This document shows positions 1 through 64,000 of a DNA stretch of 64,000 nt, piece by piece. The notes beneath the pieces were generated by a model. It did no database searches. It worked only from the letters and a program-made list of their open reading frames with translations, and was not told the DNA's origin. A program made the translations under genes and the position numbers. Source of the DNA: a virus (Duplodnaviria > Caudoviricetes). The DNA lies in the IMG/VR virus record IMGVR_UViG_3300028175_000001; one strand, given 5' to 3'. Every line of letters begins with the position of its first letter. Position 1 is the first letter of the stretch.

Positions 1-1039
1 AACGACCCATTGCAACCTTTCGAATACTTTCATAAATAGAATGATTTGTGTTTTTTACATTTGTTTTTTTTATATTTAATACTGCTCTTAATCCAACTTC
101 AAATGTTATATTCTTTGCAAATTTAAATCTGTTTGCTCCCACAAGGTCTGATGTATATCCCATATTAAACGCAATTTGACACATTTTTTTAAAAAAACAA
201 TTTTTATAATCAGAATAATATTTTATTCCGTAAGGAAGCACATTTGACATAAACGAAGCGGCGGCTCCTTTATCATATTTGCTTGATACACTAACAGTAG
301 TTGAGTCAAAAATCAAACTACTATCAACAAGTTTAAAAGCAGGATCAGTTGGAACACTAAATGATTTTAAATTTATACCAAACATATTAGAGGGAGTACA
401 AGTGTTTGATAATTGATTTTTGAATGCTAATAGTCCTATTAAAATTTCACCAAAATATACACCAAGCTCATCAATATGTCTGTCATCAATACCCGCCAAA
501 TCAATTCTAGACAAATCTTTTTTATCTAAATAAGATTTTATTTTTTCTACCGCATAATCATTGTTATGTATTTTATTGTCTAGTCCCCAAATAATACTTT
601 TTTTTAATTCATCAAAAGTTTTAAATATTTTTACAGGAACATTTTTTGCAGAAAGCACTGTTATTTTTTCATCTTTACCCTTTTCTGTAAAATCTTCTGC
701 TAATATTTGTAATTTTGGGGGCCGTTCAGTGTCAAGATTATCTGTAGGTTTTCTTATTTTTGAAATTAATACATATCCCTTTTTTCTTTGATATTCGATA
801 TTAGCATACTTTTTTTTTTGAAATTCTTTATATTTGTTTGAAGCTAATTTTATCTCAGTTCTTGGTTGAATATTAATATTCATGCCTTCTAGTTCGTTAT
901 TTTTTTCTTCAAACATTTCGGCAAATTGTCCATTTTCTATTCTTAGGGTCAATTTATTCCAATCGGGATTTTTTGTAACATATCGTGTAAAAACCACGTC
1001 TCCCGGATTTCTTCTATCTATTTGACCTAAGTGAGCCAT
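1..1039 (-). CDS. Partial ORF (>345 aa, runs off the window start; not in the ORF track); hypothetical protein with a possible PD-(D/E)XK nuclease-like fold
   Basis: Hand translation from ATG at 1039 gives MAHLGQIDRRNPGDVVFTRYVTKNPDW..., later ELGVYFGEILIGL...PTDPAFKLVDSS...SVSSKYDKGAAASF; I found no stop before the window edge. Confidence 0.7.
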   Translation of the reverse strand, partial: MAHLGQIDRRNPGDVVFTRYVTKNPDWNKLTLRIENGQFAEMFEEKNNELEGMNINIQPRTEIKLASNKYKEFQKKKYANIEYQRKKGYVLISKIRKPTDNLDTERPPKLQILAEDFTEKGKDEKITVLSAKNVPVKIFKTFDELKKSIIWGLDNKIHNNDYAVEKIKSYLDKKDLSRIDLAGIDDRHIDELGVYFGEILIGLLAFKNQLSNTCTPSNMFGINLKSFSVPTDPAFKLVDSSLIFDSTTVSVSSKYDKGAAASFMSNVLPYGIKYYSDYKNCFFKKMCQIAFNMGYTSDLVGANRFKFAKNITFEVGLRAVLNIKKTNVKNTNHSIYESIRKVAMGR

Positions 1040-1041
1040 TG

Positions 1042-1266
1042 TTATTCTTTTTTATCTTTTTTATATTGAACAATTTTTTTTGCACGTTTTAAATCATCTT
1101 TAGAAAGGTTACCATATGGTCTCTCTAAAGAATCTGGTTGTTTATCTATTTTTCCACCCTTTTGTTTAAACTTATGTAAGGCTAATGCTTTTTTTAATGC
1201 ATCTTTATTATCTTCATCAACTTCTACTTCTTCTATTTCTTTTAAATATTGTTTAAATTTTTTCAT
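1042..1266 (-). CDS. Small basic protein, candidate internal head protein
   Basis: N-terminus MKKFKQYLKE resembles the T4 internal-protein capsid-targeting sequence; start overlaps the gp16 stop (ATGA). Confidence 0.55.
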   Translation of the reverse strand: MKKFKQYLKEIEEVEVDEDNKDALKKALALHKFKQKGGKIDKQPDSLERPYGNLSKDDLKRAKKIVQYKKDKKE

Positions 1267-1664
1267 TTTTCTTTATCCTTTAACATTTGTTGAAGTTCTG
1301 CAGTACTACCAATAAATAATGCATTTGTTACTTTATTAGGTGCCACATTGACTTCTTTTGTAATGTCTTTTACTTGTTTATGTACATTTACTAAATTTTG
1401 GTTTTGTTCGCCTACAGTTTTAATCAATTGACCAACAACTTCGAACATTCTAGCATTACCGCTATCTCGTGCATCTTGCAATAAATCTTCAATGGCCTCT
1501 TGGCCCCTTTCAATAATATTGTATATGTTTTCACGAGCATATTTATAATCAGTATTCAAATCATTTGCGTTTGAATCAACCAATTTTCTTTCAATTGGGG
1601 GCTTAATAATAGAACCAGGCGGAATTTTTAACAATTCATCTAATTTATCTTCAAAATTTTTCAT
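1263..1664 (-). CDS. gp16: Terminase small subunit
   Basis: DYKYARENIYNIIERGQEAIEDLL...RMFEVVGQLIK...NALFIGSTAELQ motifs of marine T4-like gp16; follows gp15. Confidence 0.9.
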   Translation of the reverse strand: MKNFEDKLDELLKIPPGSIIKPPIERKLVDSNANDLNTDYKYARENIYNIIERGQEAIEDLLQDARDSGNARMFEVVGQLIKTVGEQNQNLVNVHKQVKDITKEVNVAPNKVTNALFIGSTAELQQMLKDKEK

Positions 1665-1675
1665 TGTTATTTATT

Positions 1676-2611
1676 TTATCCATAAACACCTGTTGCAGGA
1701 TCGTAATCAACTGGTGGATTGTAAAAAGTTATTGTAGTATTTGCATCAAAATCATCTCCCGGAGTAATATATGTATTCGCTCCTCCTTCAGGAACAACTG
1801 TAATTTTACTGATTATATTACCAAGGCCCAATTCAGTTTCACTTGCTTCGGTTATAAGATGATCTCCCGTTTCTAGTTGAAAATAATCTTCTGAAAAATT
1901 TGTACTAGATTCTAAAGACAATCTTTCAAATACTCCAGTTGAAGGCGTCTCGGGAACAGTTTCTTTAAATGCAATTTCCACTGATTTAATAATTGATTGT
2001 CCGGATTTAATATCAGGATATATGAAACCCTTTAACATGAAATTTATTGTCCAAACAAGTGTTCTTCTGGCAGAAAATTCTCCTTCATAAGAATCCTCAC
2101 TTGTTGCACTTTGAAGAACAATTGGAATATCTAACTTGATTCCCATATCGGTTAAAATATTTACGCTTACATTGAATTCTGGAGTAAAAAAGGGAAGAAT
2201 TTGTTCTAATATTTGAGTACCGTCTTCAGCATTTTCTACAAACGCATATAAAGAAAAATCAAAAATGTATGGCGAAGGATTGAACATTTTTTTAATGTTT
2301 CTTTCACCATTAATCGAATCTTTATGAGTTAATGTACCTATTGTATTTAATTTTCTAATAGGATCATAAGCTATACCAGTCATTTCAAATCCTATTCTAG
2401 GAAGTTGAATAGCAACTTGTCTGTCTAGCGAAGCATCTTGATTTATTCTTGTAAGAAATTTTTGTTTTGGTCCATAGGATATCGGTACTTTTTGACGAGA
2501 TAAAACATTACCCCCCGAGTCCTTTTTTTCTATATTAATATCATTAAATAATGTTCCAAACAACGCAACATATTTTCTTATTGTTTGATGATAAAAAGTT
2601 TGACCTAACAT
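1676..2611 (-). CDS. gp15: Tail sheath stabilizer / tail terminator
   Basis: MLGQTFYHQTIRKYVALFGTLFNDI, VPISYGPKQKFL, LPRIGFEM, QILEQILPFFTP; synteny with gp13/14. Confidence 0.95.
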   Translation of the reverse strand: MLGQTFYHQTIRKYVALFGTLFNDINIEKKDSGGNVLSRQKVPISYGPKQKFLTRINQDASLDRQVAIQLPRIGFEMTGIAYDPIRKLNTIGTLTHKDSINGERNIKKMFNPSPYIFDFSLYAFVENAEDGTQILEQILPFFTPEFNVSVNILTDMGIKLDIPIVLQSATSEDSYEGEFSARRTLVWTINFMLKGFIYPDIKSGQSIIKSVEIAFKETVPETPSTGVFERLSLESSTNFSEDYFQLETGDHLITEASETELGLGNIISKITVVPEGGANTYITPGDDFDANTTITFYNPPVDYDPATGVYG

Positions 2612-2635
2612 AACACTCCATAAAGATTGTAATAT

Positions 2636-2643
2636 TATTTAGT
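2636..2643 (-). promoter_or_regulatory. Late-promoter-like motif (ACTAAATA) upstream of gp15
   Basis: Reverse strand reads ACTAAATA about 25 nt before the gp15 ATG, which has a GGAG Shine-Dalgarno; back-to-back with the + strand promoter. Confidence 0.55.
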
Positions 2644-2645
2644 TG

Positions 2646-2653
2646 TATAAATA
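2646..2653 (+). promoter_or_regulatory. T4-type late promoter TATAAATA
   Basis: Exact consensus, 5 nt before the ATG at 2659. Confidence 0.75.
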
Positions 2654-2658
2654 GTCTT

Positions 2659-3009
2659 ATGGCACTTACTATAAAAACTCAAGGCATCAATTTAACAATG
2701 TATCAGGGTAATAACTTTGAAAAAGTTTTTACCGCCAAAGATGCAAATAATTCAAATGTAACCATAAGCACAGGTACATGTGCTTCTGTTATGAAGAAGA
2801 ACCACACAACTACTAACACTTCTTGGATAATGTCTTTTACAGCGACAATATCTGGCAGTAATGTCACAATAACAGCTAATGCTACTCAAACAGCAAATAT
2901 GACTTCTGGTTTATATGTTTATGATGTTGAATACACCCAAGTGGATGCTATAACAAAAGAAAGGATAGTAGATGGTATGATCACAATTCTTCCAGAATCT
3001 ACTTCTTAA
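2659..3009 (+). CDS. Small beta-sandwich virion-associated protein (hypothetical)
   Basis: Own late promoter; YQGNNFEKVF...SGLYVYDVEY...RIVDGMITI pattern of small phage structural adaptors; opposite strand to neighbours. Confidence 0.6.
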   Translation: MALTIKTQGINLTMYQGNNFEKVFTAKDANNSNVTISTGTCASVMKKNHTTTNTSWIMSFTATISGSNVTITANATQTANMTSGLYVYDVEYTQVDAITKERIVDGMITILPESTS

Positions 3010-3866
3010 TAATCTCCCTCACTAAATGGATTTGATTCAGAAAAATCAATAATAGAATCCGCTTCTGTTTCAATAGTTATATTATTTGCAGAAGCATCAT
3101 TAACAAATATTTGAGTATTTGGTGTTGTAGTTACAGTAAAATATGCACTGCTTGTATTACCGACAACATTTTGAGAGGTAGTAAAGGTGCCCACTAAATC
3201 CGTTAATTTCAACAGTCTATCAGTAGAATTCCAAGACAACACTCTTCCCTTCGTATTTGCAGAACTTTCTGTGCTTCCAACATATACATATTCATCATCT
3301 ACATAATTTCCTGTTCCACCAGCATCCAATGATATTTCAATAGCATATGCATATTTATCTTCTATTGAGTCTATATCGTCAATTCCAGTATCAATTTTTT
3401 GATCATCATATTGAAATAGTTCACACGTTAAATCAAATATTGGTAATTTACCAAATTGATAAAACATAGATTCATGTTCGACAAATCTAACTTCGTATAA
3501 TTTTTTATTTAAAGGAAAAAATATTACATCGCCTTCTCTTGGCCTATCATAACCAGTATCTAAATTTTCCCATCGTCTTCTAGCTACAGAAAAAACTACT
3601 TGATCTCTTATTTCTAATCCAAATCTTGAAATAAAGTCGCCCTCTCCCTCAAAACCGTCAACTGATTTAACATACATTTCTATTAAATGAGATTGGTTAA
3701 ATTGTGAAATAGTATCTTCTCCCAAAAGAAGATCTTCATTCATATATTGTCTTGGAAGGTAATAGTTATCCACACCAAAATTTTTTATCGATTCTATAAT
3801 CAAATCTTGATGTAAATTTTGTTCTGATGTATTGTGTAGATGATTAAAATAAGAATTAGTAGGCAT
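3006..3866 (-). CDS. gp14: Neck protein
   Basis: EQNLHQDLIIESIKNFGVDNYYLPR, IEMYVKSVDGFEGEGDFISRFGLEIRDQ, RPREGDVIFFPL. Confidence 0.95.
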   Translation of the reverse strand: MPTNSYFNHLHNTSEQNLHQDLIIESIKNFGVDNYYLPRQYMNEDLLLGEDTISQFNQSHLIEMYVKSVDGFEGEGDFISRFGLEIRDQVVFSVARRRWENLDTGYDRPREGDVIFFPLNKKLYEVRFVEHESMFYQFGKLPIFDLTCELFQYDDQKIDTGIDDIDSIEDKYAYAIEISLDAGGTGNYVDDEYVYVGSTESSANTKGRVLSWNSTDRLLKLTDLVGTFTTSQNVVGNTSSAYFTVTTTPNTQIFVNDASANNITIETEADSIIDFSESNPFSEGDY

Positions 3867-4870
3867 TATCCTGGACCAACCATAAAGTCAACTGGTAATT
3901 CATATTTAAGAGATGCTTGTTCTTCTGTATCTCTCAATTCTTGATTTGCTTCTTCAAATAAGGTTCTCCCATTTAATGTGGTTCCTCCGGGAAGCTGTAC
4001 CCCTTCATATTTTATTAAATTAGCCCCCCACTGTCTTTTAAAAAGGGCTGTAATATATCTTTTTAAAAACATATCATTATATACATCTGCAAATGCAGTA
4101 GGATCAATTATTCTATATGCTTCTACTACAAGATATTCATCGACTTCAAGATCATTTTCCCAATCTAAGTCTATGTACAATCGATTTTGATGTCTATTAA
4201 ATCGTAGAGGTTTTTTTCCTACGAACATGTCATTCAACAATTGTAAATGTTGCATTGACATTTTATAATTTATTATAGAAGTAGCAGTAAGATAAGGCAT
4301 TTCATTTAAATGAAATTGATATCTAAATGAAAACATACTGCTTGATAATTGCCCCCCGCCAGTATCTTGTATATCAAAAATACCAGTCACACCAATTATG
4401 GAGTCATTTAATGTAATATAATGATTATCCATATCACCAAAAGTAACTAACGATGCATCAGTATCGGCTACTGCGGCCGTCCCACTTGAACTTCCAGTTA
4501 TCGTTTCAGCATTTGAAAAACTAGATGTAACATCATTATTTGAAATTCCATTCGTATCGTTATGTGATTTGAATGTTATAATAGTAGAATTTGCCGAAAC
4601 TACAGTTGCAGTTGCATTTGATGTTCCACCAGTTATTGTCTCGCCATCAGTAAAACCTGTTCCAGAAATAATTTTAACAGTTGAGCCAGTAATTTGATGT
4701 ATATTATACATTCTTTCAACACCATCAAAATGATATTCTTGAAAAAATTGTAACCCCTCATCAATTCGATCTTCTAATTGATCATCTTCTACATTTATTT
4801 CAATAACCGGTTGCCCTAATGTTCTAAGACAATATTGTTTTAACTCTTCTCTTGTACTAGGTTTTGCCAT
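3866..4870 (-). CDS. gp13: Neck protein
   Basis: MAKPSTREELKQYCLRTLGQPVIEINV, RQWGANLIKYEGVQLPGGTTLNG. Confidence 0.95.
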   Translation of the reverse strand: MAKPSTREELKQYCLRTLGQPVIEINVEDDQLEDRIDEGLQFFQEYHFDGVERMYNIHQITGSTVKIISGTGFTDGETITGGTSNATATVVSANSTIITFKSHNDTNGISNNDVTSSFSNAETITGSSSGTAAVADTDASLVTFGDMDNHYITLNDSIIGVTGIFDIQDTGGGQLSSSMFSFRYQFHLNEMPYLTATSIINYKMSMQHLQLLNDMFVGKKPLRFNRHQNRLYIDLDWENDLEVDEYLVVEAYRIIDPTAFADVYNDMFLKRYITALFKRQWGANLIKYEGVQLPGGTTLNGRTLFEEANQELRDTEEQASLKYELPVDFMVGPG

Positions 4871-4877
4871 TTTTATC

Positions 4878-6599
4878 TTAATTAGTATTTACAATTGATC
4901 CACCAGTATCCCTTACTCCTAATAGATAAATTGCTGTAGTAGGATGTTGTGTGGTGAGAAACCCCCCGTGGGTACCTGTCCAAATTGATCCGTTTGCTGT
5001 GACTGCAAACATATCAGCAGACGAATTTGCAACTGTAAGAATTTTTGTTGTCGCTGTGGTAGATAATCCTTTAACCAATAAAGAAGTACCAGTCGCACTA
5101 GTACTAGTTGAAAGAAATTCACCCAATGGTTCTGTATGAGCCTGATCAGACCAAATATTTATTCCTGGTTTATCTGCATTCTGTATAACACTAATTCCTA
5201 TTCCTGCATCTGTTGTAACTCTTAGTCCCATTGTTCCAGTAGCACCTGTTGCATCTTGTACTATATCAAGAATTGCTCTAGCATTTGTTGAACTATTATT
5301 ATCTGTAAGTTTTATCAAAGAACCATTGGCCGCATGTGAAGTACCAGTACCCAATCCATGATGTAATGAAAGTACATGACCCGTTTGAAATGAATCAGCA
5401 TTAATGTCAAAAACATTTGCGGTTGTTTGAGCCGCATCAATTGAAACTCCCATTTGGTCTACATCGTTTAAGTCTAAATACATTCCAGCTATTCCATCAG
5501 TCGAACCAACATTTACATGTAATTTACCACCTTGAGATCCGATAGTGTCTCCGCCAGCAAGTTGCATATATCCACCATAATCATTACCGAATTCCACCGT
5601 ATTAGCACCATCTGTAACTATATGCAAACTATCTGTTGAGTGATTATATACAAATCCTCCAGCATCAACATTATCAGGATCACCAAATGCAATAACACTA
5701 TTTGATACATTATTTGAAAGTAGAGTCAATCCAACCGCAGTATTACCTTCTATCACCATCTCATCAGCAACAGCCGATACTGCGGTTGCTGTCTGTAAAC
5801 CTTCTGCAAAATCTGTTCTTATGTGCAATCTACCTTTAGATGAAGTTGCAAGAGTTGGACTTGTCGTATATTCTGGAAAATTACCAATAGCAACATTAGA
5901 AGATCCTACATCTGTACCAAAAATAGGCCCGGTATTTGTTACAAGAACTGATGCACTATTTACGGATATATTTGCAGAATGCATAAATCCTCCAATAGAA
6001 TATGCATTACTATATGTTCCATTAGAAAATGTTGCGCCAGTAAATAAATGAGGACCCGGAGAAGACACTGTAACAACTTTATCAGAAGCCGTAATATTAA
6101 CGTTTACTTCATTAATTGTTCCACCGTCAATTGTGACAAGGGAAACTGTACCTAAATCGGCAACCGTTGCACCCGTAAGTGTGATTACAGATGATCCATT
6201 TGCATTGAAATTTCGACCATTTAAATTTATTTCACATTCATTTATTTGGGCTCTTTCAATTTTACTATCGGGACTAGCTCCAGAAATAGTTGCACCAGCA
6301 TCTTCAACTAACGCAAATTTATCAACAGTTCCAATATCAGTAACCGCGGCACCAGTAAAATCTACAATACCCCCAGTAAATATTAATCTAGAACCCGTTA
6401 CATTTGACCCCGTGACAATATTTGCTGATATTGTGTTGATTAAAAACCCACCCAAAGAATTAGCAGAAATCAAATTAGATGTAGGATTTTCATCTGAATG
6501 CTCATTCAATACGGTGATAATTTGATTGGTTTTCAGGCGCCATTGCTCAAAAGTGTTAACCAATTCTACACTAGTAATACTAGTATCAGATATTGCCAT
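4878..6599 (-). CDS. Fibre-like virion protein at the wac/gp12 position
   Basis: N-terminal NTFEQWRLKTN anchor-like motif; fibre-type segment DEMVIEGNTAVGLTLLS...IAFGDPDNVDAGGFVYNHSTDSLHI; S/T/G-rich. Confidence 0.65.
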   Translation of the reverse strand: MAISDTSITSVELVNTFEQWRLKTNQIITVLNEHSDENPTSNLISANSLGGFLINTISANIVTGSNVTGSRLIFTGGIVDFTGAAVTDIGTVDKFALVEDAGATISGASPDSKIERAQINECEINLNGRNFNANGSSVITLTGATVADLGTVSLVTIDGGTINEVNVNITASDKVVTVSSPGPHLFTGATFSNGTYSNAYSIGGFMHSANISVNSASVLVTNTGPIFGTDVGSSNVAIGNFPEYTTSPTLATSSKGRLHIRTDFAEGLQTATAVSAVADEMVIEGNTAVGLTLLSNNVSNSVIAFGDPDNVDAGGFVYNHSTDSLHIVTDGANTVEFGNDYGGYMQLAGGDTIGSQGGKLHVNVGSTDGIAGMYLDLNDVDQMGVSIDAAQTTANVFDINADSFQTGHVLSLHHGLGTGTSHAANGSLIKLTDNNSSTNARAILDIVQDATGATGTMGLRVTTDAGIGISVIQNADKPGINIWSDQAHTEPLGEFLSTSTSATGTSLLVKGLSTTATTKILTVANSSADMFAVTANGSIWTGTHGGFLTTQHPTTAIYLLGVRDTGGSIVNTN

Positions 6600-6816
6600 C
6601 TCTATCCTTACTTAATAATTTTAAAATTTTATTTACATTTTGTTGTATATTAATTATTTCATACTTTAAATTATTTATTTCCGCTTCATTAGACATTATC
6701 GTATTTGTTTGTAATACTTTATGCCTATGTTTCAATAAAGCCTGTTGGTCCGTTGCAATAAGCGCATTAGAATAACCATCTCTGTGATATCTTGGATCAT
6801 CTGTTTTTATTATCAA
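6586..6816 (-). CDS. Conserved small T4-like hypothetical with C-terminal coiled coil
   Basis: RDGYSNALIATD motif, then EINNLKYEIINIQQNVNKILKLL; overlaps both neighbours. Confidence 0.65.
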   Translation of the reverse strand: MIIKTDDPRYHRDGYSNALIATDQQALLKHRHKVLQTNTIMSNEAEINNLKYEIINIQQNVNKILKLLSKDRDGNI

Positions 6817-9800
6817 GGAGCGCCCTCACTATCAAGAGCAATTGCACGTAAATTGATTAATTTAGGGATTCCTATAAAAGTATCTTGTGCAACTCTATCT
6901 AAAGTCATAACCAACTTAATCGCAAACGTTCTAAATTTTTCATATTTTCCACCAGTTGCAGATATATAAGCAATTTTTTCATCTATAGTCTTAAATTCAA
7001 ATCGTTTAAAATCATTTTCATTTAATGAGTAAGTAGCGCTTGCTGTTTTTTGCTCCATAAGAAACCAGGGTTTTTCATCAAAAGATTCAGAATCATCCCC
7101 CGAAAGAACTTTATAATAAACATAAATGTTAGATCCTCTTGGCTTATATGCATCCATATACACTTTAAGATCCATTGCATCAAAACCCTCTTCTAATGTT
7201 ACCCGTCTTGAAATATATCTAGCTTTTAAATTACCACCAGAAGAAAATGATACCACATTAGCTGGTTGAATATTTACACTATTATTAGCGCCTTCACCAA
7301 CAATATCAACAACTGCGGTTGTCGTTCTTCGTACATTATCAGAAATAGAACTCGTTCCGTTAATATCCCAGTTAGTAATAGTTGGTGTAGAAATATATCC
7401 TGAACCACCATGCTTAACAGTAACTTGATTTATAATACCATTTGCATGTACATTAGCGGCTATTGTTGCGGTATTTGAACCAATATCAGGAGCAGACACT
7501 ACAAACACGCTTGTATTACCTTCTGATGACACATTACTGGTTATACTTCCGACTTCCGCGGTGTAATAACCAGTACCAAAATCAGACACAACAATATCAG
7601 AATTTGATAAACTTCCATTGTTAATAAGATTTTCAATAGTAATAACACCTGTTCTTGTCTCATCTAATATTGGAGATAGTAAAGTGTTTGCAGATTCAAA
7701 ATAAACATTAATTGTAAAACTGCTATTTGCGACTTGTGGATATGTAATTTGTTTTTGTTTTTTGAAATCAACATTTTTATTTTCTTTAAAATGCACTCCA
7801 ACATTTTTTGTTATTCCCGCTAAATCTGTTGCATGATAATTAAAACTTGTATATGTGTTTGCAAAGCTGGTTATTTCTGTCGATAATTTAAAAGTATCTA
7901 TAGTTGTATTTGAACTCGTGTTTCCACTTGACACATCAAAATTATCTAATCTGGCATATGCATTCGCTGAGGTAAATTCACATCTATTCAATTGAAACAT
8001 TAAACCTTGATCCGGTAATTCTTCCCAAACACCTACATTTGATGGATTGAAAAAACTTCCAACATAAGGCTGTTTTGTTATTTTCTTAGAAGTTCCAGTA
8101 TGATAAGCACCATATTCAAATCCATAAAGTTTATATGCACTACTATTGGTTTGTACACAAATTGAATATTCGTCTGGAGCAAGAAAAATAGGATGATCAA
8201 ATTTAAACATCGTTCTTGTACCCCTATCGGTATTGCTTCTATTTGCAGTATATGAATTCCCTAAAAATCCGTCAGGAAATCCTCCACTAGTATTTGCGAT
8301 AGGAGTATTTGTATTTGCAGTAATTCTTCCAGGAGATAAAACAACCTCGCTTCCGGGTATAATCAAGGAAGTGCTTGGCATTCCATTAATCATAGGTCTG
8401 ATCTGTAGACTTACGGGAGATTTAATTCCCTGTGAAGCGTCTTTTCCACTAAAAAACAAAGTTACAGAATCAAGAAAAACACCTGTAGAATATTGATTTT
8501 TATCAATAAAAAAAGACTGAGACATAGGGTTCATATAATCGGTAGACGTTGATTGTCTTCCGTCAGAAGTAGATCTTGTTATTCTTTCTTCTTTAATGTT
8601 TTCTCGTCTAGAAATTAAAGGTCTAGGCGAAACAATTCCTAAATCAGTTTTAGCATCAATCACTCCTGCTGAATGAAAAATTTCTTCGGCAACTGAGGTT
8701 GTAATAGCGGGAATATTGTCAGGATCATCTGTTAATCTAAAAAGATTTTGTGAACCAGCAAACTTACCAGAAGGAACATTGAAAACGCCCCCTACAACAC
8801 CTTCAGAAGAAACTGTTAATTGAGAATCTTCAAAATTATAATGGGAAATAGCAGAAATAGAACCGTTTGCTTGTGTCCTGTCTCCTTGGATTACGGTCCC
8901 AATAGTAAAAGAAGTTTGGGCCGACATATCCGTAAGTAAAACAGTACAATTATTTTGATTGTTTCTATCGCTCATGTAAATAATTTTAGCAGTATTGCTG
9001 GCATTTACTCCAGAGCCCTGAATTGTAACTTGTTCAAAATTTCCCGAAGTCGTTCTAAATACATTAGACGAACTTACGTTTGATAAACTCACGATTGAGG
9101 CTTGCTTTACATTAGCCGACATATTGCTATCAGCAAAATAAGCATAAACATTTTTATTTGGCTTCAATCCTTTAGCAATAAAAGTTATTGATTGTTCTCT
9201 TACCTTTGGAACTATGCTTAAATTGACTGTTTTATTTCCGATAGATTTAATTATTTTTTCCGGTACACTTCCTGTACTCAATCCAGTCAATGTTTTAGTT
9301 TGATCTGTTGTTTTTGCTCTTCTATCATTATTTCTTACATCACCGGTGTCTCTTATGCCTTCTTTAACATTGTTATTAATTTGAGTTCCTGACCAAATTT
9401 CCTCCCAATCATTCCAATGAGTCCCGTGTCCATTATATGTTAATTCAGAAGAAGTCCAATTATCATATTGACCTTCAACGTTAACCTTTACTTGCACTAA
9501 ACTACTTTGATCATACCACACATCACCATACGGATCTAGTTTCATTTGTCCTATATAATTCTGAACGGAGAATGGATTTATTTGAAAAGTTTTTTGGACA
9601 TTTTTACCATCATTCGTTCCTGTAAGAGGCATTTGTATAAACGTATTTGAAGAAAACGGTAATGTTAATATTCCGGAATTATTTACTAAAGTTGAAAAAG
9701 CGGTTCCACCTTCAGAATTTGCATTAAAATTTAATGGATATAAATCTGAACTAAAGGATGGTCTTAATTGTCTCTTATCGTAGTCAATTGACATAGAATA

Positions 9801-12800
9801 ATCTTTATTAAAAACATCCCCGACACTATGTCCCGCAAATGGGTCTACAAGAATTCCATTTTTAAACCGATCATTATTATTAGAATCAGTAATGATTAAT
9901 CCGTCTGCTTCTTTTTCCAATAAGCTAAGAGAAACATAATATTCGAGATTTTCAATTCTTCTTTCGAGCTTACCGACATCTCTCATCGTAAATCTCTTAT
10001 TTTCAACATAATTTAATTTTACATCTTCTGCATTAAAAGTATATGCTGGTATTTCAAGATTATACAGTGTCATTGAATCTTCATTATCAGGAGGCAATTG
10101 CGAAAATTTATCAGAAACTCCTTCAATAACATCGAATGTTTTATCTCTATTTAATACAATTTTATCTTTTCTTGAAATATAATATTCATAATCTGCATTA
10201 AATGTATAATCATAATCAGGCATTGCTTTTTCATTAAATACATTAGATGTTGCTGTAATATCATTGATTTGCGAACTAGTTCCATCAGATGTTTCATATC
10301 CTATTCGTTTAGGCCTAAAATCGATCATATCTCGTAGTTCAACTTTTGTCCCAGTCGTTGGACTCGTATATGAAGGAATATTATCATATAGCGTATTGCC
10401 AGAACCAGCATACATATAAGAATCAACAGTAAAGGGACCATAACCTGTGTGATTATAATAATCAACGATTGCTATTACTTGACCACTTGGTTTTTGTTCT
10501 CCGGTTTTTAACGTTATGGTTCCATAATCATAATAATTGTCTTTTTGACCATTATCAAATATAAAGCTACTAGATATATTATGAGCATTTGCAGTATTAG
10601 ACATAGCCTCAGATATCATAGCATTTGTAACTTCAACATCTTCATCTAACGAAGATACAATTGCGACTAAGTTTTTAATATCAGATATTTTTAAACTGTT
10701 AGTCACACTAGGCTGAGCATTTATCGATGTTCCGAAATAAATTTGACCAGAATCTGCCTGAACGGTATTTGTCGAAGAAGATGTTATATTAGCAACTGTA
10801 ACATTTCCTGATACTAGGGTTTTTGTACCAATACCATCATTTGATCTTGTTGCTCCTGCTCCTTTAAACATCATTGTAGCATAAACATATATATTTTTGT
10901 TTGAATAGTTTGACGAACCTGCTCCACCATCCACATTCATGATCAATTGATCTCCAGTCTCGTTTAAGGTCATCGATCTATTGGTTCCCACCGAAGTACC
11001 TGAAGCATTACTAAATTCAATATAATCACCTTCTTTGTTTCCAAGGCTGGCTTCAGTACAAAAAACCAAATAATTTGAATCTATAATAGATGGAGAAATT
11101 GCTCCTGCACCAGTTGCAGGATAAAACAGTTCTCCTGGTTCTGAAGCCGTTAGAGTTACAGTATTACCCGTGAGGGTCGTTGTAAATGATCTTTTTAATT
11201 TATAACTAGCCTTTGACAAGCCTGCAAGTGTTTTATTTTGAAAAGGAAATACTAATGATCTTTGGTCTTCATTATTATCAAATAGAACAGTGTTTCCCGT
11301 TTCAGTTATATCATTTTTACCACTAATATCAATATTCATAGCATTATCAATAACTGTTGGTGTACCAGCCGTTGTTGTCACAATAGAACTAATATCTTTA
11401 ACACCAAAATTTAAAGAATAAGTTGTAGTAGCTTGAGTTGGTTGGGTCAATTCACTATTTAAAACGGCAGTATATGCAGTCGCCGGAGTTAAAGTTGTGC
11501 TAGCCCCAGTCCAAACAATAATCTCTCTAGTATCAGAAGTATTAACCCCCAAATAAGCAGTATTAACCGTTATTGTTGATCCAAACAAACAATTCACTGT
11601 AGGATAAGAAAATGCACCAGTCGTTGGTAATTTAATTTGAAAAGTATTTGCATCAGCGGCGCTTACAGTACCCTCAGTTTTATTAAATATAAAATCAAAT
11701 AAATGAGCATCGTATATTGCAGGATATTTTATATGATAAGTACCGTTTGCATCAGCACCGTACCCATATTCTGAGGTTACAGTAGACGATCTTCCTGATT
11801 TAAAATCAAGTTGTCTTAATCTTACTGTTCCTATTTTTGTATTTGCTACCGATGCGGCTGTAGTAGTATCAATACCTACGTATTTGAATGCTCCATTAGA
11901 TATAAAAGAAATGCCATTTGATGTTACTGTTCCATGAAGTTGAGTTGTTGAAGGCCACTTAACTAAATGTAAATCCATTAAGTCGGCCCCAGTACCCCCA
12001 GACATTGAGTTAATAGATGCAGAATTTACACCTAAAGTAAAAGCAGTATTGGAGATAACATCTGTTACAACTGCATATGGCCCAAATTCAATCCCCTGTT
12101 TCTCTGCTGAAACTGTTTCTGTATCTCTGGCTTTATTTAAATTCACATATGTAGGGAATAAAGTTTCATGTTCAAATCCTTTAATATATGCTTTTCCTGG
12201 ACTTAATTCCGCGGTTATTTTTGAAGAAACACCAATTCGTTGATTGATTCCCCCATCACCTAAAACCGTTCCAGTTGTTAATGTAAGAGACGTAGTATTT
12301 CCTATAGCGGCAACTTCTGCGGTTTTTCCAGTATTACCAGAAAAGAATATAGTATCGCCGACATTTACATCTGCTATAAAATTTGAACCATTAGCCGTAA
12401 TAATCGAACTTGCATTTGTTGATGTTCTGTCACTTGCTGTTCCTCCGATTTTATGATCAATAACATCAAGTACAAATGGTTTAACCGTAAAATCACCAGA
12501 AGCATCAAATGTTCTTCTTGCTAAAACCTTTTCAAGATTTCCCATTATGGGAAATTTTATTTCTTCTATTTTTTCACCATTTTCTAATCTTAATAGTTCA
12601 ATAAAATTAATATCCGAACTTCTAGCAATGGGATCAATCACACCTGTTATATATACAGGAGTTCCAGTAGCAGGGGTTGATGGACTACCCTGTATCAAAT
12701 AAGAAAATTCTGTAGTAGATCCGATTGCTGAAATTGTGTGTTTTCCATTATATTCTAATTCAGATATACCTGACACAACTACAACATCACCAATAGATAA

Positions 12801-13676
12801 ATTATGATCAGTCGTTGTTGATATACTTACTATCCCCGATCTATTATCTTTTGTGTTAATGGCAAACGTAACACCGGACGAATTTATTGTCTTACCCGAT
12901 TCGAAATACTCTTTTGTTGATAACACCAGTTCAATTTTGTATCTATTTGCCCCAGGTGCAGTATAATTAGGAGTCCCTATCGCATTATCTAAAAGCGAGG
13001 AATCTTCAATACTGGAAATGATATTTTCTACAATCGTTAATCCTATTCTTATGGAAGGATTGTCATTTTCAATATCTAAAATGAGATTTTGAAAAGGAGT
13101 TCGTACAAAATAACCACCAATATAAAATAATCCCTCATTAATACTAATAACAGAACCCGCACCAGAAGCCAGAGATGTAATATCTGTCGATTCATCCAAT
13201 CCATCAGCACTTCCGGCCACAGTCGCAAAAAAGACTGTTCCTGCATCAACTGTAGAAATCGTTTCATTGTCTAAAAATGCAATATTGTCAACATAATTTA
13301 TCATTAAAACGTCTAAATTGTCAGTCGAAAACTGTTTACTGGTTACGACTTCTGCTTTTGCACCAGATGTTTGACCTTGAATAATTCTACCGTTAAAATT
13401 AGAGGATATAATAGCAACACCAGAATATAATGGAGTCAATTTTAAAGAATTGATTTTATTATTTAAAATTAACTCTGCGCCCAAAATTTTAGAACCATCT
13501 TGATAGATACTATCTCCTACTTTCTCTAATTGAGTTTGCAGAATAGACTGTATCTGATTTAATTCTCTCGCCTGTACAGAATAGCCAGGCCGATATAGTA
13601 TTTTATGAAAATTAGTTGATTCATCAAAATCATCATAATAAGGTGATATGTTAAAATCTTGTGTTAATTTAGGCAT
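6813..13676 (-). CDS. Giant baseplate-associated structural protein (DUF4815 / VrlC-like)
   Basis: N-terminus SPYYDDFD...KILYRPGYSVQARELNQIQSILQ; LERRIENLEYYVSLSLLE, RFKNGILVDPF; C-terminal YISRRVTL...FAIKLVM...LRAIAL. Confidence 0.85.
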   Translation of the reverse strand: MPKLTQDFNISPYYDDFDESTNFHKILYRPGYSVQARELNQIQSILQTQLEKVGDSIYQDGSKILGAELILNNKINSLKLTPLYSGVAIISSNFNGRIIQGQTSGAKAEVVTSKQFSTDNLDVLMINYVDNIAFLDNETISTVDAGTVFFATVAGSADGLDESTDITSLASGAGSVISINEGLFYIGGYFVRTPFQNLILDIENDNPSIRIGLTIVENIISSIEDSSLLDNAIGTPNYTAPGANRYKIELVLSTKEYFESGKTINSSGVTFAINTKDNRSGIVSISTTTDHNLSIGDVVVVSGISELEYNGKHTISAIGSTTEFSYLIQGSPSTPATGTPVYITGVIDPIARSSDINFIELLRLENGEKIEEIKFPIMGNLEKVLARRTFDASGDFTVKPFVLDVIDHKIGGTASDRTSTNASSIITANGSNFIADVNVGDTIFFSGNTGKTAEVAAIGNTTSLTLTTGTVLGDGGINQRIGVSSKITAELSPGKAYIKGFEHETLFPTYVNLNKARDTETVSAEKQGIEFGPYAVVTDVISNTAFTLGVNSASINSMSGGTGADLMDLHLVKWPSTTQLHGTVTSNGISFISNGAFKYVGIDTTTAASVANTKIGTVRLRQLDFKSGRSSTVTSEYGYGADANGTYHIKYPAIYDAHLFDFIFNKTEGTVSAADANTFQIKLPTTGAFSYPTVNCLFGSTITVNTAYLGVNTSDTREIIVWTGASTTLTPATAYTAVLNSELTQPTQATTTYSLNFGVKDISSIVTTTAGTPTVIDNAMNIDISGKNDITETGNTVLFDNNEDQRSLVFPFQNKTLAGLSKASYKLKRSFTTTLTGNTVTLTASEPGELFYPATGAGAISPSIIDSNYLVFCTEASLGNKEGDYIEFSNASGTSVGTNRSMTLNETGDQLIMNVDGGAGSSNYSNKNIYVYATMMFKGAGATRSNDGIGTKTLVSGNVTVANITSSSTNTVQADSGQIYFGTSINAQPSVTNSLKISDIKNLVAIVSSLDEDVEVTNAMISEAMSNTANAHNISSSFIFDNGQKDNYYDYGTITLKTGEQKPSGQVIAIVDYYNHTGYGPFTVDSYMYAGSGNTLYDNIPSYTSPTTGTKVELRDMIDFRPKRIGYETSDGTSSQINDITATSNVFNEKAMPDYDYTFNADYEYYISRKDKIVLNRDKTFDVIEGVSDKFSQLPPDNEDSMTLYNLEIPAYTFNAEDVKLNYVENKRFTMRDVGKLERRIENLEYYVSLSLLEKEADGLIITDSNNNDRFKNGILVDPFAGHSVGDVFNKDYSMSIDYDKRQLRPSFSSDLYPLNFNANSEGGTAFSTLVNNSGILTLPFSSNTFIQMPLTGTNDGKNVQKTFQINPFSVQNYIGQMKLDPYGDVWYDQSSLVQVKVNVEGQYDNWTSSELTYNGHGTHWNDWEEIWSGTQINNNVKEGIRDTGDVRNNDRRAKTTDQTKTLTGLSTGSVPEKIIKSIGNKTVNLSIVPKVREQSITFIAKGLKPNKNVYAYFADSNMSANVKQASIVSLSNVSSSNVFRTTSGNFEQVTIQGSGVNASNTAKIIYMSDRNNQNNCTVLLTDMSAQTSFTIGTVIQGDRTQANGSISAISHYNFEDSQLTVSSEGVVGGVFNVPSGKFAGSQNLFRLTDDPDNIPAITTSVAEEIFHSAGVIDAKTDLGIVSPRPLISRRENIKEERITRSTSDGRQSTSTDYMNPMSQSFFIDKNQYSTGVFLDSVTLFFSGKDASQGIKSPVSLQIRPMINGMPSTSLIIPGSEVVLSPGRITANTNTPIANTSGGFPDGFLGNSYTANRSNTDRGTRTMFKFDHPIFLAPDEYSICVQTNSSAYKLYGFEYGAYHTGTSKKITKQPYVGSFFNPSNVGVWEELPDQGLMFQLNRCEFTSANAYARLDNFDVSSGNTSSNTTIDTFKLSTEITSFANTYTSFNYHATDLAGITKNVGVHFKENKNVDFKKQKQITYPQVANSSFTINVYFESANTLLSPILDETRTGVITIENLINNGSLSNSDIVVSDFGTGYYTAEVGSITSNVSSEGNTSVFVVSAPDIGSNTATIAANVHANGIINQVTVKHGGSGYISTPTITNWDINGTSSISDNVRRTTTAVVDIVGEGANNSVNIQPANVVSFSSGGNLKARYISRRVTLEEGFDAMDLKVYMDAYKPRGSNIYVYYKVLSGDDSESFDEKPWFLMEQKTASATYSLNENDFKRFEFKTIDEKIAYISATGGKYEKFRTFAIKLVMTLDRVAQDTFIGIPKLINLRAIALDSEGAP

Positions 13677-13679
13677 TCG

Positions 13680-15461
13680 TTAAAACTCCAATACAATCTT
13701 AAAATCTTCTACTTGATTTTGTAGTCTAGTAATTTTAGCTCTATTTTCAATATAAAGCACATCTCCACTATATAATTTCATTTCGGGTTGAATGACACCA
13801 TCTGCTGAAATGGTTCCTGTTGAACTTGTGTTTGCACCAGTCACAACATTGCTGTCTTCAAAACTGCCCTTTACTTCATTTATTCTTAGTGTTGTAGTAT
13901 TTAGAAAATCAACAACAACACCATTAGCTGTACTAGTTGCTAAAGTCGATCCCGTATAAACTTTTTCGTTTGGTTGAAAATCACCCGCAACGCTTCCTAA
14001 AAATAAAGTGGTAGATTGATCAGATAATGAATCTGTAAAAAACGCAAGAGTATTTGCAGTTTGTAGGGGGTCTCTCAATAAACCAACTTGTCTATAATCA
14101 TTAGATGTTGTAAATCTCCCCGATTCATTACCGGAAATGCGAGTATCAATCAAAATTCTATTTCCACCTAATTCTTCAATAGCATTTATTCCATGTCCAC
14201 CAATTGGTCCAATAATAACTGTGGCATTTGCCCCTGCTCCATGACTCGAATTAGCATAAATAGTTGCTTCCGCTACTGTATAATTTAATCCTGATTGAGT
14301 AACAACTATTTCAGTTACACCCAGTAACTCAGTTCCTCTCGCTCTCCCTTTAAACAATGATCCATCCCCATTTAATGTAATAGACGGAGTTACTTCATAA
14401 CCGGAAACAGTATTTGGTGTAACACTAAAAGCAGGTGAAACAGTTATTCTCTGAAGCAAGGCATCATACTGAGTGATAGTAGTTTGTTCACCCTGTCCCG
14501 CATTATTTACTATAAAAATTGTTGAATTTACATATAGATCATTTAGTGTATTATTTGCACCCGATGATAATTGCATTACGGTGGAATTAGTTACACTTGC
14601 AAAAAATCCAGTATCAAATTTATATGTTGATGCGGGCTCGACAGAAATTGTTGCTCTAGAATTAGAAGATTCCCCTAACACAATTTCACCAACAGTAAAT
14701 TTCGTGTTTCCTGCACTAATATCATAAATTAAACTATTTGCCGCTGAAACAAAACTGATAAGAGATCCATATTGATTGGATGTTTGACCATGCAACACTT
14801 CACCAATAATAAAATCTTGATCATCACCAGCTGAATTTATAGGACCAGCAGTAAATTCAGCGTTAAAATAACCATTCGCAGTTTTATTAATAATATCTAT
14901 TTGCCCATCAACAGTAGCATCTTCGATTGCGGATTGTCTAGCATCTATACTTTTTTGTACAGGAATATAATCAGCCGTTACAAATTTTAAAGTATCCTGA
15001 GACGTAACTGTATACATGTATTTCCACTTATACCCATCGGCAATTTCAATAACCGCTGTACCAGTACCAGTTGGTTGAATTGTTGAAGTACCATTTGATA
15101 AATTATTTTGTAAACACTTATATACATTTAAGTCTTCTGTGACAACATAAAAATTATTTGATAATTGGTCTGGATTTGTATGAGTATAAGCAGTATATGA
15201 AGTATTTGATTCCCAATTTATCCTTGCAATAACATGTTTAACATCTGCAGGAGTAACCTTTTTTGCGGCAATCATCTGATCCCAATAACTATATAAAGTG
15301 TTCGCTACAGCTTCATTAGGTGCAGGTGGATTGGTTTCATCATCCCACTCCTGAACTTTTCCTATAAACAAATATAAATTTGTTGCTGAAGTTTCACTAA
15401 GAGACTCAATAAATTGCTCTGCGTTGTGTATTTTAAATTTTGTCGTTACTAGTCTAGCCAT
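13680..15461 (-). CDS. gp8: Baseplate wedge subunit
   Basis: FYVVTEDLNVYKCLQN, DGYKWKYMYTV, GGHGINAIEELGG, DYRQVGLLRDP, YSGDVLYIENR. Confidence 0.9.
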   Translation of the reverse strand: MARLVTTKFKIHNAEQFIESLSETSATNLYLFIGKVQEWDDETNPPAPNEAVANTLYSYWDQMIAAKKVTPADVKHVIARINWESNTSYTAYTHTNPDQLSNNFYVVTEDLNVYKCLQNNLSNGTSTIQPTGTGTAVIEIADGYKWKYMYTVTSQDTLKFVTADYIPVQKSIDARQSAIEDATVDGQIDIINKTANGYFNAEFTAGPINSAGDDQDFIIGEVLHGQTSNQYGSLISFVSAANSLIYDISAGNTKFTVGEIVLGESSNSRATISVEPASTYKFDTGFFASVTNSTVMQLSSGANNTLNDLYVNSTIFIVNNAGQGEQTTITQYDALLQRITVSPAFSVTPNTVSGYEVTPSITLNGDGSLFKGRARGTELLGVTEIVVTQSGLNYTVAEATIYANSSHGAGANATVIIGPIGGHGINAIEELGGNRILIDTRISGNESGRFTTSNDYRQVGLLRDPLQTANTLAFFTDSLSDQSTTLFLGSVAGDFQPNEKVYTGSTLATSTANGVVVDFLNTTTLRINEVKGSFEDSNVVTGANTSSTGTISADGVIQPEMKLYSGDVLYIENRAKITRLQNQVEDFKIVLEF

Positions 15462-15466
15462 ATATG

Positions 15467-15474
15467 TATTTATA
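15467..15474 (-). promoter_or_regulatory. T4-type late promoter TATAAATA
   Basis: Exact consensus on the - strand, 5 nt before the gp8 ATG (15461). Confidence 0.75.
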
Positions 15475-15488
15475 TCAATAAAAAGTTT

Positions 15489-18400
15489 TTATGCTTGTAT
15501 AAATTTAGATGTTTGATTATTAAATGTTGATAGTATTTCAAATTTAAAACTACCCTCGTTTGAGGTGTTTCCAGAGTATCCCGCATTAGCAGTACCAATT
15601 CCATCTTCAAGAAGCATCAGTCCCGTAGAACTTGAATTAATAGACAAATTCATGAAATTATTTGAACCATCATAAGGATTCGATAAAGATATTGTACCTT
15701 CGTTTCTTTCTAGATCAAAATTTCTTAAAGTATGTAAGGTTACAGTTTGGTCAGTTGTTCCATCACCTATTGCTCTATTTAAAGTTAAAGTTTGATCCGT
15801 TATTGATAAAATTTTTGCTTTAAATAACTCATCAGAAGACACTGTAATAATATCATTTACCAATAAATCTTCACCAAAAACAGAATTTTGTCCTTCTAAA
15901 TTAGTATTTCCTGATAAAATACCATTCGTATTGGTTGTCCCTCTTACTGTAGATTCAAGCAAATTATAATGCAGTATATCATCATTATCGAATTTAGTAG
16001 ACGTAGGATCGATATTATTTAAAACAAACTTATCACTATTTTCTGTAATAAAAAATTCACTTGATTCAGACATAAAATTAAAAGAAATATCCGTACTTAT
16101 TGCAGTATTTCCCACTAAACATGTAGAATTAATTATTTCAATTACTTCTGCAAGTTGCAAAGTTGATGATGGTTTAATCCTATCATTTATTCTAAAATCT
16201 GCCTGAAAATCTGTCGATATACCAAAAATCACATTTGATTTAATATATTGAAATGATGCAGTTGTAATTAGATCAGCATTTCGATATATACTATCTTCTA
16301 ATGCAATAATTGATACTCCATCTTCTTCCAATACAAGATCGCCTATCAAATCAGCAGAAGTTCCTTCTAAAATCATATTATATGTTGTTATATCAAGTAA
16401 TGAAGTATTACCAACTGTAGAATTTGCGTTGCTTGAAATGTCAAATTGACCATTACAAGAATGTAAAATTAATATATTATTATTTGATGCATCTAATTCA
16501 TGTTTAAGCACAATCCCTGTTACCAATTCATTCGATGCGGCTCTTACTTGTGTAACTATACTATTTGATATAAAATTAGCACTAGCATTAAAATCATTTG
16601 GTATCGTTGTAGTTTGGGGATAAGTTGCACCCATTCCTATAATAGAAATAACATTTGTTGATGATGATGATATTGTTCCTGCTAAATAATTTTCTAATCT
16701 TAATTCTCCATAAGAAATTTCAAAAGATTGTTCATTGTCAATAATTACTTGGTCTCCCTCAGCATAGGTTAGTCCGAAATCAGTAGCTATTGGATTATTA
16801 AATGCTAATTTTACACTATCTTCTAATATAAGAATTCCTCCAGAATCTAGAGTCATATAAGCATTTACTGTTCCTTGTAATATATTAGATCCACCCGTTA
16901 AAGAAATTAATCCTAAAGATAAATTTTGATTATTATTAAATATAATTTCATGTTTTGGATCGGAAGATTCTTCTAACAAAATATCATCATCATCTTCTTT
17001 TATCGCAAAATCTCCGCCTTCATATTTTAATTTATTATCAAAACCAACATTCAGTTCAACGAGTTCTGGTGTAAATTCTCCAAAAAGTTTTGTTCCCGTA
17101 GGATGTAATAATTTAAAAATTATTTCTTGATAGTCGTTGAGTTGTTTATTTACAATTAAAGAATAAGAATAGTCTTGATAAAAATCACTATCAATGAGTT
17201 TTTTATTAGAACTTAATTGCCCATTTTCATCAAGATATATTCCCTCTTCTTTTCTCTGCGCACCAATTCTTGCAGTTAAAACCGCATTTTCTTCACCAAG
17301 ACCAGGCAATGATACTTGAGGAGAAGATGTAAACCCAATTCCAGGATCTTGAATTATTATTGATTTAATAGAACCGCTACCAACATCAGCGGCAGAAACA
17401 CCAATAATTGCATTATTTCCTAAATCTCCCCCGGAAGAAAAAGCAACACCTGTATTTACAGTTGCAACCGCTCCCGATTTGGAACCAGTAATAATGTCAT
17501 TTGAAGCAAAATCAACAGAAGAAAAAGCATATTCATCATCAACACTATGACCAAAAGGCAATGTAAATTTTACAGAAATATTTTCATCATATGTAATAGT
17601 TCCGGTTGCAGGAGTTACTGGAGAACCGTTTACAGTATACGTAAAAACAGTTGTATTTGCTAGTGCAATTGTTGCGTTCTTATTATATTCTAATTGATCT
17701 GCTCCTTTAATAGCAACTATTTGACCATCAACTAAACCATGTTTCCCATATGTGATCACTGTTGCGGTCGTACTGGAACGTGTAATGCTTGTTATACCAA
17801 AATTTAATGTCTGATAACCACCCGTTATTTCTATTCCGCCTGATGAAGGATACCAATCACATGTTAAATTATTGTTAGCACTATTAAACAATTCTCTAGA
17901 ATCAATACCCCGTCTATATTTTATTGTATTAATAAGGGATGATCCCCCAGAGACAAATCGTAAATGATATACTGATGGCTGTGAAGATGTTAAATAAGAA
18001 GAATTGTTTACAAGTATATCATTTCTTTGATCTGCAGGAATCTTTCGAGTTACTAGTTCATCTAGAAATTTTATAGTCTTTACTCTCATCCTAGAAGGAT
18101 CGGCAATACTAGATTGAGAAGTAACTTCGCCAAAAAATGTACCTATTTTATTTCCACTGTTTGAAGTAATTTTTTCTCCAGGAACAAAAAAATCTGTAAT
18201 TGCAGTTGTTAAACTATGGTCATCAGGATCGGCATTTAAATTTAAAATTTGAACAGCCGCTTCTGTAAATTCTTCAGTGGTGGGCTCTACAATTGATATC
18301 GCAGGAATAGCCTCATACCCGGTACCTGATCCGGTTGTTTGTATACTAGAAATGTGTCCCGCATCTAGTTTAGAAAAACCCAACGCATCAATCAATTTAT

Positions 18401-19730
18401 CACTTATATTTGATCCAGTATTTCCACTCAATTCATATTCAGGATCATTTAAAAAAACTGATGAAAAATTTCCTATTATGTCTTCATTTTTCGAAAATGT
18501 AAAAGTATCAATGATATCTTTAACTTTACCATCAAAACCACTTCCCAATGTAGCAAAATTATTTACAGTCAACGTTTTATTTTCAACATATCCGTCTCCA
18601 CCATCAAACACAGTAAAATGAGTTAATGAACCAGCACCAATAGTTGATATTTTTGCTTTTGCTTCAACGCCCCCTCCACCAGTGATTGTGAGTTTTTGGC
18701 CTATTTTATAGTTCGATCCTGCTGAAGAAATGATAATTTCAGTTATTAATCCTTGTGATACACCTGTACCATACACTCCATCAACATCATTTGAAATAAT
18801 TTCTTCGCCTACAATAAATGTTCCACTTTGGTCGGTTAAAAACAATTCCATTACATCAAAAACACCAGCCGCAAATTTCAAAACACGATTTACAATTCCA
18901 AATGCACCAGATCGACTTCCTGTAATAGAATGGCTTTCAAATGATGATACGGGATCTGAAGTAATAATTCTAATAGATTGATCTTGTTGCCAATTACCAG
19001 AAGAAGGCTTAAGTATGTCTATTTTTGGGGTATAAAAAGTAAGAGCTTGTGTATCATATAAAGACTTAAATAAAAAATCGTATGAAGCACTTGTTCCTTT
19101 TGATCTGTAAACATTAGATATATGTTTTATTAAACGAGATTTATCTGCACGTAGCTTCATGGGAAAGTTTACTAAAAATTCTTTAGTAAAATTATCCAAC
19201 ATAGATGATGTAACACTATCGATATCTCTTGATTTTAATAATGTTCTTGATGCGAAAAGGGGATTTTTTTCAAAACTAATTACAGTACCAATTGTGCGAT
19301 TATTCGATCCTTTTATTATTTCGCCTACTTCAAAATCTAATTTTGTTACATTTGTTACATAAATTTTACTTGACGCCGTATTAGTGTTTCTATCAACCCT
19401 ACCCGTAGCACCTGAACTTAAACCAGTTATTGTTTCGTTTAAATCATAGGCGCTACTAGAATTTCTATTTCCCTCCAGTAATAAGTCATCAGACGTTTCT
19501 AAAATAAAACTACCTTGTTCAGACTCTAAATTAAAATGATACTCGTCTTGAATCACCATTGAAATAGTTAATTCATGTGATTCCATCCATCTATAATAAA
19601 GTTTTAAAAACTCAGAAAAAATTGGACCTTCTTCTTTAACGAAATCTGGTAATTGAGTATCTATTAAATTAGATATTTTACCCACTAATTTAATATTATC
19701 TTCGTCTTTTAAGAAATCGTATTCTGACAT
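15489..19730 (-). CDS. gp7: Baseplate wedge initiator, expanded with extra modules
   Basis: QLPDFVKEEGPIFSEFLKLYYRWME, YRSKGTSASYDFLFKSLY, DSDFYQDYSYSL...LLHPTGTKLFG; lies between gp6 and gp8. Confidence 0.85.
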   Translation of the reverse strand: MSEYDFLKDEDNIKLVGKISNLIDTQLPDFVKEEGPIFSEFLKLYYRWMESHELTISMVIQDEYHFNLESEQGSFILETSDDLLLEGNRNSSSAYDLNETITGLSSGATGRVDRNTNTASSKIYVTNVTKLDFEVGEIIKGSNNRTIGTVISFEKNPLFASRTLLKSRDIDSVTSSMLDNFTKEFLVNFPMKLRADKSRLIKHISNVYRSKGTSASYDFLFKSLYDTQALTFYTPKIDILKPSSGNWQQDQSIRIITSDPVSSFESHSITGSRSGAFGIVNRVLKFAAGVFDVMELFLTDQSGTFIVGEEIISNDVDGVYGTGVSQGLITEIIISSAGSNYKIGQKLTITGGGGVEAKAKISTIGAGSLTHFTVFDGGDGYVENKTLTVNNFATLGSGFDGKVKDIIDTFTFSKNEDIIGNFSSVFLNDPEYELSGNTGSNISDKLIDALGFSKLDAGHISSIQTTGSGTGYEAIPAISIVEPTTEEFTEAAVQILNLNADPDDHSLTTAITDFFVPGEKITSNSGNKIGTFFGEVTSQSSIADPSRMRVKTIKFLDELVTRKIPADQRNDILVNNSSYLTSSQPSVYHLRFVSGGSSLINTIKYRRGIDSRELFNSANNNLTCDWYPSSGGIEITGGYQTLNFGITSITRSSTTATVITYGKHGLVDGQIVAIKGADQLEYNKNATIALANTTVFTYTVNGSPVTPATGTITYDENISVKFTLPFGHSVDDEYAFSSVDFASNDIITGSKSGAVATVNTGVAFSSGGDLGNNAIIGVSAADVGSGSIKSIIIQDPGIGFTSSPQVSLPGLGEENAVLTARIGAQRKEEGIYLDENGQLSSNKKLIDSDFYQDYSYSLIVNKQLNDYQEIIFKLLHPTGTKLFGEFTPELVELNVGFDNKLKYEGGDFAIKEDDDDILLEESSDPKHEIIFNNNQNLSLGLISLTGGSNILQGTVNAYMTLDSGGILILEDSVKLAFNNPIATDFGLTYAEGDQVIIDNEQSFEISYGELRLENYLAGTISSSSTNVISIIGMGATYPQTTTIPNDFNASANFISNSIVTQVRAASNELVTGIVLKHELDASNNNILILHSCNGQFDISSNANSTVGNTSLLDITTYNMILEGTSADLIGDLVLEEDGVSIIALEDSIYRNADLITTASFQYIKSNVIFGISTDFQADFRINDRIKPSSTLQLAEVIEIINSTCLVGNTAISTDISFNFMSESSEFFITENSDKFVLNNIDPTSTKFDNDDILHYNLLESTVRGTTNTNGILSGNTNLEGQNSVFGEDLLVNDIITVSSDELFKAKILSITDQTLTLNRAIGDGTTDQTVTLHTLRNFDLERNEGTISLSNPYDGSNNFMNLSINSSSTGLMLLEDGIGTANAGYSGNTSNEGSFKFEILSTFNNQTSKFIQA

Positions 19731-19731
19731 A

Positions 19732-21597
19732 TTAATAATTCACTATTGTAGTTTGAGTTGTTGCGGAATCAGTAGTAATAACTTGAGTTTGGTCAATAAC
19801 TGTGGAAACATCATTCATTTTCAAATTAATATCCATTTCTTGAATTGTAATTAATTGCGCCCTCAAAGATAAAACATCACTTAAAACTGGTATCATTATT
19901 ATGCTAATTTCATTACCAATATATGAAAAAGGATCAAAAGCATTTAATATTAGTTTTCCAGTTATATAATTAACTGTACCAATATTATCTCTAACAAACA
20001 ATTCAGTTCCTTCAGAATTTATTCTATAGATTTTTAGCACACCATTAAAATCTTTTATTCTACAGCCCTGTCTTAAAACATTTTGGTCATCTGTAATAGT
20101 AAATGAAGTAGAAGATATAGTAGCAGAATGATTCAAGTGAGGATGACTAATAGGATTATTATAGTTTAAAATATATGTTGATGAAGTATTCAATATTGGA
20201 GTTATTGTTTTTCTCAATCTAATAGCACAATCATTACCTAATATAGAAAAATCAGTACTGTCAATTTTTGTTTGTAATTTTGACAGTCTAAATGTCTGTT
20301 CGAATTTATAAAGGTCCTCAGAAACATATGATTGTATAGACCTTATAATACCACTTCTTAATGTTTGTGAAGTTTTTATTGTTTTTCGAGAATCAAAATT
20401 AACAGTTGTTGTTAATAAAATATAGATATAATCTAAATCAACAAACTCAGGCGTTATAGACGCAACGTTATATTTTTTAATAATATTGGTTTTAATATGA
20501 TTTTTTATCGAATCAGTTAAATAAAGTCCTGATTTAGGTTTTATGCCTATAAAAACCTTCCCATATTCTGGTGGATCTGCATCTTCTCCGCCATATACAA
20601 CTATTGATTCTGCTAACGGATAATCTCTTAATATTATTCTTTTATAATCGTCCGTTGTTACTGCTCGATTTTGAGTACTATAGTGCCTAGGAGCATTAAA
20701 TCTTATAGAATTAATAGTTTCTTCTTCTGACCCACCCTCTGCTTTACTATTAGTCGTAATATTAACGGCCGAATAACCACCAGCAGTTGTCGCAACAGCG
20801 AAATTATTTGCACCATTTCCTAAACCACCCGAGCAGATATTATAATTAATAATAACAATATTACCCGTTATTAATTTTCTTCCTAAAACCCCGTCTCCAA
20901 ATTTTATTTCGGTTAAAAAATCTGTACTTTCTTCTATAAAAAACACATTTGACGTTGAACTAAGTTCAATCAAATCGGATGCTTGATTATAAGGAGATAA
21001 TATTGTACTAGAAGAATTTTCTTTAATAGAAACTGTAATTGTCGAATGGTCAACTCCTCTATTAGGGACAGTAAATCTTTGTGACGAATCTTGTGTATTA
21101 GCAGTATAATTATAAGTTAAAGGATCTCCCTCGATTAATGAAACATTTTGCACAACAACAGTTGCATTATCAGAATTTGCAGTTGTTGAATATGACTGAT
21201 CTGTTACAAAAGTATAATTAATACCATTTATGGCAGAACCGAATCTTGTATTTTTTGCTATAGTAATATTTGCTGGAGCATCATCAGGAGTTATTGATAT
21301 ATTTACATTTGCTTTTGCGCCGGTTCTTGATTTTGGAACATATCCTAATAGTTTAGACAAAGAAATCATGGCACTTCTGGTAGTCGCTGAATCTATAAAC
21401 ATTTCATTTGCAACCATGTTCAAATAAAAAGCATTATAATGAGTATTGTACGCTAAAATATCTAATAAATGAGCAATAGTAGAACCATCTAAATTATAGT
21501 CTCTAAAAACATCTTGTTCTTTAAGATAGCTTTTAAAATTGGTTTTTATTTGATCAAAATCTAATTCTGAAACTCTTAATTTAGTAGTTTCTGACAT
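19732..21597 (-). CDS. gp6: Baseplate wedge subunit
   Basis: SELDFDQIKTNFK, LLDILAYNTHYNAFYLNM, QNRAVTTDDYK, PPEYGKVFIGIKP. Confidence 0.95.
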   Translation of the reverse strand: MSETTKLRVSELDFDQIKTNFKSYLKEQDVFRDYNLDGSTIAHLLDILAYNTHYNAFYLNMVANEMFIDSATTRSAMISLSKLLGYVPKSRTGAKANVNISITPDDAPANITIAKNTRFGSAINGINYTFVTDQSYSTTANSDNATVVVQNVSLIEGDPLTYNYTANTQDSSQRFTVPNRGVDHSTITVSIKENSSSTILSPYNQASDLIELSSTSNVFFIEESTDFLTEIKFGDGVLGRKLITGNIVIINYNICSGGLGNGANNFAVATTAGGYSAVNITTNSKAEGGSEEETINSIRFNAPRHYSTQNRAVTTDDYKRIILRDYPLAESIVVYGGEDADPPEYGKVFIGIKPKSGLYLTDSIKNHIKTNIIKKYNVASITPEFVDLDYIYILLTTTVNFDSRKTIKTSQTLRSGIIRSIQSYVSEDLYKFEQTFRLSKLQTKIDSTDFSILGNDCAIRLRKTITPILNTSSTYILNYNNPISHPHLNHSATISSTSFTITDDQNVLRQGCRIKDFNGVLKIYRINSEGTELFVRDNIGTVNYITGKLILNAFDPFSYIGNEISIIMIPVLSDVLSLRAQLITIQEMDINLKMNDVSTVIDQTQVITTDSATTQTTIVNY

Positions 21598-22074
21598 TTA
21601 ATTACCTCTTGTTGATTCTAAAAATGCTGTAAATGTTACTGGTTCAGATTCATTTACAACTGAAAAAATTATCTTAATGCGATAACCTGCACCATCTCTC
21701 TCATTATTAACAATTACGTCTAATATATTTGCTCTGGGTTCAAAGTTCGCAACTACAGATCTAATTTCATCTTCAATCAATTGTTCAGTAATTATATCGT
21801 GCGGCTCAAATAACAAATCCATTATGTTTGAACCAATACCGGGCTGAAACACCCTTTCAAATTTTCTAGTTAGAATTAATTTTTTCAAAGATTCTTTTAC
21901 TGCATTAGACCCTGTTTTTAAAGCAAGGTCTCCTGTATTAGGATTATGATAAAATTGTATATTTAAATCTCTAGGTGATAGTAGAGACAAAAATCTAATT
22001 GATTGCCTATCAGTAAGATCTAGTTGAGCCTGATCAAAGGTATAAAAGTCTTCTTGAGTTGAATTTGTAGCCAT
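21598..22074 (-). CDS. gp25: Baseplate wedge subunit (start revised from 22170 to 22074)
   Basis: DLNIQFYHNPNTGDL...AVKESLKKLILTRKFERVFQPGIGS...FEPRA; a late promoter lies just upstream of ATG 22074. Confidence 0.9.
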   Translation of the reverse strand: MATNSTQEDFYTFDQAQLDLTDRQSIRFLSLLSPRDLNIQFYHNPNTGDLALKTGSNAVKESLKKLILTRKFERVFQPGIGSNIMDLLFEPHDIITEQLIEDEIRSVVANFEPRANILDVIVNNERDGAGYRIKIIFSVVNESEPVTFTAFLESTRGN

Positions 22075-22079
22075 ATGTA

Positions 22080-22087
22080 TATTTAGT
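22080..22087 (-). promoter_or_regulatory. Late promoter variant ACTAAATA
   Basis: 5 nt before the gp25 ATG at 22074. Confidence 0.65.
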
Positions 22088-22096
22088 CTTATTTTC

Positions 22097-22336
22097 TTAT
22101 GAGAGAGTTCCTTTGCCTGTTCCCGCTCCAGAACCCGTTGTTGGACCCCCACCAGTTGAGCATACACCAACTCCAGTGGTTACAGTAGTCACTGAAGTAG
22201 TAACATCTGCGGCACTTACATAAGTGTGTATTGCAGTAGCCAATAATTCAGCAACTTTTTCTTCTGATCCTGCCGCAGATCCAATTTTAAATGCGGACTT
22301 TATATTAGTTTCTAATGTTTTTTTAAGCAGTGGCAT
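22097..22336 (-). CDS. Small Gly/Thr-rich protein, candidate spike-tip (PAAR substitute)
   Basis: Helical N-half, C-half VTTVTTGVGVCSTGGGPTTGSGAGTGKGTLS; immediately upstream of gp25. Confidence 0.45.
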   Translation of the reverse strand: MPLLKKTLETNIKSAFKIGSAAGSEEKVAELLATAIHTYVSAADVTTSVTTVTTGVGVCSTGGGPTTGSGAGTGKGTLS

Positions 22337-22345
22337 ACTGTCTCC

Positions 22346-25300
22346 TTATGCGGCAGTTGTGAATGAATTAAACCACGTTACATTTGTGGTTAAAGATTTT
22401 CCCCCTTCATTTGTTCCCCCCACAGTAGATCCGACTCTTAAAAAATATCGAGTTCCCGCACTTAAACTTGCACCAAGTTGTATTTTTATTTGTGTTCCGA
22501 ATTTACCGCACGGTGTAAGTGTTCCATTACCTATAGCGATAGTGGTTCCTGGAGAAAAATCATGAGCCGTTCCTAATTCTATTTCTGAATTCAATGCAAA
22601 CGATGTCACATCAGGAACTTCATTAAAGTGTATGATAATAGGAGTTGATTTTGATATTACTGAAGATTGACTCGGCATATTTACAGCCAAAGCGGAACCT
22701 ACTTCTAATTCTATTTCTTGACCGTCTGCGGTGTAAACAGAAGCGTTCACTGCTTTAAAATCAATATTTGTGGCAGTATTAGCATAATACAATGTAGTAG
22801 AAAAAGCATTCTGCAAATTCATATCACCTTTATTTTTTGCTGTCTGAGTCACCTTAGCATAGAGGTTTTTATTTTGTGTTAAATTTAAACTCGTGTTTGA
22901 CAATATTGCTGGTTGAAATTCAAATACAGTTTCATTATTTGAAGTAATAAAGCTTGTACTCAATGGTATTGTATTCTGAAACCCGCTATCGTATGAAAGT
23001 AATATATTATAACCACTACGGACAGCGGAATCTACAGCATTAAAATTAATACTTTCATCATCCATTGTTTGATTAAACGTGTAGATAACATTTGACTGAA
23101 CATTAATAGAATTTTTAATTGATCCGCTTGTTGACACTAAACTGCCATCAGTATTAGTAAAAAACACATTTGCTACAATTGCAGTAGATGCGGTTTTAAA
23201 TCCTGCACCAACCAAACCAGCTGTCCCAGCACTTCCTGTCCAAGCATAACCGTTCGATGTTCTTCCTACAATCCTTTCTATTGATGAAGTTCCGGCTAAA
23301 AATTCATTATCTTTTTTATTGTCTCTATACAATATTCTTTTAGTTCCTGATGTAAAAGAAACAACATTTCCTTCTGCGGGATCAGTTATTGCAACATTAT
23401 CAATTGTAAAATTAACAGAACTATTTACTTTACACTCTTCGCCAGGAACCAAGGATTTAATAGATCCATCTTGACCGGGCAATTCCGTATATCTAATAGA
23501 CGTTATAGCAGAATCGACTTCAATAGCATCTAAAATTTGTCCATAACCCTTTGATGTTGTTCCCAAGAACGTATCTCCAGCAGTTAATCCAGTAGTTATT
23601 GTTCCTGTATTTGATTTAATCGTTAAAGTAATAATACCCGATATAATTTCCCCTGGAACAAAATAATCGGCAGAAGAAGGTGGATTGCTTTCTATCGAAA
23701 AAGTTTTTATAGAACTCACATTATCTGCTATCATTTGATTTCCTTCTTGCGAAGAATCACGAACGCTCTTAAAAACTTTTAAAGTATAAACAGTGTTTGC
23801 TGACAAATTCGCTACAGGAGTGAATTTAAATGTATCATTATCTTCATCTGTCGATGATACACGCGGAATCGATGACATTTGTACAACTGTATTGTAATTA
23901 TCAGAAGATAATTGGACTGTCCCGGTAGGCACCGTACTTGTGGTTGCAGAAGTTATTGAATTTATATTCATACTCTCGGAAAACTGAATTACTAAAGATT
24001 CACCATTAAAATTTATGGGAACAGATTGATAATCATCAGGAGAGGTTATTTCAGAAAGAGTTCCGCTTTCAAAAACTTTTCCCGCAAATCCAGAAGCACC
24101 AAAATCACTTGAACCAAATATTTTTTTAATTTCTGGCGGATCTTCGTCTTTTGAATAAATCACTTCTTTACCGGTTATTGGATCTCTGACAACCAAACCA
24201 GTCGCAATACCTTCAGTTGTTGTGAATTCATAAAGACTATTTGTTTTTCCCAAATCTTGAATAGATGTTGTTGCTTTTATTTTATATCGATGTTCTCTTT
24301 TAAGAATTTCAGGAATAACCGCAAAAACAGAATTACCCGCACTTGCTACTATTGAAACGCAAGATTCAATATCTTCAAAACCAGAATCGGATAACTGTAT
24401 TGTGCTTGAAGATGAATCTTGCAAATATGCCCACGAATTAGAAGTTACAAAATCCCCAGTTGATCCATTTGCTGAAATTAAATGAGTACTGTTCGCAACT
24501 ATAATGGTGCTTGTATTCATAGATTGACTGAAATTTATGAATATAGAATTAAATCTTTCATCATAAGTAGCTCCATTATCATTACTAATTTGAAGTTTGG
24601 GATTGCCGGGAGCGGGACTCTGTACACCTGAAAAATTACTAGTTGACCCCATATCATATTGAAAAGTATTTGAAGACGGAACATACAAAACAGTTTTTGT
24701 CGTATTATAAATCGATTGAGTAGATCCAACAATTTTTATAAAACTACCGGTAGATAAATTATGAGGATGATTTGTAGACACAAGAGCAATAGCACCTTTT
24801 CTTGTAATTTGGGTAATTGTCAATTTTCTAGGAAACGATCCTCCATTTTCAGGAAAGGTTGAAATCACTTTCGGAGCCGATGAATGAAAAGGATGCACAT
24901 TATGTTCAGGAGAAGTATTCGCTTTTATATGAAAGCGAGTATAAGTATTCTGGGTCAAAGAAGTTGAAATATCAACTATAGAATTATTAACAAAAGAATC
25001 AGTTGTGATTTTTGCTTCAGAATCAATTGGAACATATGATAGAGTTGAATTATTGAACTTTATTAAGTTCCCTTTTGCACTTGAACTGGTTGGTCCGCTA
25101 TCTTTAATTGTATAAAATGTTTTATTCATCAAGTTATCGAGCCCATTAATCGAATTTTTCTGAGAGACAGATAATGATTTTTTTCTTATAGTATACGTAT
25201 TAGACGCACTATTCGCTGATTTAGACCACATTAATAAATCATTTTTATTCACATTTCTGTAATAATTTAACCCACCGGCATCACTTGCTCTACCATCCAC

Positions 25301-26278
25301 TGGAATAGAAAAAGTGTCTGAAGTAATTTCTGTTATTGTATATTCACCTATAGTGACTGCATTTCCACTTACGACATCGTAAATTTCGATTTTATCATTA
25401 TCAATTAGGTGATGATTTATGCTAGTTATCACTATAGGATTTGTAGCAGTATAAGTCACATTCATGTTATACGAATCAGGCTCTAATTGATATGTTAATT
25501 TCGTCCCATCTATAGATTGAATTTTTAAAACAGTTGATGCAGAAATTGTTCCATTTGCCCGATATAACCTCATATCATCCCCGCTCTCAAATTGTGGATG
25601 AGCATCGTTTGCTGAGACAGGACCTATTTCAGTTCCAAGCAATGAAGCAGGTTCAACTTGCATTGAAAATCCGTTATAATAATCGTTTGTAGTCACAAAA
25701 CTCATTGTATTATCAGTAACAAACCCCTTTTCAGTATTATAACTAATTTTTGATCCAGTCCAGTCAACTAAAGCATCATTATCTATTTTTAAAAAATAAG
25801 TGGTATTAGAAGAAAGATTTGCTTTTGGGGTAAATTCATAAGTTATATTATCATCTGTTTTTGCAAGAGAAGACATTTCTACAAATTCGTCAATTGCAAT
25901 GTTAGTATATGCGGTTTCTGGTAAAGAAGTCAATTTTAAGGATTGTAGATTATTGTCATCAGCAACATTTCCGGTAGTTCCAGTGACAACATGCGTTAGA
26001 CCAATAGTTCCTATTACATTTTGATAAGCAACAGGTAATTCAATATCTTTATTAAATGTTTTGACAGAACTATTATCAACTTCTTGTGTAAACTTTATAG
26101 AAATTTTATTATCGATATCAGTAAAAATAGAACCGTTTTTTAAATCATCATTAGAATAATAATCCACGCCAGAAATACCAGATGTTCCAGCATATTCATA
26201 TATTCCCGAATCACCAGCACTTCCGCTTGATGAATAAGTTGTATAAGTTCCTGTTCTAGAAATTGCATTGTTAGACAT
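22346..26278 (-). CDS. Large multi-Ig-domain (Big_5/SbsA-like) virion protein
   Basis: Recurrent I-x-F-[ST]-x-x-[MV]-[DN] and F-x-P-x-x-x-L-S-x-N-T-x-Y-x-L motifs: KFTQEVDNSS, FTPKANLSSNTTYFLKI, NFSQSMNTST, QFSESMNINS, FTPVANLSANTVYTLKV, TFNQTMDDES, LSAGTRYFLRV. Confidence 0.7.
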   Translation of the reverse strand: MSNNAISRTGTYTTYSSSGSAGDSGIYEYAGTSGISGVDYYSNDDLKNGSIFTDIDNKISIKFTQEVDNSSVKTFNKDIELPVAYQNVIGTIGLTHVVTGTTGNVADDNNLQSLKLTSLPETAYTNIAIDEFVEMSSLAKTDDNITYEFTPKANLSSNTTYFLKIDNDALVDWTGSKISYNTEKGFVTDNTMSFVTTNDYYNGFSMQVEPASLLGTEIGPVSANDAHPQFESGDDMRLYRANGTISASTVLKIQSIDGTKLTYQLEPDSYNMNVTYTATNPIVITSINHHLIDNDKIEIYDVVSGNAVTIGEYTITEITSDTFSIPVDGRASDAGGLNYYRNVNKNDLLMWSKSANSASNTYTIRKKSLSVSQKNSINGLDNLMNKTFYTIKDSGPTSSSAKGNLIKFNNSTLSYVPIDSEAKITTDSFVNNSIVDISTSLTQNTYTRFHIKANTSPEHNVHPFHSSAPKVISTFPENGGSFPRKLTITQITRKGAIALVSTNHPHNLSTGSFIKIVGSTQSIYNTTKTVLYVPSSNTFQYDMGSTSNFSGVQSPAPGNPKLQISNDNGATYDERFNSIFINFSQSMNTSTIIVANSTHLISANGSTGDFVTSNSWAYLQDSSSSTIQLSDSGFEDIESCVSIVASAGNSVFAVIPEILKREHRYKIKATTSIQDLGKTNSLYEFTTTEGIATGLVVRDPITGKEVIYSKDEDPPEIKKIFGSSDFGASGFAGKVFESGTLSEITSPDDYQSVPINFNGESLVIQFSESMNINSITSATTSTVPTGTVQLSSDNYNTVVQMSSIPRVSSTDEDNDTFKFTPVANLSANTVYTLKVFKSVRDSSQEGNQMIADNVSSIKTFSIESNPPSSADYFVPGEIISGIITLTIKSNTGTITTGLTAGDTFLGTTSKGYGQILDAIEVDSAITSIRYTELPGQDGSIKSLVPGEECKVNSSVNFTIDNVAITDPAEGNVVSFTSGTKRILYRDNKKDNEFLAGTSSIERIVGRTSNGYAWTGSAGTAGLVGAGFKTASTAIVANVFFTNTDGSLVSTSGSIKNSINVQSNVIYTFNQTMDDESINFNAVDSAVRSGYNILLSYDSGFQNTIPLSTSFITSNNETVFEFQPAILSNTSLNLTQNKNLYAKVTQTAKNKGDMNLQNAFSTTLYYANTATNIDFKAVNASVYTADGQEIELEVGSALAVNMPSQSSVISKSTPIIIHFNEVPDVTSFALNSEIELGTAHDFSPGTTIAIGNGTLTPCGKFGTQIKIQLGASLSAGTRYFLRVGSTVGGTNEGGKSLTTNVTWFNSFTTAA

Positions 26279-29200
26279 TAAACCAATTCCCCAAATTCTA
26301 CAGTTACAGGATGTATATCAAAGCCAATATTCAACATTTTTTTTTCTCTTAATGATTGTCCTTCGAGATTGGTGATACCCCGTTGAACTAAAATTTTATA
26401 TTTTTCATTAGATCTTGTCAATGGGACTTTTGATTTTAAATCCACATTAAAAAATTGCTGTTTAAATTTACCAGTTTCTTCATCAGCATGAGCATCTCCT
26501 TCAATACTAGTTTTTGGTTGTTGATCAAATTGATGAAAAGATGTGTCGTCAGAAAACGAAACAGCTTTGGAAACCAACGATAAAGACGATGTTCCTTGAT
26601 ATAATACAACCGTATCATTTTCTGTAGGGGCATTCGCAAAAATAAAATTACCCATTTGTATTTTTGGAGAAAAATCTACAGTTTTTTCCATTTGTTTATT
26701 GATCGCATTTCTAGCAGATTTGTCTAATTTATAAGCATCGTTTGTAAATTTAATTCTTATAATTCCATCATCATCTATTCTTCCCAAGTTCTCTATTTCA
26801 ACCCAATTACCGTCGCTGTCTTGTCCTTGTATTTCTTTTACATAAGGTGCTATTTTTTGAGCAATACTATCTTCTCCATCATATAAATTAGCAAGAAATC
26901 CTTGCCCAAGAGTTGCCAGTCCATTAAAATTGTTCATAAACTTATCAAATTTTAATATATCAGGACCCTGAGCAAAAAACACAATAGCACCAGAATATTT
27001 TAAATTATCAAGCTCACTTAAGCTTTTAGGGATTCCGTCGGGTTCTATTTCATCATCAGACTTTACTCCTGGTTTTAAAACTTGTCTTTTCACCGTTTTA
27101 TTTAATCCAGTAAAAGGGTCTTGTATTGTGGCATCTATTTCTATTGTTTCAAGACTTATCTCTCGTACTTTATTTTTAGCAGTCTGCAATGCTTTTAACT
27201 TTCCTAGTTTCTCTTTAAAATCACTAACACCATCACCATTAAACATAACAGAATAAAGACCAGCCGCATTTAATCCCTTAGAGAAAAATGCGATCAATTG
27301 TTGAATTTGATCATTTAATCTTTGTATTGCTATTATTTGTCTTTCTAAAAATGCTATGTACTCATCTAATTTTTTGGATATACTTTCAACTTGTTTTTTA
27401 AAACCCTTTACCATGCCAATTGCTTCTTGTATAGTTGCACCGTATGCTGGAAATAAATCTGATACTCTTAAATATTTCCAATTAGGCGAAATATTTTTAT
27501 TAGACGAAGAAATTTGAAACGGTTGATTGGGAGGACCATTACTATCAGCTTCCGAGGGTATTCTTGTTTTCCAAGAATAAACTACACCATTTGGTGGAGA
27601 TATAGCCCCTTTCATATCAAAATTTAAAAAAGCAGTATCATATGTCCCATCATAATCTAAAATTCCTAATTCAATTTCAAGCGTATTCATTCCGATGGGT
27701 CTGGGCGATGCTTGAGAATGTGCTTTATCTGAATAAATAAATAGTTTATGTCTTGTTAAGTCATCCAAGCTTTCAATAGACTCCCCACCAACTTTAATAT
27801 TAGCAACTCGCCACTGCACATTCAATGACGGAATTATATCTAATAATTTACCGTGATTAAATTGAAACGCACTACCCGTTAATTTAGACTCATTATAAAT
27901 ATTTAAATTTCTATCGGAGGCGTCAAACGGTTGCAAATATTGATGATCAATTATCGATCCTTTTTTAAGATAACGTAAAAAATTAAGATAAGAATCTATG
28001 ACACTTGAACTATTATTACCTTCTAATAAAATATTAAGTCCTTTTTCAAAACCGCCTGCAGACTCACACTCATTTCTAATTCGATTTCCCCATGTTCCAG
28101 AAGGTATAATTTCTGTTAAAATGGGACTACCTTCTTTAATTGTCCCGAAAAAAGATCCAGTTGCTACTGAAATCGGTTTTTCTAATGTATCTGTTCTAAA
28201 AATTGCATAATTTTCAGGAGCAATAAATTTACTTGAAATCGCTCGAACAATTGGTATTGTTGCGGAATTAAGAGGTTTATGGTTTGTTTTTTGTAGTTCA
28301 CCTCTAACATTTTTCACCTTAACATTATTTTGTATAACCATACCATTTAAAATAACTATTGGTAGATGTTCAATAACTTCAGCAGAAAAATTGGTAAATC
28401 CTAATATTCCACCCTCTTGAATAATTTTATCTCCTGGTTTAAACATGGGCAGTTTATACTTACGGTGAGTTTTATGTATTCCGTTTTTATATGTCCCATC
28501 TTTAAGATCTGTTCTTGGTTTAAAATCCGCAAGTTCATAGAACCACTCTTCTGGACTTTGTAAAAATCCAAGGTCTTTTCCTGAAGCCCTTTTTATTGCA
28601 TTATCAGTTCCTGTTGGTTTATAAAGCGATTCTCCTAATGAAATAGTCATTTTTGTATCATCTGGCTGGACTAAAAACGCGGACTGAGCCAGTTCATCTC
28701 CTAGGGTAGAACCAAAATAATCCACAAACGATTGTATAATTTGAATTACATCATTAATTGTTGGAAGAGTAAACATAATCATAAATGCTTTATATGGACC
28801 AGACCCAGTTGGTCTATTGCTATCTGGATTAGATCCTGATAAAGATTCTATTATTTTATTTACACAATCTTTTGGAGTTAATTCTTTAAGGATTGCATTT
28901 TTTTGAGTAGCATCAATTGTAGCAAAAAGCGCATCTTTAGCTCCTTCAACAATTTGTCCAGTCACCGATTGTGTTATGGATCCGGGATCTGTAAACCCAG
29001 TTAAAAATGCATTTTTCTGTCTTTCGGCTGTCGCCGCGGCAGTATCAGTATAAAAAACAGAAGAACCTTTCCAGGATTCTGGATGAAAAAAATTACGAAT
29101 ACCCATCAACGAATCATAAATCAAAGCCCTTGACAGACCAGAACCATCATTTTTGGCATCAATCAATGCTTGATCAGGTGTAAGTAAAGTTTCTCCGTTT

Positions 29201-29625
29201 TGCGTTTTTACAAACAAACCCGATTCACTATAACCAAGATTTTGAGCATCTTGTCCATGCAGAGCGGCGACAAGACCAAGAACTGCTTCGTCTAATTTAG
29301 AAGTATTCAATGATGGAGGATATGTTCCATCTTTCCACGGCCAAACAGAAACACTACCAAAACCCAAACCATCCAATTCTTCAAGTGCTTCTATTAGAGC
29401 ATCAATGGTTTCAATTAAAGCCGCAGTAAGAGGATTTTTAAATGCCTGCAAAAACATTTTTGTTGTTTGAAAAAACTGAATTAACGTCTCTGAAATTCTT
29501 GAAAATTCAGCACCAAATGCAGATAGCCCCTTTAAAAATTCATTTAAAGCATCACCCGCAGATCCACCAAAAGGCGAGCCCTCCATTTGTTTTAGAACAT
29601 TATCTTCAGGATTTGACTCAGCCAC
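26278..29625 (-). CDS. Large hypothetical protein in the baseplate hub cluster (GTG start)
   Basis: 1115 aa; amphipathic helical N-terminus, coiled coil KKLDEYIAFLERQIIAIQRLNDQIQQL, Ig-like C-terminal end YKILVQRGITNLEGQSL. Confidence 0.75.
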   Translation of the reverse strand: MAESNPEDNVLKQMEGSPFGGSAGDALNEFLKGLSAFGAEFSRISETLIQFFQTTKMFLQAFKNPLTAALIETIDALIEALEELDGLGFGSVSVWPWKDGTYPPSLNTSKLDEAVLGLVAALHGQDAQNLGYSESGLFVKTQNGETLLTPDQALIDAKNDGSGLSRALIYDSLMGIRNFFHPESWKGSSVFYTDTAAATAERQKNAFLTGFTDPGSITQSVTGQIVEGAKDALFATIDATQKNAILKELTPKDCVNKIIESLSGSNPDSNRPTGSGPYKAFMIMFTLPTINDVIQIIQSFVDYFGSTLGDELAQSAFLVQPDDTKMTISLGESLYKPTGTDNAIKRASGKDLGFLQSPEEWFYELADFKPRTDLKDGTYKNGIHKTHRKYKLPMFKPGDKIIQEGGILGFTNFSAEVIEHLPIVILNGMVIQNNVKVKNVRGELQKTNHKPLNSATIPIVRAISSKFIAPENYAIFRTDTLEKPISVATGSFFGTIKEGSPILTEIIPSGTWGNRIRNECESAGGFEKGLNILLEGNNSSSVIDSYLNFLRYLKKGSIIDHQYLQPFDASDRNLNIYNESKLTGSAFQFNHGKLLDIIPSLNVQWRVANIKVGGESIESLDDLTRHKLFIYSDKAHSQASPRPIGMNTLEIELGILDYDGTYDTAFLNFDMKGAISPPNGVVYSWKTRIPSEADSNGPPNQPFQISSSNKNISPNWKYLRVSDLFPAYGATIQEAIGMVKGFKKQVESISKKLDEYIAFLERQIIAIQRLNDQIQQLIAFFSKGLNAAGLYSVMFNGDGVSDFKEKLGKLKALQTAKNKVREISLETIEIDATIQDPFTGLNKTVKRQVLKPGVKSDDEIEPDGIPKSLSELDNLKYSGAIVFFAQGPDILKFDKFMNNFNGLATLGQGFLANLYDGEDSIAQKIAPYVKEIQGQDSDGNWVEIENLGRIDDDGIIRIKFTNDAYKLDKSARNAINKQMEKTVDFSPKIQMGNFIFANAPTENDTVVLYQGTSSLSLVSKAVSFSDDTSFHQFDQQPKTSIEGDAHADEETGKFKQQFFNVDLKSKVPLTRSNEKYKILVQRGITNLEGQSLREKKMLNIGFDIHPVTVEFGELV

Positions 29626-29791
29626 CGGTCTCCATTTCTTCTAATTGTTGTTTTTTTGCAATATCTAACTGATTTTTTAAAAATGATACATAATCATCAT
29701 TAAAGTTTTTAACTTTACCCAAAAGGTCTATCATATTACCGTTAATTATTGGCTGTTGTTCTAAAACAATTTCTTCGTCTTTTTTATTCAT
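29618..29791 (-). CDS. 57-aa hypothetical protein missed by the ORF track
   Basis: MNKKDEEIVLEQQPIINGNMIDLLGKVKNFNDDYVSFLKNQLDIAKKQQLEEMETGG*; ATG overlaps the gp5 TGA (ATGA) and the 3' end overlaps the next GTG start, filling the gap exactly. Confidence 0.7.
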   Translation of the reverse strand: MNKKDEEIVLEQQPIINGNMIDLLGKVKNFNDDYVSFLKNQLDIAKKQQLEEMETGG

Positions 29792-31815
29792 GATTGAAAC
29801 ACCTTGTCTATTTCTGCATCAAATCCAACAAATTCACTCATATTTGTTGCCACGCCACTCGGACCAGACGGGGTTGGAAAAGTCATATTTTGTAATGCTG
29901 TTGATAATTTTTTTAATAAAGTATGAATATCAGATCCCATTCCTTTTATAGAAATAAGTCCTGAGCTATCCATTTTAATATTAGCTACTTTATTTTTAAT
30001 TTCTATATCTGTACTAGCATCAACAGAAAATTTTGTTCCTGCTTTTAGTTCAATTTTTCCTAGAGTGGCATTTACAGAAATATCACCTAACGTAGTACTA
30101 ACCGCCATTCCATTTCCATTTAATTTTAAAGATGATGATATTCCTCCAGGTCCACTATTTAATATAACACCCCCCACACCGCTTGTTGGATTTTGAGATT
30201 CAATAATAATCGATTTACCTACACATACTTTCTTCATACCTGGACCAAATATACCCTTTACGATTTCATTTGAACTTCCTTCTATTGTCATTTCATGATC
30301 CATCGCTATATTCGTTTTAGAACTTCCTGAAATAGCCTGTTCATGACCCTTGGCAGTTAATTTAAAATCTCCAAATTCTTGTATCATGCTTTCACCAACC
30401 AGAGTAGTTGGCGCTGACTTATCACCAGCCAATGTTCCCATTTGCTGTAATTGAAAGTTAGATTGTCCTTTAGCTGTTCCTATGATTGTAAGATTTCGTG
30501 CTTTAATAGTCATTTCACCGTCTTTTAAATCAATATTATAATTTCCTTTAGTGACTTCCATGTTTACATCACCATCACCATCGAACAGTAAATGATTGCT
30601 TCCACCACTTCTAGAATTATAAACATGATTCATTGATCCTTCAACATGTTTTATTTCATCTCCATAAACATGTGAATGAACATCTGAATCACAAAGAAAA
30701 TACGATTTACCAACAGTATTATCGACTCTAGAACCGTCGGGTAAAAATTCAAGAAAACTTTGAGTCCTATGTAATATTCTAACTCTCTCGCCACCCGGAG
30801 AATCGTCTAATTCAAATAAATGGCCACTTTCAGTATATGTAACATGATTATATGGATATTCAGGATTAAACCTGCTTGAAGGTAAAGACCAAGGAGCCCC
30901 GATAGCTTTTCTAATACCCGTATGCAAACTTATTTGAGTCGCACTTAAACTTCCTGCTATTCTATGAACAGCCATTTCAATTTGAGATTGAGGATGTGAA
31001 GTAGAAACCGGATCCCAGAGTTGTTGATCATACTGTTCAACAAACTTTTCTCTATTTAATCCTAATAAATTTGTTGAAGGCAACGACATAGCGGGAATAC
31101 CATTCCTATCAAATATTATTCTATTTTCATCAGGATTCCTAGAAAAAATCTGAGAAGTCAACAATGGAGGGTTGTTTTTTTTATCAGGTAAACTAGCAAT
31201 GGATCCGGGAGATCCAGCACCTGAACGTTTAAAAATATTTGCTTGAATTTTCGACTCATCTTCATTTTTTCCGAACCAAATCCTTCCACCTTTCATTGGT
31301 GTTTCCCCTACGAAATCATAATGTTCTTCTTGAGCGAAACCCTGACTATGTTCTATAACTTTTGCTGAAATTCCTGAAACAAATCTATCGATATAAAGAG
31401 GTGGATAGGGGGCATTACGCCTTTCCCAAATGGTTCTAGAATCATTAAACCCTCTATCAGGATTTGCAATATTTTCAGGAATTCCACCAGATGTCCCTAA
31501 AACAACTGGTTCTTGGGCGGCTCGACCATCTCTAAAAAAACCAAATACGTGAGTACCTTCTACTAATCCAGTAGGAGTAGTACCAATTCCAGATATTGCC
31601 GCTGATGTTATTGGCTGAATAATATCTGCCCAAGGTAAATCGCCTGTAGGTATTAATGTTTTATCATCTGTATGAAATCCAATACACCTTACTTTAACTC
31701 TACCAAGAAAAAGAGGATCTTTTCTATTTTCAACAACACCATAAAACCAGACAAACCCATCTGTTCCCATAAAATCTTTTATGTCATTATCGTTTAAAAA
31801 AGTTGAACTATTCAT
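29788..31815 (-). CDS. gp5: Baseplate central spike protein with no recognisable lysozyme domain
   Basis: OB-fold FVWFYGVVENRKDPLFLGRVKVRCIGFH; PEYPYNHVTYTESGHLFELDDSPGGER; beta-helix-like C-terminal half. Confidence 0.9.
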   Translation of the reverse strand: MNSSTFLNDNDIKDFMGTDGFVWFYGVVENRKDPLFLGRVKVRCIGFHTDDKTLIPTGDLPWADIIQPITSAAISGIGTTPTGLVEGTHVFGFFRDGRAAQEPVVLGTSGGIPENIANPDRGFNDSRTIWERRNAPYPPLYIDRFVSGISAKVIEHSQGFAQEEHYDFVGETPMKGGRIWFGKNEDESKIQANIFKRSGAGSPGSIASLPDKKNNPPLLTSQIFSRNPDENRIIFDRNGIPAMSLPSTNLLGLNREKFVEQYDQQLWDPVSTSHPQSQIEMAVHRIAGSLSATQISLHTGIRKAIGAPWSLPSSRFNPEYPYNHVTYTESGHLFELDDSPGGERVRILHRTQSFLEFLPDGSRVDNTVGKSYFLCDSDVHSHVYGDEIKHVEGSMNHVYNSRSGGSNHLLFDGDGDVNMEVTKGNYNIDLKDGEMTIKARNLTIIGTAKGQSNFQLQQMGTLAGDKSAPTTLVGESMIQEFGDFKLTAKGHEQAISGSSKTNIAMDHEMTIEGSSNEIVKGIFGPGMKKVCVGKSIIIESQNPTSGVGGVILNSGPGGISSSLKLNGNGMAVSTTLGDISVNATLGKIELKAGTKFSVDASTDIEIKNKVANIKMDSSGLISIKGMGSDIHTLLKKLSTALQNMTFPTPSGPSGVATNMSEFVGFDAEIDKVFQS

Positions 31816-33551
31816 GCGACACCTCCAACGTCGATGCCTAAATCTATTCCATCCATGATAAATTGATCATCTTCTGTGATATTCAATTCCCGAGAAATCG
31901 TACCTCTTTCAAAAGAGGTGCCTCGTGTATTGTCAAGTTTAGAAAACAATGTATCTTTTGCTAATTCCATTGTTGTCAAATAACTGTTACCGTGTATTAT
32001 CGAATGTTGAATTTTCGTTATTAAATATAATCCCGCATAAAAAGAATGTTGTTCGTCTGGATAATAATTTGAAGGATATTTTAATTCTATTATTTCACCT
32101 ATAACTCTATTGTGATCACCGGGCACTGTTATTTGCGTTATTATATTACTCAGTTGCCTTGTTTGAGCATAACTTTGTAACAACCACCTCTCAACTTGTT
32201 TATCCACTGAAATAGCGCCAATATCATTATTCGTCATAATATTCTGTAATAGTTTTGTGATCATTTTTTCGTTATGTTGAAAATTCGTTGATGCATACTT
32301 ATAAAAAGTTTCAGATGTATCCATCCCATAATGCTCATCATTTGTTAATGGATATTTTTCTCCCGTTCTTCCGACATGCCTAAAATCATCGAACTGTTTC
32401 CGATAATCATACTCATAATAACTTACTTGATGATTTGCTTTATATAACTTATTAGTTAATCTTTTATCAAAACCGCTTGACGGAATAAATGGTGTAGCAG
32501 ACGATTGATTTATAGAACCAATTCGGTGAGTCGTTGGATCATAAGTCAACAATCTTCCAGAATACATTCCTTCAATTAAATTATTTAAAACATTAAAAGT
32601 AGATTGTATTTTATATTTTACTACTGTAAGTTCTTTTTGAAGAGGAGTAATTGATAAGGCCTCTACTGGTCTTATTACGTAAGATGACATTGGTACATCA
32701 ACTGATGTCGCTTGTGCTGGTTTTGAAACTCTTACAGCATTTTCTGTTCCAATGCCATCTCTACGCAATGTTTTTTGATCATCATAATCTAGACCAGTTT
32801 CGTCTAATAATGAATCATCAACTTCAGCCGATGACTGGGTAATTAAAGGATGCAATAAATCAGATAATGATTTAAAATAAAATCCAAATTTATTCTCATA
32901 AAATACAAATTTTCCAAAATTTGCACTTTTTTTCCCCTGTTGATTCATTTCGACGTTTGAAGCAACCGATTTTTTAGTAACCATATCTATTGCTTGAAAA
33001 GGTCTTATTGTAGGAAATACAAAATGCATTCCATAAAAAGTTCCATCGGTATCTCCTTTCCGATCAAAAGTTAAATCTTTTTTATGACTAATAAAAGAAT
33101 CTGAACTTATATAATTATCATATACATCTTCAATAATAGTAGAAGCCAAAACAGATTTATAGGATTTTGACACTCTATTTCTCAAATTAGCAATAAACTC
33201 GTCTGAACAAAAATCCAATACATAAAATCTTGTAGGACCGTCTTCTATAGTAGCAGATCTTTTAACAATTGTATATTCAGCATCCCAATCTGGTCCATCC
33301 AATAATTTATTTTTTAACAATATACGTATTTTTTCTTGTCCAATAATAGGAATTCTTTCGTCTAATCCAGCCACATCAAATATTTTTACATCACCGGTTA
33401 TAACATTACTTTCAAATAAAGATTCATTTATTGTAAATCCAGCAATCGCTGAATTATTTTCAGAATCGATTGTGTATGATGCCCCCTTATAATTTATGAA
33501 AGTTATTTTCCAGACCGAATCAGTACTAAAATGAGAATCTACATGTGACAT
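31812..33551 (-). CDS. Baseplate hub protein, gp27-like
   Basis: INESLFESNVITGDVKIFD...LPIIGQE-like segment, FVFYENKFGFYFKSL, ITVPGD...IGEII...GLYLITKIQH; lies between gp53 and gp5. Confidence 0.7.
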   Translation of the reverse strand: MSHVDSHFSTDSVWKITFINYKGASYTIDSENNSAIAGFTINESLFESNVITGDVKIFDVAGLDERIPIIGQEKIRILLKNKLLDGPDWDAEYTIVKRSATIEDGPTRFYVLDFCSDEFIANLRNRVSKSYKSVLASTIIEDVYDNYISSDSFISHKKDLTFDRKGDTDGTFYGMHFVFPTIRPFQAIDMVTKKSVASNVEMNQQGKKSANFGKFVFYENKFGFYFKSLSDLLHPLITQSSAEVDDSLLDETGLDYDDQKTLRRDGIGTENAVRVSKPAQATSVDVPMSSYVIRPVEALSITPLQKELTVVKYKIQSTFNVLNNLIEGMYSGRLLTYDPTTHRIGSINQSSATPFIPSSGFDKRLTNKLYKANHQVSYYEYDYRKQFDDFRHVGRTGEKYPLTNDEHYGMDTSETFYKYASTNFQHNEKMITKLLQNIMTNNDIGAISVDKQVERWLLQSYAQTRQLSNIITQITVPGDHNRVIGEIIELKYPSNYYPDEQHSFYAGLYLITKIQHSIIHGNSYLTTMELAKDTLFSKLDNTRGTSFERGTISRELNITEDDQFIMDGIDLGIDVGGVA

Positions 33552-33563
33552 ATTATATCTTAC

Positions 33564-34142
33564 CTAATTAAAATAAAGGGTTCTTAACTCACTCATAATT
33601 TGCGCAGAATAAGTATTTTCTATTAAAATAATTTCTTTTTTTTCATTATTTTTCATTAATTCATAATCATAATTATATATTATTTTTCTTTCTGAATCAT
33701 CAAGATCATTATATGTTTCTTTATTAATGATTGCAACTTTTTCCAGAATTTTGCCAGTATCCACAGTCGCTTTAGATTCTGTTCTTAATATTTTTTCATA
33801 ATGATGTATACCCGTTCTTGCAGAATCAAGTGAACCATATTTTTCTTCGATAAACAGCGTTAATTCATTTCCAAATAAGGGCCAATCATATAAAGGATCT
33901 AGAATATGATTTGCTAAAAATATTAAATACGTATAATCAGAAGATCCATAATATCGATGAGCTATAATATCAGGCCTTTCGAATTCCTTTATTCTATAAG
34001 GATAATATGAAGAAATATTTTTTAAAATTTTATTATTTATATCTACTCTGGACAACAAATTTGTTGCAAGCGTGGCCCTAATCGGAGTAACTTTATCTAT
34101 ATTATAATAAAATGTTTTATAATTTCTAAAAAATTCTGACAT
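33564..34142 (-). CDS. gp53: Baseplate wedge subunit
   Basis: YRIKEFERPDIIAHRYYGSSDYTYLIFLANHILDPLYDWPL...GIHHYE. Confidence 0.9.
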   Translation of the reverse strand: MSEFFRNYKTFYYNIDKVTPIRATLATNLLSRVDINNKILKNISSYYPYRIKEFERPDIIAHRYYGSSDYTYLIFLANHILDPLYDWPLFGNELTLFIEEKYGSLDSARTGIHHYEKILRTESKATVDTGKILEKVAIINKETYNDLDDSERKIIYNYDYELMKNNEKKEIILIENTYSAQIMSELRTLYFN

Positions 34143-35239
34143 TAATAGTCCTCCGCATGTGATCTATCTAGAGTAAAGTTTTCTTTGAATTGAAGCTGTA
34201 AATTTATTGATGTCGGTAAACCATTTTCTTCAAAAAATTTAGGTGCATATTTCGCTTTAAGTGATGTTAAAAAAGAATTTCCTATACGATGTAAATATGT
34301 ATTTTTTTCTAAATTACTATAAAATTGAATCCTATATGTATTAGGAAAAGAAAAGAAAGCAGAATTCATTTTGTTTGAAATTTTTAACGTTGTTTTCTTT
34401 TTAGACACTCCCGGATGATGGTCCAATCCTATTGGATCATATGACACTATTTCTTGTTCGGGCTCGACAACATTGGACCCATCTAAACTTAACTGATTTA
34501 ATCCAGGTAACATACCGACTTTTAAATTGGTTATAATTTTCATAAGGGCTTCGGATTCGCTCGCAGATTTAGGATTAAAGTCAAAAGTGAAAGAATGTTG
34601 ACGTAATTTTTTTACTCCTGTAAATATAAGAGATGTATATGGATTTCTCGACTCTCTCATAGACATGGAGGCCACTTGTTCTCCTTTTGCGTGTGAAGGA
34701 GCTAATGCACCAAGAGCAGATGTAATATTAAATTTAATATTATTTGCAAAATCTCCTCTAACACCTTTACTATTATATGGTGAAGCTTGTTGCATAACAT
34801 CTTTACCCATTCTTCCATAAAACTCCATTGATTTTTGTATAAAACCGCTACCAGATCCACTTGAAAAAGTCTCAAAATTTTCTTTTAAGTCTTTTGTTAT
34901 TTGATGAGCATTTTGAGACAATATATCTCCAAAAATACCTAAATCCACATCGGAATAATCTGCGGAATAGTGTGTTTTTAATGAACCAACTGGCAAATGT
35001 AAAACAAAACTTTTACCTCGTATATAATAATCACTTGCCTCATTACCGGAAGTAATTTGTTCAAAATTCATCTGAGCATTAAATGCATCTTTATTTTTAA
35101 TGGGTGGTTTAAATATCAATTCTGATATTACCATAAAATGTTGCAATCCTTTAGTTGTAGCAATACCTTTAGGATATTCGAATCTATTTTCGCCCAATAA
35201 ACTAGTTAAATTGCCGCTGGGATTTTTTGTTATAGCCAT
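34142..35239 (-). CDS. gp48: Baseplate tail-tube cap, paralog B
   Basis: FEYPK, LHLPVGSLKTHYSADYSD, NPYTSLIFTGVKKLRQHSFTFDFNPKSASES, LQLQFKE. Confidence 0.75.
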   Translation of the reverse strand: MAITKNPSGNLTSLLGENRFEYPKGIATTKGLQHFMVISELIFKPPIKNKDAFNAQMNFEQITSGNEASDYYIRGKSFVLHLPVGSLKTHYSADYSDVDLGIFGDILSQNAHQITKDLKENFETFSSGSGSGFIQKSMEFYGRMGKDVMQQASPYNSKGVRGDFANNIKFNITSALGALAPSHAKGEQVASMSMRESRNPYTSLIFTGVKKLRQHSFTFDFNPKSASESEALMKIITNLKVGMLPGLNQLSLDGSNVVEPEQEIVSYDPIGLDHHPGVSKKKTTLKISNKMNSAFFSFPNTYRIQFYSNLEKNTYLHRIGNSFLTSLKAKYAPKFFEENGLPTSINLQLQFKENFTLDRSHAEDY

Positions 35240-35253
35240 TTATCTTTCGCTCT

Positions 35254-36144
35254 TTAATAAGTTTTCCAAGTCAATTTATACATATCACCATAATCCTCAA
35301 TACATCTTTCTCTAGTATAAATTTCAGTTTCTTTAATTGTCACATTTAATGTAGCTGTTAGTGGCGCATTTGTTTCTTTAAAAAAAATAGGATTTTGTGT
35401 TCCTGCAGAATATTCAACTGTAAAATCTTGTATAACCGCGTTCTTAATTGTTACTAGTTTATTCTTATTTTCTTTACTATAATCGTTAGTAGTAGGAAAA
35501 AACGTAATATTAACTTTATCTGGCATTGTTAAAATTCCTGTACTTTGAGAAGACACTTCATCGTCTCGTCTTGTTGTTACTTTTTCAGGTAACATTGCGT
35601 GTTTAAAAGTTTCAATAATTTGTTTTATGGTATTACTTTCATTAGAATTTTTAGGCATTAGCACAAACGAAAAAGAAAAATCTCTAAATCCCACACTATT
35701 AAATACGCTTGTAACATATGGATTTTGTATCGTATTTAACCCCTTTGCTACTCCCGCTTTTAAACCAGGAGTTCCGCTTAACACTACATCTGAAGCTATT
35801 CTGGCAAAAGAGCTTGGGTTAAATGAAGATATTCCTGTTTTTGCAATATTCGATAATCTATCTATGTTTATATTTCCAGCCGCCGCTCCTACTGCAATTG
35901 CACCAGCAACATCAAATTCGGCATTATCATAGGTTACATTAATAGCATCATTTATTTCCGGAAAAGGTAGCACTACACAAGAAGCTATTTTTGAAGCTCC
36001 GTGTTCAATAGTGGCAAATTCAAACATGCAAAATTTCTTTGATTCTGGATCTTTCACAGAAGATCCGAGATTTCTTGGAAATCTGTGAACAGGAATACCT
36101 GTTTTCGCATTAATTAATTGGTTTAACTTAGTGTCTGTGGTCAT
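35254..36144 (-). CDS. gp48: Baseplate tail-tube cap, paralog A
   Basis: NPYVTSVFNSVGFRDFSFSFVLMPKNSNES...FKHAMLP, LNVTIKETEI. Confidence 0.8.
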   Translation of the reverse strand: MTTDTKLNQLINAKTGIPVHRFPRNLGSSVKDPESKKFCMFEFATIEHGASKIASCVVLPFPEINDAINVTYDNAEFDVAGAIAVGAAAGNINIDRLSNIAKTGISSFNPSSFARIASDVVLSGTPGLKAGVAKGLNTIQNPYVTSVFNSVGFRDFSFSFVLMPKNSNESNTIKQIIETFKHAMLPEKVTTRRDDEVSSQSTGILTMPDKVNITFFPTTNDYSKENKNKLVTIKNAVIQDFTVEYSAGTQNPIFFKETNAPLTATLNVTIKETEIYTRERCIEDYGDMYKLTWKTY

Positions 36145-36156
36145 TATTCTCCTTAT

Positions 36157-36173
36157 TATACATAATATTTAGC
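36157..36173. promoter_or_regulatory. Divergent late-promoter-like motifs between gp48 and gp4
   Basis: GCTAAATA on - (36173-36166) upstream of gp48A, which has an AAGGAG SD; TATACATA on + (36157-36164) upstream of gp4. Confidence 0.45.
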
Positions 36174-36605
36174 ATGAGTTACAAAGGGAAATATAAAATA
36201 AAGAATCTAAAAAAGTATAGGGGAGATCCTACTAAAATAACTTATCGTTCTTTATGGGAAAAAAAATTCATGAATTATTGTGAAGAAAATCCTATGATTA
36301 TTGAATGGTCGAGTGAAGAAATAGTTGTTCGCTATAGGTCTCCTATTGACAAAAAAATACATAGATATTTCCCTGATTTTTGGATTAAGGTAAAAAGAAA
36401 AACTGGTTTAACAGAAAACATTATTATAGAAGTCAAGCCCAAAAAACAAACATCTCCTCCCAAGAAACCCAAAAGAGTTACTAAGAGATATTTATCCGAA
36501 GTATACACCTTTGGTGTTAATGAGGCAAAATGGAATGCGGCTATAGAGTTCTGTAAGATCAGAAAATGGCGATTTGAAATCATTACGGAAGATCATCTTT
36601 TTTAA
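36174..36605 (+). CDS. gp4: Head completion nuclease (TnsA-like)
   Basis: KYRGDPTKITYRSLWE, WSSEEIVVRYRSPID...HRYFPDF, IIEVKP, NEAKW...ITED. Confidence 0.92.
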   Translation: MSYKGKYKIKNLKKYRGDPTKITYRSLWEKKFMNYCEENPMIIEWSSEEIVVRYRSPIDKKIHRYFPDFWIKVKRKTGLTENIIIEVKPKKQTSPPKKPKRVTKRYLSEVYTFGVNEAKWNAAIEFCKIRKWRFEIITEDHLF

Positions 36606-36612
36606 CTAAATA
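36605..36612 (+). promoter_or_regulatory. Late promoter variant ACTAAATA
   Basis: 5 nt before the gp2 ATG at 36618. Confidence 0.65.
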
Positions 36613-36617
36613 TAACT

Positions 36618-37202
36618 ATGGCTCAACAAAATCAAACATTTTTAGATAGATTAAAAAACGCATTGAGAAGGAATGAAGGACAACCAAAAACACGTAACGC
36701 ATCACAATGGTTTCGTAGAAAAGTTGGTGCCCTAAGATCAGAATTGCGAAGTAGATTTAGTGAAGTTGATACAGCAGACGAATTTTATAAAACTGCTAAA
36801 AAATCAGGCACGGGAACAATATTGCCTGGAGCAATGGCGTCCTATTTTTATGATCCAAAGACTAAAGAAAAAATGAAATACTATGATAGATTTCCTTTAG
36901 TCATGTGCGTAAAAATGTATGGTAATGGATTTCTTGGTTTAAATTTTCATTATTTACCCCCATTACTTAGAGCAAAACTGATGGATGCTATTGATCAAAC
37001 TAAAAGCGTAAATTATGAAGCCCTTTCAAAAATTAAAGTGCTTAAACCAACAGTAAAAAGATATTTATATAAACATATTACATCTAGAGTAGTAATTATA
37101 GACGAAGACGAAAAAGAAATTGCATTATTTTTACCAACAGAAAGATTTAAAAAAGAAAACAAACTTGTTGTTTGGGGAGACAGTAGGAGAATGATTAAAT
37201 GA
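36618..37202 (+). CDS. gp2: DNA end protector protein
   Basis: YFYDPKTKEKMKYYDRFPLV, GFLGLNFHYLPPLLRAKL, VKRYL, ALFLPTERF. Confidence 0.92.
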   Translation: MAQQNQTFLDRLKNALRRNEGQPKTRNASQWFRRKVGALRSELRSRFSEVDTADEFYKTAKKSGTGTILPGAMASYFYDPKTKEKMKYYDRFPLVMCVKMYGNGFLGLNFHYLPPLLRAKLMDAIDQTKSVNYEALSKIKVLKPTVKRYLYKHITSRVVIIDEDEKEIALFLPTERFKKENKLVVWGDSRRMIK

Positions 37203-37756
37203 CTTTAAGCATAGACAAATTTAGAAATACCCTAAATGTCAAGGGCGGTCCTGCGCCAATAAATAGATATGAAGTTTATATTCCGAGAGGTGAAATGAGC
37301 GATTTAACATTTCGTTGCGAACAGGCAGAACTTCCTGGTAAATCCATACTCACAGTTGAAGATAAATTATATGGACCTGTAAGAAAAATTGGGTATGGTC
37401 AAATGTTTATTGATACTACAATGACATTTATTTGTACTGCAGAAGGATGGGAAGAAAAATCATTTTTTGATGATTGGCAAAATCAAATAGTTGATCCTGA
37501 TACGCATGACGCTTCATACTATGAAGATTATACGTCTGATATTTGGCTAAGAACATTTACAGAAGAAAATAAACCATCGTATGGAATAAAATTTGAAGAA
37601 GCATATCCTTTAAATGTGGGAGCGGTAAATATAGGATGGGCGCAAAATAACGAATACGCAAGACTTAGTGTCACGTTCGCATATCGAAAATGGAGCCAAT
37701 TACCAAAACTAGTTCCCTTAGTTCCCTTAGACGTAAATAAAAATAGTTTAACTTAA
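37199..37756 (+). CDS. gp54: Tail-tube initiator / tube-like protein (gp54/gp19 family)
   Basis: RCEQAELPGKSI, FFDDWQNQI, FEEAYPLNVGAVNIGW, LSVTFAYRKW; adjacent to gp26. Confidence 0.65.
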   Translation: MTLSIDKFRNTLNVKGGPAPINRYEVYIPRGEMSDLTFRCEQAELPGKSILTVEDKLYGPVRKIGYGQMFIDTTMTFICTAEGWEEKSFFDDWQNQIVDPDTHDASYYEDYTSDIWLRTFTEENKPSYGIKFEEAYPLNVGAVNIGWAQNNEYARLSVTFAYRKWSQLPKLVPLVPLDVNKNSLT

Positions 37757-37769
37757 GACTGGAGATATA

Positions 37770-38516
37770 ATGAGTTTACCCGTAATTGATGCACCAACGT
37801 TTGAAATGAACCTGTTATCAATAAAAGACACAATAACATATAGACCATTTTTAGTCAAAGAAGAAAAACTTTTATTAATGGCTATGGAAGCAGGAGACCA
37901 GCAAGAAATAATAAAAACTTCAAAACAAATAATTAATAATTGCATTTTATCTGAAAATGTTAATGCTGATAAATTACCATTATTTGATTTACAAATGGCA
38001 TTGTTGAAAATAAGATCAAAATCTGTTGGCGAAGAAATTGAAATAGTGATGAAGCATTTAGATGGAAAAAATAGTAACGAAGAGGAATGTAATGGTTCTA
38101 GTAAAATAAAAATAAATCTTTCTAATTTAAAACTTACTGTACATGATGATCATTCTAAATACGTTAAATTAACAGACACAATTTCAATTGAAATGAAATA
38201 TCCCACCATGTCTGTTTATAATCGTATGTCAGCAATGGATGATGTAGAAAATGCTTCAACTATAAATGAATTATTTAATATTATCATTGATTGTATTGAT
38301 AACATATATTCTGGTGATGAAATTTTTAGTGCAAGCGATCACACAACAGAAGAAATGAACGATTTTATTAATAGCTTAACAAGTGATCAATTTGACAAAC
38401 TTAAAACATTTTTCAATACAATGCCCGTTCTAGTATATGATATTCAATTCACTTGTCCTAAATGCAACTGTTTAGAAAAACAAACTTTAAACGGAGTTGC
38501 CGATTTTTTTTTATAA
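37770..38516 (+). CDS. gp26: Baseplate hub assembly chaperone
   Basis: MSLPVIDAPTFE, YRPFLVKEEKLLL, IRSKSVGE, CPKC...LNGVADFF. Confidence 0.9.
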   Translation: MSLPVIDAPTFEMNLLSIKDTITYRPFLVKEEKLLLMAMEAGDQQEIIKTSKQIINNCILSENVNADKLPLFDLQMALLKIRSKSVGEEIEIVMKHLDGKNSNEEECNGSSKIKINLSNLKLTVHDDHSKYVKLTDTISIEMKYPTMSVYNRMSAMDDVENASTINELFNIIIDCIDNIYSGDEIFSASDHTTEEMNDFINSLTSDQFDKLKTFFNTMPVLVYDIQFTCPKCNCLEKQTLNGVADFFL

Positions 38517-38698
38517 TATGCAGTCATAATAATTTAACAAACTATTATCAATTAACATTTCAGTTAATGCAACATCATAAATACAGCTTAACCGAAATAG
38601 AAAATTTAATACCATTTGAAAGAGACATTTACGTAGAAATGTTAATATTTCATATGGAAGAAGAAAATAAAAAAAATGAAAACCAACAACAAAGGTAA
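38504..38698 (+). CDS. gp51: gp51-like C-terminal module with no plausible own start, probably reached by a -1 frameshift from gp26
   Basis: HNNLTNYYQLTFQLMQHHKYSLTEIENLIPFERDIYV; no ATG at the conserved start; T9 slippery run at 38504-38512. Confidence 0.75.
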   Translation, partial: FFFIICSHNNLTNYYQLTFQLMQHHKYSLTEIENLIPFERDIYVEMLIFHMEEENKKNENQQQR

Positions 38699-38700
38699 TA

Positions 38701-40803
38701 ATGTCTCGTAAACCCCACAATTATGTACATTTTAAAGCACTTGTTAATGAGCTTAAAGAACAGAACGAACATAACTTCGCTAGTTTTCAAACTCATTTAG
38801 AAATACATACTGATGTATTACAGAGTATGAAAGGGATCATACTCAAAGGGGTACAACAAAAAAATGCAATTTTGAAAGAAAAAAATGAAATAACAATTAA
38901 TAATAAAGAGACAAAAATTGATAACCCTAAACCTTCCCTATCAGAGAAGAACAGTGAAGGTATGTCTAACTTGGCAAATGTTTTATCTACTAAACCTTCC
39001 CTATCAGAGAAGAACAGTGAAGGTATGTCTAACTTGGCAAATGTTTTATCTACTACACTTCTGAATACAGCAGTACGGCTAAAAGAACAACTAAATGTAT
39101 TAAATAAGCTGTTTGGATTTTTACAAAGCAAAGACAAAGATGATTTAAGAAGAGATAAAGAGGATCGACTCGAAGTCATTGGCAAAAAAAATAGCATATT
39201 TAAGAATGATAAAACAAAACCCTCCGGAAAAGGATTCATGAGAATGTTGGGAAATTTTTTATCTACTGCACTTATAGGAATACCTGGAGGATTAAGAAAG
39301 TTTTTACCAGCAACACTGGGTCTAGCATTAATTCCCAAATTAGCAAAAGGCATCGCTTTAATGGTCGCAGGCCCCGCATTAATTAAAGCATTAGAAGCAG
39401 GATTTGATCAAAAAACTTTTAGTGGTGGTGTTACATCATTTATAGATACATATTTTGCTCCTGGTGGAAAAGGCTATACATCTTTAGCAATGGCCGCGTC
39501 AGGGGGGGCTGGAAAAGCGGCTATAGTTGGATTTGGATTATTAGGACCAAGAGGAGCGGTGATTGCTGGAGTACTCGGAGGAGCATTATCTGGACTAAAT
39601 CATATTTTTGCAGAAGATAAATCAAAAATGAATTCCAAAAACGTAATGACTAAAGTAAAAGAACACTTGATGGAGAATATAGGACTATATGCTGGTGGTG
39701 GTATGGCATTGATGGGTGCGAGATGGGGAGCAAAAGGAGGTCCTGCGGGAATGATAGCTGGAGCAATTCTTGGAGCAGGTATCGGGATAATAGGAGCAGG
39801 CACTATCAAAGAAATGATGAAAGTAGAAGAAGCAGGAGAAAAAGATGTTGGTAAAGCATTCAAACAAGGCTTAAAAAATTATCTCATGAGTAACGAATTC
39901 GATGGTTCGGCTCTGCCATGGGCGGGGGGATTTTTTGGTGCGGCGGCATTTTCTGGTTTTGGTCCTGCAGGAATGATTGCTGGTATGATATTGGGAGCTG
40001 GTGCTGGAATAATAGGAGGACCCGTTTTAGCAGAAGCATTGAAAGCTCAAAAAGGAGAAGGAGGAAGTCTTGCGGGTCACATGAAAACTCAATTATGGAA
40101 ATATTTGCAAAACAGTACATATCTAAAACACGCTTTATTGGGGGCTGGACTTTTTGGAGGAACCGCAATGCTCGGACTTGGACCAGTAGGATTAGTTGCA
40201 GGTATTGTAATAGGAGGTGCTATAGGAATTATTGCAACATGGGTAGGAAAAGCACTAGAAGATATTATAGGTACAACTGGAGCTAATTCTGTAATGGGCA
40301 AACTCTTTGGGAAAGAAACATCCGGACTGTCCAACAAATATAAGAAGATGCGGGATGCACAGGATGCAGATGAAGAGAATGCATCGACTCATACACTAGG
40401 ACTTTTGAGGGCTGACCCTAAAAGTGGTGTGGGACAGAATGCAAAAAAACTTCTAAAAGCATATGCTATTGCCGCCAAAGAACTGGGTGTTGGAATGGGC
40501 AAATACGATGCATCTGCCGCCGTTCTGGCTTCGAAAAGAGTAAGTACTGGTTTTGTCGGAAAGGTTTCGGGTTCAGACACAGATACTACAAATAAAGAAG
40601 AAGCACAATTTTTACGATTAAATTTTCAGAGGAAAAAAATACTTGAACTGGAAAGAGAAAGAAACGAATCCTTAAAAGTTGGACAGCCTGCTGGGACAAC
40701 GAATATCTACAACGATTCAAGTATGAAACTGAATACAAATGTAACGGCAGACCGTTCATTTACAGGATTCCCTCCGGGCCTATTAGATACCGGGATACAG
40801 TGA
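38701..40803 (+). CDS. Tape-measure-like protein at the gp29 position
   Basis: Follows the tail chaperones; helical N-terminus and repeated Gly/Ala-rich hydrophobic segments (GPAGMIAGAILGAGIG, GPAGMIAGMILGAGAG, GPVGLVAGIVIGGAIG). Confidence 0.65.
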   Translation: MSRKPHNYVHFKALVNELKEQNEHNFASFQTHLEIHTDVLQSMKGIILKGVQQKNAILKEKNEITINNKETKIDNPKPSLSEKNSEGMSNLANVLSTKPSLSEKNSEGMSNLANVLSTTLLNTAVRLKEQLNVLNKLFGFLQSKDKDDLRRDKEDRLEVIGKKNSIFKNDKTKPSGKGFMRMLGNFLSTALIGIPGGLRKFLPATLGLALIPKLAKGIALMVAGPALIKALEAGFDQKTFSGGVTSFIDTYFAPGGKGYTSLAMAASGGAGKAAIVGFGLLGPRGAVIAGVLGGALSGLNHIFAEDKSKMNSKNVMTKVKEHLMENIGLYAGGGMALMGARWGAKGGPAGMIAGAILGAGIGIIGAGTIKEMMKVEEAGEKDVGKAFKQGLKNYLMSNEFDGSALPWAGGFFGAAAFSGFGPAGMIAGMILGAGAGIIGGPVLAEALKAQKGEGGSLAGHMKTQLWKYLQNSTYLKHALLGAGLFGGTAMLGLGPVGLVAGIVIGGAIGIIATWVGKALEDIIGTTGANSVMGKLFGKETSGLSNKYKKMRDAQDADEENASTHTLGLLRADPKSGVGQNAKKLLKAYAIAAKELGVGMGKYDASAAVLASKRVSTGFVGKVSGSDTDTTNKEEAQFLRLNFQRKKILELERERNESLKVGQPAGTTNIYNDSSMKLNTNVTADRSFTGFPPGLLDTGIQ
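38928..39053 (+). repeat. Perfect 63-bp in-frame tandem duplication (KPSLSEKNSEGMSNLANVLST x2)
   Basis: Identical copies start at 38928 and 38991. Confidence 0.95.
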
Positions 40804-40847
40804 TTTTGAGTTTGTTCAATAATGTCAATCAAAGAACAAACTCAAAA
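40804..40847. terminator. Inverted repeat between convergent genes, probable bidirectional terminator
   Basis: Perfect 14-bp arms TTTTGAGTTTGTTC (40804-40817) and GAACAAACTCAAAA (40834-40847) with a 16-nt loop. Confidence 0.7.
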
Positions 40848-40853
40848 CTATAA

Positions 40854-41741
40854 TTAATTATCTTCTGCTAATTTAGCAAAATAAGACATATCCTCTTCCT
40901 CTTCAGATGATGATTCATTGTTCGTTGGAGGAGTAAAAGGTTCTTCCGCAGTTTTTGGTTTAGATACAGGAGTACGTACCTCAGGAAGATTAGTTTCTAC
41001 TATAAGAACATTATCCAATCTCGCTTTCAAATCTTCAAAAGATTTAAATTGATCATCTGCAGTAAACTCTGTAAGAGCATACTCTGATTGCCAAATTTTT
41101 TCAAGTTCAGTTTCATCTTCTACGAGTTGTGTGCTTTTATCAAATTCGCTCTTATCGTAATTCCGATAACCTTCAACTTGTCGAATCTTTAATTTAAAAT
41201 TCGCCCCTTCCCAGAGATCAAAGGGATTTACAGGAGATTCATCTTCAAATTCTGGATTCATCACATCATTAATCTTATCAAAAATCTTTTTCCCAAATTT
41301 ATACAAAAAGACTTTTCCCTCGTTCTGAGGATTCTTTGAATCAGCAACAACATAAATGTTACTAATATAAGTTAATCGGCGCTTTTGCTTACGAGCAATA
41401 TCTTTGTTCGCCTCTATTCCAGAATTCCAAAGTTGAGAATTATACTCTGAAACAGGATCTTTCTTACCAAGAGTTGTCAAAGAGTTTTCAATGTACCATT
41501 GTCCTGTAGGTCCTTGAAAACCATGATTGAAGACTCTTGCCCATGGAACATCCTCTCCATCTACTGGGGGAAGAAATCGAATAACAGCAAATCCGTTTCC
41601 AGACTTGTCGATTTCAGGTTTCCAGAATCGATCATCGACATAACTCTTTGATTCAGAAGGAGTGTCGATCTTCTCGATTTCTTTGTGAAGATTTTGCATG
41701 AAGGATGCACGGGATTTTTTTAGTGCGGATAGTGTAGCCAT
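40854..41741 (-). CDS. gp32: Single-stranded DNA-binding protein
   Basis: DDRFWKPEIDKSGNGFAVIRFLP, GPTGQWYIENSLTTLG, YKFGKKIFDKI, NYDKSEF, YFAKLAED. Confidence 0.97.
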   Translation of the reverse strand: MATLSALKKSRASFMQNLHKEIEKIDTPSESKSYVDDRFWKPEIDKSGNGFAVIRFLPPVDGEDVPWARVFNHGFQGPTGQWYIENSLTTLGKKDPVSEYNSQLWNSGIEANKDIARKQKRRLTYISNIYVVADSKNPQNEGKVFLYKFGKKIFDKINDVMNPEFEDESPVNPFDLWEGANFKLKIRQVEGYRNYDKSEFDKSTQLVEDETELEKIWQSEYALTEFTADDQFKSFEDLKARLDNVLIVETNLPEVRTPVSKPKTAEEPFTPPTNNESSSEEEEDMSYFAKLAEDN

Positions 41742-41776
41742 ATTTACCTTTCGTATATCGGAATATTCGTTGTATA

Positions 41777-42367
41777 TTAAATTTTGTCTCGTAAAATCTT
41801 ACGAAACTTCGTCTTATCCACCTCCAAAAATGGAGTGTATTTCAAAACTCTATCTCTAAACTGAGGCCAGACAAAAGTTTCTTTTATCTTTTGATCCCAG
41901 TCAGGAACAAAGTTAAGTATCATATTAAGTATAGAAAAAGTTTCCATACAAATATATTTAGCAAGTGCTTGTTTCAGTAATAAAGGATGTTGACCTTTTT
42001 TAATTTTGAACCAATTTTCAAAATTTTCTTTGATCAACAATTTATCAATATCATTACTAAAAATATAACTCATGCTTTGTATTCTTTTTTGCCATTCTTT
42101 ATATTTAAATTCTGCTTGCGAATCAAGCGCATCGCCTATCCACAAATTTTCATTATCAATAAAGTTTGCAACAAAGAATTTTGATATCTCATCATCTTTA
42201 TAACTTTTTGACAATTTCACAAAAAAGATTTGATCATTGCGCTTTTTAAAAGCATTAAATGAGATTTTTCTTTTTTTATGTTTAAAATAATCATACTTTT
42301 TGGCGTGAAAATGAGTTTTGATTGAAACATATTCTTTATAGCAATCAAACGGATCCATTTTTATCAT
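41777..42367 (-). CDS. gp59: Helicase loader
   Basis: YVSIKTHFHAKKYDYFK, FKKRNDQIFFVKLS, FFVANF; synteny with gp32/gp33. Confidence 0.88.
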   Translation of the reverse strand: MIKMDPFDCYKEYVSIKTHFHAKKYDYFKHKKRKISFNAFKKRNDQIFFVKLSKSYKDDEISKFFVANFIDNENLWIGDALDSQAEFKYKEWQKRIQSMSYIFSNDIDKLLIKENFENWFKIKKGQHPLLLKQALAKYICMETFSILNMILNFVPDWDQKIKETFVWPQFRDRVLKYTPFLEVDKTKFRKILRDKI

Positions 42368-42588
42368 AGCCCCAATATCGTAGTAGTTTTTGGGAGATAA
42401 TGCAATGCAGTTACTTCTTCTCTTAATTTAGCTTTCAACGGCCCCTGAACAAGTTTTCCAATTGTCTGAGGTTCCATCTGAGTTTCTTCACAATAATGAC
42501 ATATTGCATCCCAATACGTCATTTTTTTACTACTAACAATATTTTCTATAATAATCGTAAAATCTAAAACTTTTAGTGTTTTAATCAT
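42364..42588 (-). CDS. gp33: Late-transcription coactivator
   Basis: IENIVSSKKMTYWDAICHYCEE...LKAKLREE. Confidence 0.85.
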   Translation of the reverse strand: MIKTLKVLDFTIIIENIVSSKKMTYWDAICHYCEETQMEPQTIGKLVQGPLKAKLREEVTALHYLPKTTTILGL

Positions 42589-45500
42589 TGTTCTCTATCG
42601 TATGTATTGTTTGTTCAATCGCTCCATAAACTTCTTCTGGTGAAATGTTTTTAGAGCATTCAAACATTCTATCAGTATTTTTATGATCCGGACACCATGA
42701 CCAATCACTAGGATCAAATTTATGTCGATTATAGCAACTATTGCAGACATCATTATTATGGAGTCTAACACATTTTGAATAAAATTCTGATTTAGGATTA
42801 CTAAATCCCGATATTAATATTACATGTTTATTTAAAGCCCATGCTAACCACGATAATCCAGACCCTAATCCAATAAAAAATTCAGCACCATCTAAAGTTG
42901 CTATTGTTTGATCTAAAGATCGATCATGTCTACCTATTGCATTTTTAGGTACTACATTAAAATATTCTCCTTGACCAAAAGAAGGATGTTTATCTATACA
43001 TACTACATTATAACCCTTTTCGGATAAAAAGTCAACCACTTTATCCCATCCACCCAAATAATTCCAATATTTCGCCTGAGCAGTTGATTGAGTACCAATA
43101 CATACATAAGGTTTTTCCAATTCTGTTTCTGTTTCTTTAACTTTTATTTTGCACCTGGTTTCTTTAAAATCTTTAATCCCAAGTATACCTGCACACAAAT
43201 TTTGCAAAGAAACGTCTTTCATGTCCACGGGAGACTGTGGACTGAGTTCAAAAAACCCTATTCTATAAGAAGATACAAAATCATTAAACCCAGATTCAGG
43301 AACTATAAAAGAAGTTTCAGGATATGATTCTACCAAATAATCATTCCAAAATGTACTACAATACATTTTACATTTATGCTTTTTACGAAATTCTTCAACG
43401 ACCGGCATCCACGCTAAAGTATCTCCCAATGCTACTGTATCAAACCACACAAAAACATTCTTATTTGTAAAATCTTGTTCATACTCAAAGTCTATATTTC
43501 CTGTTTCGATATTTATAGCTTCAACTCGCCAATTTACATAATAATCAAGACCACAAGCAACCCATCCCCCAGTAGAAATATCATTCGAATAATGAATTGC
43601 ATGAGTATCATTATCAATAAAATTAATTTTATACTCCGCAGGAATAGACCCCTTAACAGACAAATAGGGATTTTTTTGCATATTTAATTCAAAAATATTT
43701 TTCCCTGATATAGGCGTATTCTGATATGCGAACATTAATCGTTCTTTCATATCAAAGGGTTTAGAATATTTCAACTCTTTTGCTTCATAATAATATTTTT
43801 CCAATTCATCAAAAATCTTTTCCCAATCTCGTTCTCTAGCAAATTCTCTTGCAAGTTTTGAATGTTCATCATAATTATCTAAAACAGTTTTAACTTTTTC
43901 AGCAATGATATCAACATTTCTTGTACATATCGTTAAACCCTTTACGTATATGTCATCTTGTAGTGTTCCCACCACAGGTAAACCACAAGCCATTGCTTCA
44001 AGCACGGCCAAACAGGGTTGACCCGTTTCTAAAGAGGCCGGATGAATCAATACATGATGTTCATTTAATAAATCCCGTAATTCGTTTTTTTCTACATTAC
44101 CAACAAGAGTTATATCAATATGTCCTTTACATTCTTCTACAATATCATAAAATTTCTTATTATAATCTAAATGTATTGAATCTGGACCAACAATTGTTAT
44201 AGGAAGTCCTAATTTTTTTGCCGCTTGAATTGCTAAATGAAAACCCTTTCTATCATCGCCCCCGCCCACGCAAATTAATCGTATATTTTTTCTGTTTTCA
44301 TTAGGAAAGAAAAAATTTGTATCTACCCCATGATGAAGTCTTCTTAATTTTTCTGGATATAAAAAATAATCTATCATATCTTCAGTTGGTATTAAACTGA
44401 ACAAAGAATTTTTTATAGTTTCATTATTTGTCATATAATAATGAGAGTTTTTTCCATGTATCTTAACAAAAGCATCATGCATCGTAAAAATATAAGGTAT
44501 GCATCTATCTTTCAGCAAATCGTAAAACCCACCAGTATGATTATGAAACACATCATATTTTTCTAAATCATTTTGTGTTACATCATCTAACCATTTTAAA
44601 CTTACTTCATGCCCTCTACTTCGAGCAATTCTCATATATTGATAAATCACTTCTTCTAATCCCCCATATCCTTTGGGGGGAATGTCAAGACCACATCCAA
44701 CATGTATTTGCATTATTTTTAAATGATCTTCATGGACTTTTTCTTTTTCTTTTTCTAATGTATCACGCACCTGTATATTTTGTGTAGACAAAATAATTTC
44801 AGGAATTTCTATTATTCGATGACTATTAGAAATAAGATGGATTCGATTGTCTTGAGAATACCAAAAAACATTTCTATTATCTGCCGTAATAACGTCTTTT
44901 ATGTTTTCAATATTGTTAGACGGTATACGATTGTTTTCATGTAAATGCGTATTATCTGAAAAAAAACTTAATTCATGATTCGATACAGGTAATTTAGATA
45001 TAATATTTGATATTGTTATTGGAGTATCATTTAAATTTATTTTAACAAAAAAATAAGAAATGTTTTTCAGGTACTTATCAAAAACTATGTCATGATCGAA
45101 AAACAGATGTCTTACTTTTGATGTTTGTTCTTGATTATAATCAAAATTCAAAAAACTTACATGTTTTCTTTCTGTTTCATAATTTAATTTACTTAAATAA
45201 GTAGATTCTGCTAAATCATAGATATCATCAAAATACTTAATATTTCTAGGATATTCTAAAATGAAATTCTTTCTTTCTTCCTTTTCGTTTATAACTAATT
45301 GTGCTTCGCCACGAGGATTCCAATTTCTAAAATTTTCAGATTCTCCGTGTTCTCTTGCAAGATACGTTGTTCTGGGTATAGTCAACCATTTTCCATATCT
45401 CTCTAAATTCAATAACCATTGACCATCATTTGATAAACAAATATCACTGTCTTTGTGTTCAGGAAAACGTAATGCTGGTAGATTTTTAAATATTCTTAAA

Positions 45501-46000
45501 TATCCAAAAATATTTGATCGCTGAGGCCATAACTTTTCAAATCCTTCTAAAAAAGAGTTATTGTCTCTTGACATATACACGTTGTCTTTAAAATTATCAA
45601 AAATATTATTTGAATTTTTAGGCAAAACATCATGATATTTGTTTGCATTAAAATGGAGCAATACAGCTTCTGGAAACAAGTTAAAATAATGAATTATTTT
45701 TTCAAAAGTTCTCGGTAAAATTATATCATCAGCATCTAAATGACATACAATGTCGCCAACAGCGGGGATTTGGGGATTCCACCATATTTCTTTCTTGTGT
45801 TTGGGCTCGACGATTCTTATTCTACTATCTGTTCTTTTTAATTTTTCCATTACCGAACGGGTGTTATCAACAGAAAAATCATCAACAAGAATCCACTCCC
45901 AATGATCATAATTTTGATAAAAAACCGAACCCGCTAATTCATCTAAATAAAATTCAGCATTATAACAGGAAGTCACAAGTGATAATTTAAAATTCTTCAT
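42581..46000 (-). CDS. Tri-domain glycosyltransferase: GT2 + GT4 + Aah/TibC-type O-heptosyltransferase
   Basis: GT2: SLVTSCYN...LVDDFSVD...HLDADD. GT4: PPKGYGGLE...HPASLETGQPCLAVLEAMACGLPVVG. Heptosyltransferase: FDTVALGDTLAWMP, CIGTQSTAQAKYWN, EFFIGLGSGLSWLAWA, CNSC...WCP...EC. Confidence 0.85.
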   Translation of the reverse strand: MKNFKLSLVTSCYNAEFYLDELAGSVFYQNYDHWEWILVDDFSVDNTRSVMEKLKRTDSRIRIVEPKHKKEIWWNPQIPAVGDIVCHLDADDIILPRTFEKIIHYFNLFPEAVLLHFNANKYHDVLPKNSNNIFDNFKDNVYMSRDNNSFLEGFEKLWPQRSNIFGYLRIFKNLPALRFPEHKDSDICLSNDGQWLLNLERYGKWLTIPRTTYLAREHGESENFRNWNPRGEAQLVINEKEERKNFILEYPRNIKYFDDIYDLAESTYLSKLNYETERKHVSFLNFDYNQEQTSKVRHLFFDHDIVFDKYLKNISYFFVKINLNDTPITISNIISKLPVSNHELSFFSDNTHLHENNRIPSNNIENIKDVITADNRNVFWYSQDNRIHLISNSHRIIEIPEIILSTQNIQVRDTLEKEKEKVHEDHLKIMQIHVGCGLDIPPKGYGGLEEVIYQYMRIARSRGHEVSLKWLDDVTQNDLEKYDVFHNHTGGFYDLLKDRCIPYIFTMHDAFVKIHGKNSHYYMTNNETIKNSLFSLIPTEDMIDYFLYPEKLRRLHHGVDTNFFFPNENRKNIRLICVGGGDDRKGFHLAIQAAKKLGLPITIVGPDSIHLDYNKKFYDIVEECKGHIDITLVGNVEKNELRDLLNEHHVLIHPASLETGQPCLAVLEAMACGLPVVGTLQDDIYVKGLTICTRNVDIIAEKVKTVLDNYDEHSKLAREFARERDWEKIFDELEKYYYEAKELKYSKPFDMKERLMFAYQNTPISGKNIFELNMQKNPYLSVKGSIPAEYKINFIDNDTHAIHYSNDISTGGWVACGLDYYVNWRVEAINIETGNIDFEYEQDFTNKNVFVWFDTVALGDTLAWMPVVEEFRKKHKCKMYCSTFWNDYLVESYPETSFIVPESGFNDFVSSYRIGFFELSPQSPVDMKDVSLQNLCAGILGIKDFKETRCKIKVKETETELEKPYVCIGTQSTAQAKYWNYLGGWDKVVDFLSEKGYNVVCIDKHPSFGQGEYFNVVPKNAIGRHDRSLDQTIATLDGAEFFIGLGSGLSWLAWALNKHVILISGFSNPKSEFYSKCVRLHNNDVCNSCYNRHKFDPSDWSWCPDHKNTDRMFECSKNISPEEVYGAIEQTIHTIENND

Positions 46001-48650
46001 GGGTTGTCTCTATATCTTCATTATGTAATAAAGTAGTCCCATCCTTAAAAGAATTATCTAAATATGACTCTCCAGAACATTGAATTGAGATTGGCGATTT
46101 AACTATACCACATTTCTTATCATTAAAAATATTATTATTTAACCATAAATCATAAGTATCCCATTTTGCAGTTTTCAATTGTTTTTTAAAATAAGTTCTT
46201 CTAGTTTCGTCTGTGGAAAGTAAATAACAATGCGCTTCAGACATTCTATCTGTTACACCGAAAAATTCATAATTTTCATGTTCCCAATCAGGAATTCTTT
46301 TTCCGAAAGACATATAATATAAATTATGCTGATTCATATCATCTAACCGGTCCATAATTGATCTATGAACTTCGTGTACTGGTTTTATAAAAATAGCATC
46401 ACATTCACAAAATAAAACGGCATCAAAGTCTTCATTTAAATGTTCATTTATAGCAGATTTGTGAGCAGAAAAATTACCATAATGAGCAGGTGTTAATTTA
46501 TATTCGCCCGATTTCATTTGCACATCATTTGGTCTAGCACATGTTTTTTTCGGGGGAAAATTTTCATATAAAGGATTCACCATTTGCACATATGACCAAT
46601 CTGAATATTCAGATAATTTTTTAAGATGTGTTATTGATTTTTTTTCTCTTTCTGAATCCACATCAACAAGCATATGAACTATTTTTATTTTTGGACGTCT
46701 TATTGCCCACAAATTACCCAATTCGCCATTAGTTGTTACTTGAGAATCAGCAATAACTTGATATCCCAAACTTTCTAATCTCGTTATAAAATTAGTTGCA
46801 TGAAGTTTCATTTCACCCTCAACACCAAACGGATGTGCTTCCATAGAAAGTTTTCTCAATTTATATTTAAAAAAATCATCATGAATCACTGGTAATATGT
46901 CCCATTCTGCCCCTTCACAATCCAATTTTAACGCATCTATTCTATCAATACTATTATTTTTCATAAATTGTTCAAACGTAACACAATCAACAATTTCTTT
47001 TTTTATTACTCCCTGATTTTCTGTATTCTTTGCGCTATTATTAAAATTATCATAAAAAGAATTACATGAACTGGATCCAATAGTAATAAATTCTCTACTG
47101 TTATTATCAAAAGAAATTGCTAAATTGTGTTTTTCAATATTTCTATATTCTCCCAAATTTTTACATAAAATATCAAATGTTGTTTTAGTGGGTTCAATTG
47201 TGTGAATATGCGAAACTCCTTGATTTAAAGCATACATATCAAAAAAACCATAATGACCACCAATATCAATTACAGTATCCCCTTCTGTCAAATTTAATTT
47301 TTTATAATACTGTAATATCAAAGTTTCATAAAAAGTATACCAGGAAGAAGGATCGTCCGCTATTCCATGAAAATGTTTATTTTTTCCGAGAATTTTAATA
47401 TCAACTTCTGATTTAAGTGGAAATGTTTTTTCATATAAAAGATGATGATTATCTAACAAATTCACATCACTTAAATTAGAATAATAATCTTTAGGAGCAT
47501 CAAATATCTTTACTATAAACCCGTTAACTACATCTTTTCCGCAATGCGGCTGACACCACATTGAGTTTGTTAAAATGTGTGATCTATAGGCTAATAACCC
47601 AGTATCTATTTCATATAAGCACAACAATTTCTCATGAAAACATTCATATAAGCTTAAAAAATGAAAAGTTATTTTGGTATCTTCAATCGAACAACTTACA
47701 AGACGATCACTAATGTTCAGTAGTCTAGACATTTTAATTAAATTAATATTCAAATCATCAGAAAGCCAAGTAACTTTTTCGTCATATTTGTCAATATAAG
47801 TGTCAAGTTTATGTGCTAATACAGGTATATTCCAAGACAAAGCTTCTTTCACAACTAATGGATTCGTTTCTTTATCAAAACTAGTTCCCTTAGACGTAAA
47901 TAAAAATAAATCCATACATGAATAAAATTTTTCTACATCAGACCTTTCCCCCCAAACTATACAATTATCGGGCAAGTTTTTTGTTAAAGGTTCCCAATAT
48001 TCTTTAAAGTTTTCCGCAAGATTCCCTACAAAATGAAATTGTACGTCAGGCAAAAGTTTAGCGTATTCAATAATTTCCACTTGATTTTTTCTTGATGTCC
48101 ATAATCCAACATTTAATACATGTTTCAATGCAGGATCAACACCTAATTCTCTCAATGCAACATCTCTTTCTTTTTCTGATGTTTTTTTATCGACGGGATA
48201 CTCTATAACACATGCAGGAACATCTATTGATCTAAATTTTATTAGTTGATTATCACTACAAAATAAAAATTTATCTGGAAAAAATTTCTTTGACGAAGGA
48301 TCGAAGGAAGAATCATGAGATGTTTCAAAAATCAAATAATTTCTATTTTTCTTATAAATTTTTTCAGCTATTTTATCATCCACGAAAAATTCAGGCATTT
48401 CTTCAAAATGAATAATGTCGGGTTTTATTTTATCTAAATATGTTAAAATATCAGATTTATCATCGGACAAAGTTATTAACTGATCATTTAGAATGTTTAA
48501 TATTTTATCTTTTTGAACTCTATAAGACCCATAATCATTATACTCTATTACATAAATATCATTATCATTGTATAATAATTCGATTTTTTTAAGAAGATAT
48601 TGGGGGGCTCCGCCCGTAGATAAATGAGGAGTAATATATAAAATTTTCAT
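45987..48650 (-). CDS. Multi-domain protein: GT4 + FkbM-family methyltransferase + GT25-like domain
   Basis: MKILYITPHLSTGGAPQYL...NPLVVKEALSW; VIDIGGHYGFF...IDALKLDCEGAEWDIL; HYGNFSAH...LFCECDA. Confidence 0.8.
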   Translation of the reverse strand: MKILYITPHLSTGGAPQYLLKKIELLYNDNDIYVIEYNDYGSYRVQKDKILNILNDQLITLSDDKSDILTYLDKIKPDIIHFEEMPEFFVDDKIAEKIYKKNRNYLIFETSHDSSFDPSSKKFFPDKFLFCSDNQLIKFRSIDVPACVIEYPVDKKTSEKERDVALRELGVDPALKHVLNVGLWTSRKNQVEIIEYAKLLPDVQFHFVGNLAENFKEYWEPLTKNLPDNCIVWGERSDVEKFYSCMDLFLFTSKGTSFDKETNPLVVKEALSWNIPVLAHKLDTYIDKYDEKVTWLSDDLNINLIKMSRLLNISDRLVSCSIEDTKITFHFLSLYECFHEKLLCLYEIDTGLLAYRSHILTNSMWCQPHCGKDVVNGFIVKIFDAPKDYYSNLSDVNLLDNHHLLYEKTFPLKSEVDIKILGKNKHFHGIADDPSSWYTFYETLILQYYKKLNLTEGDTVIDIGGHYGFFDMYALNQGVSHIHTIEPTKTTFDILCKNLGEYRNIEKHNLAISFDNNSREFITIGSSSCNSFYDNFNNSAKNTENQGVIKKEIVDCVTFEQFMKNNSIDRIDALKLDCEGAEWDILPVIHDDFFKYKLRKLSMEAHPFGVEGEMKLHATNFITRLESLGYQVIADSQVTTNGELGNLWAIRRPKIKIVHMLVDVDSEREKKSITHLKKLSEYSDWSYVQMVNPLYENFPPKKTCARPNDVQMKSGEYKLTPAHYGNFSAHKSAINEHLNEDFDAVLFCECDAIFIKPVHEVHRSIMDRLDDMNQHNLYYMSFGKRIPDWEHENYEFFGVTDRMSEAHCYLLSTDETRRTYFKKQLKTAKWDTYDLWLNNNIFNDKKCGIVKSPISIQCSGESYLDNSFKDGTTLLHNEDIETTHEEF

Positions 48651-48669
48651 AAACGATTTTAATTATTAA

Positions 48670-48688
48670 CTAAATATAAATATAAATA
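48670..48688 (+). promoter_or_regulatory. Three overlapping late-promoter motifs (CTAAATA, TATAAATA x2)
   Basis: CTAAATATAAATATAAATA upstream of the + strand ORF at 48741. Confidence 0.65.
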
Positions 48689-48701
48689 ACAACTATTATA
48701 T

Positions 48702-48730
48702 AGTTTACACTATTTTGAACTTTTTGTCAA
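48702..48730 (-). promoter_or_regulatory. Sigma70-type promoter TTGACA-N17-TAAACT
   Basis: -35 TTGACA at 48730-48725, 17-nt spacer, -10 TAAACT at 48707-48702; points into the 887-aa GT gene. Confidence 0.6.
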
Positions 48731-48740
48731 TGGATTAATT

Positions 48741-49706
48741 ATGACACAATACAGACACTTATATTGGGATGCAGTAAACAAAGACCTACGACAATATTCT
48801 GATACCGAACTAGAAATTCTTAGTTATTTTCTAAGAAAAAGATATGCGGCTCTTCTAGATGCAGGTACAGGGTATCCAGGCGAAGTAAAAACTTCAGGAT
48901 CATCTCCTTTTGTTTCCATAGGAACAGCTACTAATGGATATAGAATATCCGGAAGCATGACCGAACCAGATGACACAGGCAATTATCAAGGCGCAGAACC
49001 AGACACGATAATTGGCCAACCGGATCAAACAACTTTCACATCTTCATCCGTAACATTTTATCAAAATATGAACCATTCTACAGCGGCCCCCAGTTCAGCA
49101 ACCATAAACAATTCTGGATTATTATATTGGACCTCTCCGGATTTAAAAATAGGCCCAACCACAGAAACAGATCTTCGAGATACGCTTGCTACTCACTGCC
49201 TTCAACAAATGCAAACAGGTGATGAAGTTGGATCTTATAGAGTTGCAGTATCTAATCCAGGAGGCGGAACCTGGTCTGATAAAGGAGCATTTTTTACTGA
49301 TACAATATACGCTAGTAGTCCTTATGGTGCATATAAACTATGGTTAAAAACAGCAAATACTACTGAACCATCAACTCCAGATAATTATACTAGATGGGAC
49401 GGCACTAATAACGAAATACAATTAGAATCTAGCACTTCTTATGATGCTACAGCTAAATTAATAAATGATGTTTATTTAAACATAATTGCAAGAAGACATC
49501 TCGTATATAATGTTGCAACTTCAATTGTTGGAACAAATAAAGGAACTTTTTACGATAAAAAATATCAAAGCACGACTGATACATTAACTGGACCATCAGG
49601 GACACCCTCGATTTATACCAGAACATGGACACCTTCAGGAGCCATAATTGATTCCAGCGGACCCTATTATTTTACTACAAACGGCGAAAGAACACCAACA
49701 CCATAA
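48741..49706 (+). CDS. Ser/Thr/Gly-rich putative virion structural protein
   Basis: Late promoters upstream; S/T/G-rich composition with Y/W residues; no enzyme motifs seen. Confidence 0.55.
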   Translation: MTQYRHLYWDAVNKDLRQYSDTELEILSYFLRKRYAALLDAGTGYPGEVKTSGSSPFVSIGTATNGYRISGSMTEPDDTGNYQGAEPDTIIGQPDQTTFTSSSVTFYQNMNHSTAAPSSATINNSGLLYWTSPDLKIGPTTETDLRDTLATHCLQQMQTGDEVGSYRVAVSNPGGGTWSDKGAFFTDTIYASSPYGAYKLWLKTANTTEPSTPDNYTRWDGTNNEIQLESSTSYDATAKLINDVYLNIIARRHLVYNVATSIVGTNKGTFYDKKYQSTTDTLTGPSGTPSIYTRTWTPSGAIIDSSGPYYFTTNGERTPTP

Positions 49707-49717
49707 AAGGAAACATA

Positions 49718-50530
49718 ATGATTACTCTTAACGAAGCATTTCATGCCTCTGATTACGAAACATGGTTAACATATTGGAGTCGATGCAAAGTCAATACAAT
49801 TTTCCATAAATATCCAGATTATACAGCAGAAGATAATCCTGTATTAGTACGATTTAGAGAAATTCCCGATGGCGAAGATGTAGAAATACCTCATCCAGAC
49901 ATTGAAGTAAAACAAATCGAAACTCATCTAGACACATATTGTTTCAAGACACTACTAAAAGCATTACCCGAAAATCACAGAAACAAAACTTTAGAGGGAA
50001 TACAACTACAATCAGCAAATTTTCATGACGCCATGGCTAAAAGAGAAAAAGATTTTGATGAATTTTTAGAATATAAACTAGCCGGTAATCTTAACATAGA
50101 AACTATTGATAACACAAAACCCATTTCATGGGAATCAATAAGAACTGCTTCAACAGAAGAATTGTTTCAAACAAAACTTGAAATATTTGAAACACAACCA
50201 GTTCAAGAAAGCGATAAAAAAGAATATCGTTCTAATATTAGAAAAGCATCATCAATTATTGAAGCAATGCACTGGTACTATTTAATAGTCAATGATATTG
50301 AAATGTCCACGTCAGAAAAATCAGAAGAAAAAATTCCCGAAAATATAGATATACTACTTGCTGATATTTCTTCAGAAACACTATTTAAATATAAATTACA
50401 GCTTTTCGAAAAAGAAGAAATTCAAAATAGCGAAAACAAAAAAGCTAGAAGCAAACTTAGAAAAGCAACTAATTTAATTGAACTATTTTCAGCTTATAAT
50501 GAAGTGATATTATTAGATAAAAAAGAATAA
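49718..50530 (+). CDS. Hypothetical protein with a duplicated ~45-aa helical repeat
   Basis: STEELFQTKLEIFE...RSNIRKASSIIEAM versus SSETLFKYKLQLFE...RSKLRKATNLIELF. Confidence 0.7.
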   Translation: MITLNEAFHASDYETWLTYWSRCKVNTIFHKYPDYTAEDNPVLVRFREIPDGEDVEIPHPDIEVKQIETHLDTYCFKTLLKALPENHRNKTLEGIQLQSANFHDAMAKREKDFDEFLEYKLAGNLNIETIDNTKPISWESIRTASTEELFQTKLEIFETQPVQESDKKEYRSNIRKASSIIEAMHWYYLIVNDIEMSTSEKSEEKIPENIDILLADISSETLFKYKLQLFEKEEIQNSENKKARSKLRKATNLIELFSAYNEVILLDKKE

Positions 50531-51159
50531 TCAATTTCTTCATTTTTAAAATGTACTATTTTAATATCATCATGAAACCCGTCCAAATAAACATATTCTC
50601 CTGGATACATTGCGTTTATTGAAGCAAGTTCTTTTAAATTTTTTTTATTACACATTCTAGTCACCCATGTTGATGGAAGATATTTCAATTTTAATTTTTT
50701 CTTTACTTGATCTTCTATGAAAAATTGTTCTCCATTAACTGGCCCTGTTGTTATTTTAAGGGTAATATAATATTGCGACCAATAATTAATATTGCCCATA
50801 AATTCATCATAAATGTATTTACAATCTTTCGGATAATACTTTTGAAATCCTCCGCATAATGAATAATTTTCATTCCAAGTATCTTTCCACCAAGATTTGG
50901 CTGTTAAAAATTCCCCTCTTTCTATAGGATAATCGATAGCTTTAGTGTAATCATTAATATAAAAAGTATCAATATCAATTACAAGAACCGGCTCATCAAT
51001 ATCCATATTCATGACTCGTAATTTATTCCATTGTAAATCTACTCCAGGCAATTCATCTCTAATCCATGTAACATTCGATATTTTTGAATTAATATAATCT
51101 TCAACTCTTTGATCATATTTGTCACGTACTCTAACTGCAAATACTTTTGTTTTATTCAT
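50494..51159 (-). CDS. GT-A (GT8-like) nucleotide-sugar transferase, paralog 1
   Basis: WNKL...VLVIDIDT (DxD), GEQFFI, IVHF. Confidence 0.6.
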   Translation of the reverse strand: MNKTKVFAVRVRDKYDQRVEDYINSKISNVTWIRDELPGVDLQWNKLRVMNMDIDEPVLVIDIDTFYINDYTKAIDYPIERGEFLTAKSWWKDTWNENYSLCGGFQKYYPKDCKYIYDEFMGNINYWSQYYITLKITTGPVNGEQFFIEDQVKKKLKLKYLPSTWVTRMCNKKNLKELASINAMYPGEYVYLDGFHDDIKIVHFKNEEIDYSFLSNNITSL

Positions 51160-51950
51160 TCAGATTTTTTAATCATATTAAAATAATTATAAACAACACG
51201 TTCTCTTGCAACTTCTCTATATTCCCATTCAATTTCGGGAATCCACAAACCAGCAGATGAAGCAGATTTTTCTAAAAACCAATGATGGTGATATAAAAAA
51301 ATTTTTGGATCTTTATATTGTTTTTTAACTCTTTCAGTTCCAGCATATTCATTATCTCTAAATCCTTCACCGGGAATGTTTACGTTCAATAAAAATTCCC
51401 TATTCCAAATAGTCGGTTGATGACATAACAAAAACCCCCCATCTTTTTTAGCCTTTAAAATTTTTTTATTTTGTATATAATGGTCTGTTTCTTCGTATTC
51501 ATCTAAAACATAAGGAGAAGTAAGTCGGTGTAATCTCAAACCATTCACATCATTGAATCGTACAAAATTTAATAATTTATTAAATAATATTGCATCAATT
51601 TGCTTAAATGGCCACTGGTCTTCTTGCATGTATAAAACATATTTTGTTTGAACCGAGTTTAAAGCAGTTATAAGTCTATCACTCCATCCTTCATCAATCT
51701 GTTTTGGTCCCCCATAAGTAGGCAACCAATCTCGTTCTTCGATTCCCATATATTTTTTACTTTTACCCGTTTTAATCTGAAGGATTCTAGGATCATTAAA
51801 GGGCAATTCTATTTCTTCATTACAAAAATATATAGGCCAATCTAAATCCAAAAATCCAAAATGATCAAACATAGTATACCAACCATCCCAAAAATGACTG
51901 TATTCATCACACGTATGAATTATAACACTAATATTATTGAGAGGGAGCAT
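51156..51950 (-). CDS. GT2-like glycosyltransferase (start probably at 51950 rather than 52028)
   Basis: ISVIIHTCDEY...WSDRLITALNSVQTKYVLYMQED, CHQPTIWNREFL. Confidence 0.6.
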   Translation of the reverse strand: MLPLNNISVIIHTCDEYSHFWDGWYTMFDHFGFLDLDWPIYFCNEEIELPFNDPRILQIKTGKSKKYMGIEERDWLPTYGGPKQIDEGWSDRLITALNSVQTKYVLYMQEDQWPFKQIDAILFNKLLNFVRFNDVNGLRLHRLTSPYVLDEYEETDHYIQNKKILKAKKDGGFLLCHQPTIWNREFLLNVNIPGEGFRDNEYAGTERVKKQYKDPKIFLYHHHWFLEKSASSAGLWIPEIEWEYREVARERVVYNYFNMIKKSE

Positions 51951-53025
51951 CGTTCCAAATATTACAAAGTAAAATACGTTCTTTTGTTTCTGGTTTAGTG
52001 AAATCATATTCTCTAAAGAATTTATCATTCACATAAATTGTTATATTTTCAAGATCATCTTCAGAAAAAAAATCTGTTCTGTAACCCCAATCAGCACAAG
52101 TAAAAGAAGAATAATGAACATTATTTCTAAAAATAGAACAATTTATTTCTCCTTTTGGGGGCATAGCAAAAAACCTATATCCCCGATTTGGTTCATACCA
52201 AGCAAGACAGATCCAGGGATATTCGGCATCAGTATAAATTTTTTGTTTTTCGAAACCCGTTCTTTGAACAGATGTTTCAAGATCTTTTATCTCAACATTT
52301 TCTTCAAAGGAATCTTCCTGCTTATTCAGGTAAGATATACCCAACACATAACCCAATAACTCTTCACCTATATGAAGACCATGATTAATCATCATCTGTT
52401 TAAGATGCTGATCAGAATACATACTCAATCTACGATATAAAAAATTTACATTACACGACATAATTAATGTCATAATCTGCCAATGTCTAATTTTATCCCC
52501 AACATAGTGTTCACCATCAGGCGCATTTAAATCTTCTGTTTCACGTTTATAAAATACTGCTTGTTTTCCTTGAGTTTCTATAATATCATAATTTTCTATT
52601 AATTCGTCATCAAATGGCAAAAATCCATCATAATCAAATAAATGGATTACTTTTTTATTAAGCAATTTCGCATATGTAACCCCTGCGAGTAATAATCGTA
52701 AAACTGCAAATATTGTATTATTTTTAAAAAATTCTCTACTTGCAATATTAAAAATAGGAGACACGTTACCTTCATCATCAAGTTCATAAGCATAATGAAT
52801 TAAATATCCTTTCAATTCAGGATCATCGACCAACATATTATCTTTATCATAAATTGCATAATCTACTAATTCCTGAGTGTCTTTGTCAAGAGGCAAATGA
52901 CTCGTAATCAAAACATCATACCCAAAAGATTTAAACTGTTTTATAAATTTATGACATACAGACTTTCTTTCTTCATCAGACAAATAAGCATGTATCAAAA
53001 TTATTTCATTTGTTTTGTCTATCAT
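51934..53025 (-). CDS. Hypothetical protein, possible GT-A fold
   Basis: HAYL...GYDVLITSHLP...VDYAIYDKDN; IHLFDYDG (DxD-like). Confidence 0.5.
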   Translation of the reverse strand: MIDKTNEIILIHAYLSDEERKSVCHKFIKQFKSFGYDVLITSHLPLDKDTQELVDYAIYDKDNMLVDDPELKGYLIHYAYELDDEGNVSPIFNIASREFFKNNTIFAVLRLLLAGVTYAKLLNKKVIHLFDYDGFLPFDDELIENYDIIETQGKQAVFYKRETEDLNAPDGEHYVGDKIRHWQIMTLIMSCNVNFLYRRLSMYSDQHLKQMMINHGLHIGEELLGYVLGISYLNKQEDSFEENVEIKDLETSVQRTGFEKQKIYTDAEYPWICLAWYEPNRGYRFFAMPPKGEINCSIFRNNVHYSSFTCADWGYRTDFFSEDDLENITIYVNDKFFREYDFTKPETKERILLCNIWNDAPSQ

Positions 53026-53030
53026 ATGTT

Positions 53031-53501
53031 TTAAATGTTATTTTGTTGCATTATCCACCCAACTAAAGAATATTTTATTCCTTTTAAAACAGGCTTTACT
53101 CTATGTTCTAATTTCGAATCAAACCTAAGACAATCTCCCACACTCAATTCTATGGAATCACTGTCTTTAATTTCAAAAGATCCTCCTCGATATTCAGCAT
53201 TTAAAGGTATAACACATGTTTCTATTCTTTTACAAGTTGACCGAGCAGTATCAAAATCGTTATGCCAATGATAATAATTTAACTTAGAATATTCTGAAAA
53301 CTGAAATACCATATTAGAACTATTAAATTTTTTTTCCAATTCAAAATCATTTAACCAAATAAAAACCTTAGATCTTCTTTCATCAGAAAATTCACTATTT
53401 ACAACTCTAGCAAAACGAACCTTTTTTCTACAAGATACGATAAGATCAAAACATTCTTCTTTTGTCAATAAGTTTCTAATAATCTGTATTTTTTTGTCCA
53501 T
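53031..53501 (-). CDS. 2OG-Fe(II) oxygenase (prolyl-4-hydroxylase-like)
   Basis: HWHND (HxD), YRGGSF, HRVKPVLKGIKYSLVGW. The start region overlaps the upstream gene, so the exact start is uncertain. Confidence 0.85.
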   Translation of the reverse strand: MDKKIQIIRNLLTKEECFDLIVSCRKKVRFARVVNSEFSDERRSKVFIWLNDFELEKKFNSSNMVFQFSEYSKLNYYHWHNDFDTARSTCKRIETCVIPLNAEYRGGSFEIKDSDSIELSVGDCLRFDSKLEHRVKPVLKGIKYSLVGWIMQQNNI

Positions 53502-54031
53502 TCTTCTGTTTTCATTGCAGGCGCAAAATCATGATTAAATAAACAAATTGAATGTTCCAATTCGTCTCTATTCCAAGGATAAGACCAACACACTTTATCA
53601 TAAATTTTATAATCTATTTCTCTGTAAATATATTCATCGATGCCTTTCCAATATTTTACTCTGCTATAATCTTCATCTTCATAAAATTTATCATAAATAT
53701 GAACATGATTTCCCTTCCACGACATTATTGAAGAGTTTAAAGGGGTATGAAGCGAATCTCTCCACCAGGCAGTAAGAAGAGTAAAATCGTCTTTAATTAA
53801 ATGAGATATGGGACCCTTAATAATTATATCTAAATCGAAATATAAATAATTTACATCATTAACACATTCTTTAAACATTTGCAATTTATCAAAAACAGCA
53901 CCTTCTCCATCTCTTATTATATAAACGTTTTCATATTTCAATTTTCCATGTTCACGAATCATATGAAGAATATTATCAACATACCACTCATCATATTTAT
54001 TTCCCGTACATACGAGAACAACGGTTACCAT
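53465..54031 (-). CDS. GT-A (GT8-like) transferase, paralog 2
   Basis: VLVCTGNKYDEWYV, DKLQMF, LYFDLDIII, NSSIMSW, GIDEYI. Confidence 0.65.
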   Translation of the reverse strand: MVTVVLVCTGNKYDEWYVDNILHMIREHGKLKYENVYIIRDGEGAVFDKLQMFKECVNDVNYLYFDLDIIIKGPISHLIKDDFTLLTAWWRDSLHTPLNSSIMSWKGNHVHIYDKFYEDEDYSRVKYWKGIDEYIYREIDYKIYDKVCWSYPWNRDELEHSICLFNHDFAPAMKTEEWTKKYRLLETY

Positions 54032-54879
54032 TTCCCTATCACCATAAATCTGTCATATAACGGTAAGGAGCGTTTTCCTTTATATAAAACATCTTTAATT
54101 TGATTTTTTTCAACCAACTCATTAACATCTTTTACACAATTTATATGATCATCTAACTCAAAATAATTATTTGATTGTATTGCTATAGTAGGTTTTATTG
54201 GATAATCTTTATAGCAGTCTTTCATTAAAGCAATATCAGCCATATGTTCTGAAGAAGTGTTTATTATTAATTGCCGTCTTCTCAATTCTGTACGTTCAAA
54301 AAAATCTCCAAATTGTGCAATTTTAAATTTTTCATCAAAGTGATTTTTATACTGTGCAAATATTTTATGACAATTTTCATCCAAATCATATAAATCAATT
54401 TGAGATATGTTGAAATTTTTCGACAACATTTCAATTAATGGATATCCAAACCACGAACCGATTATATCAATATGAAGATCCCCCGAATATTGTATTTTTT
54501 TTAGTTCTTGAGAAAGCCACAATTTAGATTCATATTGACCTTGAGATACGGAATCATCAAAATTATTAGAATACGACGGCAGATTATTATTAACCCACTG
54601 ATTAACCCAATAATATGGAGTTTCTCGATTATCATTTTCACACATAGAAATTTTTTCTTTATGTTCTCCAATAGTATCTCTAATCGAACCAATTTCTGTA
54701 TTGTGTTCTCCAATAGTATCTCTAATCGAACCAATTTCTGTATTGTGTTTTCCGATTTCTGTATTGTGTTCTCCAATAGTGTCTTTAATCAAACCAATTT
54801 GATCATTATAAGATCCTATTTCAATATTATGAAGACTTATATCGTTTTTATTTTTTCGCCAATTATAAATTTGTTCCAT
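54025..54879 (-). CDS. Class I SAM methyltransferase-like protein with an N-terminal heptad repeat (start probably at 54879)
   Basis: QYESKLWL, IDIIGSWFG, DLYDLD, INTSSEHM, QSNNY...HINC, YDRFMVIG. Confidence 0.65.
   Translation of the reverse strand: MEQIYNWRKNKNDISLHNIEIGSYNDQIGLIKDTIGEHNTEIGKHNTEIGSIRDTIGEHNTEIGSIRDTIGEHKEKISMCENDNRETPYYWVNQWVNNNLPSYSNNFDDSVSQGQYESKLWLSQELKKIQYSGDLHIDIIGSWFGYPLIEMLSKNFNISQIDLYDLDENCHKIFAQYKNHFDEKFKIAQFGDFFERTELRRRQLIINTSSEHMADIALMKDCYKDYPIKPTIAIQSNNYFELDDHINCVKDVNELVEKNQIKDVLYKGKRSLPLYDRFMVIGKW
54660..54820 (-). repeat. 21-nt-unit tandem repeat encoding IG-x5 heptads
   Basis: Perfect 42-nt duplication at 54662-54703 and 54704-54745 plus degenerate 21-nt units; protein IGSYNDQ IGLIKDT IGEHNTE IGKHNTE IGSIRDT IGEHNTE IGSIRDT IGEHKEK. 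Confidence 0.9.
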
Positions 54880-55282
54880 ATACACAATATTGTTTATATT
54901 TTTTATTTTTACATTGTATTTCGAATGAATCAAAAACTTCTGTTAATTCATTATCATCGACCAGTTTATTAATCGAACAAATAGGATTACAATCACCATT
55001 ATGTTCTTTATCATCACCTTTTAAAATGAAAATTCCTTTATGCATTCGACCCACAGGATATGTTTTTTCACAATTATAATGTAATACACAAGTATGCAAT
55101 TTAACATCATCAAACACAAAATCATTACACCTAACATTTGACATATATCTAAAATTAATATCATAATTTATATTATCAATTTCCATATCCAATCCCCTCA
55201 AAGTCTTGATAAACTTAAAATTGGGACAACATAATACAGATATTTTTTCGTGATTTACAGCCCAATAGAATAAGTTTTCCAT
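54863..55282 (-). CDS. Short methyltransferase-like paralog of the downstream gene
   Basis: LHYNCEKTY...ILKGDDKEHNGDCNPICSINKLVDDN parallels INTSSEHM...IQSNNYFELDDHINCVKDVNELVEKN. Confidence 0.45.
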   Translation of the reverse strand: MENLFYWAVNHEKISVLCCPNFKFIKTLRGLDMEIDNINYDINFRYMSNVRCNDFVFDDVKLHTCVLHYNCEKTYPVGRMHKGIFILKGDDKEHNGDCNPICSINKLVDDNELTEVFDSFEIQCKNKKYKQYCVYGTNL

Positions 55283-56061
55283 AATTCCTGTACAGGTGAT
55301 TCATGTAATTCATAGTGTTTGATATCTTTCATATTTTTATTATTGAAAAGATGAGATGTATTGAACAATGTCACTTTATTTTTTAATTGATATTGTTCTT
55401 TATTATAGTTTGAAAATAGGTCTTTTTCCCACAAATTCAATTTATTATTTCTATGATGCTGATAAAACAAATATTTGTCTAAACTTTTATATGTCCATTT
55501 TATCTTTTCCCAATTATTTTTAGTATAAGTTAAAAGCCAAGAAGCTGTCCCTTTATCCCATGCAACAAATGATGAGTTTGTATGACAAGACACTCCGCGA
55601 CCATAATTGAATAAACTAATTTTTTCATAATCATTCCAATAGTTCCATATAAATGTAATATTATGATGTTTTCTTGTTATCAATTCGGTTATATCTTCAT
55701 GAACCAATACATCTAAATCTATCCAAATATTTTTATCATATTCGTCATTATCAATAAGAAATAATTTTTCATATGTAAAAACTCTCTTTGTATCATATGG
55801 CCTAAGTTCTTGTATATCCTTTGTTTCGATTCTAGAAGATATTCCTCTAGAATCATCAGTATAGCACACAAAATGAAATGGAACTCGACAATATTTCAAC
55901 AATCCACCATACGTTCTATTAACATAATCAAAATTATATTTTGTACCCCACTTGAGACAATTAATTTTAATCTTATTCATAGATAAACAATGGCTCCATT
56001 TTTTTGAACGACTCATCAGGATCATCATATGGCACGTCTTTGACAAACCAAGATTTATCAA
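55255..56061 (-). CDS. GT-A (GT8-like) transferase, paralog 3 (true start likely MNKIKINC near 55980)
   Basis: CLKWGTKY...FVCYTDD, YEKLFL, IWIDLDVLV, NSSFVAW, LDKYL. Confidence 0.7.
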   Translation of the reverse strand: MINLGLSKTCHMMILMSRSKKWSHCLSMNKIKINCLKWGTKYNFDYVNRTYGGLLKYCRVPFHFVCYTDDSRGISSRIETKDIQELRPYDTKRVFTYEKLFLIDNDEYDKNIWIDLDVLVHEDITELITRKHHNITFIWNYWNDYEKISLFNYGRGVSCHTNSSFVAWDKGTASWLLTYTKNNWEKIKWTYKSLDKYLFYQHHRNNKLNLWEKDLFSNYNKEQYQLKNKVTLFNTSHLFNNKNMKDIKHYELHESPVQELWKTYSIGL

Positions 56062-56806
56062 TTTTATTATACATTATAACATCATAAACTAATTGGGCAA
56101 ACTTCATGTTTTGTTCTGATGTCATGTGATTTAATAAAAAAATATCACTGTTGGACGCTTGACCAACTATATGCCCAATGGGAATTTTCACATAATCAAA
56201 ATTACTCGAATCCAAAGAATCAAATATTAACGAATTCAATAATTTGGTAGAGGTTATATTAAAATTTTTATAATAACTTATATAATGATCTAAACTAAAA
56301 CAAGTGAAAACTATAAATCTAATATTTTTAAAGTTGTTAGCTATTAATCGCAAAAAAGAAATATTTTTTACATTTTCATACAAAAACATTGGTCCTAAAG
56401 ATTGTGCAATAATTTTAATTTCATTACCAAGTTTTAAAATACTTTCGAAGTTCTGAGACGTGTTCCCCGCAACTTTTTTCATGAAATGAGCATCTCCCGC
56501 ATAATCATCTTCTGCTATTTGAAAAATACCATAAGCCGAATCATTTTTATTTTTCAAAAACGAAAAGTTTAGTCTTTTTTGATCTGACAAAGCCACAAAT
56601 ACTGTATCATGCGGTTTAATAAGTTCTTCTTCTAATTGAAAAACAAGTTTTGTTAAGGCATCATTGGGACCCGATCCGGCCTTCCCAAAACCCCGCACGT
56701 TTTCCTTTTTCAATACTGACAATCGATGAGGCCAACAACATTTGTCTGTAACATTTTCACAAATACAAGCAAAACTATCTCCAAAAATATGAATTGTCAT
56801 TTCCAC
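55973..56806 (-). CDS. SGNH/GDSL-like hydrolase or acyltransferase
   Basis: N-terminal IFGDSF, GKAGSGPN, C-terminal NHMT...N..FA. Confidence 0.5.
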   Translation of the reverse strand: MEMTIHIFGDSFACICENVTDKCCWPHRLSVLKKENVRGFGKAGSGPNDALTKLVFQLEEELIKPHDTVFVALSDQKRLNFSFLKNKNDSAYGIFQIAEDDYAGDAHFMKKVAGNTSQNFESILKLGNEIKIIAQSLGPMFLYENVKNISFLRLIANNFKNIRFIVFTCFSLDHYISYYKNFNITSTKLLNSLIFDSLDSSNFDYVKIPIGHIVGQASNSDIFLLNHMTSEQNMKFAQLVYDVIMYNKIDKSWFVKDVPYDDPDESFKKMEPLFIYE

Positions 56807-57837
56807 TGATCTCCAAATGTATCAAACCCTGTACCGCATTTTTCTGCACACACTATTGATTTTCCCTGTGAACAAGAACTCATATTCCAAGACTGTTCTA
56901 TTTTTCTGAAAAAACTTCCTTCTATTATTTCATTTAATGGTTTATATAAAGCATTAATGTTTTTAATATCATCTAGATAATACCATATCTGGTTCTGTCC
57001 TAATTGTTCATATAATTTATATAATTTTCCAGCAGTCCAACAACAGGGGGTAACCAATCCCTCTGCTGAAATATAAATTTCTCTTGACTTTAAAGATTTA
57101 CATTCTATTCCAGTACTGTCTAAATAATTTTGAAAAGTGCCGTGATAGTTAAGCAGTTTATCATATTCGTTTACACTTTTATTTTGATGTTCTTTTTTGA
57201 TTGGAGGCTTAATTTCATTTCCTTTAATAGTTGTTTTTTTGAATATTTTATCATCTTTATAGCTTTGAACCCATCTACCAGTTTTTTTCTTTATAAAATC
57301 AAGACCGAATAATTTAGCCATACGTTCTGCTTCTTCCACTTGATGCTCATTGTGTTCAAATATCAAAAACACCCAAACACCTTTTCCGCCTGCTTGCGTA
57401 AACACATCCATTGAATTTTCAACTCGGGCCCAATCAACATTTACTCGATATAAATGATTCGTATCATCCAAACCATCTACCGAAAAAGACACTCTACCGT
57501 GATGTCCAAAAATTCCTGCAAGTCTTTTCCACCAATCATCTGATCGTCCTCCAGCATTTGTAGTCATATGAAGATATAAGTCTTTATTATTATATCGCAA
57601 CCATTCATATATGTCAAGGGAGTCTTTTGCCGCCAGGGGGTCTCCATGATTGCCACACATGAGAAAACTAGTCAATTGTTGTGCTAAACTAACATCGATA
57701 ATTTGTTTAAATTGATCAATAGAAATTTCAGCATTCTTTATGTGTGGATTATTGGTTCTATCACACATAGGACACATTGCTTGACATTTTTGTGTAGGCT
57801 CAAAATGTATATGTCTTATATCATTAAGTCTGTACAT
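56797..57837 (-). CDS. Radical SAM enzyme with a C-terminal SPASM/twitch-like domain
   Basis: KCQAMCPMC (CX3CX2C), GNHGDP, MTTNAG, SVDG; C-terminal PCC...C...CAEKC. Confidence 0.9.
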   Translation of the reverse strand: MYRLNDIRHIHFEPTQKCQAMCPMCDRTNNPHIKNAEISIDQFKQIIDVSLAQQLTSFLMCGNHGDPLAAKDSLDIYEWLRYNNKDLYLHMTTNAGGRSDDWWKRLAGIFGHHGRVSFSVDGLDDTNHLYRVNVDWARVENSMDVFTQAGGKGVWVFLIFEHNEHQVEEAERMAKLFGLDFIKKKTGRWVQSYKDDKIFKKTTIKGNEIKPPIKKEHQNKSVNEYDKLLNYHGTFQNYLDSTGIECKSLKSREIYISAEGLVTPCCWTAGKLYKLYEQLGQNQIWYYLDDIKNINALYKPLNEIIEGSFFRKIEQSWNMSSCSQGKSIVCAEKCGTGFDTFGDQWK

Positions 57838-58619
57838 AAATCTTTCGCTTTTTCTAAACAGCTATCAAATCTAGGAGAACTAAAGTGCCCCTGATTATTA
57901 ATCTCTTCATTGATATCTATATTTGTGGTATGTGCTATAGTATCAATATTCATTGCTCTAGATAAATGAGTCCACATTCCTTCTGTAGCAAAAATAAAAT
58001 CAGACATTTGTAATATTTCTACATTTCTAGAATAGTTAAAATCCTCTAAAGGAAAAAATGTTATTTCTGGAAACTTTCTAATCAAAAAGTCTATCTTCAT
58101 TCTTTGTTTTTTAGTTACTATATCTTGATTTTTATCATACACCAGATAACAAACTTTTTTTCTTTTTTCTCTAATATCAAAATCAATAGGCCAATACGAT
58201 CCATCAGTCCATATTTTATTGTACAGCATATTAAAAGTATTATTATAGTAATTACACCCTGTCGGAAGAGATATTTTTTTAAAATCTTTATCGTAAGTAT
58301 TCTCGTAGGTATTTTCAATCATTACATGAGCGTCTTGCCATGATATTTTTTTCTTTAAATGCACAGTTGTAATTTTATTTTTAGGTCTTTTAAACTGAAA
58401 AAAATCAATTATTTGATAAAAATCTTCACATAAAAGTTTCTTTGGCTTTGGATGAACGTCCAGTGATTCACACATATAAACGACACTATCACGTTCAAAA
58501 TAATCCATTACACTTAGAAATGCAGAAACATATACGAACCTATCTCCAAGCCCCCCGTCATTCGGGACAAAATAAAAAGTTAAAGGATCAGACAAAGAGG
58601 ATTTATGGAAAACATTCAT
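57816..58619 (-). CDS. GT-B-like glycosyltransferase (GT9/GT11-like motifs)
   Basis: GGLGDRF near the N-terminus; SDFIFATEGMWTHLSRAM near the C-terminus. Confidence 0.5.
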   Translation of the reverse strand: MNVFHKSSLSDPLTFYFVPNDGGLGDRFVYVSAFLSVMDYFERDSVVYMCESLDVHPKPKKLLCEDFYQIIDFFQFKRPKNKITTVHLKKKISWQDAHVMIENTYENTYDKDFKKISLPTGCNYYNNTFNMLYNKIWTDGSYWPIDFDIREKRKKVCYLVYDKNQDIVTKKQRMKIDFLIRKFPEITFFPLEDFNYSRNVEILQMSDFIFATEGMWTHLSRAMNIDTIAHTTNIDINEEINNQGHFSSPRFDSCLEKAKDLCTDLMI

Positions 58620-58797
58620 ATTTTTTTACATACCATTTAATAACATTTTTATAAAATTGCTGGCTATCATGATCTGCTTTGAATTGTTTTATGAAGGCAC
58701 TTGTTGCATTATGATTTGATAATATTATTGAAGAAATGTTTTGCAATTCTCGTAAAGAATAATCTTGTATGATATTATCGATTATTTTTTCGTTCAT
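58603..58797 (-). CDS. Small hypothetical protein
   Basis: 64-aa ORF filling the gap in a same-strand operon. Confidence 0.5.
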   Translation of the reverse strand: MNEKIIDNIIQDYSLRELQNISSIILSNHNATSAFIKQFKADHDSQQFYKNVIKWYVKKYECFP

Positions 58798-58813
58798 AAT
58801 TTTCTAAAACAAT

Positions 58814-59887
58814 TTATGAGCATTTCCATAAAGGCAATGAGCAATTTAATTTCTTTTTTGGAATTTTGCTATCTGCAGAACTCACACACGCATCCGTAAT
58901 ACAAGGTTTTACATCATTAAATAATTTAAATCCTGTTTCAATATTTCCTAAAGGAACATCTCTGCAAGAATAAGATCGCTTAATGCTCCCATCAGGCTCA
59001 CGAATAATACAACTACGATAGCCAGAAGAACACATCCATTCTTTGAAATTATTAAAATTAAACGCATTGAACCTTTCAGATTGATCAAGATACCATTCAT
59101 TTCCCTCATCATCATTCATCACAATTTCAAATTCTTGACGAATATTTTTGAGTTTTTTTGATTTAACTTCCATATTTGTAATCTGAGGCATTCCATTATG
59201 TAGTATATGTATTTGTTCTTTTGTATATCCATCAACAACAAACGTTGCGGTAGGATCACTCTGGGGTTTAAGCGTTACGTTTATACCTCGTTCATAAAAA
59301 TAAAGCAGATTTTTATATGTTTCATCAAAAGTTTCTGGTATCATAACAGAATTAATTGTGACACGCACACCATTACGTTGACAAAATTCAAGTTTATCAG
59401 CAAAACCCTCAAACTTGTCCAGATCAAGATATTCACGATGAAATGATGCGGTAATAGATGCTCTTGTAAATTTTTTAGCGGATTCGACATATCGTTCAAA
59501 CCATTTCATAGGCCGAGAACAATTTGATGTCATATGTATAGAAGAATAATTAGTATTATGTACATCATCAGAAAGATGCTTAAGTATGTCTAAATATCCT
59601 GGATGAAAAGTGGGTTCACCCCCAGATAAGCTAAAATGAAAACTATTAAACCCTCTCTGTCTCGCCTGTAATTTAATTTCATCGATTGTTTCAAGACACA
59701 ACTTAGTGGGCCTATGATCTTTCGTATTGCTTCTAGCATATGGCCAACAATACGAACATCTATAATTACAAAATCGACCTAACAGCCAGGACACTGTAAA
59801 TAAGTCAGTATCCAACATTTTCCAGGTCCCAACTCGTTCAATTCTATCCCAAGGTATCTTGGTAAAATCATATTCACTTAATTTCAT
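58814..59887 (-). CDS. Radical SAM enzyme
   Basis: FCNYRCSYC, SGGEPTFHP, MTSN, SFHRE; C-terminal Cys-rich region. Confidence 0.9.
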   Translation of the reverse strand: MKLSEYDFTKIPWDRIERVGTWKMLDTDLFTVSWLLGRFCNYRCSYCWPYARSNTKDHRPTKLCLETIDEIKLQARQRGFNSFHFSLSGGEPTFHPGYLDILKHLSDDVHNTNYSSIHMTSNCSRPMKWFERYVESAKKFTRASITASFHREYLDLDKFEGFADKLEFCQRNGVRVTINSVMIPETFDETYKNLLYFYERGINVTLKPQSDPTATFVVDGYTKEQIHILHNGMPQITNMEVKSKKLKNIRQEFEIVMNDDEGNEWYLDQSERFNAFNFNNFKEWMCSSGYRSCIIREPDGSIKRSYSCRDVPLGNIETGFKLFNDVKPCITDACVSSADSKIPKKKLNCSLPLWKCS

Positions 59888-61236
59888 TTAACTCTTACTA
59901 ATTCATTATTTTCAATTTGATAATTGTCATAATAATCATTAAAATTCTGACCCCAAATTTCATCTGATTTTTTTCGATATATCAAAAATCTATTAAAATT
60001 ATTATAAGAAAGTTTTGTGTTTTTCACATAATGCACAATATAGTCGAGCCATATTTTTGCTTGTCTCTCATATAATATATTACCCGTCATGTCTTTTTTT
60101 TCTATAAGTTCATAAGTTTTTTTAATATCGTGTTCTGTTTCTTCTGCAAAATCATACATGATCAAAGACGGATTTATATACTTCGGAGTTTGCACAATAG
60201 ACGCATTAAATTGTATTTCAGAATTTGGTTTATCAGTGGGAGGATATAAATCAAGTATTGAATCAAAAATATCATACAGATCTAGCATTTGATATATTGA
60301 AGTGGTTATTGATGCGCTTAAATAAGTATGTTTATTTTCTTTTTTAAAATTATATATATTTTGTTTCAGTTTTTCCCAATCACCACCATTTCTAAAATAA
60401 GGATACATTTTTCTTCCAGCATCAATAGATATGATTATAGACGAAGATTTAAAAGGAGCTAAAAGTTCTGATAATTTTAAAACGTCTAAATTAGGAGAAT
60501 TAAAATTTGAATGAAAACTAATATTCATATTTTTAGCATTAGGATGTTCGGCTAATCCTTTAAGCGTAGGAAAAAACTGTTTTTGATATAACAATTCTCC
60601 TCCAGAAAAATCAATATACTCCAAATAGGGAAAATTTTCATTCAAATCATCAATGATTTTCAAAGCATCTTCTGTCGAAAGGCTCATTTCATTTTTATCA
60701 TTCGGACCATGTCGATGTTCTGTTCCCAATAATTGTCTTAAATCATATTGATGCACTTCTTTATCAGGTTTATAATTTAATAGTTTAGTAATCCACCCAG
60801 AAGAATAAACCTTAGAACAATGCAAACATGCAAAATTACATGCTGTGCTAAATCTTAATTCTAAATGCCTTAATCCCTTAAAATCAGTTTTATGATTATT
60901 TTTATCATAACATTTTAATAATGGAGTGTTACAACTTTCGCGGTTCAGCTCAGTTGTACCCCCGTGGCTTTTATGGAACCAACCATCTATCGGCAAATAA
61001 TCTTTTCTCATAGAAATTAAATTATCTCGTTCCATATCTTCACATGTATCACAGCCTGACGGCCACTTGTCTTGATATAGAAGTTCTCTGAGATTTCTAA
61101 AATTTTGATGATTAAATATTTCAGAAGGCAAAACAGTTTCATGTGTATAGACCAATTGATCTGATTGTCTAGGACATGTTGTAATCACGCCATTCTTATA
61201 ATTTATTCCACCCAAAGCATAATAGCATTTTAACAT
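59884..61236 (-). CDS. Radical SAM enzyme with an N-terminal twitch-like Cys domain
   Basis: KCYY...TCP...CDTC; ACNFACLHC; SGGELL; SIDA. Confidence 0.9.
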   Translation of the reverse strand: MLKCYYALGGINYKNGVITTCPRQSDQLVYTHETVLPSEIFNHQNFRNLRELLYQDKWPSGCDTCEDMERDNLISMRKDYLPIDGWFHKSHGGTTELNRESCNTPLLKCYDKNNHKTDFKGLRHLELRFSTACNFACLHCSKVYSSGWITKLLNYKPDKEVHQYDLRQLLGTEHRHGPNDKNEMSLSTEDALKIIDDLNENFPYLEYIDFSGGELLYQKQFFPTLKGLAEHPNAKNMNISFHSNFNSPNLDVLKLSELLAPFKSSSIIISIDAGRKMYPYFRNGGDWEKLKQNIYNFKKENKHTYLSASITTSIYQMLDLYDIFDSILDLYPPTDKPNSEIQFNASIVQTPKYINPSLIMYDFAEETEHDIKKTYELIEKKDMTGNILYERQAKIWLDYIVHYVKNTKLSYNNFNRFLIYRKKSDEIWGQNFNDYYDNYQIENNELVRVK

Positions 61237-62174
61237 TAAAATTCTTCATCTATAAATACATCTTGATTAGATTGCTTGCACGTAGTCCAACATTTTTCCA
61301 TCGGATTTTTGTTCCAAGAGTTTATTACATAATCATATAATTCTCCCGTCATTACTTCATCAGGAGTATTATATTTTAAATTAATTTCAAGAGGCCCTCC
61401 CAATTCTTGATACTTTTTCATAAATCTAGTTTCTATTTCGTTACCACCATAGACCTGTAAATATTCAGAATTAAAAAAACAACATGGCAATAATGCTCCA
61501 GTATGACTTAAAAAAATTCTTTTTTGATTTCCATATTTACACACTATTTTATGTTCCATCTTTCTAGTTTTAGTCTTTGATTCTTTATTATCATTTCTAT
61601 GGGAATATATCAATCTGAAATTTTCAAATCCTTCTTCTTTTGCTATTCGTTTTGCATCATCTATCAAATGCTCATTATGTTCAAATGCTATAAATTGCCA
61701 AGTCGCATGTCCTCCTGCTTTTATAAATTCTTTCCAATTTTCTTGGATTTTTTTATAATTAGAACCTATTCTATATTTTTCTAATGATTTTTGATCAACC
61801 CCGTCGATACCAAAAAATATAGATATTCTTCTTTCTCCTAAATTTTTCCAAAATTTCTTAGTTTTGGTTGAACCATTAGTTGATATGTTTATATTTACAT
61901 CATCTAAATAATCTAAAATTTCTAATAATTCAGGATGCAATGTTGGTTCATCTATTGATCCACAAAAATTTATCAACTTGCAATTAGGAAAAGTTTTCTT
62001 TGTAATCCATTTTTTAATTTGTTTGAGTGATATTACATCTTTATTTAAAACACTGTTTACTTTGTTTCTTTTAATTTGACGAAAACATCCAGGACAATCA
62101 ATATTACAATATGATGTCAATTCTATATCAATCCACTCAATCGTGTCTCTAGACCACATAAACTCTCTTTCCAA
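61236..62174 (-). CDS. Radical SAM enzyme with a C-terminal SPASM/twitch-like domain
   Basis: YCNIDCPGC, GSIDEP, ISTNG, GIDG; VC...PCC...CWTTC. Confidence 0.9.
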   Translation of the reverse strand: MEREFMWSRDTIEWIDIELTSYCNIDCPGCFRQIKRNKVNSVLNKDVISLKQIKKWITKKTFPNCKLINFCGSIDEPTLHPELLEILDYLDDVNINISTNGSTKTKKFWKNLGERRISIFFGIDGVDQKSLEKYRIGSNYKKIQENWKEFIKAGGHATWQFIAFEHNEHLIDDAKRIAKEEGFENFRLIYSHRNDNKESKTKTRKMEHKIVCKYGNQKRIFLSHTGALLPCCFFNSEYLQVYGGNEIETRFMKKYQELGGPLEINLKYNTPDEVMTGELYDYVINSWNKNPMEKCWTTCKQSNQDVFIDEEF

Positions 62175-63397
62175 TTAGTATTTCTTGCTTTATCTAGATC
62201 ATTAAGATAATTTATCAATATATCGCCATTATCTGACCAACCATCTTTTTCAAACATATAATTTATATAAAAAGGCAAAACTTCTTTTGCTTTTTCGGTA
62301 AACATATATGAATCAATATTTTTTTTGATTTCATTTTTTAGTTCAATGGGCAAATTTTGTGCCGACAGGTGATACGGTTCTGTGACATGGTTTTCAAATA
62401 AAAATCTTATGTTTGGAAAATTTTCACGCAAAAAATCATATGTATCAATAAGATAAAACATACTCACATTACTACACGTCCATTGAAATGATACATCAAA
62501 ATTCGAAGGAAATTCTTTTAGATTATTACACCATTCATCCCACTTCAAACCATATCTAAAATACTCTCCAGCCCGTTCAACACAATCAACCGAAAGCCTA
62601 AGTCTCACTTTTTTAAAATTCTCCATATTTTCAAATTTTAAAGAACCATTACTCACATATGATATTTCCACATTCTTAGCATATGAACTTCCATTCAACC
62701 GCTTAATAAATTCATTATGTCGTTTATTCCAAAAACTTTCGCCGCCTAGAAAATTATATCTTTTTATTTGACTTATATCTAAATTATCCCAAAACGCACT
62801 ATCTTGCGATATCCAAGCATTAGTATCATACCCAGTTCTATGAATATAATTATATTTTTCTATTAGTGTTCTATCTTCGAGCCATCTCGAACTAACGGCA
62901 GGATTACAATGAATGCATTTAAAATTACAAATTGTACCTGTACGAACATCTATATGAAAAGGATGAACGTTTACATCACCATCATCCATTGTATGTGAGA
63001 TTAAATGTTCATATTTATCAAACCACATGTGATTTTCATCCATGCGTTTACTCACGCCGTTCAATTCTTCAACGTGCTTACATCTATTACAGTTTTCAGG
63101 CCATTCATTATTTAAAAATGATTTGCGTATTTCTTTAAAATATAAACCATTCCATTGATCTTCTATACTACTGTTATCTAATTTGTTAACCCATTTCAGA
63201 TATTCTTCGCCGAACTCCTTATTCAATGAATTAAAACTCCCCTCAGGAGGATTTTCAGATAGAGTGGGAATCCAATCAATATCTCGTTTACGAAACATTT
63301 GTTTCCATTGTTTTTCGATATCACTATAACCACACACTCTAGGTCTACCTGAAAGATTAGTTCCGAAATTAATCCAGGGTAAAATACAGGGCGTCAT
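62123..63397 (-). CDS. Radical SAM enzyme with an N-terminal twitch-like Cys domain
   Basis: PCILPW...VCG...CNRC; ICNFKCIHC; LGGES; VSNG; SVDC. Confidence 0.9.
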   Translation of the reverse strand: MTPCILPWINFGTNLSGRPRVCGYSDIEKQWKQMFRKRDIDWIPTLSENPPEGSFNSLNKEFGEEYLKWVNKLDNSSIEDQWNGLYFKEIRKSFLNNEWPENCNRCKHVEELNGVSKRMDENHMWFDKYEHLISHTMDDGDVNVHPFHIDVRTGTICNFKCIHCNPAVSSRWLEDRTLIEKYNYIHRTGYDTNAWISQDSAFWDNLDISQIKRYNFLGGESFWNKRHNEFIKRLNGSSYAKNVEISYVSNGSLKFENMENFKKVRLRLSVDCVERAGEYFRYGLKWDEWCNNLKEFPSNFDVSFQWTCSNVSMFYLIDTYDFLRENFPNIRFLFENHVTEPYHLSAQNLPIELKNEIKKNIDSYMFTEKAKEVLPFYINYMFEKDGWSDNGDILINYLNDLDKARNTNWKESLCGLETRLSGLI

Positions 63398-64000
63398 AAT
63401 GACCTCAATAACGGTCTAATCCCTACAGGCTTATCATCATCCAATGCCAAATGAATTGTTTTTGTGGGTTTTAAATTAAAATCTTCACAAATTTTAAAAT
63501 AGTTTTTTTCATATTTTCTCCAGAAATATTCTGGACCAAATTCCTCCATAAAACGAATTCCTAGATACATTAAAGGATGTTGATTCATATTAAAATTATT
63601 CATCAGTGTAATAGATCCTTCGGGTTCTTCACGAGCAAATCTTACACCAATTCTATTACCCCCAATACCAGCTTTACTCAAACTGACCGCAAATGTTTTA
63701 ATCGCAGGATGATCGAAATTAAATTCAATATCACGAATACACCCAATCCAAGCAGAATCAACATGCACCGATATGTTTAATTCATGACATTTATCTAAAA
63801 TTTCATACATATTTGGATGCATATCACCATAATAAGGAAACGGCATAGCAATTAACAATTCTTTATTTGAATTTAATGTATCTATTGTAGCATATTTTAT
63901 ATTATTATTCAACCTCCAATGGTATTTGTAATCTTTTTCAAAAGTTTGTATGTCTCCACATCTTTGATATAAATCATCAATAAAATGAGTACATCCTTGT
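63394..64000 (-). CDS. PLP-dependent (fold type I) enzyme, 5'-partial
   Basis: VHVDSAW (Asp) and VSLSKAG...RIG (Lys). The frame stays open from the window end (QGCTHFIDDLYQR...), so the TTG at 63912 is not the true start. Confidence 0.65.
   Translation of the reverse strand, partial: QGCTHFIDDLYQRCGDIQTFEKDYKYHWRLNNNIKYATIDTLNSNKELLIAMPFPYYGDMHPNMYEILDKCHELNISVHVDSAWIGCIRDIEFNFDHPAIKTFAVSLSKAGIGGNRIGVRFAREEPEGSITLMNNFNMNQHPLMYLGIRFMEEFGPEYFWRKYEKNYFKICEDFNLKPTKTIHLALDDDKPVGIRPLLRSL

What the first reader, a model, noticed from the sequence alone, without database searches (positions are those of the whole stretch)
42581..43700. Phage-encoded Aah/TibC-type protein O-heptosyltransferase domain
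Family motifs are visible (ALGDTLAWMP, STAQAKYWN, FIGLGSGLSWLAWA), as is the four-Cys iron-binding signature CNSC...WCP...EC. Bacterial members transfer heptose from ADP-heptose onto Ser/Thr of beta-rich autotransporter adhesins. This phage has huge Ser/Thr-rich beta-structured baseplate and fibre proteins, so it may heptosylate its own virion or host surface proteins. It also implies an ADP-heptose-producing Gram-negative host.
Basis: partly seen in the sequence, partly recalled or inferred. Interest (0 to 1): 0.8.

Follow-up and report, generated by a model that had tools for sequence, protein, structure and literature searches.

The report
Phage TibC-type protein glycosyltransferase domain
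An uncultured marine T4-like phage encodes a true relative of the E. coli enzyme that coats adhesins with heptose, fused to two other sugar transferases, and comparison across phages suggests it sugar-coats the phage's own serine-rich collagen-like fibres, which no experiment has tested.

Summary
Window 42581-43700 (minus strand) encodes the last ~375 residues of a 1139-aa ORF (42581-46000). This part is a TibC/Aah-type domain: TIGR04414 scores 315 bits against a cut-off of 200; TibC in the PDB gives E 9e-67; the AF2 model (pLDDT 96) matches TibC at TM 0.87. The catalytic Asp, the phosphate and heptose contacts and the four iron-finger Cys are kept. The adenine-contacting Arg is Thr.

The domain is fused to GT2 and GT4 domains. 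It follows a GT4-FkbM methyltransferase gene and precedes gp33-gp59-gp32. This arrangement is conserved in about 40 marine viral contigs, down to 46% identity.

No autotransporter-type target repeat was found. Instead, phages with this domain carry proline-free Gly-Ser/Thr-Ser/Ala collagen-like giant proteins:
- Two close relatives have them beside the portal gene.
- Four of four near-complete records with the domain have them; none of five related phages without it do.
- Of 42 viral contigs picked only by such repeats, 17 hold the domain.

The most likely role is O-glycosylation of the phage's own fibres. The sugar is unproven, and no phage record encodes GmhA.

Cultured phages almost never have the domain (4 of 50,697 records), and I found no paper on it. 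This scan has noted the same pairing before on many other genomes.

The parts
42581..46000 (-). ORF of 1139 aa (P0001): a GT2 + GT4 + TibC/Aah-type triple glycosyltransferase. It has no transmembrane segment.
   Evidence: ORF list and translation. Pfam GT2 at residues 7-129, GT4 at 480-720, GT9 at 953-1070, weak TibC_1st at 788-828. TIGR04414 at 788-1130. Highest Kyte-Doolittle 19-residue window is 1.68, inside the GT4 core motif. Full-length homologues of 1125-1440 aa occur on many metagenome contigs.
42584..43708 (-). TibC/Aah-type (BAHT) domain, residues ~765-1139: an eight-strand N-terminal beta-barrel, a GT-B catalytic core, the thumb segment and the iron finger.
   Evidence: TIGR04414 315 bits against cut-off 200. 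TibC E 9e-67. AF2 pLDDT 95.9 with strands E10-E94 forming the barrel. Foldseek TM 0.87 to 4RB4/4RAP.
43421..43423 (-). Codon of Asp860, equivalent to the TibC catalytic base Asp110.
   Evidence: Alignment to TibC. Invariant in 262 of 262 domain sequences. Role of Asp110 taken from PMC4358343.
43070..43084 (-). Thr973 and Lys977, equivalent to the TibC beta-phosphate contacts Thr226 and Lys230.
   Evidence: roles from PMC4358343.
42848..42907 (-). Trp1051 (= TibC Trp305, heptose O4), Gly1046 (= TibC Pro300, the D,D/L,D-heptose selectivity site) and Thr1032 (= TibC Arg286, adenine N1 contact, not conserved).
   Evidence: Trp is invariant. The Arg286 position is Thr in nearly all of the phage clade; across the family it is R 86, T 74, V 39, I 30.
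42656..42745 (-). Four-Cys iron-finger motif: Cys1086, Cys1089, Cys1103 and Cys1115 (= TibC Cys339, 342, 358 and 370).
   Evidence: Cys at each position in 249-250 of 262 sequences. Role from PMC4358343.
43766..44713 (-). GT4 (GT-B) domain, residues ~430-745.
   Evidence: PF00534 E 2e-15, PF13692 and PF13439.
45251..46000 (-). GT2 (GT-A) domain, residues 1 to ~250, with a DAD motif at residue 89.
   Evidence: PF00535 E 2e-14; motif search.
45987..48650 (-). Upstream gene of 887 aa, overlapping P0001 by 14 nt: GT4 domain (~138-305) + FkbM methyltransferase (459-636) + an unassigned C-terminal domain.
   Evidence: Pfam and NCBIfam. Its GT4 domain is 49-52% identical in distant phages that carry the TibC-type domain.
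40854..42588 (-). Downstream genes on the same strand: gp33 late-transcription coactivator (42364-42588, 8-nt overlap with P0001), gp59 helicase loader (41777-42367) and gp32 ssDNA-binding protein (40854-41741).
   Evidence: Pfam. The same gene order is present in every viral locus of the marine clade wherever the flanking DNA is long enough to show it.

Best explanation
The C-terminal domain of the 1139-aa protein is an active, soluble TibC/Aah-type (GT9-like, inverting GT-B) protein O-glycosyltransferase. I infer that, in the infected cell's cytoplasm, it puts a first sugar on Ser/Thr of the phage's own proline-free collagen-like fibre proteins. That sugar is most likely heptose from host ADP-heptose. 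The fibre proteins are Gly-Ser-Ala / Gly-Ser-Ser / Gly-Thr-Ser repeats, 1398 and 1662 aa in a close relative, encoded next to the portal gene about 50 kb away. The fused GT4 and GT2 domains, and the GT4-FkbM protein encoded just upstream, would then extend and O-methylate the sugar, giving glycan-coated fibres on the virion.

Shown: family membership, intact catalytic and iron-finger residues, the fusion architecture, conserved synteny, and the genome-wide co-occurrence of this domain with such fibres.

Inferred: the acceptor, the donor sugar, the order of the steps, and any link to the neighbouring radical-SAM sugar island.
For: Identity and integrity of the domain:
- TIGR04414 scores 315 bits against a cut-off of 200.
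- TibC gives E 9e-67.
- The model matches TibC at TM 0.87, against 0.40-0.55 for LPS heptosyltransferases.
- Asp860, Thr973, Lys977, Trp1051 and the four Cys are kept. Their roles come from PMC4358343.
- There is no transmembrane segment.

Conservation:
- The order GT4-FkbM / GT2-GT4-BAHT / gp33 / gp59 / gp32 is kept in about 40 viral loci, down to 46% BAHT identity.
- In distant myoviruses the domain again travels with the same GT4 type and usually a methyltransferase, mostly FkbM. It sits next to a tail sheath gene or a collagen-like fibre gene.

Fibre association:
- Close relatives G001:C1 (79% identical domain) and G004 (84%) carry two giant proteins with G 21%, S 22% and P below 2%. In G001:C1 these lie directly after sheath-tube-portal.
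- Similar proteins lie 0-4 kb from the domain in L052/53, L059, G006 and Mel-JY01.
- Four of four near-complete records with the domain have such a protein.
- Five T4-like marine phages without the domain have none. P-SSM2 has only Pro-rich GP[TAPS] collagen repeats.
- Reverse test: 42 IMG/VR contigs of 30 kb or more were picked only by a DNA pattern for six G-[STRC]-[AS] triplets. Of these, 17 carry TIGR04414. Among records at least 80% complete, 4 of 5 with true Ser/Thr repeats carry it, against 0 of 8 false hits of the pattern.
- Baseline: 4 of 50,697 cultured-phage records.

Donor:
- Six of 27 phage records with the domain encode an RfaE-domain-II-like adenylyltransferase. One is over the equivalog cut-off, and one lies between the BAHT gene and the fibre gene.
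Against: - No sugar has been shown on any phage fibre. The link is by co-occurrence and adjacency only, and many of the phages may share both traits by descent.
- TibC's known acceptors are Ser in beta-helix loops of autotransporters, not collagen-like triplets.
- In this clade the fibre genes are about 50 kb from the enzyme gene. I could not read the window's own fibre genes; they lie outside the window. I saw them only in relatives, and an earlier scan note reports them for this genome.
- The enzyme genes sit in a run with gp33/gp59/gp32, which are early or middle genes in T4. No late-promoter motif precedes them.
- The Arg that contacts adenine N1 in TibC is Thr here.
- No GmhA was found in any of 27 phage records carrying the domain. 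The window and the 161-kb relative contig show no ADP-heptose genes.
- The host, and therefore its heptose supply, is unknown.
Confidence: 0.55

Rival explanations
1. The domain glycosylates other virion proteins of the phage, such as the large Ser/Thr-rich baseplate and fibre proteins in the window, the tail sheath, or the small Ser/Thr-rich orphan protein at 48741-49706. It does not act on the collagen-like fibres.
For: The window's structural proteins have 20-25% Ser+Thr. In two other phage lineages the module sits directly upstream of the tail sheath gene. The orphan P0266 is divergently transcribed from the glycosyltransferase genes behind a tandem TATAAATA motif. It is syntenic across the clade and has an invariant Thr/Ser-rich motif.
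Against: No autotransporter-type repeat or any family hint was found in these proteins. Two of them belong to PHROG families of cultured phages, which almost never have the domain. P0266 has no recognisable fold and is limited to this clade, whereas the module is far more widespread. Nothing comparable to the fibre association supports these targets.
Confidence: 0.17
2. The enzymes remodel the host cell surface during infection, acting on a host adhesin, S-layer protein or surface glycan. This could, for example, block superinfection or stop progeny sticking to debris.
For: The genes are co-oriented and overlapping with gp33/gp59/gp32, which are early or middle genes in T4, and no late-promoter motif precedes them. 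The GT2 domain weakly resembles GtrB-type O-antigen conversion enzymes. From my own knowledge: T4-like cyanophages such as P-SSM2 are known to carry LPS-type gene clusters.
Against: The proteins have no membrane segment. The domain is TibC-type, not LPS-type: TIGR02193 scores only 24-28 bits. The module recurs in phages of very different habitats and hosts, including a Microcystis phage, so a target carried by the phage fits better. It also co-occurs with a phage-encoded fibre type.
Confidence: 0.15
3. The domain acts on a non-protein acceptor: phage DNA (T4-style base glycosylation) or a small-molecule or oligosaccharide product of the neighbouring radical-SAM sugar island.
For: It lies between replication genes and a very large sugar-tailoring island, which has five radical-SAM ORFs in the window alone. 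Earlier scan notes describe about 50 kb of such genes. From my own knowledge: phage glycosyltransferases that hypermodify DNA are known.
Against: Every characterised member of TIGR04414 is a protein Ser O-heptosyltransferase (PMC4358343). The beta-barrel and the iron finger, which bind the protein substrate in TibC, are retained. No thymidylate-synthase/hydroxymethylase family gene is found in the 161-kb relative or in Mel-JY01. The module also occurs in phages whose 10-kb flanks show no such island.
Confidence: 0.08

Closest known systems
TibC (ETEC H10407; PDB 4RAP, 4RB4) and Aah (AIDA-associated heptosyltransferase): the bacterial autotransporter heptosyltransferase (BAHT) family, TIGR04414
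   Same: About 33-39% identical over the whole protomer. Same fold, with N-terminal beta-barrel, GT-B core and iron finger (TM 0.87). The catalytic Asp, the Thr/Lys phosphate contacts, the Trp heptose contact and the four Cys are conserved.
   Different: Encoded by a lytic-type T4-like phage rather than a proteobacterial pathogen. It is the C-terminal third of a 1139-aa GT2-GT4 fusion rather than a stand-alone ~400-aa protein. No adjacent autotransporter and no strand-loop-strand target repeat. TibC Arg286 is Thr, Pro300 is Gly, and the thumb-tip Phe-Val is Glu-Tyr. Dodecamer formation is untested. The likely acceptor is a collagen-like repeat.
LPS core heptosyltransferases WaaC/WaaF/WaaQ (CAZy GT9)
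   Same: Same GT-B superfamily and PF01075 hit. These enzymes use ADP-heptose as donor.
   Different: Only 24-28 bits to TIGR02193 against a cut-off of 185, and TM 0.40-0.55. They lack the beta-barrel and iron finger and act on lipid A-Kdo rather than protein.
Serine-rich-repeat adhesin glycosylation in Gram-positive bacteria (GtfA/GtfB plus extending transferases). Analogy from my own knowledge; GtfA/B appears only as a weak structural hit.
   Same: A set of several glycosyltransferases dedicated to a very long Ser-rich repeat protein, with cytoplasmic priming on Ser followed by stepwise extension.
   Different: The priming enzyme is of a different family (GT4-type GtfA rather than GT9-like BAHT). 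The substrate is a bacterial adhesin exported by an accessory Sec system, not a phage protein.
Glycosylated collagen-like proteins and virus-encoded capsid glycosylation: Bacillus BclA, chlorovirus PBCV-1 A064R (two transferases + methyltransferase), and mycobacteriophage virion glycosylation (Freeman et al. 2023, cited in PMC12801897). From my own knowledge.
   Same: The concept is shared: collagen-like Gly-X-Thr/Ser repeats carrying O-glycans with methylated sugars, and viruses encoding multidomain transferase-methyltransferase proteins to decorate their own particle.
   Different: No sequence relationship was tested here. None of these systems uses a TibC-type enzyme.

Membership tests
BAHT / TIGR04414 (Aah-TibC autotransporter O-heptosyltransferases) | Scores above the curated equivalog cut-off over the full profile. 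| tested here: met
   315 bits (319 for the domain alone) against a cut-off of 200, covering profile positions 27-373 of 374.
BAHT / TIGR04414 | TibC protomer fold: N-terminal flattened beta-barrel plus a GT-B catalytic domain. | tested here: met
   AF2 model with pLDDT 95.9 and eight N-terminal strands. Foldseek TM 0.87 to 4RB4/4RAP over about 385 columns; the next families score 0.55 or less.
BAHT / TIGR04414 | Catalytic base Asp110 and the donor contacts Thr226, Lys230 and Trp305. | tested here: met
   Asp860, Thr973, Lys977 and Trp1051. Asp and Trp are invariant in 262 sequences. Roles from PMC4358343.
BAHT / TIGR04414 | Arg286, which contacts adenine N1 and was proposed to set ADP specificity. 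| tested here: not met
   Thr1032 here and in nearly all of the phage clade. Across 262 family sequences the position is R 86, T 74, V 39, I 30, so it is not conserved outside the enterobacterial members. The assignment rests on sequence alignment only.
BAHT / TIGR04414 | Four-Cys iron finger (Cys339, 342, 358, 370). | tested here: met
   Cys1086, 1089, 1103 and 1115. Iron binding itself cannot be tested here.
BAHT / TIGR04414 | Beta-hairpin thumb and assembly into a ring-shaped dodecamer. | tested here: inconclusive
   The thumb segment aligns without gaps, but the tip Phe265-Val266 is Glu-Tyr. A 760-residue N-terminal fusion would have to fit around any ring. The homodimer prediction gave no verdict.
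BAHT / TIGR04414 | Acts on an adjacent autotransporter with strand-loop-strand repeats. | tested here: not met
   The neighbours are glycosyltransferase, gp33, gp59 and gp32 genes. The eight largest structural proteins of the window show no autotransporter-repeat family match in NCBIfam. For comparison, Aah sits directly before AIDA-I on an E. coli plasmid.
BAHT / TIGR04414 | Transfers heptose from ADP-heptose to Ser. | not testable with these tools
   Inferred from homology only. No GmhA in 27 phage records. RfaE-domain-II-like genes in 6 of them, but none in this phage's window or in the 161-kb relative.
LPS heptosyltransferases (GT9: TIGR02193, TIGR02201) | Scores above the family cut-off. 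| tested here: not met
   24-28 bits against a cut-off of 185 for TIGR02193; 13-16 bits against 170 for TIGR02201.

The most novel reading that the evidence does not exclude
The TibC-type domain is the protein-priming enzyme for the phage's large neighbouring radical-SAM sugar-tailoring island. Together, about 60 kb of the genome would build a heavily modified, methylated O-glycan on giant Gly-Ser-Ala/Ser collagen-like fibres anchored near the portal or head. That would give an abundant marine phage a self-made glycan coat, and it would reveal a mostly viral branch of the BAHT family whose acceptors are collagen-like triplets rather than beta-helices.
Probability: 0.3. Interest if true: 0.85.

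Novelty: new variant of a known kind. Interest (0 to 1): 0.65.

Why it matters
Protein heptosylation by TibC/Aah has been treated as a virulence speciality of a few proteobacterial pathogens. Here the same enzyme type sits inside multidomain proteins of abundant, uncultured aquatic phages, and it is statistically tied to a distinct class of proline-free Ser/Thr collagen-like fibres.

If the inferred reaction is real, three things follow. Virion glycosylation would be common in marine and freshwater myoviruses. Collagen-like repeats would become a new acceptor class for this enzyme family. And there would be a concrete starting point (one enzyme, one substrate, and E. coli supplying ADP-heptose) for working out what the very large sugar-building islands of these phages make.

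Glycan-coated fibres could affect host recognition, particle stability, sticking to marine particles, and grazing or decay of viruses in the sea.

Tried and rejected
- Autotransporter-type target: NCBIfam scan of the eight largest structural proteins found no strand-loop-strand repeat family.
- ADP-heptose pathway in the phage: no GmhA in the window's ORFs or in 27 phage records with the domain. The gmhA-like hit in MAG G001 lies on another contig (C5), not on the phage contig C1.
- DNA-glycosylation idea: no PF00303 hydroxymethylase/ThyA family in the 161-kb relative or in Mel-JY01.
- Late-promoter timing: TATAAATA is not enriched in the window (11 found, 15 expected). None precedes the glycosyltransferase genes; a tandem copy faces the opposite, plus-strand ORFs. 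The sigma-70-type scan was no better than shuffles.
- Homodimer prediction of the domain (complex prediction, two copies): 'no answer', score 0.00. This is neither support nor evidence against.
- Neighbouring orphan P0266 as candidate acceptor: AF2 pLDDT 84, but no Pfam, PHROG or NCBIfam family and no fold match in PDB (Foldseek; VIA-align best Z 4.3) or BFVD. It remains a side lead.
- Literature: no paper in the searchable library describes a phage TibC/Aah-type enzyme. Two phage papers that mention virion glycosylation contain no mention of heptose or heptosyltransferase.
- Megablast of the locus against cultured phages: no match.
- No whole genome is held for the window, so its own fibre genes could not be read.
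Full report
**What is there.** The finding lies at the 3' end of a minus-strand ORF, window 42581-46000, encoding 1139 aa.
- Pfam finds three glycosyltransferase domains: GT2 (residues 7-129), GT4 (480-720) and GT9 (953-1070). There is also a weak hit to the TibC N-terminal domain.
- NCBIfam TIGR04414, the Aah/TibC equivalog, matches residues 788-1130 over nearly the whole profile. It scores 315 bits against a curated cut-off of 200. The LPS heptosyltransferase models reach only 13-28 bits.
- TibC (PDB 4RAP/4RB4) is the only solved relative by sequence, at E 9e-67.
- An AlphaFold2 model of residues 760-1139, built on a 70-sequence alignment, has pLDDT 95.9. It starts with an eight-strand barrel, like the TibC protomer.
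- Foldseek places TibC first at TM 0.87 over about 385 columns. WaaC, WaaF and other GT9 structures follow at TM 0.40-0.55.

**Catalytic equipment.** I took residue roles from the TibC structure paper (PMC4358343). I mapped them with the HMMER alignment and a 262-sequence domain alignment.
- Conserved: Asp860 (= catalytic base Asp110), Thr973 and Lys977 (beta-phosphate contacts), Trp1051 (heptose O4), and Cys1086/1089/1103/1115 (iron finger). Asp and Trp are invariant across the family.
- Different: TibC Arg286, which contacts adenine N1, is Thr1032 here and in nearly all of the phage clade. The stereoselectivity position Pro300 is Gly1046. The thumb-tip Phe-Val is Glu-Tyr.
- The GT2 domain has a DAD motif. 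Neither this protein nor its neighbour has a membrane segment.

**Genomic setting.**
- The ORF overlaps by 14 nt the end of an 887-aa gene encoding GT4 + FkbM methyltransferase + an unassigned C-terminal domain.
- It overlaps by 8 nt the start of gp33, which is followed by gp59 and gp32.
- The rest of the window holds T4-type neck, sheath-stabiliser, baseplate and hub genes, and five radical-SAM ORFs.
- gp32 is about 55% identical to those of cyanomyoviruses and of OM43 phage Melnitz. The phage is therefore a divergent, uncultured marine T4-like myovirus. No whole genome is held for it.

**Distribution.**
- Only 4 of 50,697 deposited phage records contain a homologue of the domain: Microcystis phage Mel-JY01 and three huge metagenomic phages. 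No PHROG family covers it.
- It is common in metagenomes. The 1.84-billion-representative library gives 745 clusters at E below 1e-30, most of them multidomain proteins of 600-2000 aa.
- IMG/VR gives 44 loci.
- In every marine locus with enough flank, the order GT4-FkbM / GT2-GT4-BAHT / gp33 / gp59 / gp32 is kept, down to 46% identity of the BAHT domain. That domain diverges faster than the GT2, GT4 and gp32 parts.
- All six homologues whose context I could read lie in phage-like contigs. Architectures vary: stand-alone, GT4-BAHT, GT2-BAHT and GT2-GT4-BAHT. An 887-type GT4 gene is always nearby, and a methyltransferase gene is nearby in all but one. In two lineages the module sits directly before the tail sheath gene.
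- One genome-collection hit, a 161-kb contig binned into a Chloroflexota MAG, carries the T4-type phage genes and is probably a mis-binned phage.

**The acceptor.**
- The window's eight largest structural proteins show no autotransporter repeat family. Their 20-25% Ser+Thr content is not distinctive.
- I had seen Pfam Collagen hits beside the enzyme in two unrelated loci. Earlier notes of this scan proposed collagen-like fibres as the target on other genomes, and reported a giant collagen-like fibre in this same genome outside my window. I treated these as leads and tested them.
- Close relatives: G001:C1 (79% identical domain) and G004 (84%) each carry two giant ORFs made of Gly-Ser-Ala, Gly-Ser-Ser and Gly-Thr-Ser triplets. 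In G001:C1 they are 1398 and 1662 aa, with G 21%, S 22% and P below 2%. They sit immediately after tail sheath, tube and portal, about 50 kb from the enzyme gene.
- Distant phages with the domain have similar proline-free Ser/Thr triplet proteins. They lie 0-4 kb from the domain in L052/53, L059 (with an S74 chaperone domain), G006 and Mel-JY01. G005 and G007 have them elsewhere on the contig.
- All four near-complete records with the domain have one.
- Controls: five T4-like marine phages without the domain have none. P-SSM2 has only classical Pro-rich collagen repeats.
- Reverse test: I picked IMG/VR contigs solely by a DNA pattern encoding six G-[S/T/R/C]-[A/S] triplets. Of the 42 searchable contigs of 30 kb or more, 17 carry TIGR04414, 16 of them above the cut-off.
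- I sorted those contigs by real repeat content. Among records at least 80% complete, 4 of 5 with true Pro-free Ser/Thr repeats have the domain, against 0 of 8 false hits of the pattern. Most negatives with true repeats are fragments under 40% complete.
- The samples are small, I chose the controls, and shared descent is not corrected for. Even so, the association holds in both directions and is backed by physical adjacency in several lineages.

**The donor.**
- GmhA, the committed step of heptose synthesis, is absent from all 27 phage records with the domain that I searched, and from the window.
- Six of the 27 encode a small adenylyltransferase whose best family is RfaE domain II. One scores 183 bits, over the cut-off. 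One, at 123 bits, lies between the BAHT-FkbM genes and the fibre gene in a 99%-complete phage.
- This fits an ADP-activated sugar supplied largely by the host, but it does not prove heptose. This phage's clade shows no such gene, and its host is unknown.

**Mechanism proposed.** A soluble three-transferase protein and its GT4-FkbM partner act in the cytoplasm on the phage's collagen-like fibre chains.
- The TibC-type domain, with Asp860 as base, would put the first sugar on Ser/Thr.
- The GT4 and GT2 domains would extend it, and FkbM would methylate it.
- The adjacent radical-SAM sugar island might supply unusual donors. I saw only five of its radical-SAM ORFs; earlier scan notes describe it as much larger.

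The enzyme's identity and integrity are shown. The acceptor, the donor and the order of steps are inferred.

**Rivals.** Other virion proteins, host surface targets, and non-protein acceptors are weighed in the Rival explanations section. The main arguments against them:
- the domain is specifically TibC-type, and the substrate-binding barrel and iron finger are retained;
- there are no membrane segments;
- the module recurs across phages of unrelated hosts;
- no hydroxymethylase gene is present in the relatives.

**Novelty.** Annotation pipelines already name such proteins 'autotransporter strand-loop-strand O-heptosyltransferase'. I found no paper that describes the family in phages or links it to collagen-like proteins. 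This scan has reported the same pairing on many other genomes, so this window is one more member of a recurrent, apparently unpublished pattern. Here it takes the form of a triple-transferase fusion in a marine T4-like clade, with the fibre genes distant rather than adjacent.

Noticed in passing
window 53031-63397 (-): Five ORFs with Radical_SAM hits (56797-57837, 58814-59887, 59884-61236, 61236-62174, 62123-63397) and a 2OG-Fe(II) oxygenase (53031-53501), interspersed with ORFs that match no family. This is the edge of a much larger sugar-tailoring island described in earlier scan notes.
   Followed up: no
window 48741-50530 (+): Two ORFs of 321 and 270 aa, transcribed divergently from the glycosyltransferase genes behind a tandem TATAAATATAAATA late-promoter-like motif (48675-48688). 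The first (P0266) is Ser/Thr-rich and limited to this phage clade. It has an invariant LWLKTANTTEPS-type motif, folds confidently (pLDDT 84) and matches no known fold or family.
   Followed up: partly
L106:16169-16975 (G001:C1, relative of this phage): An Asp/Asn beta-hydroxylase-like ORF (PF05118, E 3e-5) lies just downstream of the two giant collagen-like genes. It may be a second modification enzyme for the fibres.
   Followed up: no
L050 (Microcystis phage Mel-JY01, PP395634.1) 1-8430: The 1226-aa protein annotated only as 'methyltransferase FkbM' has a GT4 domain and a C-terminal TibC-type domain. A 1016-aa open frame of Gly-Thr-Ser/Gly-Ser-Ser triplets on the plus strand at the record start overlaps two minus-strand 'hypothetical protein' CDSs, so the deposited annotation there is probably on the wrong strand.
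   Followed up: partly
L048 / G001:C1 (PAAV01000055.1, 161 kb, 'Chloroflexota bacterium NAT137' MAG): The MAG's longest contig carries T4-type sheath, tube, portal, gp32, gp59 and gp33 genes and the whole glycosyltransferase module. It is a phage genome fragment binned into a bacterial MAG, so it gives no reliable host signal.
   Followed up: partly
loci L023-L039 versus the window: Across the clade the TibC-type domain diverges faster (46-51% identity) than the fused GT2 (66-70%) and GT4 (63-71%) domains and gp32 (~68%). This would fit tracking of a fast-evolving acceptor.
   Followed up: no
proteins P0122, P0123, P0125, P0126 (representative library): Some metagenomic proteins of 920-1030 aa contain three or four tandem TibC-type catalytic stretches. 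One of them gave the top bit score to the query, 643 bits summed over three stretches. The one context retrieved, for P0122, was uninformative.
   Followed up: partly
window 36174-36605 (+): A TnsA-like endonuclease N-terminal domain ORF sits among the baseplate and tail genes. It is conserved at the same place in distant relatives (L001, L051).
   Followed up: no

Follow-up and report, generated by a model that had tools for sequence, protein, structure and literature searches.

A radical SAM-rich gene island in an uncultured marine T4-like phage, with possible roles in sugar or cyclitol tailoring

The five radical SAM (rSAM) enzymes encoded at the end of the window (the whole 64,000-nucleotide stretch of IMGVR_UViG_3300028175_000001 analyzed here, from an abundant, uncultured marine T4-like phage) form the downstream end of an island of roughly 30-50 kb that encodes ~18 such enzymes in this lineage; the closest relative carries 18 CX3CX2C ORFs within about 28 kb. 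The interpretation given in the initial annotation is partly supported as a whole: the five clustered rSAMs, the neighboring PLP enzyme, and their reading as an uncharacterized phage biosynthetic gene set are upheld, but five is too low a count, as the window truncates the island. The context best supports a reading in which an activated sugar or cyclitol undergoes radical tailoring and transamination and then cytoplasmic glycosyl transfer to an acceptor; we give this reading about an even chance. It is favored because of the glycosyltransferases (GTs), methyltransferase-like gene, and GT-FkbM fusion in the window, the NTP_transferase and carbamoyltransferase genes of relatives, and the DegT/ArnB aminotransferase in a homologous but smaller module of the cultured Pelagibacter phage Mosig EXVC030M. 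The island is bounded by T4 RNase H (rnh) on one side and gp59/gp32 replication genes on the other; it has these replication genes rather than tail-fibre genes as neighbors, and late co-expression can therefore not be taken for granted. Of the earlier proposal that unusual sugars are made for a virion glycan coat, the sugars fit the context best, whereas the virion coat is not supported. The features of the window discussed below are:

40854-42367, minus strand, island flank with T4 gp32 and gp59 homologues (by homology)
42581-48650, minus strand, two large soluble multi-domain GTs (domain matches)
50494-56061, minus strand, run of soluble tailoring genes, including unknowns
50494-51159, 53465-54031, and 55255-56061, minus strand, GT-A-like proteins
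53031-53501, minus strand, prolyl-hydroxylase-type 2OG-Fe(II) oxygenase (PF13640, E 1e-12)
54025-54933, minus strand, methyltransferase-like protein with N-terminal repeats
55973-56806, minus strand, possible SGNH/GDSL-type hydrolase or acyltransferase, at motif level only (N-terminal F-G-D-S)
56797-57837, minus strand, radical SAM enzyme, paralogue of 61236-62174 (PF04055 36.9 bits)
57816-58619, minus strand, GT9-like (heptosyltransferase-like) protein, weak assignment (atlas feature search and motifs)
58603-58797, minus strand, conserved 64-aa protein that travels with rSAM genes (homologues in relatives)
58814-59887, minus strand, radical SAM enzyme with four conserved C-terminal cysteines (PF04055 56.9 bits)
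59884-61236, minus strand, second N-terminal-twitch radical SAM enzyme (NF033640 208.6 bits)
61236-62174, minus strand, radical SAM enzyme with C-terminal twitch/SPASM-like cysteine set (PF04055 42.5 bits)
62123-63397, minus strand, radical SAM enzyme with N-terminal twitch domain (NF033640 263.8 bits)
63394-64000, minus strand, short fold-type I PLP protein (~278 aa), last 201 residues in the window (homologues, AF2, Foldseek)

The rSAM ORFs (56797-63397) are co-oriented on the minus strand and either overlap their neighbors at start and stop or are set off by a 16-bp gap, and purifying selection is evident on all genes (dN/dS 0.07-0.28, except 0.63 for the GT9-like gene). All five contain CX3CX2C, which does not vary among homologues, and their auxiliary cysteines are conserved across relatives. 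The two architectures previously described are real: the ORFs at 59884 and 62123 have an N-terminal twitch domain, and the remainder have C-terminal cysteine sets. Matches of both N-twitch ORFs to NCBIfam NF033640 (N_Twi_rSAM; cut-off 170 bits) span nearly the full model; against Pfam Radical_SAM PF04055 (cut-off 29.5 bits), 59884-61236 scores 40.2 bits and 62123-63397 falls under the cut-off at 23.2 bits. The two are distant paralogues (25% identity), with auxiliary cysteines at C4, C21, C62, and C65 in 59884-61236, and C4-x17-C22...C103-x2-C106 plus the radical-motif C157, C161, and C164 in 62123-63397; the latter yields an AF2 model with a pLDDT of 88.6, for which structure searches found no close solved or Swiss-Prot structure. 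The ORFs at 56797 and 61236 both carry a C-terminal CX13GX4CC and a CX3C pair, and the true start of 61236-62174 may lie downstream of the listed TTG. In 58814-59887 the C-terminal cysteines are C286, C308, C329, and C334, and the best weak matches are viperin and MoaA cores, far under cut-offs. With the five rSAMs, models for QueE, NrdG, and MoaA reach 16-41 bits, their cut-offs being 131-325, indicating no membership in these housekeeping families.

The PLP gene extends past the window end; full-length homologues are 276-291 aa and 65-85% identical. Its fold-type I assignment is supported by an AF2 model (pLDDT 86.5), by Foldseek matches to CobD, HisC, C-S lyases, and NifS (E about 1e-8, TM about 0.6), and by an invariant Asp, Lys, and Arg (D158, K186, and R193, L001 numbering) that align with AvtA-type aminotransferases. 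PLP and N-twitch rSAM genes are both present in 9/9 related loci and adjoin, in either orientation, in eight; in the exception, L008, they lie two genes apart. In 2-deoxystreptamine biosynthesis, the twitch rSAM dehydrogenase BtrN is followed by the PLP aminotransferase BtrS. Both systems have a twitch-type auxiliary cluster, an rSAM with a fold-type I PLP partner, and no RiPP recognition element; the N-twitch family profile matches the BtrN twitch domain (residues 169-239, E 1.8e-4), and the four-cysteine spacing C-x17-C...C-x2-C is presumably that of BtrN. However, the BtrN twitch domain is C-terminal, whereas that of the island enzymes precedes the radical SAM core, and similarity does not extend over the full length; the predicted PLP enzyme lacks ~100 residues relative to BtrS-type enzymes and falls in a different subfamily. 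No characterized NF033640 member was found among solved structures or reviewed (Swiss-Prot) proteins, and membership denotes an architecture, not a reaction.

Profile matches confirm the adjacent GTs and methyltransferases noted earlier: the same strand encodes, within 22 kb, at least six GT domains or proteins together with one methyltransferase-like protein, a GT-FkbM fusion, and one 2OG oxygenase. The first large GT (1139 aa) contains GT2, GT4/GT1, and GT9 domains, and the second (887 aa) GT1 and an FkbM methyltransferase. The 50494-56061 run includes phrog_1962 glycosyltransferase matches (E 1e-5 and 1.7e-4) and has homologues in Mosig (Mosig_00090 methyltransferase, Mosig_00092, Mosig_00094). 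The proposed adjacent heptosyltransferase persists as a weakly assigned GT9-like protein at 57816-58619, whose look-alikes in the atlas feature search include GT9-bearing clusters (PF01075 on 32% of members), whose N-terminal GLGD and C-terminal T-E-G-x-W-T-H-L motifs we take to be those of GT9, and which gave no match in a Pfam search. A family related to 55973-56806 likewise begins F-G-D-S-Y, and family searches with this ORF (Pfam, PHROG) returned no match. That the GT9-like and SGNH-like calls consist of motifs plus a weak atlas lead counts against a sugar pathway, as does the absence of a nucleotide-sugar dehydratase, epimerase, or DegT aminotransferase from the window. In or at the edge of its island, the closest relative encodes NTP_transferase (PF00483), carbamoyltransferase, nitroreductase, TauD, and PP-loop proteins; relatives also encode a pentein/amidinotransferase-like protein homologous to CP220 gp086. 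No convincing transmembrane protein was found in the island or relatives, the single marginal hydrophobic segment being in the 42581-48650 GTs.

The scheme we infer, from substrate class and reaction types to step order and acceptor, is as follows. Twitch-type rSAMs would abstract hydrogen from unactivated sugar carbons, and might thereby turn a secondary alcohol into a ketone (as BtrN), epimerize, deoxygenate, or C-methylate. The PLP protein usually adjoining the N-twitch enzyme could convert a keto intermediate to an amine; less likely, the pair would act jointly in an aminomutase-type step. Neighboring enzymes may attach methyl, carbamoyl, acyl, or amidino groups, and the island's own cytoplasmic GTs would transfer the product to an acceptor.

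It is also conceivable, if somewhat unlikely, that the rSAMs modify a phage (virion) or host protein in a RiPP-like or anSME-like manner (cross-links, epimerization, formylglycine-type oxidation), with the GTs glycosylating the same protein. Characterized SPASM/twitch enzymes act mostly on peptides or proteins, which counts against sugar substrates. In PDB and Swiss-Prot, all rSAM matches were to the generic core, the best including TigE, SkfB, EpeE, CteB, anSME, and PqqE, and none was close to a characterized sugar-acting rSAM, a further point against sugars. A protein target would also suit the prolyl-hydroxylase-type oxygenase, a 139-aa Cys-rich gene in the island, the conserved 64-aa gene, and the GT9 domain of the 1139-aa GT, which faintly matches the protein heptosyltransferase TibC (E 0.0048). 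However, none of the five rSAMs has an N-terminal extension fit for a RiPP recognition element (the motif follows the twitch domain or else begins at residues 18-47), no clear RiPP recognition domain or hypervariable precursor was found in the island, the ORF layout of the region leaves no intergenic gaps able to conceal precursor genes, and rSAM number and diversity vary among relatives without a visible matching substrate gene. The 64-aa ORF, earlier singled out as the one possible precursor, is a real gene (homologues 42-75% identical in L001 and L006, and further ones in L010 and L011; dN/dS 0.08-0.22), with no match in Pfam and PHROG searches and, from a reading of its sequence, a probably mostly helical product. 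This protein is conserved over most of its length, with only the final few residues varying, and so lacks a hypervariable core; the genes flanking it differ from locus to locus. It does not look like a precursor peptide.

Synthesis of a free aminoglycoside/aminocyclitol-type molecule or other secondary metabolite directed at host or competitors, rather than a decoration, appears quite unlikely. The combination of rSAM, PLP aminotransferase, amidinotransferase, and carbamoyltransferase follows the logic of 2-deoxystreptamine and streptidine pathways; pentein-type gp086 homologues occur in relatives, and cytoplasmic synthesis requires no membrane or export genes. The cultured marine T4-like cyanophage S-SCSM2R resembles the island, by description only, in that a single module unites an rSAM with a PLP fold-I enzyme and an inosamine-type amidinotransferase, a trio its authors named "antibiotic synthesis genes" (PMC12801897, 2025), but it has one rSAM as opposed to about 18. 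Against a free product, the GT domains include giant multi-domain GTs typical for polysaccharide assembly; neither a scaffold-forming inositol-phosphate or DOI synthase nor a resistance gene or exporter was seen, and the window itself lacks an amidinotransferase.

Hypermodification of phage DNA, by complex base modification or glycosylation, is less likely again. The location between RNase H and gp59/gp32 is equally compatible with a DNA-related role, and to that extent counts against sugar tailoring; all island proteins are soluble, relatives encode QueC-like PP-loop proteins, the DNA of CP220 is completely modified by a 7-deazaguanine, and rSAM and PLP enzymes serve thymidine hypermodification (PMC5889632). 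Yet the region shows no clear hallmark of DNA modification, and the analogy to thymidine hypermodification drawn initially finds no support: tblastn matches of the rSAMs are confined to CP220/F379, Mosig, RsoM2USA, two Vibrio phages, and two uncultured-phage records, none of ViI- or SP10-type, and the PLP protein has no tblastn match. A ThyA/hydroxymethylase homologue is absent from the whole assembly holding the relative, and a TGT/DpdA homologue from the 161-kb contig of that relative, an incomplete one in synteny with the window; moreover, the GT2, GT4, GT9, small GT-A, and FkbM methyltransferase families are those of polysaccharide synthesis. Auxiliary metabolic genes boosting host metabolism or cofactor supply, as suggested for CP220 by Timms et al. 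(PMC2853527) and as weak matches to housekeeping rSAM families might imply, are very improbable here, since every housekeeping model is far under its cut-off, matching pathway genes are absent, and close linkage to GTs and tailoring enzymes is unlike cofactor pathways.

The island is not the first of its kind, related gene sets having been reported for CP220/CPt10 (2010), pelagimyophages (2020), and S-SCSM2R (2025). Mosig (Mosig_00072 to 00096) is, like the window phage, marine, T4-like, and low in G+C. It encodes homologues of the short PLP protein (Mosig_00079) and of the 56797/61236-type rSAMs (Mosig_00084 for 61236-62174), a methyltransferase, and two GT-A-like proteins, and shares TauD, carbamoyltransferase, and nitroreductase with the window's relatives. 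Its module is annotated with an ArnB/DegT sugar aminotransferase (per its record), carbamoyltransferase, methyltransferases, and an epimerase; unlike the window, it has this aminotransferase and epimerase, only three rSAMs, and no N-twitch enzyme. Pelagimyophage host-recognition clusters are also reported to contain radical SAM cassettes (Zaragoza-Solas 2020, PMC7029224); these, likened by description only, lie between VrlC and gp14, as opposed to rnh and gp59 here.

The cultured Campylobacter phages CP220 and CPt10 carry 11-12 rSAMs per genome, with an rSAM and amidinotransferase "interchangeable module" (Timms et al. 2010, PMC2853527). As in the island, rSAMs of a T4-like phage (five in one module) cluster with GT-A genes and a pentein/amidinotransferase. 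The window rSAMs at 61236 and 56797 have true homologues in CP220 gp080, gp083, and gp084 (E down to 2e-22, phage database; gp084 is 28.6% identical to 61236-62174 over 96% of length, E 2e-22), which adjoin the pentein/amidinotransferase and two GT-A genes. In contrast to the island, the stretch of CP220 examined lacks an N-twitch (NF033640) rSAM and a short PLP homologue, and its far smaller module lies beside gp5/PAAR baseplate genes in a phage of a microaerophilic host. Radical SAM-rich islands of a related kind have thus been noticed in phages since 2010.

Window positions 56797-64000 are filled by eight minus-strand ORFs whose stops and starts overlap or are separated by a 16-bp gap. Five of them encode radical SAM (rSAM) enzymes by Pfam and NCBIfam, as the initial annotation had held: four score above the Pfam cut-off for PF04055, and the fifth (23.2 bits) passes NF033640 instead. 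Aligned with homologues from related loci, all five retain an invariant CX3CX2C motif. These ORFs lie at the edge of a larger putative tailoring island, the features of which are listed here with its flank.

Features of the island and its flank
40854-42367: gp32 and gp59 homologues
54025-54933 (-): methyltransferase-like protein, homologue of Mosig_00090
downstream of the rSAM genes (-): possible SGNH-type protein, by motif only
downstream of the rSAM genes (-): three small GT-A-like proteins (phrog_1962), with homologues in Pelagibacter phage Mosig
downstream of the rSAM genes (-): 2OG oxygenase, prolyl-hydroxylase-type
downstream of the rSAM genes (-): 887-aa protein, GT1 plus FkbM methyltransferase
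downstream of the rSAM genes (-): 1139-aa protein with GT2, GT4/GT1 and GT9 domains
between two rSAM genes: 267-aa protein, GT9-like by motifs and an atlas lead only
56797-57837 (-): rSAM
58603-58797 (-): 64-aa ORF
58814-59887 (-): rSAM
59884-61236 (-): rSAM with N-terminal twitch domain (N-twitch)
61236-62174 (-): rSAM
62123-63397 (-): rSAM, N-twitch
63394-64000 (-): predicted PLP enzyme

Alignments of homologues bear out the two rSAM architectures first proposed. The ORFs at 62123-63397 and 59884-61236 score 263.8 and 208.6 bits against NF033640 (N_Twi_rSAM, "twitch domain-containing radical SAM protein"), membership of which is defined by at least 170 bits (the curated cut-off) over the full-length model and by four N-terminal cysteines before the rSAM core; at about 40 bits, the other three rSAM ORFs fall outside the family. 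Both N-twitch enzymes retain the four cysteines with the spacing C-x17-C...C-x2-C, and C4, C22, C103, and C106 are invariant in all nine aligned N-twitch sequences. In the second architecture the cysteine sets are C-terminal: 56797 and 61236 have a conserved CX13GX4CC and CX3C pair, and 58814 keeps four cysteines across its homologues. SPASM/twitch C-termini are recognized by CX9-15GX4C, with further cysteines for one (twitch) or two (SPASM) auxiliary clusters, and by a match to Pfam SPASM (PF13186); none of the five matches this model, which picks up only paralogues in relatives, and those weakly. Values of dN/dS for the rSAM and PLP genes all lie at 0.07-0.28, though dS is near saturation.

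Searches of solved structures by sequence returned only generic or insignificant matches for each rSAM, the N-twitch profile search matched TigE via the core only, and the N-twitch structure model reached a TM score of at most 0.35 to everything in PDB and Swiss-Prot. Sequence and structure thus put none of the five near a characterized enzyme, and their function is therefore argued from architecture and linkage. The QueE, NrdG, and MoaA housekeeping families, named in the initial annotation as the competing assignment, can be set aside: best scores against the curated models are 16-41 bits versus cut-offs of 131-325, and no partner genes of these pathways were seen. The N-twitch family profile matches BtrN residues 169-239 (E 1.8e-4), which we take to be the BtrN twitch domain. 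However, the BtrN class is defined by full-length BtrN homology and by secondary-alcohol oxidation on an aminocyclitol or sugar; the match is limited to the twitch domain, and the domain order is permuted in the N-twitch rSAMs, which places them outside the class. A BtrN-like activity is conceivable.

The ORF at 63394-64000 runs past the window end; its full-length homologues comprise 276-291 residues. Typical class I/II aminotransferases are longer than this protein by about 100 residues. That class is marked by a fold-type I large domain, the S-x-S-K lysine, an Asp to the pyridine N, an Arg or Ser/Thr to the phosphate, and a match to Aminotran_1_2. The AF2 model (pLDDT 86.5) matches fold-type I PLP enzymes, and the invariant residues Asp158, Lys186 (within S-L-S-K), and Arg193 coincide in alignments with the PLP-binding positions of AvtA-type aminotransferases; a Pfam Aminotran_1_2 match above threshold is absent. 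The protein is predicted to be a credible but compact PLP enzyme. Its homologues are unusually conserved (65-88% identity across at least 120 metagenomic clusters of 556 hits). PLP and N-twitch rSAM genes co-occur in nine of nine loci and are adjacent, co-oriented or divergent, in eight; the exception is related locus L008, where two genes separate them. The window's lineage has the PLP gene co-oriented with the rSAM run, with a 4-bp overlap with the rSAM start; the gene is divergent from that run in the distant relatives L004, L006, L008, and L010 (contigs of 137-363 kb, near position 10000). Complex prediction for the two proteins, run without controls, gave a score of 0.00, which speaks neither for nor against binding.

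The five-enzyme cluster first described was correctly observed but too small in scope. The same genes are carried by three IMG/VR relatives and several long metagenomic contigs, and gene-family maps place 7-13 CX3CX2C ORFs in each related locus; the closest relative, whose N-twitch protein is 77% identical, has 18 such ORFs in about 28 kb of contig. At its upstream island edge this relative encodes T4 RNase H, a PF00483 sugar-phosphate nucleotidyltransferase, a nitroreductase, a carbamoyltransferase, an AMP-binding fragment, and PP-loop proteins; Pfam searches of about 20 further island proteins of relatives returned mostly nothing. PF04055 has 16 matches on a 161-kb contig that is collinear with window 36-64 kb, and 13 of these fall within the contig's first 24 kb. 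The contig (PAAV01000055.1; 48-90% protein identity to the window) is filed in a "Chloroflexota" MAG and is almost certainly of phage origin, mis-binned into a bacterial genome; it also carries a second group of three rSAM genes (G001:C1:102701-108043), far from its island. Scanning bacterial genomes for the N-twitch family recovered one mis-binned phage contig and weak matches in Bdellovibrionales and Chitinophagales MAGs, and the single bacterial context inspected was uninformative. Freshwater and marine jumbo phages, Campylobacter phages, and predatory bacteria carry this set of enzymes as well. The island is real and conserved, and of a kind noticed in the literature whose product was never solved; our literature search found no paper identifying it.

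Described counterparts occur in Campylobacter phages. Timms et al. reported 11 rSAMs in CP220 and 12 in CPt10, along with an interchangeable module of five rSAMs and an amidinotransferase without assigned function (PMC2853527). In tblastn searches of isolate phages, the 61236-type rSAM matched CP220 gp084 (28.6% identity over 96% of its length, E 2e-22), and a "MoaA-like" gene of Pelagibacter phage Mosig was a further homologue. The CP220 region contains six rSAMs, a pentein/amidinotransferase, two GT-A genes, and a PAP2 phosphatase. Taking such modules to be T4-like phage loci in which several rSAMs cluster with GT-A genes and a pentein/amidinotransferase, the window belongs to this class by its homologous clustered rSAMs and GT-A-like genes; the CP220 pentein homologue lies not in the window but inside the islands of relatives L001, L006, and L010. 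In Mosig, the corresponding region encodes homologues of the short PLP protein, the methyltransferase, two GT-A-like proteins, TauD, the carbamoyltransferase, and the nitroreductase, and the Mosig record annotates an ArnB/DegT aminotransferase and an epimerase. A cyanophage S-SCSM2R trio of PLP, amidinotransferase, and rSAM genes was called "antibiotic synthesis genes" in 2025 (PMC12801897). Ralstonia phage RsoM2USA was considered as a culturable model and rejected, as it shares only one weak rSAM homologue.

Two further island proteins have unusual features. In the methyltransferase-like protein at 54025-54933, about six tandem units of 7-14 residues (I-G-E-H-N-T-E-I-G-S-I-R-D-T type) precede the catalytic domain, and this repeat-bearing protein is conserved in L003, L006, L010, L011 (the 161-kb contig), and Mosig_00090. 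At 54863-55282 (-) lies a 139-aa, nine-cysteine protein without a family match (44% identity in L003), which could be a small Fe-S/zinc protein or a substrate.

From architecture and linkage, a sugar or cyclitol is a reasonable rSAM substrate, because the island is GT-dense and associated with nucleotidyltransferase, carbamoyltransferase, and pentein proteins, the homologous Mosig module is annotated with sugar aminotransferase and epimerase genes, no RiPP recognition elements or precursors were seen, and a BtrN-like twitch domain adjoins a PLP enzyme. Of the proposal that such sugars are made for a virion glycan, the chemistry is reasonable, and the virion is no more than a candidate target. 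The island sits between rnh and gp59/gp32, outside the fibre genes. That position weakens the assumption of late, virion-linked expression. The T4-type late promoter TATAAATA occurs 11 times versus 15 expected by chance, and within the window it has no copy on the coding strand of the island; it therefore offers no guide to expression class. Late-promoter-like copies do lie directly upstream of a baseplate wedge gene (15467-15474, -) and of the ORF at 2659-3009 (2646-2653, +). In a hydropathy scan, no protein of the island or its relatives stood out convincingly as membrane-bound, which suggests a cytoplasmic pathway that comes without its own flippase, polymerase, or exporter.

Protein modification by the rSAMs is a serious rival to the sugar or cyclitol reading, since this branch of the superfamily is mostly known from peptide maturases. 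A RiPP system would, however, comprise a recognition element (fused or stand-alone, PqqD-like) and a precursor with leader and core; the five rSAMs lack room for a fused element, though a distant or unusual domain is possible, and the only small gene, the 64-aa ORF once suggested as a precursor, is conserved over most of its length without a family match, which counts against that role. The ORF recurs with varying neighbours under purifying selection; a reading as an acyl or peptidyl carrier from its H-D-S motif was rejected because the chain ends only about 19 residues beyond the Ser. A free aminoglycoside-like product is a possible alternative outcome of the same enzymes. DNA hypermodification is conceivable, but 5-NeOmdU-type pathways use a dUMP hydroxymethylase, a 5-hmdU DNA kinase, and aGPT-Pplase with rSAM/PLP homologues of ViI or SP10, and the thymidine-hypermodification analogy drawn earlier found no support: no hydroxymethylase (PF00303) homologue was found in the assembly containing the 161-kb syntenic relative (a search that covers the relative rather than the window's own genome), no TGT/DpdA homologue on its 161-kb contig, and tblastn searches with the rSAM and PLP proteins matched no ViI- or SP10-type phage.

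The window derives from a T4-like myophage with a G+C content of about 30%. Its proteins of the baseplate wedge, hub, and tube cap fall into PHROGs families, and the wedge protein is about 33% identical to Ochrobactrum phage and cyanomyophage relatives; a 2287-aa protein matches phrog_358, a family without known function, and is probably a VrlC-type baseplate protein, judging by size and position. Between baseplate genes, 36174-36605 (+) encodes a TnsA-like endonuclease domain (PF08722, E 2e-21; 78% identity in the 161-kb relative), possibly a homing-type endonuclease. After the baseplate genes, 38701-40803 (+) encodes a 700-aa protein with five hydrophobic segments at about 70-residue spacing; with 48% identity in the collinear relative, against 68-90% for its neighbours, it may be a rapidly evolving receptor-binding or fibre protein. 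Nucleotide searches with window 56001-64000 found no match among isolate phages. The phage is abundant in the ocean, since the exact 7.2-kb stretch at 56797-64000 occurs in at least 14 marine/seawater metagenome runs from more than 10 studies, and near-identical contigs, covering 22-29 of 30 bins of window 50000-64000, occur in four metatranscriptome libraries (three studies). The latter evidence consists of contigs, in which DNA carry-over is possible, and is no proof of transcription, strand, or timing; the island is possibly expressed.

A bolder extension of the sugar or cyclitol reading, which we think unlikely, is that the PLP enzyme and N-twitch rSAM would form a new amination or aminomutase-like unit, with some 18 rSAMs iteratively building a heavily aminated, guanidinylated sugar or cyclitol, either a new virion glycan or a phage-made aminoglycoside-like compound. 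If true, this unit would occur in one of the surface ocean's most abundant phage groups. More generally, an abundant ocean phage devotes some 30-50 kb, along with dozens of iron-sulfur clusters, to uncharacterized chemistry, and does so in oxic waters, in which iron is often in short supply. Smaller versions in cultured carriers (Mosig, CP220, S-SCSM2R) make the question testable. The identity of the product would explain a widespread phage trait, whether particle decoration, a change to the host surface, a small molecule, or DNA protection, and would probably add new radical SAM reactions.
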